Shown: piece by piece, positions 1-64,000 of the stretch | Layout: every line of letters begins with the position of its first letter | How positions within the stretch are numbered: position 1 is the first letter of the stretch | Assembly (NCBI GenBank): GCA_013239625.1 | Contig: MU053859.1 | Span: 62,001-126,000 of the forward strand | DNA from: Lama guanicoe | Lineage: Eukaryota | DNA length: 64,000 bases | Reading direction: 5' to 3' | The notes under the pieces: generated by a model | What the model was told of the DNA's origin: nothing | Databases searched by the model: none | What the model saw: the letters and a program-made list of their open reading frames with translations, nothing else | Translations under genes and position numbers: made by a program

Positions 1-1900
1 TTGCAGTATATAAGCGTATCAAATCATCATGTTGTACACCTTAAATTTATGCATATATATATGTGTATATATATTTATATATCAAGTATATCTCAATAAA
101 GGTGGAAGAAGAAAGATCCCAAATCTCCATTACTAATTAATATTTTGGGGAAGTATTGTTCAATGCAATCAGACAAAATAACCAAAATACAGGGGAAAAC
201 AGAAAAATAGACACAATTATTTGAAGGTAATAAAGTATGTGTATCGCAAAACTAAGAGTCGATTGAGAAAATGCATTATACTACCCAAAATAAGCTTAAA
301 ATTTATTAGCTACAGTCACAAAATTAATATACTAAAATCAATTGCCTTTATATATCCAATAACCTTTTAAAAATATAACTGAAGGGAAGGCATTGCTTGT
401 CGACAGCTAACAAACTTTTTTAAAAAAGACAAAACTGGAAATAAACTTAGTAAGAAGTGCTCCAAATTGCTATGAAGAGAACTGAACGAACAAAAAAATA
501 GAAAACAGCATCATGAATGTAGACTCGAACTGATGGATATTCAGCCATGTCTTGGATTGAAGGCTAAGTGTCAGAGATAAATTTTCCTTAAGTTAATTGA
601 TTAATTAAGAAGTAATTTAGTATTCTATAAAACTACATCTCAGTTTGTTTTTGTTGATTATAGTGCACGAATTGGCAAAATTCATTATACAATTATTTGG
701 GAGAGCAAACAAATGAGAAGAGTCAAGTAAACACTGAAAAAGGTGGAAATACAAAATGGCACAATCCTATGGGGAGATAGTTGGAAAAAGCTAGCAAATT
801 TATATAGGCATTTACATTGTCATCCAGCAATGTCTCTTTGAGGAATTTGTCTTAGTGACAACTTGGCAAAATATAAAAGACATAAGTGCAAAGTATTACA
901 CTATTTAAAATAGGAATATACTAGGGAAAGAATGAAGATAGTATAAATGTCCATCAACGAGGGGTGGGGGGTAGTTGAATAAACCATGGTACCTCCAATT
1001 AATGAAGAAACATTCAGCTAAATGCAGGATCAGGGGATGTAGCTGTGTCTGTTTGTATATGTGTGCGTGTGCGTGTGTAACGATTTTCTGTAGGGAAGGA
1101 GGAAGAGGACAGGGTGAAAGGGACAGGATAGGAGTTGGAACTATGTTTTTTAAAATTTTTTTAAAATGAAGTACAGTCAATTATAATGTGTCAGTTTCTG
1201 GTGTACAGCACAATGTCCCAGTCATTCATATACACACATATATCTGTTGTCACATTTTTCTCCATTAAAAGTTATTACAAGATATTGATCATAGTTCCCT
1301 GTGCTCTACAAAAGAAACTTTTTAGAATCTATTTTTATATACAGTGGCCAACATCTGCAAATATCACAGGGAGTTGAAATTATGGGAGTGGGAGGTCTCT
1401 ACCTTGCTATACAGGTTTGAGTTTAAAAATATGTAAAAATGCTTTACATAATTATAATTATATTCTATGAATTATGTATAATTATAATTATATAATATGT
1501 ATGCTTATACATAATTTTTAAAACCTGTCAGAATGAAAAAGCGATCTCTAAAAATAAAATGAAATATAAAATAAAGGACTCTGCATATTGTTAGTGACTT
1601 AATTGTAAAGAGAGGAATTATGTGAAGTAAATTTAAAACTGTGGAAGCCCAATGTAATATATACTAAGGACAAAAAAAAACCCTCCAAAAAACACTGTAA
1701 TCTGCTATAAGCAAGTATATTGTTAGTGACACTATTTCTACAGTGATTCTGAAACTTTCTGAATATAGGGCAAAAATGTGATTTCTTCTTATCATTAGTA
1801 CCAAGATATAAGAAAAGAGATACAAATATACAATCATAAAGTAAAACACTGTGTACAGTGACAAGACTTAAATGATCGATTCAATTCAAATGTAATATGT
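1..1900. mobile_element. Patchwork of old L1 fragments (3' end at 1-110; antisense younger L1 tip ~1150-1365)
   Basis: atatctcaataaag terminus; gaagtacagtcaattataatgtgtcagtttctggtgtacagc. Confidence 0.6.
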
Positions 1901-2660
1901 CTTACACCAAATTTTACTAAATATCACCAAGCTTTACTAAATATTAGCAAAATACATTAGTAAATAATGATGAAGTGGCATATGCCACTTAAATAATTAG
2001 GAGTTGCAAATTTATTATTTGCAGCTCCCTGAGCTCTTTTTCTGTACCAAAAAACACATTTAGTTTTCCAAGTAACATCTACAAACTGAGTGTGAAAAAC
2101 GTTTTTACAGAGGAGCCACTACATTTTGGGGTCCTTCAGGTTAATATCTCTAGTTTCCCCCCAAAAAAGTTACATCTGATGAAAAAACATATTTTAAAAC
2201 TTTTGCAAGCTGAATTAAAAATTGATATTGGAAAATACCGTATTTTACAAATGGTAAGGAAGTAGCCGGCTGGTACCAAATATTTATATTTTAATTATTA
2301 ATTTTAATGAAATATGTATATTTCCTGAGTATATCCTTAATGATATGAGATAAAATATTACTTTGAAAGCAAGTAACTTTGATGAAATTCCCACATTGAT
2401 AAATGAGAGAGTCAGAGACAGAGAGAGGACAGAAGCTTAGACAGAGAGAAGGAAGTACCACAGAAATGAGACAGTCCAAGAACAGAAAATGACAGAATAT
2501 TGGAAACCATTATCCACATTAGTTCTCATATGAAATCCATACCCATATTAATCTGCAGTGATTCCATACCTTGACATTTAAGTTGGGATGTTTGGATAGA
2601 ATTCCTTTTCTTCAGCTCCACATTCAATGTCATGTATCTTTCTTCACCTTGCATCTTCAA

Positions 2661-2686
2661 GTGTGTGTGTGTGTGTGTGTGTGTGT
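2661..2686. repeat. (GT)n microsatellite
   Basis: Direct reading. Confidence 0.95.
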
Positions 2687-5600
2687 TTTGTTTTGTTTTT
2701 AATATAAAATAAGAAAAGAATAGTAACTCTGTGTTACTCAGAGACTTGTTCTCAAATGGTCCACCCAGGGTGCCTACAAAGATTCATGGTTTCATCCACT
2801 GGTGAAAACCTCAAAGGAAATGTCTGTTTGTTTACCATGAGAAAGATGACACATATTTTCTCAACTGTCCACCACATATTGAACTTGATAGCACATTTGG
2901 GTCTATCACAACTTCCTCCTGAGAAACCTGTAAAGTCAGGAAAATGAAAACTGTATCCCTTTTAGAGTTGAGTTAACTGAAACATAGCTAATACATTTGC
3001 ATTATGTAAATTTTCAATTATTCTCCCTAATATATTGGTACCTAATTTAATAGAATAACTTGCAATTACCTAACAGTTAAATTATTTCTTGATCTCAAAA
3101 TAACACTGATCAAAAGTTATACTAATGATCTGATAATATACTTTAAAGAAAAAGTACTGGTAATTTTTGAGGCATTCCAAAGACTCATCCGATGCAGAAA
3201 AAATTTTTTCAGGAAGAATTTAGGAAAGAAATCATATTTTCCAATTACTTTTCCTGCTATTTGAAGAGGTTGTCCAATGTTCATGTGCTATGGCAGAAAT
3301 TCGAGATTTTTTTTTCTCTTAGTTTAGTGAAGTCAAATTTACATAGAGTGAAATTCACCCCTGGTCAATATGTGATTGGATGATTTGAAATAGATATATA
3401 GATGTGTGCAACCGTCACCTAATTCAATTTTGGAACTTTTCTATTACTCTGAAAAGTTCTCTGGAGCCCAAGTTTAAGAAATTAATACAGTTTTGGAAAT
3501 AATAATTTTACAAGTTGAGATAGAGGAGTTTAAAATTTGGGCAAGTACATGCCAAATCTCTGGCAATTGTAGCAAGGCTAGAGTAGGAACCCAAAGGTTT
3601 TAGCCATGAAACTTCACTGGTGAGGGAGAAGACCGAGGAAAGAGAACCAAATACAGCAGGCCGCCTGGTTGGAGCCCAGCCAGCCCTGGCCTCCTTCTGC
3701 TTTTTTTAAGCTGAGGAAGAACACTCAACAGAAAGTCTGTCCTCAACAAAAATTTAAGTGCACAATACACTATCGTTTACTCTATTACAATATCAAATAC
3801 CTGCTTAAATTAAGCTTTTTTTCTGTCTGTGGCAACAATGACCAAAAAGGACACTCGAGTATTTGCATGTGTCCAGAAACAGTGGATGCCATATAACAAA
3901 ATGTGATGGATGATATAATCTTTGAAAGACTTCACATCATATAAAACAGAAAATTACCTATAAATTATATTAAAAACATGTGATTGAATACTCACACAAA
4001 GTAGAAAAGACCAAAGTTTAGAAAATGAGTTGCAAAGTCCTCTGTTCTTTGTTTCTGCTCATATATCCAAGCCTTTTTTTCTCGGTCAATAAACTCTTCA
4101 TGGATGGAGTAGGTAGCTCTCTTTTGAAGATGGAAGACTGTTTTCCCAAAACCAACCTCTGCTACACAGGTGTTCTTTCATTCACTCAATGTTCATTCAA
4201 TATCTAGAAAGTTCCAGATCTTGGAAGTACAACAGCTTAAGACTAATAGTAATTAAGAAAGGAAATACCAAAGGTCAGTGATAGTTTATGATGAGCAAAT
4301 CTCGACTTTTTCAAGCATACCATAATGATCTACAAAACACGTGAAGGAGAAAAGAATCTGTAACTTGGTTGTATTCTCAACACCCATCAGCCACTGGTGC
4401 ACGAGCTTGTATCTAATAAGTGTTTGGCTCATGAATGGATCAGAAGGTAGGCTTTGGTGAACACTTCAGCAAAGGAAGATGTTTTCAGGGAGGACAGCGT
4501 GAGAGCCTTCACATCATTGTGCACATAGATGTGTCTGTCTCACGATCGCGTGGTAGCAGGCTCTTCAAGTCCTCACACAACCACTAGAGCGCACCAGTTC
4601 ACAAGCAGAACTGAGGTCCGCCAGGGAGGGTCCTCGCTGGGATGTAGAAAAAGAAGGCTGAAAACAGCATTGTGTCAGGAATCAGCCTGCTGATTTCATT
4701 AACTACCGGGCAGTAATTTGAAACACTACATCTTCAAGTGGTGTGTTTTGATTCACTGATCTCATGGCATCTATTAAATTAATCATCATCTTTTCCTGAG
4801 ACAGGCAAAAACAGTCAGTCTAGCTAAGTTTATTAAATATTTATTTAGTGATCATCTACACTGATCTGGTCACTATGCTCAGAACCGCCACATACTACCT
4901 ATGAAAGTCTGCCTTCATTCTCCAAGTCTATTATGCGGGGACCATGGATCATTCATTTAAAATTTAGCTTTCAGGACTAGCTTCCCCACTAAAAATTTTA
5001 AATTGTTAAAATGAGATAAATTCAAGTAACTTAGATTTAGGATTTTTTAGCATTTTTGAATACTTCATGAGATAACAATATACATTCCAAGTTTGTGGCT
5101 GAAAATGATGATTATCTATGCTATTTATTTAGTAATTCCATTGTACTAAAGTCAGCTCTCCTGAAATGAATAATACAGTTTCTCTTTTCAAATTCTATTA
5201 TTTGAAAAATATAGATGCCACAAATAAACACATTTTATTGCTTTATAAACATGTGTCCTCTTCAAAATGCTACTTACAAAAAAAAAAAGCTTACCAAAAA
5301 AACTTACAAAATAACTTACAAAACCTTAAATTGAAATACTCTTAATGTCTCTGTTTTGGAGACCCTTGGCTAAATACCTTTCAAAAAGTCTGAAGACTCT
5401 AACATTACTGTAAAATTAATACATTTTCTTTCCTTCTTTAAGGAGTTAAAAATGGAATTAATGAATTATGTGTTAGGTATTGAGCCAAAGTAAGTCACAC
5501 TAAGATCTGTGTAAACTTTTCTTGAAAAGTTTCATTTCAAAAATTGCAACAAATGAAAACATGTGATGTTTTCTTTTTTTTACTGAGAAGTCCTCCTAAA

Positions 5601-8089
5601 TGACCCTGACTTCCTGTTTCATATTCTACTAAGAAAACAGAGTGCAATGTGTTCCAGCCCAGATAATATCTGAATGTTTTGTATTCTTTTGGATTGAAAT
5701 CAAAGGAGCAGTGAAAAAAGAAAACAAATCTACATCTAGTTTTAATTTATTCAATATCCTAGAATTTGAGATTTTTGTCTCATTTATTTATCATTTAAAA
5801 AGAAATAAAAATTAGAGGTATCCTAGTAAATGAATACATAATTCTGGCAATGGATAAGTATATAAACATGGGAGGAAATTCACAAAAGAGATCTCACCAG
5901 TGAGCATGGAGTATCAACGCAGACTCATGAAAATAACATTCCACTGTCATTTCAGACCACATAGAAAACTACATATTATAGCTGTAAATATGACTAATTT
6001 AAATAAAACGTCCAAGAAATTTAATACGAGACAAAGAATGACCTTTATACATGTTTCAAATGAGAAAATTGATAGTGGGGGAATCAGTGGAAGGGCTAGA
6101 GGAAGTGAAGATGGTGATTTTGATATTAATGATAGTAGTATATGACTTCTTTTGCAGCCAAAGGAAGAACGTTTAATAAAGCAAAAGAAAAGATCAATTG
6201 TATCGAATTCTTCTAAGTCCATTAAGAAGGAAATTGAGGGATTTTTTAATGAACTTCTTTTGTTTAAATAGATTTTCACACATCTCATCCAAAGACATAA
6301 TACAGAAGCCTGTGTGACTTGGGCAGTGCGGTCCTGGAGTGACTGAGACCCAAGATACCCACCTTGGCCAAAGGGCACAAAGTATCTTTCAGGTTTGGGG
6401 AAAAAAATAGGATATAAAATATAGCAGTAGGTCAATAATAACCTTCACCATATTGGAAAAATTATTTTAAAATTTATCCAGAAAAAGATAGTAGAAAAGC
6501 CAAGATTACCTTCCCCCTAAAGAAATAATATCTTGGTGTCTTCCAACTATGAGGTATTTAATAGTAATAACAACAATAGTAATATTAATGTATTCCCAAA
6601 CTAAAACACAATCGCCACTCAGGTCTCAGCTCAATTTTTAACTTTTGAATAGTCAGACTGATGTGAAGGCTGATATGGTCAATCAGGTAGGTCTGCCTAA
6701 AACCCATGGAAAGGCCCATGTTGTCATCCTCACAGTATCTCAGCAGCCTACATACCATTGCTCCTTGAATTTCCATCATTCTCCTGTGATTAAGATGAAA
6801 AGTCTTGAGGATGCAGACTTAAATTATGATCACTGTTTCGTGGTTAACTGATACTAGAAGATAAATCAATGCAATACAAACCATATAAACAACTTTGTTT
6901 TCTCCAACTAGACTTCCTGCCAAGATATCACCAATGTCATCTGCCCAGTTTGTACTCGTACAAACACAGACATTTCAGAAAAAAGATAACTATTTTGCTT
7001 CACTGGATTTTAAGGTACACTGAAGTCTACATTTATACTCATTAACATTCTCATTTTATCATCCTTCAGATTAATTCAGTTATTTGCTAGTTTGATCTGT
7101 ATTTTGTATTAGGATTTTCTTACAGTAGCATTAAAAACTATAACTTACTATAATAAGTCATAATTACAGTTACAAACTATGGCCTTAAATACTTTTTTTT
7201 TTTAGACTTGAATGAAATTGTGAACTTCCAGTACCCCTAAAAAATACCCTTGAAATTCGTAACTTTCTGTTTCTAAGAAAAGAAGTTCAATTCACTTCCT
7301 ATAAATTACGTAGATTTGTGGTAAAATTGGAATCAAGAGAAACGTGTAAAGGAAACAGATGGGTAGGTGTTACATCCTTATTTGACTACAAATAAATTCT
7401 GAGACTTAATTGAAAAGTGAGTTTTCCTAAAACCTGGCAACTTGAAAAGTTGTCCCAGGATCAAAAGCGAGATTATTATATATATATTGTCTTCAAGTGG
7501 TTTATTTTATAGCCCCTTAGCAAGGCTCATTATTAAGTCTCTTATTTTTACCAACTTGTATAATTATATCATTATAGAATCATATTTCTGCAGTTAAAAT
7601 GATTTATTTATAAGATTTATATCTCAAACTGGATTGTAGATTTTCAGGGCAAGGATCATGGCATTCAACTTTTTACTTCTCATGGTTCTTACTTTTCTGA
7701 TATTTATTGAGAAGCATGGGACACTAGTGCTTTGCAGTTGGAAATCTGGTAAAATAAAGATATTTCCTATTTTATTCCTCAGTTTAATATTGGATATGCT
7801 GTGTTGTGCTTTTGAATGCTAGATGCTTAGAATTTGCTATTCAATCTTACTCATTTCAGCACATCTATCATGCAAACCAATTAGTCACTTGGTCAATAAA
7901 AAAATTATGTGTATATATATATATATATATAGTCTCAGGTATGATAATTATAAATATAAATTTTGTCTCCCCAGCATCTTCCTTTCTATTTCTTTGGAAA
8001 AATCCCCTGTTTATATAATATCATCTTGTGAAGTTGTCAGCCAGACTGTGTCATTCTCCTGGTTGAAACGATTATCTTTAAAATGGGTG

Positions 8090-8474
8090 GATGACCAACA
8101 GGCACATGAAAAGATATTCAACACTAATCATCAGGGAAATGTAAATCAAAGCCACAGTGAGGTGTCACCTCACACCTGTCAGAACAGTTATCATCAAAAA
8201 GACAACAAATAACAAGTGTTGATGAGGATGTGGGAAAAAGAGATCCCTGGTGTGCTATTGGTTGGAGTGTAAATCGGTACAGCCACTATGGAAAATGGTA
8301 TGGAGAGCACGCCAAAAATTAAAGATAGAACCATATAACCTAGCAATTCCACTTCATCTGAAGAAAATGAAAACATTAAGTTGAAAAGTTATATGCACTT
8401 CTATGTTCATAGCAGCACTATTTACAATAGCCAAGATAAGAGGCAACGTAAGTGGCCATGAATGGACAAAGAAG

Positions 8475-8508
<34 letters not shown>

Positions 8509-9115
8509 GAAGAGAAATAGGTAAAGAAGGTTAAGAGATACAAGTTTTCAGTTACAAAATAAATGAGTCACAAGTATGAAATGTAGAGTCAGTAATTATA
8601 AAAAATCTTAGTATGGTGACAGATGACAACTAGATTTATCATGGTGATCTTTTTGAAATTTATAGAAATATTGAACCACTATGCTGTATATCAGGAATTA
8701 ACATAGTGTTGTAGGTCAATCATACTTCAAAAGCAAAAAAAATAATTCATAGAAAGAGAGGATCAGGTTTGTGGTTACCAGAGGTGAGGGGTGAGGGGAA
8801 AGGGAGTTGGATGAAGGCAGTCAAAGCTGCAAACCTCCAGCTATTAGATAAGTACTAGAGATGTGGAGTATAATGTGAAAAGATAATTAACATTGTATAT
8901 GGAAATTGCTAAGAAAGTAAATCCTGAGTTATTGTAAGCAGAAAAATAATGGTTTTTTCTATTTCTTTAATATTGTATCTATATGAAATGATCGATGTTC
9001 ACTGAACCTATTGTGGAAATCATTTCACAACGTACGTAAGTCAAATCATTGTGTTGTATACCTTTAACTTACACAGTGTTGTATGTCAATTATATCTCAA
9101 TAAAACTGGAAGCAA
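8090..9115 (+). mobile_element. L1 ORF2 C-terminus and 3' UTR
   Basis: caacaggcacatgaaaagatattcaacac, atgttcatagcagcactatttacaatagccaag, end gtcaattatatctcaataaa. Confidence 0.88.
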
Positions 9116-9499
9116 AATCAACAGATGAAGCTGCCAACAAGATAAAAAAAAGGATCTACATTCTCTGACCTCAGTAAATAGAACCATGTTTGCTTCTCTT
9201 CTGTATGAATCATTTTTACAGTATCTACAAATGTGGTGGGTTTCATGCAAAATACACACTTCCGTGTGTTTACCAGAGGATCAAAGCATTCGTCATAATC
9301 ACCCTCCAAAAACGTCAGGTGCAAGAGAGCTAGAGAAGTAGCTATTATCAAGATATAGGCTGCACAAAAGTTCTAGATTTGCTCATTCCTTTGTAGTATT
9401 GCTCCCAGGGAGTATAGATTACACGTGTCATCCCGAAAATAAATAGATCAAAGAGGAAAAACCCCTTTTTTGCTCAGCTTTGCCCCAGTATTTCTTGAG

Positions 9500-9930
9500 A
9501 TTGTGTTCCAGCTCAGGAAAGAGACTGTCAGACAGACCTTTGCACACAGGATGTTAATTAGGGAGGTACCTCAAAATCAGCACCTGTGCGTGAGAAAGAG
9601 AGACTTCTGTCTGGATAGAGGGAAACTTGAACTGTGACTCAGAGCCAACAAAAGCTGCAGCTGACACCACAGAGAGTTCTGGATTGGAATGGTCCTTTAA
9701 GTTTGTCCTGATGTAAGTCAAGAGGTCCAGGCTTTTAGAGTCTCACATGAGATAGTCATCTGATGCAGTTGTTCCCGAGGGAGAGTGTGACTCTGAGAAG
9801 GTGGTATCCTTTCGCGGAAAGCCACACAGCAGAGATTCAGCTGAAAACTTTGAGATGTCAACTCCCATCAGCTTAGAGAATGAGTTCCTCGGTTCAGAGT
9901 ATGGGGACATGCCGCTGCATCCACTGCAGA
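9500..9930. mobile_element. Old ERVL/MaLR-class LTR
   Basis: agagggaaacttgaactgtgactcag...ggaatggtcctttaag, resembles ancient eutherian LTRs. Confidence 0.5.
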
Positions 9931-9964
9931 TAGAAGATCACTTTCTAAATCAAAGGACAGAAAA

Positions 9965-9966
<2 letters not shown>

Positions 9967-10003
<37 letters not shown>
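9967..10003. repeat. (AT)n microsatellite
   Basis: Direct reading. Confidence 0.95.
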
Positions 10004-10006
<3 letters not shown>

Positions 10007-10829
10007 TTCTTGATTAGGTTCCTTTACTTAAGGCTAGAACCATATAACCAAATGTCTATTAAAAATACCCAGTTAAATACCCAACAGGTTCCAGAAACTG
10101 ACCTCATCATTTCGATCCTCCCCTAAGTCCAATCTTTATTTTCTATGTTATTTAAACAATACTTTTCACAACCGTCTGAAATCAAAACACAACTGTCTCT
10201 GACTTTCTGTTTCTGCGTCTCCTCACCGTGAATTGCCTCATCCAACTACTCACAGACTAATTTACTAATCATGTCTTTAACTCAACAACTTTCCCTCACC
10301 TCTACTGCCACCACACTAATCTTGAATATAATCATCTCTCTGTGGTAACAGCTTATTTCAGTCCATCCTATGTTAGTCAGCCTGAGTAATCCTTCTAGAA
10401 GTGAAGATCTGATGACAGTTAGTTCCCAGTGTGTAACACTTTAGAGACTTACCGCTATACTTAGAATAATTCTTAACTATTTAACAGCATTTATTTGGTC
10501 CTTTGTAATTTGGCTCTGTCTCCTGCTTCACTCTCTATTCTCAATTTACTCCAGCTTGTTGGATTTTTTCAGTTCCTCCAATTGGTTATTCCTCCTCTGC
10601 TCTTTGAGACTTTTAATATTTGTCCTTAACTAAAAGCTCTTCCCCTGCCTTATTTACCTGGAAAATTTATGTTTGGCTTTTACTCCTAATATTAAACATT
10701 ACTTTTTACATCAAGCTGTCCTCAGAGTTGAGTCAATTCCCTAATATGTTCCTACAGCTCCCTTTATTTTTACTATCAAGATAATAAACAGACTTCATTA
10801 TAGTTACATGTTTAATTGGTCAAACATCG

Positions 10830-11985
10830 GAAGGAATGGAGTTATGACCTACAAAAAGCTTTCCCTTCATAAAATCAACAAGAACATTGACCAAAATTGT
10901 CAAAATCAACTTTCTCAGAATGCTGGAAATTAACCAAAGATTTGAAAAAAATCTACTAGGATTTATTCTAGAACACAGCTGCATCTCATTAAGAACAGTG
11001 ACTTTTGTGGGGTTTTCACTTGCTCTGTTCCCATCCCCTTCTTCTCAGCTTCACAGTAACCTCGAAAATCAACAGTCTGGCAACTTTAGTAGCTGTGGAA
11101 AACACCATCATAACAGGAACTGGGGGAGCAGGCAGAAAGAATCTGGAGGTCCTCAAGAAATAATTCTCAGGGTAGTCATTTTTTGAACTAGGCGGCTTTT
11201 CCCCGGAAATTCCCATCTGTAGGGCATATCTTGACCCCAAAGAATCAAACAGAACTTGCTCAGTGCAAATAGCCTTTTCCATGGGGGAATCTGTCAAAAA
11301 TAATCAGCACCAGCTGCTGAACATGATGGCTTCCTGAGGCAGCAATAAGAGTTGGGGCAAAGAAAAGGCTGATTGAAAAAACTTCAAAGAGAAACTTGGG
11401 GGATAAGGTATTCATAGGGGGCTTTGAAATGATTTAACATGTTACTAGAAATATGGAATGCTACGTACATGCGTAGGGCTGTGCACATGCTCAAGAAAGA
11501 CCTGAGAAGGCACTAAATTCTCACTTCTGACTGACCTTGAGGCTCTGTACGAGCAAAAGTTAAGGCCAAGATTTTAAATCAGCTATTTTAAATATTTTCA
11601 AAGGACAAAAGCAACCATGCTTTCAACTACATATGAGAAAAATGTCTCAACAAGTAGAAAATCTCAAGGAAGATAAAAGAATCACCAAAAAAAAAAAAAA
11701 AAAAAAAACAAACCAAAAAAAAAAAAAAAAAAAAGAACCAAATAGAATTTCTGGAGTTGAAAATTACAATAAGTAGAATAAAAAAATTGATTAACTGCAA
11801 TTTTGGCTGAAGAAAGAATCAGTGAACTTGAAGATAAATTGATTGAGATTATAAAATCTGGGAACATTAAAAAAAAAAAGGAACGGAGAAAATGAATAGA
11901 GCCTCAGAGAGCTGTGGAACACGAACCAGCATATCAACCGAGGCTTAACGGGAGTCCCAGAGGAGAGAAGGGAGGCAAAAAGTAG
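10830..11985 (+). mobile_element. Ancient L1 5'/ORF1 region, resuming near 14790-15530
   Basis: L1 ORF1-like DNA (gaaccaaatagaatttctggagttgaaaattacaata, gaagaaagaatcagtgaacttgaagata). Confidence 0.7.
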
Positions 11986-11986
11986 A

Positions 11987-14400
11987 AATTTTTTTATTAT
12001 TATAAGTTTCAAGCGTGCAGCATTATAATCAATACGTCTATACACTACCAACTGATCACCACACAAGTCTAGATACCAGCCAACACCATACAGTTGACCT
12101 TCTTTACCCATTTCACCCACCCGCCTCCAACCACTTCCCCTCTGGCAACTACTAATCTGACCTCTGTACCTATGAGTTTGTAAAGTTTATTTTAATTTAT
12201 TCATTTGTGGGGGGTTCTTTGTTTTTTAGATTCTACATATGAGTGAAATCATTTGGTATTTGTCTTTCTTTCTCTGACTTATTTCACTTAGTGTATTACT
12301 TTTTAGGTCCATCCCTGTTGCTGCAAATGGCAGGAGTTCATTAATTTTATGGATCAGTAGTGTTCTGTTGTACAAATATATCACATCTTTATCCATTCAT
12401 CTATCAGTGGACACTTAGGTTGTTTCCATATCTAGGCAATTGTAAATAATGCTACAACAGACATGGGCTGCATGTATCTTTTCGAGTTAGTGTTTTCATG
12501 CTCTTTGAATAAATATTTGGAAGTGGAAGAGCTGGGTCACATGGTAGTTCTAGTCTTACTTTATTGAGAATTCTCCATGCTGTTTTCCACAGTGGCTGCA
12601 CCAATTTGCAGTTCCACCAACAGTGAACAAATTCCTTTTTTTCCCACATCCTCGCCAACGTTTGTTATTTTCTGTCTTTTGATAATAGCCTATTCTAATA
12701 GGTATAAGGTGATATCCCGTAATAGTTTTTATTTGCATTTTCCTAATAGTTAGGAAATGGATGTGATACATCTTTCCATGTGCCTGTTGGTCATCTGTAT
12801 GTCTTCTTTGGAAAAATGTCTATTCAGATTCACAGCTCATTTTTAAATTGGGTTCTTTTATTTTTTCTTGTTGAGCTGTGTGAGTTCTTTATGTATTTTA
12901 GATATTAACCTTCTATTGGATATTATTAGATACACGATTTGCAAATATCGTCTGCTATGCAGTAGGTTGCCTTTTTTTGTTTTGATGATGATTTCCTTTG
13001 CTGTGCATGAGCTTTTGAGTTTTATATACTCCCAAATGTTTAGTTTTGCTTTTGTTCTCCCTTGCCTTTGTCAAATCCACAAAAATGTCATTAAGACTTA
13101 TGTCACATTGGAAATTGACACAACGTAAACTGACTATAACTCAATAAAATAAAATAAAATAAAAAGGCTTATGTCAAAGGGTGCACTGCCTGTTTTCTTC
13201 TAGGAATTTTAGTTCTTACATTTAAGTCTTTAATCCATTTTGAGTTTAGTTTTGTGTATGGTGTTAAGATAGTGGTCTCATTTTATTCCTTTGCATATGA
13301 CAGTTCAGTTTTCCCAGCATCATTTGTTAAAGATTCTATCCTTTCTCCATTGTATATTCTTCGTTCCTTTGACATAAGTTATTTGTCCATATATGCATGG
13401 GTTAACTCCTGGGCTCTAATTCTGTTCCATTGATCTCTGTGTCTGTTTTTGTGCCAATTCCATCTTCTTTTGACTACTATAGCTTTGTAGCATAGTTTGA
13501 AATCAGGGAGGAGAATACCTCCAGCTTTGTTTCTCTTTCTTAACATTGCTTTGGCTATTTGGAGTCTTTTGTGGTTCCATACAAACTTTAAGATTATTTG
13601 TTCTACTTCTGGGAAAAATGCCATGGGTATTTTGATAGACATTGCATTGTATCCATAAATTGCTTAGGGTGGTATGGACATTTAAACAGTATTAGTTCTT
13701 CCACCCCATGAACACAGAATATCTTCTCATTTATTTGTGTCTTCTTCAATTTCTTTCATCAGGATCTTACAGTTTTTGGAGTACAGGTTTTTCACCTTCC
13801 TGATTAAATTTATTCCTAGGTATTTTGTTCTTTCTGTGCAATTGGGAATGGCATTGTTTCCTTATTTTCTCTTTCTGATAGTTTGTTATTAGTGTGTAGA
13901 AATGCAACTGATTTCTGAATAGTGATTTTGAATTCTGTAACTTCACTGACTTCATTTGTCAACTCTAGCAGTCTTTTGGGGGTGGAGTCTTTAGGGTTTT
14001 CTGTATACATTCTTATGTCGTCTGCAAACAGTGACAGTTCTACTTCTTCCCTTCTAATTTGAGTGTCTTGATTTATTTATTTCTCTTGCCTGATTGCTAC
14101 AGCTAGGACCTCCAATACTATGTTGAATAAAAGAGAGTGAGAGTCAGAGTGGCATCTTTGTCCTGTTTCTGATCTTAGAGGAAAAGCTTTCAGCGTTCAC
14201 CATTGAGTAAGAGGTTGGCTGTGGGTTTGTCAAAATGGCCCTCATTATGTTGAGGTATAGTCCCTCTATGCTCACCTTGTTGAGAGTTTTTATTGTAAAT
14301 GGGTATTGAATTCCATCAAATGTTTTCTTTGGCTCTATTAAGATAATTATACGATTTTTATTCTACATTTTGTTATTGTGGTGTATTATATTGACTGATT
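11987..14400 (-). mobile_element. Older L1 (ORF2 3' half and 3' UTR), decayed
   Basis: ORF2-like peptides ([36 protein letters not shown]). Confidence 0.9.
13106..13163 (+). mobile_element. Tiny L1 3' tip nested in the older L1
   Basis: TSD aagacttatgtca (13093-13105) / aaggcttatgtca (13164-13176) around gactataactcaataaaataaaa. Confidence 0.8.
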
Positions 14401-14789
14401 ACCAGAAGTCAAGTTGATCAAATATCTGACCCGTCCAGCCTTCTCTCTGGCATATGAAATTGCTAAAATAAAGTAGTAAATATAAAACTAGTATCTGGTG
14501 TGTTTTTTAAAATCTCCTTAATTCAAGTGCTACAGAAAAAAAGGTTTAAAAATTTTTCCTAGGTACTTTTTAATAACAAAAACAAATCTATTAGTAAATA
14601 ATGGATAGATGTCATGGTGCTACCTGAATTATTGTTGTCAGAAAGTAAATTATCAGAAGTGTTTTAAAACTGGATTATGGCAATAGTTGCATAACTCAAT
14701 AAACCTACTTAAAGCTATTGAATTGTATACTTAAAATCAGTGAATTTCATATCAATGATACATTATTAAAGCTGTTTTTTAAAAGTAAA

Positions 14790-15530
14790 ACAGAAGTAAT
14801 GGCCAAAATCTCCCAAATTTTATGAAAACATTAATCTACAGATCCAACAAGGTCAATGCACTTCTAGTCTGAATTCAAAGTGATCCACTATTCGATACAT
14901 TATAATCAAATAATCCAACACAATAACAAAGAGGGAATCTTGAATGCAGCAAGAGAGAAGTGACTGTTGACATAAGATTAATAGCTGATTTTTCATTAGA
15001 AAACATGTAGGCCAGAAGGCAACGGAATGACATGTTCAGAATCCAAGTTCCTGAAAAGACTGTCAACCAAGAATTGCACATCCATAAAACTATTTTTCAC
15101 AAATAAAGGAGAAAGTAAGATGTTCCCTGATAAATAAAAACTAAGAGAAGTAGTTGCTTGCAAGCCTATCCTATAAGAATGCTAAAGAGAGTCTTTCAGG
15201 TTGAAATGAAAGAACACTATATATTAACTTGAATTTGCATGAAAAAATGAAGACAGTTGTTAATGATAAAGATGTGGGTAAAAATAAAAGCGAGTATAAA
15301 TGTATTTTATATTTATAACTACATTTCTCATATCTTATGTTAAAAAATTACATAAAGCAATAATTGTACATTTGTATGAATGTATAATTTATAAATTTGT
15401 GTAGATGTTTAATGTTTACATATGTAATTTGTAGAACAATAATCCAAAGTAGGGGAAGAGAACAAAGCTATGTAAGAGCAAAGCTTTTGGATACTATTGA
15501 AAGTAAGTTTGTATTAATCTGAACTTGTCT
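14790..15530 (+). mobile_element. Ancient L1 ORF1/inter-ORF continuation
   Basis: gtaatggccaaaatctcccaaattttatgaaaacattaatctacagatccaa; gccagaaggcaacggaatgacat. Confidence 0.7.
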
Positions 15531-18500
15531 TAAGTTTGTTTGTCTCGTCCATTTCTGTATCTGCAGTACCGATTTCAGTGTTTGACCCAAAGGCGGTGCC
15601 CATTTAAGTATTTGTTGAATGAATGAGTGCAACTCAGTTAAACCCAGCAACTTCTCAAGTACATCCATTAATGGCAGTTTATCTTCAAATTGCATCCACG
15701 TATGACCTCCTACCTAAGCTCTAACCCTTGTATCACAAGCTATGTTAAACCTCTTCATTTCAAGCTTTTACTACTGATAATGAACTAGCTTTGTTGTTTC
15801 CTTTTTATCTGATCTTGCTACTCCCCACCCACTTCCTAATCCTCTCTCACAGAAAACCTCTATGATGTTTGGACAATAGCACTTAAAGTCTTTTTTTTCA
15901 AGTTACTTGATGTGGTCTTAAAATTTCCTGTTAGGAGACTAAGATAAACGTAAGGAACATAAAGTTCCTGAGCTTGACTCTGAAGATCAGCAAAGAAGAT
16001 TTCTTTTTGACAAATCTTTTTCAGTCATTGCAGGTCGTTCTGCTTTCCTACCCTGGGGGCAATTCCTCCCTTCATCCTTCCTAGGAGAAATTAGAGTTTA
16101 TTCAGGCTCTTCCATGTGGCCATGGTGTTTCAAGGGGCAGTAGATACAGTCCTTTAACTCAGAAGTTAAACCCTCCTTGGTCTCCATAATCATGGTGCTA
16201 TCAATTCTTTGCCAGCAACCGGATTATAAAAAGACCAGTGAGGTGTAGTGCCTACCATTTGTGAAGCACCAACTTTAAGTGATGCACTATTTTAAGTGTT
16301 TTACATGTTAATTTTTGTTGCAACTACCTTGTATGATAAGTAGAAATATTATTTTCACTTTAAAGTTAATAAAACTGAGCAACAATGAAAATAATGGTAA
16401 TTTAATTATTCTAGATTTGATATCCCTCAATAAAGGGGAAGTGCCTAGATGACCAGAAATAGACTTTCTCCAAGACGGGCAGCATCAAGGCTAGAACACT
16501 GAAATTACTAAGGGTTCTGGTCCATGTGTGAAGAACCTGAGAAAAGATGGTGACTGGAATGTGAGTTATCTCCAAGCAGGAAGAAACGAAGGAAGTAGGA
16601 AGCCTGGGGATAGAAGGTTATTTCAAAGGGTATGAAAATAACAATGGCCTGAACAGGGCTGGAGAAACAGAGATGCTTACAAAGTTCCAGCAAATTCCCA
16701 CGGACAGATTGCTTTCACTCCATCTCAGCAGGAGTGAAAGATTAAATATTAGGGAATCTAAGCTATATATTTGTGTCTTCAATTTCAGAAACTAAAGAGG
16801 AAAGGAACTCTTACTGCCTATCTTGTAGACATTAAAAGGCTAATAGAAGCATGTAACGAACCAACAAATTCAATAATTTAAAAGGCCAAAATCCTTGCAA
16901 TTGCAACTTAAAACGACACAAGGATAAGAAGAAAATATCTATTAAAGAAACTGAAGTTGTCATCAAAAACCTTCCCTTAAAAAAAAAAACAAAAAACAAG
17001 GAGCAAGAAACCTGAAGGCCCAGATGATTCCATGGGTTAACTCTTTTAAACCCTCAAAGAAATGAGCATTGCAAACATAAACTTTTTCAGAAAAATAGTG
17101 GATTTGGAAACACTACCAAACTTGACCTATAAGACAAGCTCTTGACTGAATGGAAGATTTTAGGAATATTAGTCAGAGAGGAGACCCTGGGGAAGCACAT
17201 ACTAGGCTCCTTTCAATAGAAAAATAGAAAAATTTTAACTCACATCTGTGAAACAGGTGAGAAGTACCATAAGGGAAATCTATAGTATTGGCGGAAAAAG
17301 AAATAGTAAGGATATTACATATATTTCGTTAAAAGATGATTAAGATGTGGTTACAATGTATGCTTGGAAATATTTTATATGTTATGTTTGGAAGAACTAG
17401 GAAGCATAAACCTGTTTTGGTTAATAAGTTCTATGAGATTACTAGCTACATAAATGGTACCATCTTTTCATCTTTTCATTAGTTCAGTCATCTTTATTGC
17501 CTCTCCATCACAGTTTACATTTTCTAAGTTATCAAGATCTTCTTACCAGCTCTTTTCAGTGTTTCCTCACATACATACTCTTCCTTACATCCTATTAATC
17601 ATCTCACATATAGGATAATGTAATGATATAACTTACTAACTTCTTTCTACCTTCAGTTTCTGCCCACTTCATCCTATTCCTCTGAGAAATATCCCCTACA
17701 TCTGTAGCCTGAAATGGTCTATTTTTTCCAATAGACTCATTAAACTAAACCATTCATTTAGCAAACACCATTATGACATATTTCTATCACTGCCCTACCT
17801 GCTACTTTAATTCCATCGTATTTAAATTTGTGGGCTTATTTCTCCTGGCGATGTTGTCAGGTCTTAGAGGACTATCGCTAGGTTACAAATGTCTCTGTGT
17901 CCCTCACAGTACATCCACGACAGAGCTTGGGACCCCGTAAAAAATAAAAATAAAATATACTTGTTCTAGGATTGATTTATTAACAAGTGGCACATTAGTG
18001 TTTCAGGCAATGGAAGCATTGCTCTCCATAGAAAGCGGAGAACTCAATGCAGCTCTCTTTCCCATAATGAGTTTCCGACTGCCGTAGGTTTGCACGGACA
18101 AAAGACACAGCTATGAAGCCCAGTTTTATAGAGTACAGCTTCTGCTATCTTTGTTCTCTCAGTCCTGGACAATCATTTTACCTACAGAAGCAAATGTGCC
18201 TTTTTCTTAAGCTTGCCTAACCATCCTACATATTTGTCACAGAGGTTTTCTTTTGTTGTTGTTGTTCCAATCTTGAAACTACAGTCCATGAAAAAGAGAT
18301 TTTACCTGCATTGGAACCCACCTTTGTGTTGCCTCTTCCATTTAACAGTCTTTGTTATATTTGTCTTAACACAGCAACAGAAATGATTAGCCATTTTGAG
18401 TCAGTCATTAAAATCTCCTCGTAAGCAGAGTTCACTTCTAGTCCAACTAGTCCATTGTATTTGTCATAAATCTTTTGATGATCACTCGTTTTTCATAGAT

Positions 18501-19317
18501 CACCAACTTATTAGAGTTTTTAATATAATCCTTGATCTTAAAAAAGCGTGGTTTAAAAAGCAGCTATAAATCTTGTATTTATAGTCCTTAAATAATTTGA
18601 TTGCATAATAAATTCCTCGTTGCCTAACGTGAGGGCAGTGATCTTGCGGTGTGGAAACAGAGCAACAGTCACAGCGCCACAGACAAAGGCGGTATGCAAC
18701 ACAACAGTTGAAAATATGGGTTCAAATACCATATTGTTAAAATATCCTTCTAATGAGTAAATTTATTTATTTAATTGAGGTAAAAAATCTGTTGTGTTTG
18801 TTTCAGTGCAGTGTTCACAACCCAAATGGAGCTGGCTGAATAAATTAATTCAGTAATTACTGAATTACATGTGAAAAGTTAAAAGCAGCTTGTGTTTTTT
18901 AAAATATTTCTCATGCTTTCCCTATCACTGTTCTTTGTCACCTTACAATTTCTTCCTTATCATAAAACTTATTTTTAAATATAGATTTATGCCATATAAC
19001 TGAAGTATTTCTCTAGCAATGTATCGATATTGTTAAGACATTTAAAAGGAAAGATATTATGCAAAAGAATTAGGAAGATAAACCATTCACAGAAATGGGG
19101 AATACGGATGCGTTATGCAGAACAATATGAGATGGAAAAAGAAAATAAAATTAGTAGTTAAGTAGCAACTTCAGTGGACAAGAAACAAAAATTATGGGCT
19201 TGGCAATCAAGGATAATTAGTTTTGAGGTGGCTTTTTAAAAACAGCCAAATAAAGTCCAATATTGAATACAGTGAGGAACATTGTCTCCATGAATTATAG
19301 ATAACAGATACATTCAC

Positions 19318-19410
19318 TTTTTTTTTTTCTTTTATGGCGGTCCTGGGGATTGAACCTAGGACCTTGTGCATGCTAAGCATGCACTCTATCACTGAACTAT
19401 TCTTCACCCT
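19318..19410 (-). mobile_element. tRNA-derived SINE, same family as 58525
   Basis: Poly-T then ctggggattgaacctaggacc...gcatgctaagcatgcactctatcactgaacta, the reverse complement of the SINE body. Confidence 0.85.
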
Positions 19411-19699
19411 ATATTCACTTTCAAAATGACATTAAATGTGTGTAATTGTGTGCTTCTGTACAGGAAAATATGGTAGGAGAAAAGGGAGAGGCTGATTTTT
19501 CCCAAAGCAAGGGACTTTTAACTTATGTTGCTGTAAAAAATACCATTTTGAAATACAACATCTTTTTTTTTATCATAAACACAAAGTTAGTCTGGATAAA
19601 CATTATAATAATACCAAATCGTTGTCAGTTTGCTTTTCGCATGTATGTCTGCAGTCCATGAAGATGTGTATGATGTCACAGGGACCAAGTTAGTATTTT

Positions 19700-20365
19700 T
19701 TTTTTCTCAAATGGACATACAATGTCCCAGCACATTTGTTGGAAAGAGCATCACCTAGTCAATGCCCTGCCACATCATTTGTGCATAAAATAGTCTCTCC
19801 GTGTGAGTATCTCTATCTGCTCCGTATACCAACTTTTCTGTCTGTACCATGACATCACACTCTCTAAACTGCAGGTCTACAACTACTGATGGCTGGCAGA
19901 GCAGGTCTTCCAGTCCTGCTCTTTGTGAAGAGCCCTTGATCACTTGCAGACATTTGAAGAATTAGGTAAACTTAGCACCCGTTTGCCAACTTTCATTTAA
20001 AAATTAGTTTATTAAGATTTTTGAGGGATTTTGAGGATTGCAGCAAACTTAGAAATCAATTTGAGAAGAATGGGCAAGCTTACAATATTAAGCTCTCTAA
20101 TCCTTAAACATGCTATATTTATTATTTGTGCCAATATTTCATAGTTTTGTTACATGTCTTTTGCTAGACATATTCCTCAATATTTGACTTTTTGATACAG
20201 TTGAAATTGTCTCTTAAAAATTTATTTCATAACTTTTTATATTAGTTTATATAAATTCAAGTATTTAGATTATATTTCCATCTACTATCAAGAAAATTGC
20301 CTAAACGGTCTTGAAAATTCTAATAGTTTATCTAACAGTTTATAGATTTGTTGGAGTTTCTTATG
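19700..20365 (-). mobile_element. Ancient L1 ORF2 fragment
   Basis: atggacatacaatgtcccagcacatttgttggaaag; atcaatttgagaagaatgg. Confidence 0.6.
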
Positions 20366-21074
20366 CACCAAAAATTTATGAACCTACCTGTGAGATGATG
20401 AAGTATTTTCCCTGTGCTTCTCATTAAGTCCAAAAAACCCCTGGGTATTACATATAAAACAACCATAAAAAGAATGGAAGATGGTGGGCATAAGGCTGAC
20501 GGGAGGACTCAAGAACTAGAAGGACGGTACAATGGTCAGTTCCCTGGGTTTTCTTTTTGTCTCGTTTATCCCAGACACAGAGGTGAAGAACCCAGCAACA
20601 CAGAAATGCCAACCAGTGCAAACAGTAAAATGTCCACACCACTAAACCCTGCTCCACCAAAAAAACAAAAACAAAAAACCAAACTGGAAAAGGGAAGTCT
20701 AGCAAAGCAGAAAAACTTTCCTTAATAACTTAAATTGTCAAGTATGATAGCTTAAAATTCTTTATAATGCACTATTATGACTTTTCATGCCTACCTTGGC
20801 CTCTCCCAATTTCTAACAAATTCTCTTTTACAAGCTCCATTTTTCTTTCCTGACTTCTTGCTTCAGTAAAGTCCAATCCAATCCATAGGAAATGTTTCAA
20901 TACATTTGAACTTCAAATTGGGCAGAGGAACGGTGATAATCCTGGAATGTCTTCTATTTGGAGATTTTCCTCTCCCTGTGTAAGTCATGCAGGTAGCTCC
21001 ACAGGAGGAGGGATAAGCAGTTTTGTTCAAAGCCATTGTGAATCTATCAAGATTCAAATACATATAGATATATA

Positions 21075-21192
21075 TATATTTTTAATTGAAGGGTAGTCAG
21101 TGACAGTGTGTCAGTTTCTCGTGTACAGCACCATGTCCCAGTCATGCTTATCCACGCATATATTTGTTTTCATATTCTTTTTTATTAAAGGA
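21075..21192 (-). mobile_element. Short L1 3' tip
   Basis: ttaattgaagggtagtcagtgacagtgtgtcagtttctcgtgtacagc. Confidence 0.7.
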
Positions 21193-21439
21193 TATATTCT
21201 TTTAATCACTTAGTGACACAGGCCCTCACCTATCTAAAATTTCTATATGTTTCTTTTACCATTTCAACACTATTGTTTTTGAGAATATCCTCCTAAAAAT
21301 GTTCTACACGTAAGAAACCTCAAATTAACTTACATAAAGTACTAGGGTGTGGTTAAGCACCACAGCTCATCTTGGGCATAGTTTTTCTATATCTTTTCCT
21401 TTCAAAAACAGATTTTTTTTAGAATCTAAGTCTCTGTAT

Positions 21440-22110
21440 CCATGAGCACGGTATTTTACCTTCACTTCCTCAAGTCAGGAAGAAGAAACACACCAGCTCA
21501 GACTTTCCAACCCAACTCACTTCTGCGTTTGAGGAGATGTTCCACCAAAGAGGAAAATTAGAAAGTTCAAAGAATCAATTCAAAGAGAAGAGAAGGTTGG
21601 AAAGTGCTTAGAGCTGGAAATTCCCCACTGACTTACTCACGGTTACCTCGGCTAGCCCTTTACCGTAACCAATCGGAGCGCACACACACATCTGTGATTT
21701 AAAAATAATTTTACCAATTTGCATAATATGTATTAACTCGGTAAGTGAGACATTACACAAATTCCCCAAAAGACTAAAAACTGTTCAGAAGCCTAATTCA
21801 CCCCTTGAAAGGAAAAAAAGAAAAAGAAAAAAAAAAAAAGAAATTAAAAAAAAAAAAAGGAAAAGGATGAACAGGTTGTGTCCGGAAACCGTCTCAGGTT
21901 TGAATCTTGCGGTCCCCCGCGCATCCTGCAGAGCCGCTGCCTGATAAGGACTGTATATCCTGTCTTCTCTGTATCACTTTGCATGCAGCTCACATTACTT
22001 CATTTCCTTTCCGGAACCTTCGCCCGGATTCTTCATATAAGGTCAAACACGAGGCAGAGCTGCGGTGAGTTCGAGCGGCTTCTACCAACTTCGTCCAGGC
22101 ACTGATTTCT
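21440..22110. promoter_or_regulatory. Candidate CD69 upstream enhancer (position fits the conserved CNS2-type element), ~4.4 kb upstream
   Basis: CpG-retaining non-repeat sequence with NF-kB GGAAATTCCCC 21616, octamer ATTTGCAT 21717, ETS CCGGAA 21882 and 22011, RUNX TGCGGT 21908 and 22061, GATA TGATAA 21942, CACGAG 22048. Confidence 0.6.
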
Positions 22111-23379
22111 CTAAGCCTCCCTTTTCTCAAGTGAACTGTGAAATGTTAATGATAGTCTTAGCCCCGCGGATAGCCCTTAATGTTTTCATTTATTATTTAT
22201 GAAATAAAACAGCAAGTATGTCTGAAAAAGTTGCAAGTTATATATAAGGAGATTGGAAAGAGTTTATTGGCACAAGCTGTGCTGCTTTAGTTTTCTTTAT
22301 GCGTTTCTTTGCTTTAGAGAATTGAATTCATCAGAGCTGACCACACAGGAAGTTGGCTTCCATATTTAGATGAATGAGGAGCAACCGAAAAACCCTTTTG
22401 ACCCCAAAACCTCTCCCATGCTGCAGCCTGACCCTCTGCACTTGGCTTTGTCCTATTTAGTGTAATTTCACGTGTGAAATAACCTCCTTGGATTTAAGAA
22501 ATACTGATTATTAATACAAACATATAATTCATTGTACATGGGAAGACGCTCTTGCCAGTGAAATGGCAGGCTTTTAATTACATTGGGACAAGAGGAATCA
22601 ACCAGGACTGGGCTGGGCAACCCCTCCCTATTCACTGTTCATGCCTCTGCAGGAATTACGTTGACTGATTTCTCAAATCTAAGGCAGATTTCTTACGTTA
22701 AAAAAAAAAAGTGACGGTAGCAGGGGAGGGAGGATTAATAAGGAAATAATTTTACAATAAAGTTCAAGCTGTTGAGGAGGACTTGAATAGCGTGAGGGTC
22801 ACTGGACACCTCAAAGGCCCACTGATAACAGCAGTGCTGGCTAATCTGGCTGGTTTTTGCAGTGTCAAGTGCTGATTTCAGCAAAACACTTTGGCTGCTC
22901 ACATAAAGACAAGTAGAGAAAAATCTGGTACAAAGGTAATAGACTTTGATCAATATTATAATGTTTATTTTTTATTTTCATGAAACATCTAGACATCATT
23001 TTTCTGTATCCAATGTCATACATATATACATATAATATATGTAATATATATGCATATGTTTATATACTTAGACATATATAAATGTATCTACATAATATCC
23101 ATTCACTTGTTATTATCTCTTAACAACTTACACCAAATGAGGAATCTTCCTTTCTCATGACCTGAATCAAACTGTTCTTCCTTTATAGATCATTAAATAC
23201 CTAATATATACAAACACTGAGGTAGAAAACTAATTTTCTCATTTATGATGTTTTCTTTATGGAAAAGAAAGTTAGAAGTTGGATGCTAATGTTTCCACTT
23301 CATATCTAACAAAGCCAAAGTTCAGTGGCATTAGCTTTCCCAAAGCTGCACAGGTAACAGATGCTCATGTACATCATTT

Positions 23380-25230
23380 CCATTCAGCAAATATTCATTG
23401 AACTCCTTCTGTGTTCTAAGCCCTGCCATAGGTACTAGAGATACACTGTTGATAAGATGGCCATGTCCCTGCTCTTAAAGACCTTACTTCCCAGTAAGGG
23501 AAATAAATGATAATTTCAAAACCATGTATTTTGTATAAAAATGAACTGCAAAGTTCCAGATGATGAGTGATCTATAAACTAAAAGACTGAGGTAAAAATT
23601 GAAACTATGGGAGGTAGTTTGTGTAGGTAGTCACAGAAGGTTTTATTGAGCTGGTGACATGAAAGGTGAATGGAAATGAGAAGAAAGTTAGCCCTGAATA
23701 ATCTGAGAACAGAGGGAACAAGAGCAAGAGCACATTCGATAAAATGAAAACAAGTTTAGGTCTTTCAAGGATCAGAGTGAAGGTCAGCGCAGATGGCCCA
23801 TGAGGAGTAAGAGGGAACAATGTGTCTGTAAAACCTACACTATTTTCATATCGTTAACCTGCCTAACTGTTCTGAAATATTCAAACTTCAAAAGTAGTTG
23901 GTGTCCAGCTAAGAAAATAGTTTCTCACTTATATGGGAATCATCAGAGGGGCAAACATACATTGGAAAATGGTATAAGTGGATGATGATTTCTGTGTTAT
24001 TCCAATAAGCTGTTGAAAAGCCCCACTTTGCTTGTGGAAAAGACACATAGCATTATCAGTGTGTGATTAACAGATAAGAATTACCAGTGTGCGTAAGGAT
24101 ATTTTCTTTCCCTATTCCCTGCAGACTTGAAAGAGTTCATTTGTCCAGATTTAGAATGGTGACATTATCTTGTGCATTCTTCACAACATGGTGTGTGTAA
24201 TTAGTGTCAGAATGTGGGCATTAACCCAGATTCCCAATTCTAGGAAGATAAACATTTAAAAGTTCTAAGTTGCTTTAACCCAAAGAAATTGACAAAAATA
24301 TCAGTGATCCCCTTAAGTACCAAACTTAACTCCCCCTTCGTCATTCATCAGCAGTATCCAATGTGCACTTGCTGCCCAGAGGCAGTCTAAAGTCCTATAT
24401 TTCTCAGCCCTACAATCCCGCTCACCTCCCTGAGTAGCACTCTATATTCTGGAACGTCTATGTTTTCTGTACATACCCTTTAACTCATATTTATGTAATC
24501 GCTCATTCAACAAGTATGTACCCAGTACATACTAGGTTCCAGTTACTATGTCAGATGTTCGAGACACAGAGACAAGTCAGAAGAAGTCCTTGACCCCAAA
24601 GAGCTTACAATCCAGCACGGAAAGCAGATGATCAACAGCAATATAATATCAGATCTTGCTTGACAAGTGATGTAGAGAAAGGTAAGGCATGTGGAGGCAT
24701 AGAGAGCGAGGTTCTATCTTATTTATAGAAGGCAAGAGAAGACATCGCTGGGTAGATGACAGCTGAACAGCAAGTGACTTGATTTAAAGGAAGAGCAAGA
24801 TACGCAGGTAGATGGAGTAAGAAACTTTTAGAGAAAATGCATGAGCCTGCAGCGGGAGTCTGCTTGGCATTTTTGTGAAACAGCAAAGAAGCTGCTGTTG
24901 TGGGGGGGGGCAGTGGCTGTCATAGGGGAAATGGCAGGAGAGGTACCCAGGGGCCTGCTCATGGATAAAGCCTTCTCAAACATGTGAGAAGGCCTTTGGA
25001 TTGTAAGGCAGTTTTGATTAGAAGACTTTTAGAGTGGGTGAATGGAAGAATGGGACGTCTCACCAAAATGATATCATTTAATTATAAAACAACCCCCGTA
25101 GCAGCTGTGTGGGAACACATACCGGAATTGACTGAAAAACAGAGTGGAAGCAGAGACAGGGTTAGGACCAACATGTATCTCTTCTTATCTTAGGTAAACA
25201 AATATGATGGTCTAACTGGCCTACACTAGA
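23380..25230. mobile_element. L2 fragments (23380-23820, 24500-25230)
   Basis: cattcagcaaatattcattgaactcc and tcattcaacaagtatgtacccag termini. Confidence 0.6.
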
Positions 25231-26069
25231 CGGTAATTTCCCAACCACTTAACCATAATATTTTCACAAAGACTTCATTCTGAAGACAGGATACCTGCAC
25301 TCTAAAGTGATATTAATGATAAAATCTAGGGCACTAAGTTTATTAACCGGAGTGGTATTTTGATCCCCTCCTTAAATTACAATACACAGACATTCTGCAT
25401 TCATTTTGTGTTGACCGTAATAACGTATCTGTATGACACTGATACTGGAATGATATATATTTTTATAGTAATCATATCCAAATGTTGAAAGTGTCAGAGA
25501 TATTTGAAAAGAATAATCTACCAGATAGGAGAAAAATAGAAGAATACAATATTACTGAGGGGGAAAAAGGCAGTCTAAATGACAGTAAAATATGACAAGA
25601 ATATTAGCAGGAGATAAATGAAACAGATAATTTAAGATAAACAGTTTTCGAGCATAAAAAGGAAGTTCCAGCCACAAGGTTTCTATTTCCTGCGGTAAAG
25701 CAACTACTTACTAAATGATACCTTAAAAAAAAGACTAGTCCCCAGGGAAGAAGTGAGTGACATATTTCTGAAAGCCGATTTGTAACTTGCTAAGTAAAAC
25801 TTTTCCAGCCTGGAGAGCAAGTCATGAGAATAGAGCCCTTAAATTTCTTCTTCAACAATAAATCTAACCCCAGATAGTATCAAGTTCATAGTAGATGTTC
25901 AATAAACGCCAGTTGTCAAATGTATGAGTGCATGAATGAATGAGATTCCAGGGTAATATTACTCCCCAAATTGTTTCCATCTCAAAAATAGGAATCCCTA
26001 ACTTTTAATTCTTTACTTAGATATTCTGTTTCCTAAACTATTTGTTTTCTACAAATTTAAGAAAGGATA

Positions 26070-26393
26070 TCTCAGATTCCGGGAAAACCCCACTTGCCTC
26101 TCCAGGCTGCACCTACAGTTGTGAGAAAGCACATTTCAGACAGCAGGGGAAACCCGTAGCTCATCACAACAACACATTGTAAACTGTCTGGACCACTGGA
26201 GCATAAATTAAAGAGAACTGGAGTAGCTGAGTGACTAGGAGGCGAGAGGAAGGGGGTGGAGACAACGTAACTGAATATAAATGCTGAGACACCCCAAAGA
26301 CTCAGAGACTGAGCAGGTGCTCCGGCAAAGACCTTCACTGCAGATTGGCTTGACCTGGAAGTAACCAAGGGATCGACTGAGACAAGGATAAAG
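26070..26393 (+). promoter_or_regulatory. CD69 proximal promoter and 5' UTR
   Basis: NF-kB-like GGGAAAACCCC (26081-26091) and GGGGAAACCC (26146-26155), G-rich box aggaagggggtgg (~26247-26259), TATAAA at 26276-26281, about 115 bp before the ATG. Confidence 0.8.
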
Positions 26394-26457
26394 ATGACTT
26401 CTGAAGACTGTTCCATAATGGAGACCAGCTCCTTGCATCTGAATAAAGAACGACAAA
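26394..26457 (+). CDS. CD69: CD69 exon 1 coding part (cytoplasmic N-terminus)
   Basis: aagATGact start; MTSEDCSIMETSSLHLNKERQ; phase-1 donor A|gtaagt at 26458. Confidence 0.93.
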
Positions 26458-29400
26458 GTAAGTCAGGTCTCATTCTTTATATACTGATAATACCTACATC
26501 TAAGTAGCTGACTCTCTATCTATGATGTATGACAGTAGTTAGGGGGGAAATGAAGCTTGGTTTTTGAAGAACTTGGTTACATTCTAGTTTAGTCGGGGTA
26601 AAGGAGAAAAATGGGAAAAGGTAAATATTTCTTTACCTACGAGAAGATGGAATACCTGAGACTTGAGTGGAAACCACAGGGTGAGTATCTGAAGACTTTT
26701 AAAGATCTGTTTCTCTGTTTTAGTTTATATCCTCTCAATGTTTCTGGTTTAACTAGGAAACTCCCTGCCCTAGCCCAGGGCACGTCCATCATTTTTCTGT
26801 ACCCATTTAGACATCCTCTAGGAAGCACTGCCTCTCTTTCTGGAAAATTCCATTTTCCACATAAACAATTGAATTCTTGATTGCCTTCACCTTGTACCCT
26901 TTGTGTGCTTCTGGTGTGCCTCGTCCCACGTTCTCATGACAGCGTCCTCCAGTTGCTGGAAACAAAGGTTGCCAATCTTTGACAGAATAGCCACATAGGC
27001 ATCTGACTATTAACAGTGTCCGATGATAATTTATTAGGACACTATCATGAAAAAGTTCTTGGAACTGCAATCTGCTTCTTCTATACTCTTTATGGGACTC
27101 ATTTCCTCCATTTTCTTCTTCTTTTTTATCCTTGTAATAACTGGCTTCAAATTCTACATGAACCAGGCATTTTTCTTCCTTAATTTAATTTTCATGGAAA
27201 TATGACCATCTCTGCTTTCTACCTTTTCCTCTTTCCTATTTGTCTATTCTGTCAATAGACCGTTCTATTTCCTGCTACCAGAATTTTCCCGTTGTTTTCC
27301 AATAACGTGTTTCTGTGAGGCTTTCATGATTTTTTTCATTGATCTCTCTCTTCTTTTCTAATGAAGGAGGTTCCCCAAACACTAGCATGTCCAAATTAGA
27401 GTTCACTTGTAAGCAAAACTATCCGGTAACAAAGGAATGTGTTGTGAACAGCAGAGCCAGAACAATCTAGAGGAAGGGGCTGTTTTCTGGGTATGTGTCT
27501 ACGAGAGTGGTTTGCTTTAGAAAATCATCAGTTAATGCTGATAAACTCATCTTTTACTTAAAAACACAAAATCAAGTGTGGTTAACAAGTGCAAGCCACA
27601 CAAAATTTTTGGTAACCAGATAACCATAACTTTACGACTCAGCTGAGATGCTCAAAAGAAAAAATTATACAGCAATAAGCCTGCTCAAAACCTAGCACAG
27701 TGGAAAGAAGGAGCTAATTTAGAAATTCTTAACTTTCCCTGAGATCATCCCAAATTTGTTGGGCATTTAATTTATGAATGTTTAATCTATGCCACTCTTG
27801 CACTGGCCCCATTAGGATGAACAAACATTGAGCTTCACCCTTGGGTCATTCAACACATGTTAGTGGATTTCTATTCTTTTCTCCATTAGTGGACAGGGCT
27901 GGTGATCAGAACGGAAGCATGCTCTTAAGGGAGTGTTTTGTCACCTGGGTGATAAATCAAACTGCGAGTAACAATAGCCCTCATTAATGGGTACAAAGTA
28001 TAGTGTGAGAGTCAGCTCCACAGCTTACCCACTGGATGAGCCAATAGTCTGAGCTGGGCTCTGGACTCCATGAGTTACTTGGATGCCCTGGTTCTTCCAA
28101 AGGAGCCAGGGCTGTTGCTGCATTGAATTTAAGCGGCATGATTGGGTCTCACGTGGTGAGAAGTGAAACTAGACAGAGAGTTCTGAACTTGCTGCCCTCG
28201 CTACCCAGGGCTGCTTCCGGTGACAGCTGTATGCCGGTAGAAAAAGGGAAGGTTCGCTTTAAGAAGCTGACAGACATAGAGCTAGATAGGAGTGAAGTCT
28301 AGTCTTCTCTTGCAAAATCTGAATCTTCCCCAGAAGATCTATGCTGGGAAAGGCAATCCTTAGAAGAAGCAAAAGTTGATGTTGACATCCAGTACATATA
28401 AATTACTATGAAAGAGAGCAACATCTCTTTGCCTAGTTCAACTTTAGAGCAATGTTATAAGGGAAAAAAAAATACATGAATTTCAAGTCATGTCCTATAT
28501 AGACCACCTTTTAAATTATGAAAGTCATCCACACTGAAAAACAGGATACTTTTGCATATGGAGACTATTTTTGTGGTAAGTTTTCATACCATTCAAGTAA
28601 CCATTTTACATTTCAGTTTTTGAGAACAGACTAGAGAACTGTATATTTCTTGTGAGGCCAAATTTTTAAAATTCTGATGGTTCATCCTAGCAAGATTCAA
28701 ACCCAAACCCTGAGTCACAAAATCTCGCTCTCTCTTCTCTCAATTATTCATTTGTATTCTAGCTTTGTTGTTATTGTTGTTTTGGTAACTAAGAATCATC
28801 ATTCACTTCATATTCATATTCTAAATCCTTCCACAAAAATATTTCTTACTGATGAAATGAAAGTTTTACTTTGTTTTAGGATTATACAAAGGGTAAGCTA
28901 AGAAATTGATTTCCACCCAATATTTGGTCTATAACTTACTGTTATATTTCCTCTATTATTTTAACTTCTCTTGGAAAATTCAAACATTTTACTTTTCACA
29001 TACAGATTTTTGTTATTAAGGTCTAGTTTACATACAATGTATGCACACATCATAAGTGTACAGTTTAATGAGTTATAACTACAACTCCAATCAACATTTG
29101 ACACTTTCTATCACTCTAAAAAGTTTCCCTGTGTTCCTTTCCAATCAAATTAGTTTTCAGATAAACCTAATAAAAGCACAAAAAAGCAATCAAGTTTTCT
29201 GATTTCTGACATCATAGCTTAATTCAGCTATTCTTGACTGTCATATAAATGAAAATACAGTACATAATTATGGCTGGATTTTTTTCACTCAACTTTTTTT
29301 TTTGAGATTCATGCATTTTGTTGCATGTATCAGTTTTTCCATTTTTTAAATTGCCGAGTAGAATTTCCTTGTATGGATATACTGTAATTTGTTTATCCAT

Positions 29401-32400
29401 TTTCCTGTTGATGAATATTTGGGTTATTTCTAGAATTTGGCTATTAAGAATAAAGCTTCTATGAACATTCTTGTATAAAACAATTTGAAGACATATTTTT
29501 ATTTTATTGAGAAAATACACAGGAGCAGAATTGCTGGGTCAGAGAGTAGGTGCAATATCTAATTATGTAAGAAACAGTTTTCCAAATATTTTTTTCCATT
29601 TTACTCTCCCATTCAGTAACATATGGAAATTTCAATTGCTTCACATCTGCACTAGTACTTCATGAGTAAGTACTATCAATCTATCTTTTATTTTCAGTCA
29701 TGCCAATTGTGTATGTTTTTATAACCATTCAACATTTTTCACTACATTACCCACATTTATACCACCTGCCTTAAACAGCAACTACAGAGAAGAGACTGTA
29801 CTTAAGATGTTCTTTTTATATGTCATCTAGAGTAATCAGATATTTACTCAATGTTCTTATTATGATTAAAACAATAAAATTATGATATGTTTAGAATTTT
29901 CATTGCTGCTGAGTTCATATATTGGGGAACTTATTATTATGTCTGGATTACTTCATTTCTAGCCAAATTATCCAACTTCACTCAAAATTTGAGGGAAATT
30001 AACATAACTTTTGTATAAGAAGATGGGGAGACACATAGCTTTTTTTTTTTAATTTTAAATGCCTCAAAGGAAAACCAAATGTCTCTACCTTCCCTCTATA
30101 GCGTGTCTGAACTTATCATCCACTTTCTCTCTTCAGGTGATGCCCCCAGGCCTCATTTTGCAACTCATCACGAAGGGTCCATTCAAGTTCCTATCCCGTG
30201 TGCCGTCCTGAATGTGGTCTTCATCACCGTTTTAATCATAGCTCTCGTTGCTTTATCAGGTAGGTCTGCGCTTTGTGAATTCATCACAAACTCTGATTAA
30301 TTTAGGATCATCTCACATATTGTACATGGCCACTTCCCTCGTCCATACTAAATATGACTCCACATTCTTTGGATAATTAATGCAATACTTTATTTGAGTT
30401 TTCTAGAGCTTCTTTATAAGGATTTAAAATGTCTACAATTTATACATTACTGTGGGAGAAAATTACATTTGGGCAGATGTTTAAATCTAAAACAAAAAGG
30501 GCTGATTTAGATTCTAAATAAATGAACATATACACGGACAAAATGTGGGCGGATGAAAAAATAACACCAAAGCCATAGATTAGTCAGGAATTGGCCAGTC
30601 TCTTATCTCAAAAAGCACAGAAGAGTAGGTATGGATAATTAAGAATATGTCTAGAAGCTCCCAGACAGTCAGTTGCAATATGGTATTTGAAACATACAGC
30701 TATGCCAAGATACATCTGTGTCTTGTACAAACATGAATTTATACAATTGTAGGAGCATCCCCAAGCCGCAGATTGTTGTCTTCTGAATTACTTCTCTGCA
30801 AAGCAGTCTCGCCTCCACCTCCCAGTATGGGGTTATATCTTCCACATCTTCAAAGTCTTCCACCTCTGCATTCAGATGCAAAACTGTACTTGGAATTTAC
30901 AATGTACTTTGCCCTTTCTAGCCTAAAGACTGTTTTCAAGATTTTTCAATTTTCCAACCACTCTCTGATCACAGTGACTCTCTCTTATTTCTCATACCCT
31001 GTACAATGATGATTAGGCACAATGAGAGATCAGATAAGGTGAGAAACTGCCCTCTTCTTACTCTTCCCAGAATTCACCTCCTTTTTAATAATAATTTTAA
31101 ATGGAATATAACCTGTAAGAATTTTGAACCACTATGCTGTACACCTGAAATTCACATGACAGTGTAACTCAAATATACTTCAATTAAAAATAAAAAAAGA
31201 ATTCGTCTTCTTTCCTTTTATCCTTTACTGTATCACCTAGCACAGCAGAGCATCCCTGAACTGGTTTTGTACACTTTGGGTATTCGGTTTCTTGTGTTAC
31301 TAAAACAAACCGTTTTCCTGTTCACAGTGGGCCAGTACAATTGTCCAGGCCAATATATGTCCCCAGTGCCATCAAACAGCCATGCTTCCTCATGCTCAGA
31401 TGACTGGATCCAGTACCAGAGGAGATACTATCTTATTTCCAAGAAAACAAGGAACTGGACCTTGGCCCAAGAATTCTGCTCCAAACACGGTGCTACACTT
31501 GCTCTCATTGACTCTGAAGAGGACATGGTAAGATAGTATTCAAAAACAATTCCATAAGATACTGCTCTTCTATTTTATCTGGCTCATCTGTGGCTTCCTT
31601 CTGTTTCCTTCTAAGTGAAGACATTGTATCTGTCTCCCACATAGAAAAGTTTAGTCACAGAAAGCCACATGATCAGTCAGAGGTCAAAATGAGACTTCAC
31701 CTTAGTCTTTAAATGTGATTTGACTGTTTCGCTTCAAAGGCGAGAAATCCCAATGAGCTAACCTACAGAGAACTGACAAACGATGGGCTTAGCGCTCATG
31801 CCTCGATTGCAGCTTTTGAGAAACAGGATTTATTACACACTCACAAGGAGCGGTGATGTAACGTAGACTTCCTCTGTGCTTTCTTCAAGATCTTTTTAAA
31901 ACAACACGTGGGTAGAGCAGAACACTGGATTGGGCTGAAAAATGAAGCTGGCCAGACATGGAAATGGTCAAACGGCAAAGAATTTAACAACTGGTGAGTT
32001 TCAAGATAATCTTTTTATCCTCTCCAGGCTGGCAGTTTAAGGGAACCACTTTCCTTTTTTTTTTTTTTTTTTCCTTTTCAAAGCACAGTTCTCTACGAAG
32101 GTTGTGCTCTTTATAAAGCAGAATTTATAAAATCTCCCTTGTATATTATGCTCCATGGAATTCTTTAAAGAAAGGCTTTAATATTGTCTTGTTTTTTTCC
32201 TTTTATCTACTTGGAATTCATACAGTAAATCCTAGTAATCTGATATCAGCAAATTCTAGCGTGAGTAATAACACTCAGTTAGAAATGTTCCAGGAATAAT
32301 TATGATGATGTGAAAAAAATCCAACATTTCCAATATCATATGCATATTTCATTGATAAGCTAGTTTGGGGTGGTTAAGCCCTTTTTCCTCTTTCCCAGTT

Positions 32401-33193
32401 CTCATCTCCACAGGGATAAAGAACAATATTTTCAATACCTAATTAGAAGCTTCTGTGGAGCTGAGAGAAAATTTGCCCCAGAATTAAAGATACTGACTTT
32501 ATTTTCATTACATATAATTAAACTACATTGTAGACTTTGAAGAACTTAAATTTAGTGTTAATCTTTGTCACCTGAAAACTCAAACTTGAATAAATTTCTA
32601 GCTATCAAAATGTTTTATGATAATCAGTGATACAGACAATTAGTTTAAATCTTTAGAAAAGGAATTCTTAATATGTGTCCAATGGTACCTCACCCACAGA
32701 TGGGCTTCAGGGGTTATTAACCCCCTAAAATTGGAGGCACTATTATGTGTGATTGTTGAACGTGTATACCTTCTGGAAATTGTTTCTCGAAAGTTTTGGA
32801 AAATCAGAAATAACCAAGAGTGAATCCTCCAGTGACGCATCACCCAAATGAATGGAGCTCTTAACTCCTAACTTTCTATCTGTTCCCTACGTGCTACTGC
32901 TTCAGTCCTTGTCTGCTGTCTCTACAGACTGTCTATGATCATTTAACGGGTACGCTTGCCTCATGCATTCTGACTAAGAAAAAAAAAAAGCAGAAGCCTC
33001 CCCCACCACCACCACAAAGTTTATTCTTGTATAACTGAACGGAAACGAACTGAAAATCATTCTAGTTTCCTTACTGTTTGATAGGTTCAACCTGACGGGC
33101 TCGGAGAACTGTGCATTTCTGAACAGCACAGAGGTCGGCAGCGCCGCGTGCGAGAAGAATCTACACTGGATTTGCAGCAAGCCCGCCAAATGA
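26394..33193 (+). CDS. CD69: CD69 early activation antigen (CLEC2C), complete 5-exon gene: join(26394..26457,30137..30259,31328..31527,31890..31993,33085..33193), 199 aa
   Basis: Manual splice reconstruction with GT-AG introns gives 600 nt: MTSEDCSIMETSSLHLNKERQSDAPRPHFATHHEGSIQVPIPCAVLNVVFITVLIIALVALSVGQYNCPGQYMSPVPSNSHASSCSDDWIQYQRRYYLISKKTRNWTLAQEFCSKHGATLALIDSEEDMIFLKQHVGRAEHWIGLKNEAGQTWKWSNGKEFNNWFNLTGSENCAFLNSTEVGSAACEKNLHWICSKPAK*. This is colinear with human CD69 as I recall it (HEGS, VGQYNCPGQY, WIGL, WICxKP). Confidence 0.97.
29010..29715 (-). mobile_element. Old L1 3' fragment in CD69 intron 1
   Basis: ttgtttatccattttcctgttgatgaatatttgggttatttc; gaattgctgggtca. Confidence 0.75.
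30137..30259 (+). CDS. CD69: CD69 exon 2 (juxtamembrane and transmembrane)
   Basis: ctctcttcag| acceptor; DAPRPHFATHHEGSIQVPIPCAVLNVVFITVLIIALVALS; donor G|gtaggt; 123 nt. Confidence 0.96.
31086..31197 (+). mobile_element. Short L1 3' tip in CD69 intron 2
   Basis: ctatgctgtacacctgaaa...tatacttcaattaaaa; degenerate TSD agaattcacctcctt / agaattcgtcttctt. Confidence 0.7.
31328..31527 (+). CDS. CD69: CD69 exon 3 (stalk with Cys68 and start of the C-type lectin-like domain, CTLD)
   Basis: ttcacag| acceptor; VGQYNCPGQY...LIDSEEDM; donor |gtaaga; 200 nt. Confidence 0.96.
31890..31993 (+). CDS. CD69: CD69 exon 4 (CTLD, WIGL motif)
   Basis: ttcttcaag| acceptor; IFLKQHVGRAEHWIGLKNEAGQTWKWSNGKEFNN; donor TG|gtgagt; 104 nt. 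Confidence 0.96.
33085..33193 (+). CDS. CD69: CD69 exon 5 coding part (CTLD C-terminus)
   Basis: tttgatag| acceptor; FNLTGSENCAFLNSTEVGSAACEKNLHWICSKPAK; TGA at 33191-33193. Confidence 0.96.
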
Positions 33194-34225
33194 AGAGGGC
33201 TCGCACTTGCTTGTAGACGATTCCAGCGAGGAACTCAAGGAAACCTGTGTCAGTGAATGCTGCTCTACGATGAGATATTTTCCAGAAAGACTTTGTGGAA
33301 AAAAAAAAAAAGAAAAAAAAGAAAGAAACAACTTTGTGTTATTTTGGAAACCTTCTTCCAAACAAGAATGTGGGGAAAAAAGGAGGAAAAACTCCAGTAC
33401 TACCCGCATTGTGGAATCCTCCTGCCATCAGCTGACAATGTCACGGGGTGACTGATAATTTTGTCCAAGAATGAGAAAAACCACTTCCAAGCTTTGGAAT
33501 GCACTTTATATATTTTCTAATTCAGAAGTAATAAAATAACTAGGTTTTAGAGTTATTATTTATTGTTGAATGACTACGAACAGTGAGCACCCTTCATGCA
33601 CGTGCACTGTATGAAGGAGGTAGCAGGTGGTACTCAAAACTGATGTAAACAGAGAAAGTCTAACTGGCAACACAGATGTTTAGTCTAAACGTATTTTTTT
33701 TAACTTAGAGAACATTTATAAGTGGGCAAATGCTTATGAAACTAAGCTTTGTAATATTTCTCTCTTTGTTAAGAAGTTTGTCAAGTTATCTGGTCACTTC
33801 TCACCCCACAAGAATGGGATGATTGTGTATTTATGGTTTTTTTTTTTTTTTACTTCTTCAACGTAGACTTGTCTTTTTCAACGGTACATAATGCATTGCT
33901 TTATACACAGTGTTTTACAGAGATAAAGACAAAAGCAAAGAATATGAGGAATATTTGTAAAGTAGATAAAGCGTGTTGGAAAATGTGCAATATGTGATGT
34001 GGTAAATCCTAATCAGGGAAAAGTCTGTATTGTTCAAATCTGGGATAATATTTGTCCTCTCCGATCATCAGTGTGTGCCTTTCCTGGTCAATTCCACCAC
34101 GTGCAATACTTCATTTGAAGTATTTTCTAAGTGCAATAAAATGTGTTTATTTGTTTGTCTTTTGTATTCAGTGCAAATTATAAGCTGTTTTTATATGTGT
34201 TAAAATAAAAGTAGAATCAACAAAA
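33194..34225 (+). promoter_or_regulatory. CD69 3' UTR with AU-rich elements, miRNA seed matches and poly(A) signals
   Basis: ttATTTAtt near 33558; GCACTTTA 33501; GTGCAATA at 33985, 34101 and 34131; AATAAA at 34135-34140 and 34204-34209. Confidence 0.8.
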
Positions 34226-35616
34226 GGGTTTCTAAGAAGTGTTCATTCCTTTAAATACACTAAAAATTATAGCTCATACTGAAATGCAGGAAACAGAAGG
34301 TTGTAACTTTTTTTAAAAAACTGTGTCTGTAGTAAAACTTGAACATTATAACATGGTTTGGACCTTTTAAGTTGTTTTCAGTTGTGTGTTTTCAAAGCGC
34401 TCTTTCCATTTTTCTGCATACAGCACTTGCTCATTAAATATATTAATTGACTTGAGAGGACTTTATGTCATTTAAAATTTTTTGACTCTATTATTTTCTT
34501 CCTTTTTTAAATTGCTTGTCACCCTGAAGGGGTACAGAGAAATTAGGAGACACCTAAAGTCACTTTGCAAGGATTTATTTATAAGCTGGTCCTCTCTCTC
34601 AAAAGAAGATAATTTTAAAAGAAGATAATAGCAGAGAATATGTAGGTGCTACGAAGATATCGCAGACAGCCTACTTTATTTGGCCCTGTATTCAAACATT
34701 AAACTATCGGTTATCTGTTTTATTTGACTTTTCCAATATAATTTCAATTTCTTCCTCTGGAAAGGGAGAGTTTGCCCTCAATTTTCAAAATGTTGACTAG
34801 GTTTTCACACATGAAAATCTATCATAACTAAGATTAACATGCTAATAAAATTCTAGAGAAAATGTTGGAGGATCTATGCCCAGAAAGACTGTTGGTGATC
34901 ATATAAGTAGGCTTAGCTCAACCTTTGGAAAACAGTTTGAAAATACTCATCAAAAACTTTGAAAAGATTCATATCTTTCCTTTGATGTGAACATTTTTTT
35001 GTGGAGGGAGAGCATTAAAGAAATAATCTTGGATGTTTAAGACGTAACCACAAAAATGTTTATCCAAAGGGTATTTTTAGTAGTGATAAATCAGAAGCCA
35101 CTTAATGGTTCAAAACTAAGAATTAAGTTAAATAAGTTGTACTACATGATGAAATAATACGTTGTCACTGAAAAATAATAATGAAGAAGAATGTTTACAT
35201 ATATGGGAAACGACACAAAGTATTATTGCTAAGCGTCTTAAATATTAAATTTTATGTTTCTAAATTCTAAAAGAGATAAAAACTATTAAGGTAAGCACAG
35301 TGGTTTTCCCTGAGTAATAAGAGTATAGATATTTCTTTTTCCTCTCTATGCTTCTCTATAGTTTTGAAATTATGAATAGTTATTTTACTCTTAATAAGGA
35401 AATATTTATTTTAAACAAGCCTAAATATAGTATCATTAAGGAAATAATTTCATTATTTAAGTTACAATTCTACTTTCTAGTGATGAAATCCAGTCCCCTT
35501 CAAACTGAGCTCCCCTGTCTTGTTTACAATTAACTTTTCACTCCAAAACTTTATTCCCTTTCTTATCCTGCCCCTGTTTGCCTCAGGATTGAAGAGAATC
35601 AAAGAAAAGGGGAGAC

Positions 35617-36159
35617 TGAAACCAAGTAGGGCCCTGTGGGGTCTTCCCAGGTACACCAGCCCCTCTGTGTCCCCAGTTTCTTGTTTGTAGAAAAGGCTTT
35701 AATGTCCTTGGTCTTCCCAGAGGTCAAAGAGCGGGCTCAAGCAGCTAATGATTAGGGCAGGAGAGTCAGAGGACTCCTAGGTCCTCCTGAGGGGATAGAG
35801 ATAATCTGATGCCACTCCCCGCAGGTGGAGAATGGTGACTGCATGCTGACCACAAGCTTGTAGACCCCAGAGTGGATGGAATCAGAAGGCTGTGATTCCG
35901 GAAACACCACCCTGTAAGTTACCTCACCACCAACCAATCAGAAGACGGCCCACTAGCCCAGCACGCCTCCTACGAGCCGCTGCCCTAACGCTGACTTCAA
36001 ACCCCCTCGCCTGAAAGCATCGGAGTTCAGGGCTCCTGGGCCGACGCTGCCCTGTTTTCCTTGCTTGGTGCCCTGCAAATAGACCTTTACTTTCCTGCAA
36101 ACACTTGGTGTCAGTTTGGCTCTCTGCACTGTGAGCACATGAGTCCTTGCTCTGTAACA
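35617..36159 (+). mobile_element. ERV LTR (ERV1-like) preceded by a polypurine tract
   Basis: TGAAAC...GTAACA termini, CCAAT box (caaccaatcag ~35932), poly(A)-like aaataga ~36077, upstream aaagaaaaggggagac. Confidence 0.75.
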
Positions 36160-36771
36160 ATTACATATGAGTTTGCTTCAAGAATCTCCCCTGCGCTAAA
36201 TTAAATCATGGTCACCAAACGTGTGGGCATCCACAGGCTACAGTGCCATCTAGTGTCTGAACAAAATCATTGCAGTCTTGTTTTGTTTGTGGGTCTAGAA
36301 GGTATATTTAACCTGGGAACAATCGTAGCTTTTTGTTTTTCGCTTTTTTTTTTAACGCAGTTTAAAGTTTAAGGGCAGCATAATTTTGTTCATGTGTTTC
36401 ATTATACAGACATTACATCTAGTTTCTGCCCCTTAGCCCAGACCAAGGAAATGCTTTGCACCCCAGATAGTAATCCTTAATATGTATTTTTGTTCTGTTT
36501 TGGGTTTTTTCCCAGCTTCATTGAGGTGTAATTAATATGCTTAAAAATTTAGTGGAGAACTTTCAAGTGAACTTGTAATATTGAACAGGTGTATTTTTTT
36601 CTGCTTCCTTTGAAACTCCATTAAAATATTAATTTAAAAGATTATTTAATGGTATAAGTTTTGAGGGGAGAAAATAAACATAAGAGAAATGTCCATATAT
36701 TTTAGAATATGTCAGTAACTTAAGGCATAGAATCCTGGAAGCTAAGGAATTAAAGAGACAGTGCACCCTTA

Positions 36772-37277
36772 AAGTGGGGTTATGGTGACCCCCACAATCC
36801 TTCTTTTCTGGTGTTCATACCCTGTGTGCTTCCCTCTCCTTGAGTGTGGGTGGAACCCATGACATGCTTCCACCCCACAGAATACAGCAAAGATAATGGG
36901 GTGGACACGAGTGCACGTATGTACATAAGACTGATAGTCGTCCTGCTGGAGGAGACTCTCTCTTTTACTGTCTCCCAGAAAATAAGATTCCATGTTGAGA
37001 AAGCCTTTGCTGCAAGAAACTGAAGCCCTCAGTTTGACAGCCTGCAAGGAACTCATTGCTGCCAACTGTCACACGAGCTTGGGAGCAGATCCCTTCCCAG
37101 CTGAGCCCCAGCTGAGACCACAGTCACAACCAACACCCGGATGGCAGCCTTGTGAGAGACTGAAGCAAGGGACTCACCTAAGCCCTGCCCAGACTCCTGG
37201 TATCCAGAAAGTGAGATAATAAATGCACCTTGTTTTAAAATTGGTAATTTGATGTTCAGCAATAGAAGATGAATATG
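36772..37277 (+). mobile_element. MaLR LTR (MLT1 family)
   Basis: gcagccttgtgagagactgaagc...gcccagactcctg...gtgagataataaat...cagcaataga, typical of an MLT1 3' part. Confidence 0.8.
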
Positions 37278-37609
37278 GTAGAAGTGAAAAGCGGGGGAAA
37301 ACAGGAGGTCTAGACCAACATACATAGAAGGTGGCGTCCGGGAATCCTCTCCACCTTGAGCAACCAAACTGCAACCCTCCGTCCCTGCATGGGATGGAAG
37401 TTTACTGCCAGGCATGACTTAAGCCAAAGGAATCTGAATTCAGGTTGGGAGTCTTTAGGAAAGGCTAAGGGAGGAAGTACTTAATTAAAAGCAGAGGAAT
37501 TACTTGAAATTCTGAATAATGTTTGAAGAGACTCTGGGACCTATATCCTAGTCAGCTTCAAGATCCTTAACAGCCAGGCTTAAGACAACGAGGCAGAAAA
37601 CTGGAGAAT

Positions 37610-38045
37610 TATTATTTTGATTTATTTAATTGAGATATACAGTAGCTTCAAGTGTACAACATGACAATTTGATATACATATATGTTGTGAAATAATCACC
37701 ACAGTAGGTCTAGTTAACATGCATCAGTACACACAGTTACAATTTTTTTTCTTGTAATGAGAACTTTTAAGATCTCTTAATAACTTTCCCATATACAATA
37801 CGGTATTATTAACAACAGTCCCCATGTTGTACATTACAATCCCATAATTTATTTATTTTATAACTGGAAGTTTGTACCTTTGACCCCCTTCAGCCCTACC
37901 CCCTGCCTCTGGCAACCACCAATCTATTCTCTGCATCTATAAGTTCATTTTTTGTTTTTGGGGTTTTTTTTTTTAAATTCCACAGATAAATGAGATCGTA
38001 CAGTATTTGTCTTTCTCTCTCGGATTTATTTTATTTAGCATAATG
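37610..38045 (-). mobile_element. L1 3' UTR fragment
   Basis: ctctggcaaccaccaatctattctctg; cagtatttgtctttctct. Confidence 0.8.
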
Positions 38046-38968
38046 GAGAATTGCTCTTTGGAAAAAACTGACCATAAAAAAGACCTACAAATATTAAGAA
38101 TAAGAAAAAATAAGCAGTCTCTCCCTGAATGTCTGCAATGGTGTCCACTGATTCCAGAAACAGAACTCCCCACTGCTTATTTAGCACATTGTTCCCACAT
38201 ATTAATGAGCACTCAAGGATCACTAGATATTTAGGAAAACCTCCAAAAAAGTAGAGACCAAAACAAGCACCTATCAGATGAAATTCAGACCAAAACTGAT
38301 AGCAAAGGATAGGAAAAATTCAAATTGTTCTTATAATTAATAATCTCAGGGTGGGGGGAGTAAAGAAAAAACTACATCTCAAACAGAGTAAACTGAGAAA
38401 GACCATCTAAAGAACAAGAAAGAACCCTTGGAAATGAAAGTTATAAGAAATATTTTAAGAGAAACTTCTATACAAGTGGAGGAAAAACTTCAGGAAGTCT
38501 CATCCTAGTAGAATCTAAAAAGAAAAAGACTTAAAAACTAGGAAAACATATCATGATGTTAGAATATTGACCCGGGAGTAGCAGGATCTCACTAACAGGA
38601 ATGCCAGAAAAAGGCGGTGGAATAAAAACTGGAAGAAACTGATGGAAGAAATTTGAGAAGTTTTTCTCAAAAGCTAAGAATATGAATTCTCTGCTTGTTT
38701 AAAATGTTCCATTAAATGACTGACAGAAAGGGTGAGACTAGACCCTCAAGACCCCTCATGGTGAAGTTTCAGAATTCAAGGGGTAAATCAGAGACTCTTA
38801 AAGTTTCCAGATAGAAAAGTTAGACTGCAGACACAGGATCAGAAATTGGAAGGATATTGTGTTGTTAACAACAGCTTGTCATCTGACAGAAGGTGCCACT
38901 AAAATTCAGAGGATCTATTTTGAACCAATTTCTGTTCTGATAACTAAGGAAATGTCTCCGTTGTTGTT

Positions 38969-39025
38969 GTTTTTTTTTTTTAATGGAAGTACTGGGGATT
39001 GAACCCAGGACTCCATGTATGCTAC
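38969..39025 (-). mobile_element. Truncated tRNA-derived SINE
   Basis: Poly-T then ggaagtactggggattgaacccaggac. Confidence 0.7.
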
Positions 39026-40071
39026 TTAAAAGGTAAATTAGCAAGTGTAAAATCTCTTATGAGTGCATGGGTTTAGTTGACAAAATATAAATTTCTGCTC
39101 AGTTTCTTACAATGATCAATTTTTAAATGATAAGAAATCAAAGGTACTATTTTAGCTCTAACTAACTCTCAAGTTCTCTGGAGAGTGGTTTTGAGAAATA
39201 AAACTGAAGGTGGGAAGAATTGCTTTACCCATCATATTTCTGCATGTTGCTGAAATTGTTTTAATGGTATATTTTCATTAAAATTTGGATAATATTTTCT
39301 GAGGTCCTTTTTAATCTCTGGACAGATGGATATTTTCATGGCTGATGTAAAGGTTTCTTTCTATAGGTTTTCAATAGAAGAAAATAAACTACAGACCTGA
39401 AGTATGAGATGCGCCCTGGTGTCTTATATTGAGATAGTTGAATGCAATTGTGAGAACAACAGGCAGTGGATTTGTTGGCTGTAACCCACTCTGCAGAAGA
39501 TGGGTCTCTAGTTCCCTGACTGAAACCCAGGAAGTTTGGGTTCAGATCAGAGGAAAGTTCAGAGGGTCGAATGTGTCAACCCTGGACGGCTGTGTGCACT
39601 ATGTGTGAGTGTGTGTGTCCATTCATGATTCATGTGGGGATAGTACTATTTCTCAGAAGTGTGGGAAGGGGGATAGACAAAAATTAAACATTTTAGAAAA
39701 CGAATAGATTTGATGAATAGATTTTTACATCTGAATTATCAATGCAGTTATTGCATCATTGTCTCATTTTGCCAGCATTTTTGGAACTTCAGTCTTTATC
39801 TTTTCTACATCTTCCTTCTACACTATCCTTAGCTTATCTCTTACATTCTCACAATTTCAACTACCACAGACAAAGCAATGCATAGCAAAGTTCTATCTCT
39901 AGTCCAGATCGTTCCCTGATCACCAGACCTGTATGTCTTATTGCCTCCTTAACATCAAATCTAAAATCTCAAAGGCACTTCAAACTCAACGTAGAAAAAT
40001 AAGTCATTACATTTCATCATAAAAGGAACCGTCTTCCAGTACGCCATGTCTCGGTAAGAGATATGCCATAT

Positions 40072-40123
40072 GAAACAGTCACACAATACGAGACAGTCAC
40101 ACAATACGAGACAGTCACACAAT
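40072..40123. repeat. 18-bp minisatellite, about 3 copies
   Basis: ga(a/g)acagtcacacaatac repeated. Confidence 0.9.
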
Positions 40124-42769
40124 CTATAAACCAGATGTTGTCTTATCACTCTCTGTCTCATAGTGCCAAGTTTTATTTATTTTTCACTAAACATCTCTCA
40201 AATCTGTCCTCTTCTCTCCATCACCACTTTCATGATCTTAATACAAGAGTACTAAAACATTAAATAACCATAATAACAAGATCTTCTTTTTCCACTCTTA
40301 ATCCATTTCAATCATCCGCCCTCATGAATCCTGAGTGATATATTAAAAATATAGACTGACAATTCAACCTTCCTATTTAAAAATACCTCAGTGTTTTCTT
40401 TATAATGATACCGAACTCCATAACGTGGTTTAGAAATCCCTATGAGTCTAACCCTCCCTTACTTATTCAGTCCCTTCCTACACCAAACTTACCCAAACTT
40501 TCGGGACCGCAACAAATTCATTTTTGGAACTCATAGCATTATTTCACCACATAGCCTTAGCAGAAGGTGTTCCCTAGACCTGAAATTCTCTTTCCTCTCT
40601 TCTTTATCAAGTTACTTCCCAAGCATTCTCTATATTTCTGCCGTAAATATAGAGCTTTCTCAGGTGGCTGCAGGAGACAGAAGATGCAGTCTCCAGCCAG
40701 AAGCAGAACAGGAACAGGAGGACCTGGCCGTCTGAGCAGGGTTCGCATTTCCCCACGCGCCTGACTTCACCAGACCCCTTCTACCCTCTCCTCGCCCTAA
40801 GGCTCTCTTCACATTGCTTCCGTACGGTTTCTCCTACTCAATGTCAACCCGCGCTGTACTGGGGGTCTGGAACCTCATACATCATGTGAGGAAGAAGGAT
40901 ACAGGGAAGAAAGAAAGTAAACTCATCACTTTTGCAGAAGAGAAAGCCAGTCCTGTGCCATCCCCGTTTTTTTTATGGTAAGCTCCCCAAGCTTGGAAAC
41001 CAAGAGACTCTATTACAAGCGTTCAAGATCAGAAGCATCTTATGTGGAGCTAAGTAGAATTAGTCTTTGGGAAAGATTCTTGAGAGATTAGTCTTTGGAA
41101 TCTTATTCTGGAGCCCTAAACCATACTTACCCAGATGGTCTGAGAGGTTCTATCCATATGACGCCTGCCCTGTGCCATCTATCCTGTGAGAAGAATGATA
41201 TCTTATTATTTTCTGAGAGTTTCCATCTTGGTTGCCTCTCTGTGTTTGCATAATTGGTGTAGAAAAATGGGAAGGCTACAGGACCAAAACAGAATTAATT
41301 CCTGCTAGGCAATGAGCCTAGACTTCCCTTACCTAGTTGACGTCTTTCACGAGTATTAGCATAAATTGATACCGTAAGAGTAACAGAGAAAGAAAGAAAT
41401 GCACATCACACTCTACAAATTAAAAATCACCCCTGAGTAATTGTCCCCCAAAAATCTCTTTTGGACTCTGTCCTTGATGATCCCAACTCTCTTGTCTCCA
41501 TCCATGCAGTTTCCTCTTTTCTGGTCCCCCCCACCTCAGGTCCCCATCCTGCTCCTCACATTTTTTATTCTTCTCATTCATCCTAAAGAGAAATTCACCT
41601 CTGCCAAGTCCCCACCTCAGTCTGACCCCACAAATCCACCACGTTTTGGAGAGTATGTGGGAAGCCTCGCTAACATAACCCAATTTCGTACAAGAGAGTC
41701 ATTATTATATAAAACAATGTATTTTGGTGACTTCCACTAAGAAGGGTTCTTTCATTTTTCTCATGCACTTTCTATTTTTTTTTAACAAAAACTCCCTTTT
41801 ACTTCTCAGTACTCATTTTCTAGAAAGCAATTGCTAAGAGATTTACACTCAAATATACAATTATTTTGGAAGTAAGTGGACAAACACTACAAATAAAACA
41901 AGATTGTCAGGGTATATTTCAAAACAAGGAAAACAAAGACTAAGAAAGCTGAAATGTCATTGATCAGCTGACCTCCTTATCTGACCTACTCTGACTAGTG
42001 TAATACGGTGATGTTGTGAGTCTCCTGAAATTAATGTCGGTCCACAGCCAGAGCCCAGGAACCTCCCCAAAGTCTGATTCTTTTTCTTTTCCCAATGCAT
42101 AGTCACTCAGGTAAATGGTCATAGATTTCTTTGGGAAAAGGTGGGGAAAAGATTAACCATAAAAAGCTGATCACTTTAGCAGGGTCCTTACTCCACCTTT
42201 CATTAAAGACGTTGTGGCTCTGTAAACTGGCTCCTGGCTAGGAATTGACTGATGAGACAAAGTTTTGGTGACTCAAGTTAGATTTCTGTTCACTCACCCT
42301 TGAACTCTCGTACGTAAGGGAGGTCATGAAAGATTCTTCAGGCAAAACAAAGTTAACCTCCTCACACAGGGGGAGAGGGCTACTTCTAATGGCAGAAAGG
42401 ACTCAATAGAATTTAGAATTCCATAACCCTGGTTTGATTGGAATCTTCCCATATGTCCCCATTCTAGTTTTCAAGATCTCAGAAGACGTCTGCAATATTG
42501 GGAAGCAGGAACCACCTTCTCTCCAGCTGCTCAACAGGGCAGCTAACCAGGGTTTCAGGAAATTTCACTCCCTGGAAAATTCCAGATATTTCTAGGGACT
42601 TGCCTGGCTTGTCCCTGCCGTAAGTTGTGTCTGATAACAGCGAGCAGTTCAGATTCTCTCCAGCAGATGGAGCCATTAAACAAAGACATTCTTAGGCATC
42701 ATTTGAAAACTTTTTCCATTTCTCTGTGATTTTCTAAGACGTTGAGAGCAGACACAAATGTTAATGACT

Positions 42770-44095
42770 GAAAAATTAGACGAGGAAAAGAAATAAAAGG
42801 CATCCAACTTGGACAAAGAAGAAGTAAAATTCTCTTTATTGTTAGATGATATGGTATGTACAGAAAACCCTGAAGACTCCACCAAAAGACTGTGAAGACT
42901 GATAAATGAATTCAGTAAAGTGGCAGGATACAAAATCAATATACCGAAATCTGTTGCATTTTTATACACTAATAATAACCTATTAGAAAGAGAAGTTAAG
43001 AAAACAGTTGCATTTACAGTTGCATCATAAAGAATAAAATACCTAGGAATAAATTTAACCAAGGAGCTGAAAAACCTGTACACTGAAAATTACAAGACAT
43101 CGATGAAAGAAATGAAAAAACACAAATAAATGGAAAGATAATCGAGGCTCATGGATTGGAAGAATGAGTATCGCTAACACCTCACACCTGTTAGAAAGGC
43201 TATTATCAAAAAGATAAGAAGTAAGAAGTGTAGGAAAGGATGTGGAGAAAAACCACCCCGTGTGCATTAGTGATGGGAATGTAAATTATTGCAGCCATTA
43301 TGGAAAACAGGAGAGAAGTTCCTCAAAAAGTTAAAAATAGAGCTACGATATGATACAGCAATTCCACTCCTGGGTATTTATCCAAGAAAATGAAAACACT
43401 AACCTCAAAAGATAGGATATATGCACCCCCATATTCACTGCAGTATTATTTACAATAGCCAAGATATGGAAGCAACCTAAGTGTCCATTGATGGATGAAC
43501 AGATAAAGAAAATGTGAGATATATATATATGGATATATATATATATATCTATATATATAGTAGTAGAATATAATTCAGCCATAAAAAAGAATGAAATTTT
43601 GTTATTTGCCACAACATGCATGGACCTTGAGAGCATTATGCTACATAAAATAAATCAGACAAATAAAGTCAAATATGATCTCACTTATATGTGGAAAATT
43701 AAAAATTAACAAACAAACTCCTGGATACAGAGATCACATTGATGGTTACCAACCAGAAGCCAGGGAACAGGTGGTGGAAGGTGGGCAAAATGAGTAAACA
43801 AAATCAGAGGTACAAGCTTCCAGTTATAAAATAAATAAATCTGGTGGATGTAATGTACAGCATAGCAACTACAGGTAAAAACACTATATTGTATATTTGA
43901 AAGTTGCTAAGAGAGGAGATCTTAACATTTCTCATCACAAGACAAAATATTTTGTAACCGTGTGATGACAGATGTTAACTACACATACTGTGGTGATTAT
44001 TTCACAGAATATACAAATGACAAATCTTTATGTTGGTACACTTAAAATTAATATAATGGTGTATGTCAGTACACCTCAATTTAAAACAAAGAAAA
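42770..44095 (+). mobile_element. L1 ORF2/3' UTR with an internal deletion near 43175
   Basis: gaaataaaaggcatccaa...gaattcagtaaagtggcaggatacaaaatcaat, jump to cacctcacacctgttaga, then typical 3' UTR. Confidence 0.88.
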
Positions 44096-45170
44096 GAAAA
44101 TTAAACAATCAGTAACTGACTTACCCACTATAGCTTACTGATGAGGAAGGAAAAAGAAAAATAAATGCAATTAATAGATACCATACAAGAAGCTTAGGGA
44201 GTAAGAGAGATTTAACTTAAGAAAACTCTGATATCGGGAGAAGCAAACCGATGTGGAGACTAGAGGGTGATAGCATGAGCCAAGTTGTTTTCAGAGCTAG
44301 GTGACGCATTGTGGTCTCTGGGAATTCCCAAAAATTACAGGAGGGAAATATCTGTGGACGTTTTCGAGACTGGAGGCGGGAGGGGGACAGAGAGGAGGTT
44401 TCCAGGTCCCCGCAACCCCACTGTCTACTAGTCTTGGTGAAACAAAACCTGTATCAAGAAACTGTGAAAACTGGAATATCTGAGGATTCACAGTGAAGCC
44501 CAGACGGTGCAGCGGAGGAACAAGTGTTTCAACATGAGTTTCTGTTCTCCTGTCCTTTACTGCACAATGTTTCATAGACCCAGTCCATGTCGCTGTACGT
44601 GCTATATTGTATTTACAATGTTAGTGTCTGCCATCGTGGAGGCATATTACATTAATCTGAGTGACGATCAACACTTTACATCCCCATTTGTTTATTTTTG
44701 GACATATTGTTTGTTACTAATCTTTTGTACCATAAACAGAGCTGAAATTAAAACAAAAAATGAGTTTATTAATTATCAGTTTCATGTTTCCTAATATAAA
44801 TGAAAAGAGATTTGAAGAAAAAAACTGATTTGACTTTATAGACTGACTCCTGAGTCTGTCAGATAAAAAAAAGGTCTTAAAATTACCATTAGAATAGGAT
44901 CTGCTAAATCAAATTTTATTAATCTAATCTCAAGTACTGTATTTACCGAATGTATGTTTGTTGAATGGGTAGAGGAATAAAATAAAAGTATGGAAGGGAT
45001 CTGGCTTTTACAGAACCCCATGGGTGATAACTGCTCAGTAGCAATGTGATTTTTTTTGTTAGAAAACTATTGAGTAAACATATATGAAATATCTAGTGGA
45101 AAAAATTTAAAATTAACAAAATTTGCAGCTCTGAAGAAATTTTCATTTAGCTGGATTACTAGTAAATTCT

Positions 45171-47460
45171 TTTTCTTTTTTTTCTGTTTTTTTAAATTAA
45201 AAAAATTTTTTTAAACTTTTGTTATTGAGCTATAGTCATTTTACAATGTTGTGCCACATTCCAGTGTAGAGCACAATTTTCAATTATACATGAACATATA
45301 TATATTCATTGTCACCTTTTTTTCTCTGTGAGCTACCGTAAGATCTTGTATATATTTCCCTGTGCTATACAGTATAATCTTGTTTATCTATTCTACATTT
45401 TGAAATTCCAGTCTATCCCTTCCCAACCCCTGCCCCCTTGGCAACCACAAGTTTGTATGCTATGTCTATGAGTCTGTTTCTGTTTTGTATTTATGCTTTG
45501 TTTGTTTGTTTGTTTGTTTTTAGATTCCNNNNNNNNNNNNNNNNNNNNNNNNNNNNNNNNNNNNNNNNNNNNNNNNNNNNNNNNNNNNNNNNNNNNNNNN
45601 NNNNNNNNNNNNNNNNNNNNNNNNNNNNNNNNNNNNNNNNNNNNNNNNNNNNNNNNNNNNNNNNNNNNNNNNNNNNNNNNNNNNNNNNNNNNNNNNNNNN
45701 NNNNNNNNNNNNNNNNNNNNNNNNNNNNNNNNNNNNNNNNNNNNNNNNNNNNNNNNNNNNNNNNNNNNNNNNNNNNNNNNNNNNNNNNNNNNNNNNNNNN
45801 NNNNNNNNNNNNNNNNNNNNNNNNNNNNNNNNNNNNNNNNNNNNNNNNNNNNNNNNNNNNNNNNNNNNNNNNNNNNNNNNNNNNNNNNNNNNNNNNNNNN
45901 NNNNNNNNNNNNNNNNNNNNNNNNNNNNNNNNNNNNNNNNNNNNNNNNNNNNNNNNNNNNNNNNNNNNNNNNNNNNNNNNNNNNNNNNNNNNNNNNNNNN
46001 NNNNNNNNNNNNNNNNNNNNNNNNNNNNNNNNNNNNNNNNNNNNNNNNNNNNNNNNNNNNNNNNNNNNNNNNNNNNNNNNNNNNNNNNNNNNNNNNNNNN
46101 NNNNNNNNNNNNNNNNNNNNNNNNNNNNNNNNNNNNNNNNNNNNNNNNNNNNNNNNNNNNNNNNNNNNNNNNNNNNNNNNNNNNNNNNNNNNNNNNNNNN
46201 NNNNNNNNNNNNNNNNNNGTAATTGGATAGGGATTGCATTAAATCTGTAGATTGCCTTGGGCAGTGTGACCATTTTAACAATATTGATTCTTCCAATCCA
46301 AGAGCATGGGATATCTTTCCATTTTTTTAAAGTCTTCCTTAATTTCCTTCATCAATGGTTTATAATTTTCTGTGTATAATTCTTTCACCTCCTTGGTTAG
46401 ATTTATTCCTAGGTATTTTGTTACTTTGGGTACTATTTTAAAGGGGTTGTTTCTTTACTTTCTTTTCCTGTTGATTCATTGTTAGTGTAAAGAAATGCAA
46501 CTGATTTTTGTATGTTAATCTTGTAACCTGCTACCTTGCTGAATTCTTCGATTATTTCTAGTAGTTTTTGTGTGGACCTTTCAGGGTTTTCTATATATAG
46601 TAACATGTCATCGACATATAGTGACACTTTTACCTCTTCTTTACCCTTTTATTTCTCTCTCTTGCCTGATTGCTGTGGCTAGGACTTCCAAGCCTATGTT
46701 GAATAGGAGTGGTGATAGTTGGCATCCTTGTCTTGTCCCAGATTTTAGTGGGAAGCTTTTGAGTTTTTCACCGTTGAGAACTATGCTGGCTGTAGGTTTG
46801 TCATATATAGCTTTTATGATGTTGAGATATGTTCCCTCTATACCCACTTTGGTGAGAATTTTTATCATAAATGGGTGTTGAATTTTATCAAATGCTTTTT
46901 CTGCATCTATTGAGATGATCATGTGGTTTTTGTCCTTTCTCTTGTTGATGTGGTGTATTAAATTGATTGATTTGCATATGTTGAACCACCTTGTGTCCCT
47001 GGGATGAACCCTACTTGATCATGATGTATAATCTTTTTAATGTGCTGTTGGATTCTACTTGCTAATATTTTGGTAAGGATTTTGGTGTCTATGTTCATCA
47101 GTGATATTGGTCTGTAATTCCCCTTTTTGGTGGTGTCTTTGCCTGATTTTAGTATCAGAGTGATGGTGGCTTCATAGAATGAGTTTGGGAGTATTCCCTC
47201 CTTTTCAATCTTCTGGAAGAGTTTGAGAAGGACTGATATGAGTTCTTCTTTGTATGTTTGGTAGAATTCCCGTGAAGCCATCCAGTCCTGGACTTTCATT
47301 TGTAGGGAGGTTTTTTTCATTGCTAATTCAATTTCATTTTCTAGTGATCAGTTTGTTCAATTGGTCAGTTTCTTCTTGATTCAGTCTTGGTGGACTGTAA
47401 GTTTCCAGAAACTTGTCCATCTCCTCTAGGTTATCCATTTTGGTTCCATACAGTTTTTTT
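45171..47460 (-). mobile_element. Young 5'-truncated L1 (ORF2 RT region and 3' UTR), spanning the assembly gap
   Basis: Frameshifted ORF2 peptides ([43 protein letters not shown]); T-rich tail at left; probable TSD gtaaattct at 45162-45170 and 47461-47469. Confidence 0.95.
45529..46218. other. Assembly gap (690 N)
   Basis: Run of n. Confidence 1.
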
Positions 47461-48194
47461 GTAAATTCTCTTTTTTTGAATTTGGTACACATCAGAAGCA
47501 TTTGGTGATTATCAGTTGTACATAATCATTTAGACAGCCACACACATCAGTCCCTTAGTGAGTTTGATGCCAGTTTACAATAGTTTCAAAATTCAAACTA
47601 CAGATTTACTGAAGTTTGAGAGAGGTGATTCTGGGCTCTCAAGTTACGGAAGAGCGAAGAAAGTAAGGAACTCTCAGGAAGACACGGAACTCATTTGTCA
47701 CTAGTTAGATCATCATTTCTTCATCTCCACAACGCTCCTAATTCCTTGTACAGCCCAATCAAATTGTTGAATAAGCTAGTCTGACATGACGTTTCTCAGT
47801 TTCCGTCAGCCAGAGATGAATCACACCACTTGACTCTAAACGCGAAAGTGAAATACAAAAGTGACACTCAAAATTTTTGAGAATTAGGATGTTACAACAA
47901 GAAAAGTGGAAAGAGAATCAGGACTGCATCAGAGCTACGCCCACTGCCTGAAGGAAAAAGCTCAGGGCACTGTAGGATCAGCATGGCTACTAGAACTGAA
48001 TACTTTTATGAAAAAGAATTGGCCTCAGAGATACAAATTAGAAGCTCATTTCAGCAGGATGCTTGGAAAAGTTGAAGTGAATAGTACTATGACTATAAGT
48101 TGAACAAATAGAAGACAATAGCACAAAATTATCCTGTATTTGCTTTAGACAACTCACTCTCTCAGGTCCCAAACTCAAATACTTTAAAATTACC

Positions 48195-48420
48195 ACTTAA
48201 ATGGCACTTACCGTTTGTTTAGCATAGTTATAAGAGCTTTAAAAGTATTAAATATTTGAACCTCATCAAAAAACTACCAAGGGGGATTCCATTTTTATTC
48301 TCATTTTAAAGATGAAAACATTCTGAAGAATTTGAGTAAATTTTACAAGATCTCACATCTAGTAAGCAGCAGAGCTGAAATTTAAACTCAGATAATCTGG
48401 TTTGAGTCCATCCTTAGCAT
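48195..48420 (-). mobile_element. MIR SINE
   Basis: ctcattttaaagatgaaaac...tcacatctagtaagcagcagagctgaaatttaaactcag. Confidence 0.6.
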
Positions 48421-48911
48421 TTGAGTCCATCCTTATCTATTGAGTTATATTGTAACCCAAGGGTCAGATGGCAACGTTTGTTAAGTGAAAATAAGAGTTT
48501 GGGGGACAATGATGAAATTGGGCAGACATTCAAAATCAATATTGCTGTTGTCTACTTAAACCTACGGGGTAATAAAAATCCCATAACTGTGAACCAAATA
48601 CCCTGACCGTCCTTGGTGTGCAGTCTGCCTTGGACCAGCATTGTACCATGTGCACCACACACACGTCTTAACCCACAAACTTTAACAACACGAGTCACTA
48701 ACAATTTTTTTAGTTTTAGAGGAAACACCTGCATTTTGATGATAGTGTGACAATTAAATAAAAGTTTGTCTGTGGTCTAACATATCTCAATACAGAAAAT
48801 TCCATGTAAGAAGCACACTTTTGAATACTAGAAAAATTAATTTCACAGCCCCTAAGGAATGGATATATTTGGTGTTTTCAATAGTGAGGACTATGTAAAT
48901 AATCACGCTTT

Positions 48912-49162
48912 GGGGAGCAGGGTGGGAAGGGACAGACTGGGAGTTCAAAATTGGTAGATACTGACAGGCATATGTAGAATAGATAAACAGGATTATACTG
49001 TATAGCACAGGGAAATATATACAAGATCTGGTGGTAGCTCACAGTGAAAAAAATGTGACAGTGAATGTATGTATGTTCACGTATAACTGAAAAATTGTGC
49101 TCTACACTGGAATGTGACACACATTGTAAAATGACTATAACTCAATAAAAAAATTTAAAAAT
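48912..49162 (+). mobile_element. L1 3' UTR fragment with 14-bp TSD
   Basis: TSD aataatcacgcttt at 48898-48911 and 49163-49176; gactataactcaataaa plus A tail. Confidence 0.9.
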
Positions 49163-50734
49163 AATAATCACGCTTTTCTCTCAGTACTGGCTACCTGAAA
49201 GCTCAAAGTTTATTCAATATTTAATAATCACAAGTTAGCTAAATATAAAAATAAATATATAAATAATAGCAAGTTTGCTTAACTTTACAGCTTCGAATTC
49301 GTTGATCCTGATAATGAATATTTCTCCAAGAGTATATATTTTTGCAAATCAACTCAAACACTTTTAAAATAAATTTTGGTAGATATAAATGTGGGTTTTA
49401 GTTCATTTTATTTCATGTTTTTAAAGCACACCTAGGACCTACGCCAGTGTTCATACGTTAAACATCAGGCAAGATACTTAAGAAAGACTTAGTTTAGGAT
49501 GCCTACTTATGAAACAATTTTTGTGTTGAGGAGATGAAAAACTCTAATTGGTCAGTTCAGTTTATGTGCATATCCCTTAGTCAATGTGGCAGGAAGGGGA
49601 CCCAAGATATGACAGTCCCAGGGGGTCCAGATTAGGTTCGGGAGAGAATTTTTCCCAGAGGAAAATTAAAATTCTGGAAGCTATTTCCAGAATAGCTGTG
49701 AAAAATGCCTGTGAAAAAACAAGAAAGAAAAATAGATACAGAGAGACGTGAGAGAAATGGCTTCGAATACCGTGCATGAAAAATTACTGTGTAGCAAAGA
49801 GTAACAATTCCTCTTTCTCATCCACAGTGACAGGAACAGCTGAAAGCAGGATGTGGGATTTGGAGGAAAGTTCCTAATGTGAAAGAAACGTGCTAAATGT
49901 ATTTTTCAAAAACTTGGACAAAATTTTTAAGGCTTTGGGTTACATACCACACTTTTGACCTCAAATTTACTTCCTGTTCCGGAGAAAAGGAAGATGAAAA
50001 GAAAGCACAGATGCAAGAATCTTCTACTCTTACAAGAGGTGCATCATCATCTGGATCATTTTCAATTTCTAACATTATTTAGCACATCCCCTCAATATAA
50101 ACCTACACCTTAGCTAGGCACTCATTTTCCGTTAATTAAAAAAGACATTATTATTTTTGTTGTTGTTGTTATTGTTATTTTAATTAATCCACAAGGAAGA
50201 GGTTGTGGTCTTTGTCCAGGTCTGGGTTAGAAGAGCAATTGTTCCAGAGAAGGTAAGAAATTGTGCTCCATGAGTAGGTGGCAGAAGCACCTGCTCGCTC
50301 CAGGAAAAATAGAAGCCAGGTAGCAAAGGAAAACTGCAACCCTAAATGAAGGACCCAATTTGGTGGAAAGTTAATCGTATCCTGTGTCTCCAAAATGCAT
50401 ATTAGTGCCTGAATTTGGCAGCTCTAAGATATTGGTAGAAAAAGCTTCTGGAAAAGAAAAAGACCTTCACCTATCATAGCATTAGCCTAGAGTCAGGATA
50501 TGAAGAAGCTCCAGGTGATGAAAACAGCAAGAAGGACAAAAGAGCTGGTTACTTTCTTGTGCAGAATCCGAATATCCAGACCTTCCTCGCCATCAGTGTA
50601 AATTGCCTGGTGGGATGAGGGCAGCTGGCACAGACTCCCTTGTACAGACAGCACCCTCCCTGTCTTTCAGTGATGCAGGATTCATATGTTCCGTCTGTCC
50701 ATCTTCAATTATAGAAACAGAAGACTGGATTCTT

Positions 50735-51334
50735 TTTTTTTAACATTTTTTATTGATTTATAATCATTTTATAATGTTGTGTCAAATTCCAGTGTTCAGC
50801 ACAATTTTTCAGTCATTCATGGACATATACACCCTCATTGTCACATTTTTTTCTCTGTGATTTATCATAACATTTTGCGTATATTTCCCTGTGCTATACA
50901 GTGTAATCTTGTTTATCTATTCTACAATTTTGAAATTCCAGTCTATCCCTTCCCCCCCTCTCCCCCGCTGGTAACCACAAGTCTGTATTCTCTGTCCATG
51001 AGTCTATTTCTGTCCTGCATTTATGCTTTGTTTTTGTTTGTTTGTTTGTTTTTGTTTTTTAGATTCCACATATGAGCGATCTCATGTGGTATTTTTCTTT
51101 CTCTTTCTGTCTTACTTCACTTAGAATGACGTTCTCCAGGAGCATCCATGTTGCTGCAAATGGCATTATGTTGTCAGTTTTTATAGCTGAGTAGTATTCC
51201 ATTGTATAAATATACCACATCTTCTTTATCCAGTCACCTGTTGATGGACATTTAGGCTGTTTCCATGTTTTGGCTATTGTAAATAGTGCTGCTATGAACA
51301 TTGGGGTGCAGGTGTCATCCTGAAGTAGATTTCC
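50735..51334 (-). mobile_element. Young 5'-truncated L1 3' end with perfect 17-bp TSD
   Basis: TSD cagaagactggattctt at 50718-50734 and 51335-51351; ORF2 C-terminal peptide CTPMFIAALFTIAKTWKQPKCP. Confidence 0.95.
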
Positions 51335-54300
51335 CAGAAGACTGGATTCTTGATTCTCCAAAAGTCCTTGCTGTGAAGTAAGGAATGCTCAGCATCCACA
51401 CTAACCAAACCCCCCATTACATTTCATAATGATAAAATAAACACGGTAAAAATCAAAATTAAACTAAGCTTCGTCTGCTTTCAAATATGTCAAGCAATCT
51501 AGTGCCACTTAATGAATTAGTAAATAGCCCTACGCATGAAGTATCTGAGTGAATGCTGAGTAAAGGAAAGGAAAGTAATTAGTATTCATGACGATAAATG
51601 TGGGGCTAAACTAAAAAGATAAATTACTTTATTTCTATGTATGAGATTTAAAATGCAGCGCAGTAGATAACACCGTAACAAAATTGCATGTGAGGCATTT
51701 ACATATATGTCAATTCTTACATGGAAACGTTGTTCAGAAAAATTCTTAAGCACAAAATACTTAATTCTAGCTAAATAAGTAAAGAAATAAGTATATTTTG
51801 TTATAGAAACAAAATTACAAGTCATTCTATCAAAATGAAAATATATTTATTATACTGCAAAATAGTTTATTGAATTACGTGAGTGAGGATTAAACTTTCA
51901 CTCTGTGCAGTTGCTTTGAAAAAATCCACACCCACAAATACAAGTGTAAGGATAAGTGTGTGCTCGTCTTAGCAATTTGCTCAGTTCATTTATAGGTAAA
52001 AACTGAACTGGTACAAAACAGGTTGAATTGAATGGTATTGAGTGGAGGGTAGCTTTAGTCTGGGACCCAGGTTTCACATGGGAAAAGAAGTCACATCGCC
52101 TACTAAAGCAGTAAAAATAAGAAGAAAGGGTACAAAGAATAAGTCTTTGCAACATATTAGGGAAAGAATTAAAAAAAATTTTTCAAAAAGAATTTTCTTT
52201 AAAAACTAAAATACTTTTTGAATGAAAAAATTATAAAATAGCATGAATAATATAACACTACCATGTAAAAATTTTATCTTTACTTCACATATATTCTTAT
52301 TCCACTCACTATTTGTATATAGTTTCTTCCATATCCAAAGCATCTTTTGATGTATACATACTGACAATTTCCAATCTTTAGCTTAAATATCACTTCCTTA
52401 AAATCTAGGAGCTTGTTTACAAATGCCTACTAGACAGTAGGACAGAAAAAGGAACTAATATTATTCAGCTAAATGAGTTCCTTTCGTATTTCTCTTTCTG
52501 CAGGAAACAGAAACTGCTGGTATCGGTGGAAAATATTTTCCACCAGTACACTGGGATCTAAACATTGCTAACGTTATCGCAGCCTGACCTCACTCCCGCT
52601 GCGTCTGTGCATAGAGCTCCCTACACAGGACTGGAGTTGAGTGCCTCCTACTGGGCTTGGCCCACCTGCCTGTCAGCCTTCTCAGTTCCAAGAGCAGTTG
52701 GGAGGATGGGAGAGGCATCTAGACTGAGAGAAGGGCTTCCCGTCATCTGGACTCCTGTGCTGAAGAGCTGTCTAAGCAAAGGAAAGGGACCCCGTCACTG
52801 CACATCCAAAATAATGACAAATAAATATCCACCACACTATTTCCCTGGTCATCCAGACCAGATGCCTGGAAGTTATCCTACAGTTATCTGTGTCCCAGTG
52901 TAAATGTTTGACAGGATGTGTCTCAAGGGGAACCAAAAAAAAAAAAAAAGTGAAGAAGAGGGCTTTGGTGTGATATTAAACAGGGTAAACAGAAATTTTA
53001 AAAGAAAGGCATAAAGGAACAGCTGATGAGATAAATCCAGGTCCTAAGGCTACCAACAACTGAGAGAGCTCTCTTTTGTGAATGAAGCCCTCTGAGGGTC
53101 TGGTGAACGGGATGACATAGAAAAATTTAAAAATCACACACACACACATACACACACAGATTTTTGTATATGGTTCATGAATCCTTTGAAATTCAAGAAT
53201 TTATTTGGTAATGTATTCCTTTTAAAAAAAAAGGAATCATAGTACCTCCTTCAGGATTATGTTGTTTGGTCTCAAGAAACGTTCTGGTCTTGACTAGAGT
53301 TTCTCTATTCAATACTGAGGGATTGAATTTCCATGGAGAATTAAGAAATTAATCTCAGGAATTAGATGTATTAAAATAATTTGCATTGGCTCTGTCATCC
53401 CCCATGAAAAAGAAGAAATCTCAAATAGCAATGATGGGGCATAGGGAGCAGAAACCATTGTTTATCCTGAAAATACGAAAAGTGATGCAGTTGAAGTGGC
53501 AAAACTACCCCGACCAACATTTTGTGACATGTTCCTCATTTACAGTAACTGGCGCTCTCTGCAGTTAACATTAAGAGGAAGGTAGACGTTGTCAGCAATG
53601 GACAAGAACTTGAGGAACACTGGTCTGTCCTGTCCAAATGTACCAAAATTCTTTACACTGGAAGATTTTGCATATTGATTATTTCAAACAATATTGACTT
53701 AGTAAAAGAAAGGGGACTAGTCATATAAAATCATAACTAATAATAAATGTCTGAGGCGTTCCAAATAAATTCTATCAACACTCTGAGAAGGGGTCAGTAT
53801 TTTAAAGGCAGATTCGAATGTGAATAAATTAAAGGGAAGAGAATGACGTCCCCAGTGGGATGGAAGAAATTTAAGGTTTATACTGTCGCTCCTATGGACC
53901 CCCCACTTCTCACCCACGCCCTGAGCTTTTCTCATTAGGTAATTATGTGTTTGTTTGTTTTTCATAGACATCAATCCATGGTTAGTTTTTTTTTTTTCGG
54001 ACTCTGAGGTCCTTGGCTACTAGTTATGGCCTCAACTCCTCTCATTTGCTCATATGGCTGTAAATACGAATCATTTTTCATTGTTGCTCCAGGCTAGGTC
54101 CTCCAGAGGACACGGAGCCCTGACAATGAAACAAGAGCTGACATGGTTACTTATCTTGCTTTTGTAGGGTCCACGCTCTGAAACTTCTCTGGTAAGTGTT
54201 CAACACCTGTAAAGGTATCACTGATCCGGAAGTAGTTTTAAAAGCATTGGAAAAAACTGCAGAAAGAATTTCTTTGAGTATATGAGCCCCCAAGGCAAGG

Positions 54301-54469
54301 AATAGACTTGGAAGGAAAAATTCTCTTAGTTTGCTCCTAAATTTTCTGTTGGAATAATACTCAAGTTGAATGAGTGAGTCTAGAGATCATTTGGCAGTTT
54401 CAAAGTAACAAAACAAAGGGTAATACCAAAATGCGTACGACCAGATGGGTGTTGTGGGATGAGTCAGTG

Positions 54470-54703
54470 AATTAACCAAGATTTGCAGATACTAACTACT
54501 ATATATAAAATAGATAAACAACAAGTTTATACTGTGTAGCACAGGAAACTATTCACTATCTTGTAGTAACTTATGGTGAAAAGGAATATGAAAATGAATA
54601 TATGTTATGTTCCTATGTGACTGAAGCATTGTGCTGTACACCAGAAATTGGCACAACATTGTAATCTGACTGTACTTCAATAAAAATATTTTTAATTAAA
54701 AAA
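54470..54703 (+). mobile_element. L1 3' UTR fragment
   Basis: gcagatactaactactatatataaaatagataaacaacaag...gtacttcaataaa. Confidence 0.8.
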
Positions 54704-55109
54704 ATGTGATCGGCCAATTATTAAGTGTTTGTGGTCATTCTTTATTTAACAAAAGATAACTTTTTGGCTCTTCCAAGGAGATAAAATTTTGTAGATGCCA
54801 GCAAGCAATAGATTAACGAAAGATCCAGGTACCCATGTGAGAAACTAAGGGCAGGTGGGGAAAAGAAACATAGTGTTAGTCTGATCTAGGTTGTTTTATG
54901 GAGAGTCATACTTTTTTGGCTCCAGTGGAAATATTGTCAATAACTTAGCCTGGGCCAGGGAAAGTAGCCAGGAAACAAAACCAGAGACCAACAGGATAGA
55001 GACGAACAAACATTCATTATTTTAATTAAAAGAGATTTGTTTTTAGAAAGACTAGACTACTTCAACTGTGCTGAACCAAAGACTGCGCAAAAGGGACATG
55101 GGACATTCT

Positions 55110-55900
55110 TTCATTCATTCATCAGACACTGGCTCTAGCACTTTGATTCAGGTCAGTTACTATGTGGTGATACAGAGGTGAATGTATTGATTTCCTTCCA
55201 TCTTGGATCTCGTAGTCCCTTAGAGGAGACAAACATGAACAAAGAGATGTAATTTAATACGGTAAGTTTTATAATACAGTTTGTGGACCCAAAATGGTAG
55301 TCTGAGATTGATGGGGAAGGAAACTAACCCTCCCAAAAGACTTAAAAGAGAAGGTTGTGGGTTTTTGTTTGTTGGGTTGTAAGTTTGTTGAGCTGGGGAG
55401 ACAAGAAGAAGAGGACACATCAGGTGGAGATCTTGGCCTGTCCTCAGGCAGAGGTGAGAGAGAACAAGAGTATTTGAAAAATAAGGGAAAGTTCAGTATG
55501 AAAAGAAGAGAGAGAGAGGAACTGGATACTGTACGTTGACATTTGAAATTGTAAGTCATTCTATGGAGCTTAATTTTTATCCTGGAGATAACAGAAGAAA
55601 AAATTCAGCAGTGAGGCTTATGAATAGAGATGTGTTCTAGAAAAAAACCAGATGTGAGAGTAACATGAAGTTTGAATTGAAAGAAAGGGAAGAGATTGGA
55701 CTGGAGGAAAAGCGATTGGTTAAGAGGCCATCATGCATGTCTGGCTGAGGGGTAATAAGGGACTCAAATATTTAGAAAAATTGAGGAGGGAGAGAAGAAA
55801 ACAAATTAGAGAGACTGATGCATAATTATGACCAATCTTATTTGTGGGTAAAAGGATTCCACAAGTTGGATATGAGTCCCTGTTTTCTGGTTTGAATATT
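55110..55900. mobile_element. L2 fragment
   Basis: tcattcattcatcagacac terminus and purine-rich L2-like body. Confidence 0.5.
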
Positions 55901-56559
55901 TTATGAGAATTGAGAACAGGCTGTCAAATCTCAATCAAATTTACCAACTAAGTTGGACTTAGATGTTGAGAAAAACTAGTAAACCAGTAAGCAGGGAATC
56001 AGAGTCCTGTATTAATCAACTGAGTAACCTTGAATAATTAACTCATTTATGCTTGATCGATTTTCCCTACCTGTAAAATATGGCGGTTGAAACACGGCCT
56101 CTCATCTCTAAAACTATGGCTCTGACTACTCACAAGTCAAATCTTTGTGTTCTTACATATCTTTATCCTCGCAAAGGTGGGTGACTGTACTCTGCAACAC
56201 TTCTTTTTGAAAAACATGACAGGACCAGCATGAAGTGGTGAAGGGAGAAGGAAATTGATAATGCATGCAATAAAGATGAAAAGTTGATATGGACATCATT
56301 TTGAAAAAAAGATGAACCTTACTTCACATACATAATTGTCTGCAACAATTGCCCATAAGGGATGCAAAGAGGCTGAAAGCGGCTCTCTTAGGTAAACTCC
56401 TTAATTTAAAAACCAAAGGAAAAAGTTTTAAGAGATTGATTTAAAAAACAAAAACAAAAACAGACCACTGGCAGACTGAGCAGATTCGAGCAGGAGAAAT
56501 CAAGAAGTGCTCTAGCAAACTGTGATCTGTGAATCACTGGCCCAATTTAGTTTCTTCTT

Positions 56560-56863
56560 GCAGAGCGGCCTTCTGCGGTGCAGCTTTCTGGTTTCTGGAA
56601 GTCCAGAGTACTTCCCTTGACTCAGCCAGCAGGGAGCTCCAGCCAATGGGGAAATGGCAGTGAACTGAGTGGTCAGGCTGACACTCTGGTGACTCTGACG
56701 TCTCCCGGAGAAGAGGTTCTAGAGTAGCAGTTCCCGGTTCAGTCTGGACCCGAGGACACACAGATAACAGAGACAAGCAGGAGGCTGGCAGCCTGACGCA
56801 GAGCCACGGAGTTGCCAGCTGCTATCAGACAGTGCTTGTCCGACACAGCACAGACCGGTAAGT
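56560..56863 (+). promoter_or_regulatory. Candidate distal promoter and non-coding first exon of the CLEC2-like gene
   Basis: RUNX TGCGGT ~56574, AP-1 TGACTCA 56618-56624, CCAAT 56643, CRE-like TGACGTCT 56696, ATG-free segment ending in donor CCG|gtaagt at 56858. Confidence 0.5.
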
Positions 56864-57043
56864 GAGCCAGGGTTTGGGGTACAGTTTGTAGTAGAGAGAG
56901 CATTAGTGGTGCACAAGCAAAAGTGATGGCTTTAAGATAGCGTATAAGCTTTGGGGATGGTTTGTGCTACAGGTAGTCTTGAATAGAATAATCTAGCCAT
57001 AGTTTCCCCTAATCTCTCTCTGTCTCTAATGTGTGTACATGTA

Positions 57044-57084
57044 TACACACACACACAAACACACACACACACACACACACACAC
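57044..57084. repeat. (AC)n microsatellite
   Basis: Direct reading, one interruption. Confidence 0.95.
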
Positions 57085-57449
57085 GAGACTGGCTCCCGAA
57101 ATAATTGTTTGGAAGCTGCAAAACAATATTCATACAGTCAAAAGCGCAACATACAAAATTAGAGACAACTCTATACCTTATAGTCCACCTTTAAAAAATG
57201 TTAACCTGTTGCTTTTTGTCTGCCTCTCAAGGAGATGCCTTTGGAATACAGGCTGCCACGTGTTCATCCTCACTTATGCCGGGTAACCTTAGGCAGTTAC
57301 AATCATCTTAGCACGATGCTAATAGCACAACACTTTTGTTATGTTTGTTGCTGAACTTGAGGTCTGCTTCCTATATCTGGAAGTAAAAGTTCCGCCTATG
57401 AGAAGGCTTGTGGCAGCCCTCCTGACTAGCGAGAGGCCAGAGGGGAGAG

Positions 57450-57680
57450 CAGAGCGGTTGAATGCCCAGAGCTGATCTCTGCCACGCATTAGCTGTATTA
57501 CTCCAAGAAAGCTTTGTAACCTCTCTGCTACTTGAAGGATGTTGCCTCCTCCATAAATCAGTGATAAAAATAAGCCCCTATTTGATCACGTTATGGTGAG
57601 TTTAAATTAAATCATAAAAGTTAAGCACTTAGAACTAGGCTTACCATCAAGGAAACACAATAAATATTAGATATGATTCC
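57450..57680 (+). mobile_element. MIR SINE
   Basis: ctctgccacgcattagctgt...taacctctctg...taagcacttagaac...caataaatattag. Confidence 0.6.
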
Positions 57681-57994
57681 TTCTGTTATTGTTATTGTTA
57701 GTTATTGTTATTACTGCTACTACTACTACTAAAGCAAAATCATGTTCTTTCCCTGAAGTCTAAGTTGCTGTTTAACCCCCAGATCTTTCCCGTTGGACCT
57801 GTAGTGGTCAAATTAACTAAGAGTTTTGGTAGGTCATGGTGATGACCTGAAGACTCAATCAATCTGTTGGCTTCATAAACCACTGAACCTCACTTCCTTT
57901 CTACCAAATGCAACCGTCAGAAGAATCATGTCAGTCACCCACCACCTGCAGAAGCTCCACAAAGTGCAGTGAGAGAGAATGAGTTTTGGAAGCA

Positions 57995-58165
57995 ATGCGC
58001 CAAAAAGGAAGGCGCTAGGTGCGCGGTCAGACCTCCGGGCGGTCAGCGCCTCCATGGTCTGCGGACTAGCGCGCCGTTCCCACTGCGGGTCGCCGGGACG
58101 CGGTCCTCGCGCTGCGGGCTGTCTTCCTTCCTCTGCCGAAGTAAATCCAGGAAGTGGGCAGGGAC
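57995..58165. promoter_or_regulatory. Small CpG-rich island just upstream of the CLEC2-like start codon
   Basis: Dense CpGs (gcgcggtcagacctccgggcggtcagcgcc...gcgggtcgccgggacgcgg) in an otherwise CpG-poor window; ETS CAGGAAGT near 58148. Confidence 0.65.
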
Positions 58166-58217
58166 CTAGAATCCCGTGTGTTCTCTCCAGTTTGTGTTTT
58201 CTTACTTAGAAGGAGAC

Positions 58218-58266
58218 ATGGATAATCAGAGAAGGCCGATGAATGCAGGAGATTCCCAGTCTTCAG
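58218..58266 (+). CDS. CLEC2-like gene coding exon 1 (cytoplasmic)
   Basis: Strong Kozak context gacATGg; MDNQRRPMNAGDSQSS; phase-1 donor G|gtaaga compatible with the next exon. Confidence 0.7.
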
Positions 58267-61200
58267 GTAAGAAGCACGGGTCTGAGGGCGCTGGGTGCTC
58301 TGTGTGTAGGAAACAGACTTGCATTTGGTGAGTCCCTGCTCTCGGTTTTGAGAGTCAGTGCCTCACATTCTTCATCTTTTTTCTTATCCATGTCAAATGA
58401 CTTCCAGCTAAGTATCCGAGGGAGCTTAAAAACAGTATAAATAAATCCATACCGTGTGAATAAAAGCTGCCTGATTTTTGAACTATTTTAATACCTTCAT
58501 TTAGATAAAATTGACATACATTTAGGGGGGAGGGTAGAGCTCAGTGATAGAGCACATGCTTAGCAAGCACGAGGTCCTGGGTTCAATCCCCAGTACTTCC
58601 ATTTTTAAAACAATAATAAATAAATAAATCTAATTATTCCTCCCCCCAATTTTAAAAAAAAATAAAATACACATATTTAAAGTATGCAACTTGATAAATT
58701 TTGACATGCATGATGTACACCCATGAAACCACAAAGACATTCAAGATGATGAACATATCCATCAATACCAAGTGTTTTCTAATACCTCATTATAGTATTT
58801 TTCTATTGCCACTTTCAGCATGCCCTCCTTGATTCAACCACAGGTCAGCTTCCAGTCACTATAGACAGACTTGCATTTTCTGGAATTTTATATCGATGGA
58901 ATCATGCAATATATAATCATTTCTCTTTGGCCTCTTTTATTTAGCATAATTATTTTAAAATTCTTTCCTGTTGTTGTAGGTATCAATAGGTCATTTCATT
59001 TTTATTGCTGACTGCTAGTCCCTCATATAGATATACCATAGTCTATTTATTTTTTCAGCCATTAATGAATATTTGAATTGTTTCTAGTTTGGGATTACTA
59101 CAAAATAAGCCTCTATAAAAACGTGTGCACCAGCCTTTGTATGGACACACTCTTCCATTTCTTTTGGGGAAATACCTATGAACAGAATGGGCAAATCATA
59201 TAGTAGGTGTATATTTAACTTTTTAAGAAATGTCTGCACTGCCTCCCATAATGGTTGTGCCCTTTACATTTCCACTGACAATGGTTGAGACTCCCAGGTC
59301 TTCCATATTCTCACCAACACTTAGTATGGTCAGACGTTCTAATTTTACTAATTCTAATAGGTAGGTAGTAGCTCCTAAATCTGGTTTTAATTTGCATTTG
59401 CTTTATAATTATTGATGACGAGCATCTTTTGATGTCAAATTTGCCTTCTATATAACTTACTTCATGAAGTGCCTGTTACACCCTGTTGGTCACATGTTTT
59501 GTTGTGTTGTTTGTTTTCTTATGAAGTATTGAGAGTTCTTTATGTATTCTGGACACAAGACTTTTATCAGACATCAAACTTGCAAATATTTCTCCAGGCT
59601 CTGGCTTGTCTTTTCATTTTGTTAAAACTGTCTTTTGAAGAGCCTAAGTTATTAATTTTTACAAGTCCAATTTATTACTTTTAATAGACCATGTTTTGGG
59701 GGCTGGATTGAAGAAATCTTTCTCTAATCCAAAATAACGAAGAATTTTTCCCATGTTTTTTTCTAAAAATGTTATAGTTTGAAGTATTACATTTATTTCT
59801 ATGATCCTTTTTGAATTAATTTTTATATATGGAATGTGGTGTGGATCAAAATCTTTTTTTGTACATGGATTCCAATTCTTCCAGTACTGTTTATCAAAAT
59901 GACTATTCTTTTTGGCCTCTCTCTGGTCTCCACACATGTTGGGTCTATTTCCAGACTATTTGTCTATTTTTCATACCAGTACCATGCTATGTTGACAACT
60001 GTGGCTTTATAATAAATCTTAAAACCCAGTAATGTTTGTCCTCAAACTTAGTTCTTTTTTGAAACTGGCTATTCTAATTCCTTTGCATTTTAATATGAAT
60101 TTTAGAAATAGCTTGCCTATTTCTACCAAAAAAGCCTGCTGAGAATTTTGTTTGGGATTGTGATGAATCTGGGTAGAACAGACATCGTAACAGTATTTTG
60201 TCTTCTGACTCCTGGGAACAGTATCTCTCCATTTATTTATGTCTTCAGTTTCAACAATGTTTTGTAGTCTTTAGTGTACATGTTTTATATATCTTTTTTC
60301 AGATTTATCCACAAGTATTTAATATTTTATGCTACTATAAATGGTATATTTTAATTTCCTATTGATAAATGCAAGTATATAGAAATATGGTTGGTTTATA
60401 TATATTGATCTTGAATCTTACAACACTCTAAGCTCACTTATTAGTAATGAAGAGCTGATTTAATTTTTCTATAGGAGATGTTATCTCTTCCAACCTTACC
60501 ATAGAGTCACACGAACCCCCAAAAGGGAATAAAAAGAAACCTTGTGTCTATAAAATCATCGCTATCGTCATCTTCCTGGTGATCCTGATAATTACACTGG
60601 CCACAGTTTTAGCAGGTGAGTTGAGTTGTCCATTTCCCAAATATGTTCATGTTAACCCTCCTCTAAAATATTTGGTCATACATGTATGTTTCATACTTCA
60701 GCTGAAGACTAAGGATAATTTCAGACATCTTTGTACATGGCATAAGCATATGATTCTTCTTCTATAACATGAAGATTATAGCATTCCTAAATACTATGAA
60801 GAAAAAAACTAACTTAATGTATATGAAATTCCTTTTAAGCCAGTGTCGCTTATAGTCCTTACGAGGTAAGGAACTTGTGGTAAAATGTAAATCCCCACAC
60901 TGCTTTTTTCATCCAAAGGGTCTTATTATGGGAAAAAACAACAAAAAACAGAAGAAACAGACAGCATATTTGGCGACATAGTTAGTTAACAACGAACTAT
61001 GAGGGTCTATCTCGCTGTGGACTGGCAGCAGGCAGTGTGTGGAACAGTGTCTAGCAGTGGACTGACTACTTTGAAAATTGAGTTCAATAATGTATATGAA
61101 ATTCCTTTTAAGCCAGTGTCACTTACAGTCCTTACGAGGTAAGGAACTTGTGGTAAAATGTGAATCACCACACTGCTTTTTTCATCCAAAGGGTCTTATT

Positions 61201-63483
61201 ATGGGAAAAAAAAAAAACAGAAGAAACAGACAGCATATCTGGCGACATAGTTAGTTAACAATGTACTATGAGGTTCTATCTCGCTGTGGACTGGCGGCAG
61301 GCACTGTGTGGAACAGTGTCTAGCAGTGGACTGACTACTTTGAAAATTGAGTTCAAGGTGCACAACATTTGATTTCTCTCTGATTGTGTGACTTGCAATG
61401 ATGAGGTCAAATTTCCAAGCTGTCCTCATAATTCACAAGCGTAGGGATGAGTTATAGGGAATTAGACAAGAAAAAAGTGTTCCTGTCTTAATAACCAACT
61501 TTTTTACACTAGATTACCTTTAGGTTCTAAAAACAGCCTTGTACACATCTCCTTCATGATAGTAAACTATGGACATACCTTCTACAGATAGCTCAAATTA
61601 TTTTAATAAGATGTTTGAAAATATATATAAGTATGTATGTGTATAGATGCACATGTATAAATGTTATATGATTTAGACATCAATGTTTTATAAATGTGTA
61701 TAAAATATGTACATGTGTAAAGTAATTTATAGAAATTAATGTGCCTACATATTATGTAGACACATATACATAAATGTACATATACATATAAATGAATTTG
61801 TATGGTGTAGACATATTAATCAAGCTTATTCTATGAACTATGCATTAGGAGATACATGAATACATTATATCTGTGATTATACTGTCTATATCAACTTAAT
61901 AATATCAGTACATACATGATAGTCAACACCATGAAAATGAGGGTCCAAACCCTTTGGGTTGAAGGGCTAACCTGGTGAATTGTATTCATGGGGATAATTG
62001 TTTTAAGTTAAGGGATTGCCACCCCCCAGGGAATTAATCTATTATTCGATCGTTTTTAGTTGAAAAGCACAAATCTTCCACGGAACACGTGTCATGCTTG
62101 GATGGCTGGATTGGCTACCTAGGAAAGTGCTTCTATTTTTCTGAAAATACAACCACCTGGGCAGCAAGTCAGAACTTCTGTGCCGCTCACGCTGCAAACC
62201 TCGCTGTGTTCAACACCACCAAAGAGCTGGTGAGGCAATGCTTTGGAACTGTGGTTGTGTTTACAGAGGTTACAGCTGATGGGAGAGTGGAAATGGTCCA
62301 AAGAAGACCCTCTCACGAAGCAGAGGAGGCCCCACTTTCCATGTCAGCTTAAACCATAGAAAGAACTCACATCAGGTCAGATCACATTCATGTCACAGGT
62401 CAGGTCAGATCAAATCATGGTACGAGTTATCAGGCAACATTCAGGAGATGACTTTCCCCACTTGACTTTTCAACTGGGGGTAGGTGTATTTAGAAACAAG
62501 GCATACACTAGGCCTTTTCCCTAAGCCCTACATAAAGCTATTTAAATACTGCTGCCCACTAGAATGACCCCAACTGTTCTTCAAAGATGTTCAGCCACAT
62601 AATTACCCAGCTGTACATTTTCAAGAGAAATTACGGCTCCCAACCCCAGGGAAAGTCCAAAATCACAGTTCAGAATTGAGAAGTTCTAACAAAGCCCCCA
62701 GTCATGATTAACAGTTGTTCATCTACTAAGTTCATGCTAAATGAAAGTTGCCTTTTGTGAGACTACATGAAAGAAATAATAAACAGAGAGTCATAGCAGA
62801 CTGTTTGTCAGAGATGCTGGGAAGAATTAATAAATGAGTCATTATAGCCAAGACGATCTGGGAGCTCTGGGGCACAGAAAAGAGTGAATAGAAAACCTTA
62901 AATGTATACAATACAAATTGCCCAAAACAGAAATAATTGAGACGTAGAATGTCAGAGATGGTAAGAGACAGAAAGGTTAAGACTAAGGAGCATAAGGGTA
63001 TATTTATTATTTATAGAAAACGTACTCTACCAGGAATGGGCAGAAGAGAGATTCTCCCATCCTAAAAGGCACCAAACCTAGAAAGATTTACTGACAAGTT
63101 TAATCGCGCTTTCACAGAAAAAAAAAAAAAACTTCTGTTTTACAAAAACTTCTTTAGAAAACAGAAAAGAGAGGAAGCTAACCAATGCAATTTACTACAG
63201 AAGTTGTTACCGAAGTAACACAACCCCTGACCTTACCATGAACCAGATAGTCACCTTTAAGATCTTTCCCAAGTCTGAAAGTCTGCACTTTAATAAAAGT
63301 ATATTGAAGTAGACTGAAAAAAAAAAACCCAAGAGAATGAGGGCTTTGCTATTCATTCTGTAAATATTCTATATTAAAGAATTTCCTGAAGCGATATTCT
63401 GACCATTCTCAGTATTGGATTGGACTGAGGCGAAAACCAGGGCAGACTTGGCAGTGGATAGATGGGACCGTATACAGTGGTTG
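58218..63483 (+). CDS. CD69-like / CLEC2-family type II C-type lectin-like gene, 3'-partial: join(58218..58266,60475..60615,62060..62229,63380..63483); last exon beyond window
   Basis: Open spliced frame with GT-AG introns and intron phases 1,1,0,2 as in CD69: MDNQRRPMNAGDSQSSGDVISSNLTIESHEPPKGNKKKPCVYKIIAIVIFLVILIITLATVLAVEKHKSSTEHVSCLDGWIGYLGKCFYFSENTTTWAASQNFCAAHAANLAVFNTTKELNFLKRYSDHSQYWIGLRRKPGQTWQWIDGTVYSG(W). It has CxxxWIGYxxKCFYFS, FLKRY and WIGL motifs and one TM helix. Confidence 0.88.
58525..58630 (+). mobile_element. tRNA-derived SINE (camelid Vic-type by recollection)
   Basis: gggggagggtagagctcagtgatagagc (A box) ... gtcctgggttcaatccccagtac (B box), then A-rich tail. Confidence 0.85.
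58670..60445 (-). mobile_element. Old antisense L1 filling most of the first coding intron of the CLEC2-like gene
   Basis: L1 3' UTR/ORF2 antisense motifs (gttttaatttgcattt, gaattttagaaatagcttg, cagatttatcc). Confidence 0.8.
60475..60615 (+). CDS. CLEC2-like gene coding exon 2 (transmembrane)
   Basis: tttttctatag| acceptor; basic KKK then hydrophobic IIAIVIFLVILIITLATVLA; donor G|gtgagt; 141 nt. Confidence 0.88.
60815..61356. repeat. Direct tandem duplication of ~270 bp (copies 60815-61087 and 61088-61356)
   Basis: Both copies begin taatgtatatgaaattccttttaagccagtgtc and end ttgaaaattgagttcaa, with scattered substitutions and small indels. Confidence 0.95.
62060..62229 (+). CDS. CLEC2-like gene coding exon 3 (short stalk and CTLD start)
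   Basis: tttttag| acceptor; SCLDGWIGYLGKCFYFSE...SQNFC; donor |gtgagg; 170 nt. Confidence 0.93.
63380..63483 (+). CDS. CLEC2-like gene coding exon 4 (CTLD, WIGL)
   Basis: ttaaag| acceptor; NFLKRYSDHSQYWIGLRRKPGQTWQWIDG; donor TG|gtaagt; 104 nt, same length as CD69 exon 4. Confidence 0.93.
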
Positions 63484-64000
63484 GTAAGTCCTGGGTATAT
63501 AATTTACACACCTAAAGCTGGGGCTCAGAGCCTTTCCCACCATGGAGAGATCTGAGTTATAATCCACATCCACCGTTCTCCTGGAAACTTCCTTTGTGGT
63601 GGAGAATAAAATGAGCTCAGAGAAAAAGTCATACTGCAAGTTGTAATACAAATGATTTAATGTCTGTCATCTTCCAAAGGTGATGCTTCAACATGATTAT
63701 ATCATCTAACCTCCACAGCAGCTGTGAGGGGTGCATAGATTTACCTCTGTTTTACAGATGAAAAAAATCGGCGTTCAAAGATGTTGAATAATTAGATTAT
63801 CTTAGAATAATCTGCCCTTCTCCATCATATAGGGTATTGTTGTTTTGAGTTTATAAAGCTACCTTTTTAGGGCAACAAAACATACGAATTCAGTTTGCTT
63901 TATGTCCAAACAATGTGGTGTTGGGTTAGAGTAAAATCTCACACCAGAGGAAATTTTTTCTCTAGCCATTCCCATCAGTATCCATTCATTCTGTGCCCCC

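Follow-up and report, generated by a model that had tools for sequence, protein, structure and literature searches.

The locus downstream of CD69 in 64,000 nucleotides of guanaco DNA (the window, meaning the whole stretch analysed) raises the question of what the next C-type lectin-like gene is, and what its product might bind. An earlier note on this DNA considered the gene an unnamed member of the CLEC2 family and perhaps one half of a receptor–ligand pair. Here, the gene with exons at 58218-63483 on the plus strand is called the CLEC2 paralogue, and its structure, family placement and candidate partners are considered in turn.

Gene structure and setting

The CLEC2 paralogue is a real, intact gene. 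Its four spliceable, stop-free exons, as first described, give 154 open codons, with GT-AG introns and canonical splice sites throughout (Table 1). The likeness to CD69 also stands, as CD69 in the window shows the same phases (1,1,0,2) and a 104-nt exon 4. A query with exon 3 retrieved 28 proteins among 34 candidates at 73-95% identity (best E 1e-28), far beyond chance. Exon 5 is absent from the 64-kb window and is expected beyond position 64000; it is intact in the alpaca RefSeq model XP_072810869.1 ('CLEC2A-like', 195 aa), which is identical to the CLEC2 paralogue at 152 of 154 residues, and is known solely from such orthologous database models. Four exons seen here and a fifth from the alpaca model, with CD69-type phases, stand beside a CLEC2 family rule of five coding exons (PMC4041007). 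The strong acceptor at 58209/58210 suggests that the ATG exon is internal, with one or more untranslated exons upstream. In one alpaca model the upstream exon (donor ~58102) lies within the small CpG island, a putative promoter; a wild-camel model uses a different one at ~57198-57282.

Table 1. Features of the CD69 to CLEC2 paralogue interval, in window coordinates
Feature	Position	Strand	Description
CD69	26394-33193	+	Five coding exons of 64/123/200/104/109 nt, phases 1,1,0,2; 199 aa; synteny anchor
CLECL1 relic, last exon	39367-39484	+	Acceptor, in-frame stop at 39398, terminal stop
Small CpG island	57900..58200	+	GC 0.54-0.64; CpG observed/expected 0.63-0.99
Exon 1 as spliced unit	58210..58266	+	Strong acceptor before 58210; matches residues 1-17 of alpaca P0033
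Exon 1, coding	58218-58266	+	49 nt, phase 1; ATG at 58218; cytoplasmic tail
Exon 2	60475-60615	+	141 nt, phase 1; remaining tail, basic juxtamembrane patch, uncharged transmembrane helix
Tandem duplication, intron 2	60815..61356	+	~270 bp; copies 91-95% identical; no coding effect seen
Exon 3	62060-62229	+	170 nt, phase 0; three Cys
Exon 4	63380-63483	+	104 nt, phase 2; FLKRY dimer helix, WIGL core

The position directly downstream of CD69 holds in the sense that no other intact gene intervenes, but the two are separated by a CLECL1 relic exon that was missed earlier. The relic is 60% identical to residues 183-222 of pig P0190 (E 1e-9; profile E 2e-10), and no further CLECL1 exons were found in the window. 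Its discovery by profile search overturned the reading that CLECL1 had left no trace. The CLEC2 paralogue does not take the place of CLECL1 beside CD69 and actually lies beyond the CLECL1 locus. That it is not CLECL1 itself is borne out by this separate relic and by the separate clade that CLECL1 forms. CLECL1 is a full, ITIM-bearing NKRP1-like receptor in most mammals, with orthologues of 210-240 aa and the ITIM consensus in 20 of 21. A place within the NK complex, among KLRB and KLRF genes as for other CLEC2 members, is supported by CD69 and the relic in the window and by the carnivore gene order, which in caniforms is CD69 - CLECL1 - CLEC2 paralogue - KLRF3 (opposite strand) - CLEC2D - KLRB1.

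Family placement, distribution and names

All 19 orthologue rows in the tree, from camelids, horse, carnivores, bats, rabbit, rodents and afrotherians, fell into a separate clade with support of 100/100, and camelid CLEC2D grouped elsewhere, in a 100/99 clade. The CLEC2 paralogue belongs to a placental-wide CLEC2 orthogroup, distinct from CLEC2D, CLEC2A and CD69 and apparently also from the rodent Clr genes, and is related to CD69 and LLT1 as an ancient sister gene. Against human LLT1, camel CLEC2D scored 230 bits and the CLEC2 paralogue 133; the CLEC2 paralogue scored 123 against KACL and 115 against CD69. The suspicion that the gene differs from CLEC2D was therefore upheld by its own clade, by its lower LLT1 score and by the lack of a reciprocal best match; orthology with CLEC2D is excluded, as camelid CLEC2D is a different gene. 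Orthology with CLEC2A or CLEC2B was also rejected, as the ermine has all three genes at separate loci, CLEC2A and CLEC2B lying beyond KLRF1/KLRF2 on the opposite side of CD69; CLEC2B is set apart by its locus. Mouse Clec2g falls outside the clade and mouse Clr genes are 80-90% alike (PMC4041007), so an 'F-like' label is probably a mere best-hit name.

RefSeq models of the CLEC2 paralogue exist for dozens of mammals, and muroid rodents retain the gene. Among the best 120 matches there was no intact member from simians, pig, cattle, whales, dog, mouse or rat. The lack of an intact annotated simian counterpart there agrees with the proposal that the gene is absent or decayed in human, and humans appear to lack it. 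Decayed or truncated models occur in elephant, polar bear, yak and colugo, the dromedary has many aberrant isoform models, and the sea-lion model (179 aa) misses the final cysteine. A cluster atlas search gave generic CLEC2 clusters only, and the best 150 matches of a CLECL1-profile search of representatives were mostly multi-domain lectins, with no identifiable KLRF3 and no member of the CLEC2 paralogue clade.

The gene proved to be neither unnamed nor undescribed. In addition to the RefSeq models, a caniform 'CLEC2D-like' gene is placed tail-to-tail with KLRF3 in a carnivore survey (Futas et al. 2024, PMC11484026, Table S2). Its ermine (XM_032347220) and sea-lion (XM_027594242) accessions correspond to the orthologues P0051 and P0062, using accession offsets calibrated on same-species CLEC2D, and by accession it is the same gene. 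In the passages and tables analysed it stands as a locus of some carnivores, without placental-wide orthology, interface, expression or binding. In the same survey, carnivore 'CLEC2F' denotes CLECL1 in cat, by calibrated offset, and probably in bear, and equating it with the CLEC2 paralogue was dropped after these accession checks. For camels, KLRB1B has been proposed as the receptor of a 'CLEC2F' (Futas et al. 2019, PMC6614441), and one dromedary LOC105098233 isoform bears the NCBI name 'CLEC2 member F'; this camel gene is probably the CLEC2 paralogue. Database and survey names are thus misleading, with 'CLEC2A-like', 'CLEC2D-like' and 'CLEC2F' used interchangeably for the CLEC2 paralogue and CLECL1, a confusion that is now cleared.

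Predicted protein and closest relatives

The CLEC2 paralogue encodes a single lectin domain of the LLT1 type, a transmembrane helix without charged residues and a tail in which no tyrosine is conserved. A hydropathy peak at about residues 41-63 and a Lectin_C score of 47 bits (cut-off 22.6) agree with the type II membrane protein first proposed. A helix spans H60-86 in the predicted model of the Bactrian orthologue, and LLT1 is the best match to the predicted model (target TM 0.85-0.88; pLDDT 69). The FLxRY motif in helix alpha2, where FLkRy is a mark of the CLEC2 family (PMC3819593), is found in 29/29 orthologues. The L3 loop is short, as the protein aligns gap-free with LLT1 and KACL, and the domain has 112 residues, as in CLEC2D (CLECL1, 121-122). 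Domain cysteines 4 and 5 are often replaced in the CLEC2 family. Here, Cys5 is missing from 29/29 orthologues, and Cys4 is present in 22 of 23 in the main set and is Tyr in all six muroid and gopher rows. A cysteine within the 16 residues preceding the domain occurs in 6/29 orthologues versus 12/12 CLEC2D proteins. Over five lineages the lectin domain is 88.5% identical and the N-terminal part 61%, compared with 88.3% for the domain and 44% for the tail and transmembrane part of CLEC2D, a comparison that left out donkey, rousette and elephant rows first taken as CLEC2D, which belong to another paralogue group. A claim of exceptional conservation was dropped, as true CLEC2D orthologues are equally conserved.

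The closest solved relative is LLT1 (CLEC2D), the ligand in the pair with NKR-P1A (KLRB1). Both proteins align gap-free over residues 73-190, lack Cys5 and share FLxRY and WIGL. However, the domain is identical to that of alpaca CLEC2D at just 54 of 110 positions, CLEC2D lies on the opposite strand, and the CLEC2 paralogue lacks the stalk Cys. The pairs KACL (CLEC2A)/NKp65 (KLRF2) and AICL (CLEC2B)/NKp80 (KLRF1) also lie tail-to-tail with a KLRF gene and show patchy loss among carnivores, and KACL is likewise a non-disulfide dimer. Their loci, however, are separate and on the other side of CD69, KLRF3 has a transmembrane arginine and no hemITAM, and the CLEC2 paralogue scores 123 bits to KACL. 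CD69 (CLEC2C) shares strand, phases and exon 4 length, but its domain is identical at 38 of 110 positions and it has both Cys5 and a stalk Cys.

Three ligand residues, Tyr165, Arg175 and Tyr177, are conserved among the NKRP1:CLEC2 complexes with solved structures; across the three complexes, geometry is shared to a greater extent than residues (PMC9418145). Tyr165 is present in 29/29 orthologues of the CLEC2 paralogue, but Arg175 is replaced by Ser in 29/29 and Tyr177 by His in 28/29 (Arg in one); position 179 is acidic in 0/29 and Lys169 is kept in 0/29. CLEC2D keeps Arg175, Tyr177 and Glu179 in 12/12, and CD69 in the window also lacks equivalents of these three. Replacement of Arg175 and Tyr177 makes a canonical ligand less likely and does not lower the case for a protein that works like one. 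Half of a receptor–ligand pair, as the earlier note had it, is still plausible from linkage, although residues of known ligands are partly replaced.

Candidate partners and significance

The preferred reading, held at a probability of roughly 0.45, is that the CLEC2 paralogue is a putative dimer that would serve as ligand to its own linked receptor of the NKRP1 type, with KLRF3 the first candidate. A target tissue would display the protein at its surface as a homodimer formed through the FLKRY helix, proposed as non-covalent, as in KACL, because the stalk cysteine is missing. An NKRP1-family receptor on NK/T cells, dedicated to it and genetically linked, would engage it head-to-head; the likeliest candidate is its tail-to-tail neighbour KLRF3 and, in camels, possibly the gene called KLRB1B. 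The receptor-facing loop would have been re-fixed as Ser175, His177 and a hydrophobic residue 179, so that LLT1's site on KLRB1 would not be shared and a co-adapted partner is implied. Such a module would be dispensable and repeatedly lost.

In support of KLRF3, survey records place it tail-to-tail with the CLEC2 paralogue in ermine, bear, sea lion and elephant seal, the same arrangement as KLRF1/CLEC2B (PMC3819593). Further, the status of the two genes is concordant in 6/7 carnivores in Table S2 of PMC11484026, including the brown bear with two pseudogenes, where civet and wolf count through 'not listed' and cat through database felid models. Several species argue against it. The northern elephant seal keeps KLRF3 with a pseudogene of the CLEC2 paralogue, the northern fur seal has a CLEC2 paralogue of 196 aa and a non-functional KLRF3, and two foxes have functional KLRF3 with no canid match for the CLEC2 paralogue. 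Muroids keep the CLEC2 paralogue and KLRF genes are reported absent from mice; camels are reported to have two KLRF genes only, without KLRF3.

A CD69-like role without any NKRP1 receptor, either acting in cis through the transmembrane region or binding a soluble or matrix partner through its own lectin face, is rather unlikely. In its favour, CD69 itself, with the same loop residues missing, has no known NKRP1 partner and interacts in cis with S1P receptor 1 (PMC3819593), the tail and transmembrane part is better conserved than that of CLEC2D, and the gene persists in muroids and camelids, lineages from which candidate receptors are reported absent or deleted. Linkage has also misled once, as no binding was seen between BACL and the neighbouring KLRG2 (PMC3679072). 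Nevertheless, the protein is nearer to LLT1 and KACL than to CD69 by the domain identities above, a KLRF gene lies tail-to-tail, and both genes are pseudogenes in bear. Equally unlikely is the broader view of a placental-old CLEC2 lineage whose loop was re-fixed early, then held, and which works outside the NKRP1 rule. As a second protein of the CD69 type, it would use its conserved tail and transmembrane part to act in cis, or would meet a different kind of partner, and it would be retained though all neighbouring candidate receptors are gone in camelids and muroids; loss in humans and mice would explain why the lineage was never studied.

It is improbable that the camelid gene is a recently orphaned remnant, its frame open but selection gone. 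Dromedary models carry a Cys2-to-Tyr change, and in Bactrian and wild-camel models an almost invariant Leu is changed to Pro, a hint of relaxed constraint, which the aberrant dromedary isoforms, the decayed models elsewhere and the deletion of adjoining CLECL1 would fit. However, neither lesion is in the window copy, whose splice sites are all canonical, and the alpaca domain shares 90% identity with horse and 91% with fur seal, while its terminal branch in the tree is close to zero.

Slightly less probable still is that the CLEC2 paralogue serves its upstream neighbour CLECL1, which would leave the camelid gene an orphan with its receptor deleted. The two are direct neighbours, CLECL1 orthologues are full-length with an ITIM, and horse, felids, mustelids and fruit bats have both genes intact. 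The name that NCBI usually gives to CLECL1 orthologues suggests that camel KLRB1B may be CLECL1, in which case this would be the pair proposed in PMC6614441. But CLECL1 is intact with no intact CLEC2 paralogue match in pig, cattle, whales, hippo, lemurs and bears, and the reverse holds in this genome. Further, the 30 CLECL1 matches include none from camelids, rodents or rabbit, status is concordant in just 4/7 carnivores in Table S2 of PMC11484026, and the genes share a strand, with no tail-to-tail layout.

A second ligand of KLRB1 (CD161), redundant with LLT1, is very doubtful: LLT1 is the best match in sequence and fold and shares the missing Cys5, KLRB1 is found in nearly all carnivores and mouse NKR-P1F/G are promiscuous, but the LLT1 residues implicated by mutagenesis or structure (Lys169, Arg175, Tyr177, Glu179 and position 167) are all replaced, CLEC2D keeps three of them throughout, and the human pairs do not cross-react.

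The concept of linked pairs is already established, and the finding extends a known system and overturns nothing. If the pairing of the CLEC2 paralogue with KLRF3 is true, the NK complex of ancestral placentals would have contained it as a fourth linked receptor–ligand module, one that signals through a transmembrane arginine instead of a hemITAM and that humans and mice lost. It would also bring into veterinary, bat, hamster and ferret immunology a form of MHC-independent recognition that is invisible from the usual models.

Structure, probable transcripts and neighbourhood of the gene

The CLEC2-family paralogue downstream of CD69 is a real gene. The four spliceable, stop-free exons described in the earlier note were borne out: all introns are GT-AG, with phases 1, 1, 0 and 2, and 154 codons are open. 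Similarly, the CD69-like phases and 104-nt exon 4 recur identically in CD69 of the window (26394-33193; five coding exons).

Exons of the paralogue and the CLECL1 relic in the window
Feature	Position	Strand	Basis
Exon 1 (coding)	58218-58266	+	splice/ORF reading
Exon 2	60475-60615	+	splice/ORF reading
Exon 3	62060-62229	+	splice/ORF reading
Exon 4	63380-63483	+	splice/ORF reading
CLECL1 relic last exon	39367-39484	+	CLECL1 profile search; in-frame stop

In the encoded protein, a short tail and a basic patch are followed by an uncharged transmembrane stretch (residues ~41-63) and a Cys-free stalk; the part within the window ends after two thirds of the lectin-like domain. Exon 5, predicted to lie beyond 64000, is intact in alpaca model XP_072810869.1 (195 aa), while the guanaco exon falls outside the window; 152/154 residues match this model and 145/154 the Bactrian camel model. 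Untranslated exons further upstream are suggested by a splice acceptor at 58209/58210, just 5' of the ATG exon, and by a small CpG island (57900-58200); two database models have such exons. Two assembled contigs, 939 and 1151 bases long, carry orthologues at the full length of 196 residues, and the same run-assembly source also has the 195-residue Bactrian protein. Because the gene spans >5 kb, these orthologue records are most simply read as spliced transcripts. Intron 2 holds a tandem duplication of ~270 bp (60815-61356; copies 91-95% identical).

The gene is the next intact one after CD69, but the CLECL1 relic exon lies between the two, only 6 kb past the CD69 stop codon. With no other CLECL1 exon found in the 64-kb window by the profile search, CLECL1 has been largely deleted here. 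What we take to be LTR-like and L1-like pieces (35580-36150, 42780-44100, 45180-47450) fill the CD69-to-gene interval, and a 690-base N gap (45529-46218) sits inside a presumed L1-like element. Yak and elephant-like fused models show the order CD69, CLECL1, gene; any human counterpart is therefore expected between CLECL1 and CLEC2D. Non-coding stretches upstream of the gene (50454-50597, 55656-55715) resemble the mis-predicted N-terminus of bat model P0069; on this likeness the flank appears ancestral and may hold regulatory elements. CD69 exon 3 of the window (31417-31431, +) has Tyr in place of the expected second domain cysteine, as does yak model P0078; sheep models retain Cys.

Of 109 candidates in a search with the CLECL1 part, 30 proteins matched, and almost every one is a full-length receptor. 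They represent ruminants, pig, hippo, whales, horse, rhino, carnivores, bats, lemurs and manatee, and include no camelid protein. The ITIM consensus occurs in 20/21 aligned proteins, and several matches bear the name C-type lectin-like domain family 1. In most mammals sampled, CLECL1 (P0182-P0208) is a full-length NKRP1-like receptor with this consensus, labelled KLRB1B, KLRF1 or CLEC2F in the database. Unnamed look-alikes (P0351, P0384, P0388) suggest an older origin. No CLECL1 ligand was found in the literature covered.

Orthologues, losses and earlier names

Exon 3 alone retrieved 28 proteins among 34 candidates (73-95% identity). A profile from 18 of these found 480 proteins; among the best 120, full-length members score 235-396 bits, partial or fused members less, and CLEC2D-type proteins 161-188. 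A multi-domain Clr model at 248 bits is within the member range, yet not a member. Members among the matches listed come from camelids, horses, felids, mustelids, pinnipeds, many bats, rabbit, pika, squirrels, gopher, hamster, vole, gerbil, grass rat, golden mole and elephant shrew, under the automatic names CLEC2A-like, D-like, E-like, F-like and H-like.

In the phylogeny proposed earlier (lectin domain, 57 rows, 113 columns, many forks open), all 19 included members form one clade (support 100/100) on a long stem. The 12 CLEC2D rows, alpaca and dromedary CLEC2D included, form another (100/99), and a third group contains mouse Clec2g. Against human LLT1 (the CLEC2D product) the gene's protein scores 133 bits, versus 230 for the camel CLEC2D control, 123 for KACL (the CLEC2A product) and 115 for CD69. 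The suspected distinctness from CLEC2D thus holds. Over five shared lineages, lectin-domain identity is 88.5% (CLEC2D, 88.3%), so the gene is constrained like CLEC2D, not more; the N-terminal part reaches 61% versus 44%. The predicted structure (pLDDT 69 overall, ~80-87 in the domain) has LLT1 as first match. Muroid and gopher orthologues (P0027, P0071-P0073, P0075, P0180) are faster-evolving and, in addition, lack Cys4; P0026 (Acomys) seems to be a chimera in which exons 1-3 of the gene are followed by Clr exons. Rows labelled E form a further CLEC2 group (names D11-, E-, H-like), distinct from CLEC2D, spanning ungulates, whales, bats, lemurs and New World monkeys and including rodent Clr rows.

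The supposed absence or decay in human agrees with annotated proteins, the scope of the survey: the best 120 of 480 from the word-based search, with members read for 17 of the member clusters, include no intact clade member from simian, lemur, pig, ruminant, whale, dog, mouse or rat. In elephant, polar bear and colugo the models are decayed or truncated, and so is that of yak, where exons 4-5 form part of a fused model.

Contrary to the earlier note, the gene is not undescribed, being catalogued in RefSeq models and as carnivore 'CLEC2D-like'. The accessible part of PMC11484026 gives the order KLRB1, CLEC2D, KLRF3, 'CLEC2D-like', KLRB2 or 'CLEC2F', CD69 in ermine, bear, sea lion and elephant seal. 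Accession offsets in its Table S2, calibrated on CLEC2D of the same species, place the 'CLEC2D-like' entries of ermine and sea lion in the gene's clade and identify KLRB2 of ermine and 'CLEC2F' of cat as CLECL1; 'CLEC2F' of bear is also consistent with CLECL1, here with no calibration. Camel CLEC2F, a putative ligand of ITIM-bearing KLRB1B in the accessible part of PMC6614441, is probably the same gene, given the NCBI label on a dromedary isoform. The literature searched, largely open-access papers, yielded no functional study (background from parts of PMC4041007, PMC3819593, PMC3679072, PMC3972465, PMC9418145 and PMC13756075), so the gene is catalogued but functionally unstudied in the literature covered.

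Binding face and candidate receptors

Linkage favours a ligand role for the product, and we tentatively propose, at a probability of about 0.45, a dedicated linked receptor, KLRF3 or camel KLRB1B. In the accessible part of PMC11484026, the only paper searched in which KLRF3 occurs, KLRF genes are described as amplified, with CLEC2 genes for their presumed ligands close by, and KLRF3, in which a transmembrane arginine replaces the hemITAM, lies tail-to-tail with the gene in caniform carnivores. KLRF3 and the gene have the same status in 6/7 reference carnivores; for two of the six this is read from 'not listed' and for cat from felid models in the database, and the sea lion model is truncated. 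The known pair KLRF2/CLEC2A likewise agrees in 6/7 (bear ambiguous). Discordant species for KLRF3 and the gene are elephant seal, northern fur seal and possibly two foxes.

The protein has the short L3 loop of the CLEC2 family; FLxRY is present, and the fifth domain cysteine absent, in 29/29 orthologues. Only 6/29 carry a Cys within 16 residues before the domain (CLEC2D, 12/12), and the tail lacks a conserved tyrosine across the 29; from this we infer that the protein would dimerise non-covalently and signal little by itself.

Tyr165, Arg175 and Tyr177 are conserved ligand residues across solved NKRP1:CLEC2 complexes (PMC9418145, accessible part). The gene keeps Tyr165 (29/29), Ser129 (28/29) and Glu162 (23/29), with Ser at 175 (29/29), His at 177 (28/29), no acidic residue at 179 and Lys169 in none. 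In contrast, Arg175, Tyr177 and Glu179 are kept in 12/12 CLEC2D and in 13/16, 15/16 and 15/16 of the Clr-type group. CD69 of the window shares the absence of these loop residues, which lends something to a CD69-like role, unlikely as we judge it. That the gene is a remnant in camelids is less probable still: the Old World camel variants comprise dromedary models (P0003, P0030, P0040) with Tyr for the second domain cysteine and Bactrian/wild-camel models (P0002, P0029, P0031, P0044) with Pro at a nearly invariant Leu, but alpaca models carry neither change. CLECL1 is a poor candidate receptor, its status agreeing in only 4/7 reference carnivores against 6/7 for KLRF3 (PMC11484026, accessible part). 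KLRB1 is the least probable, as the LLT1-type Arg175, Tyr177 and Glu179 are replaced.

The binding face, as read from the alignments, is the strongest caution against a canonical ligand role. Yet the replacement of these residues is itself invariant, which points to a different, conserved partner for this protein.
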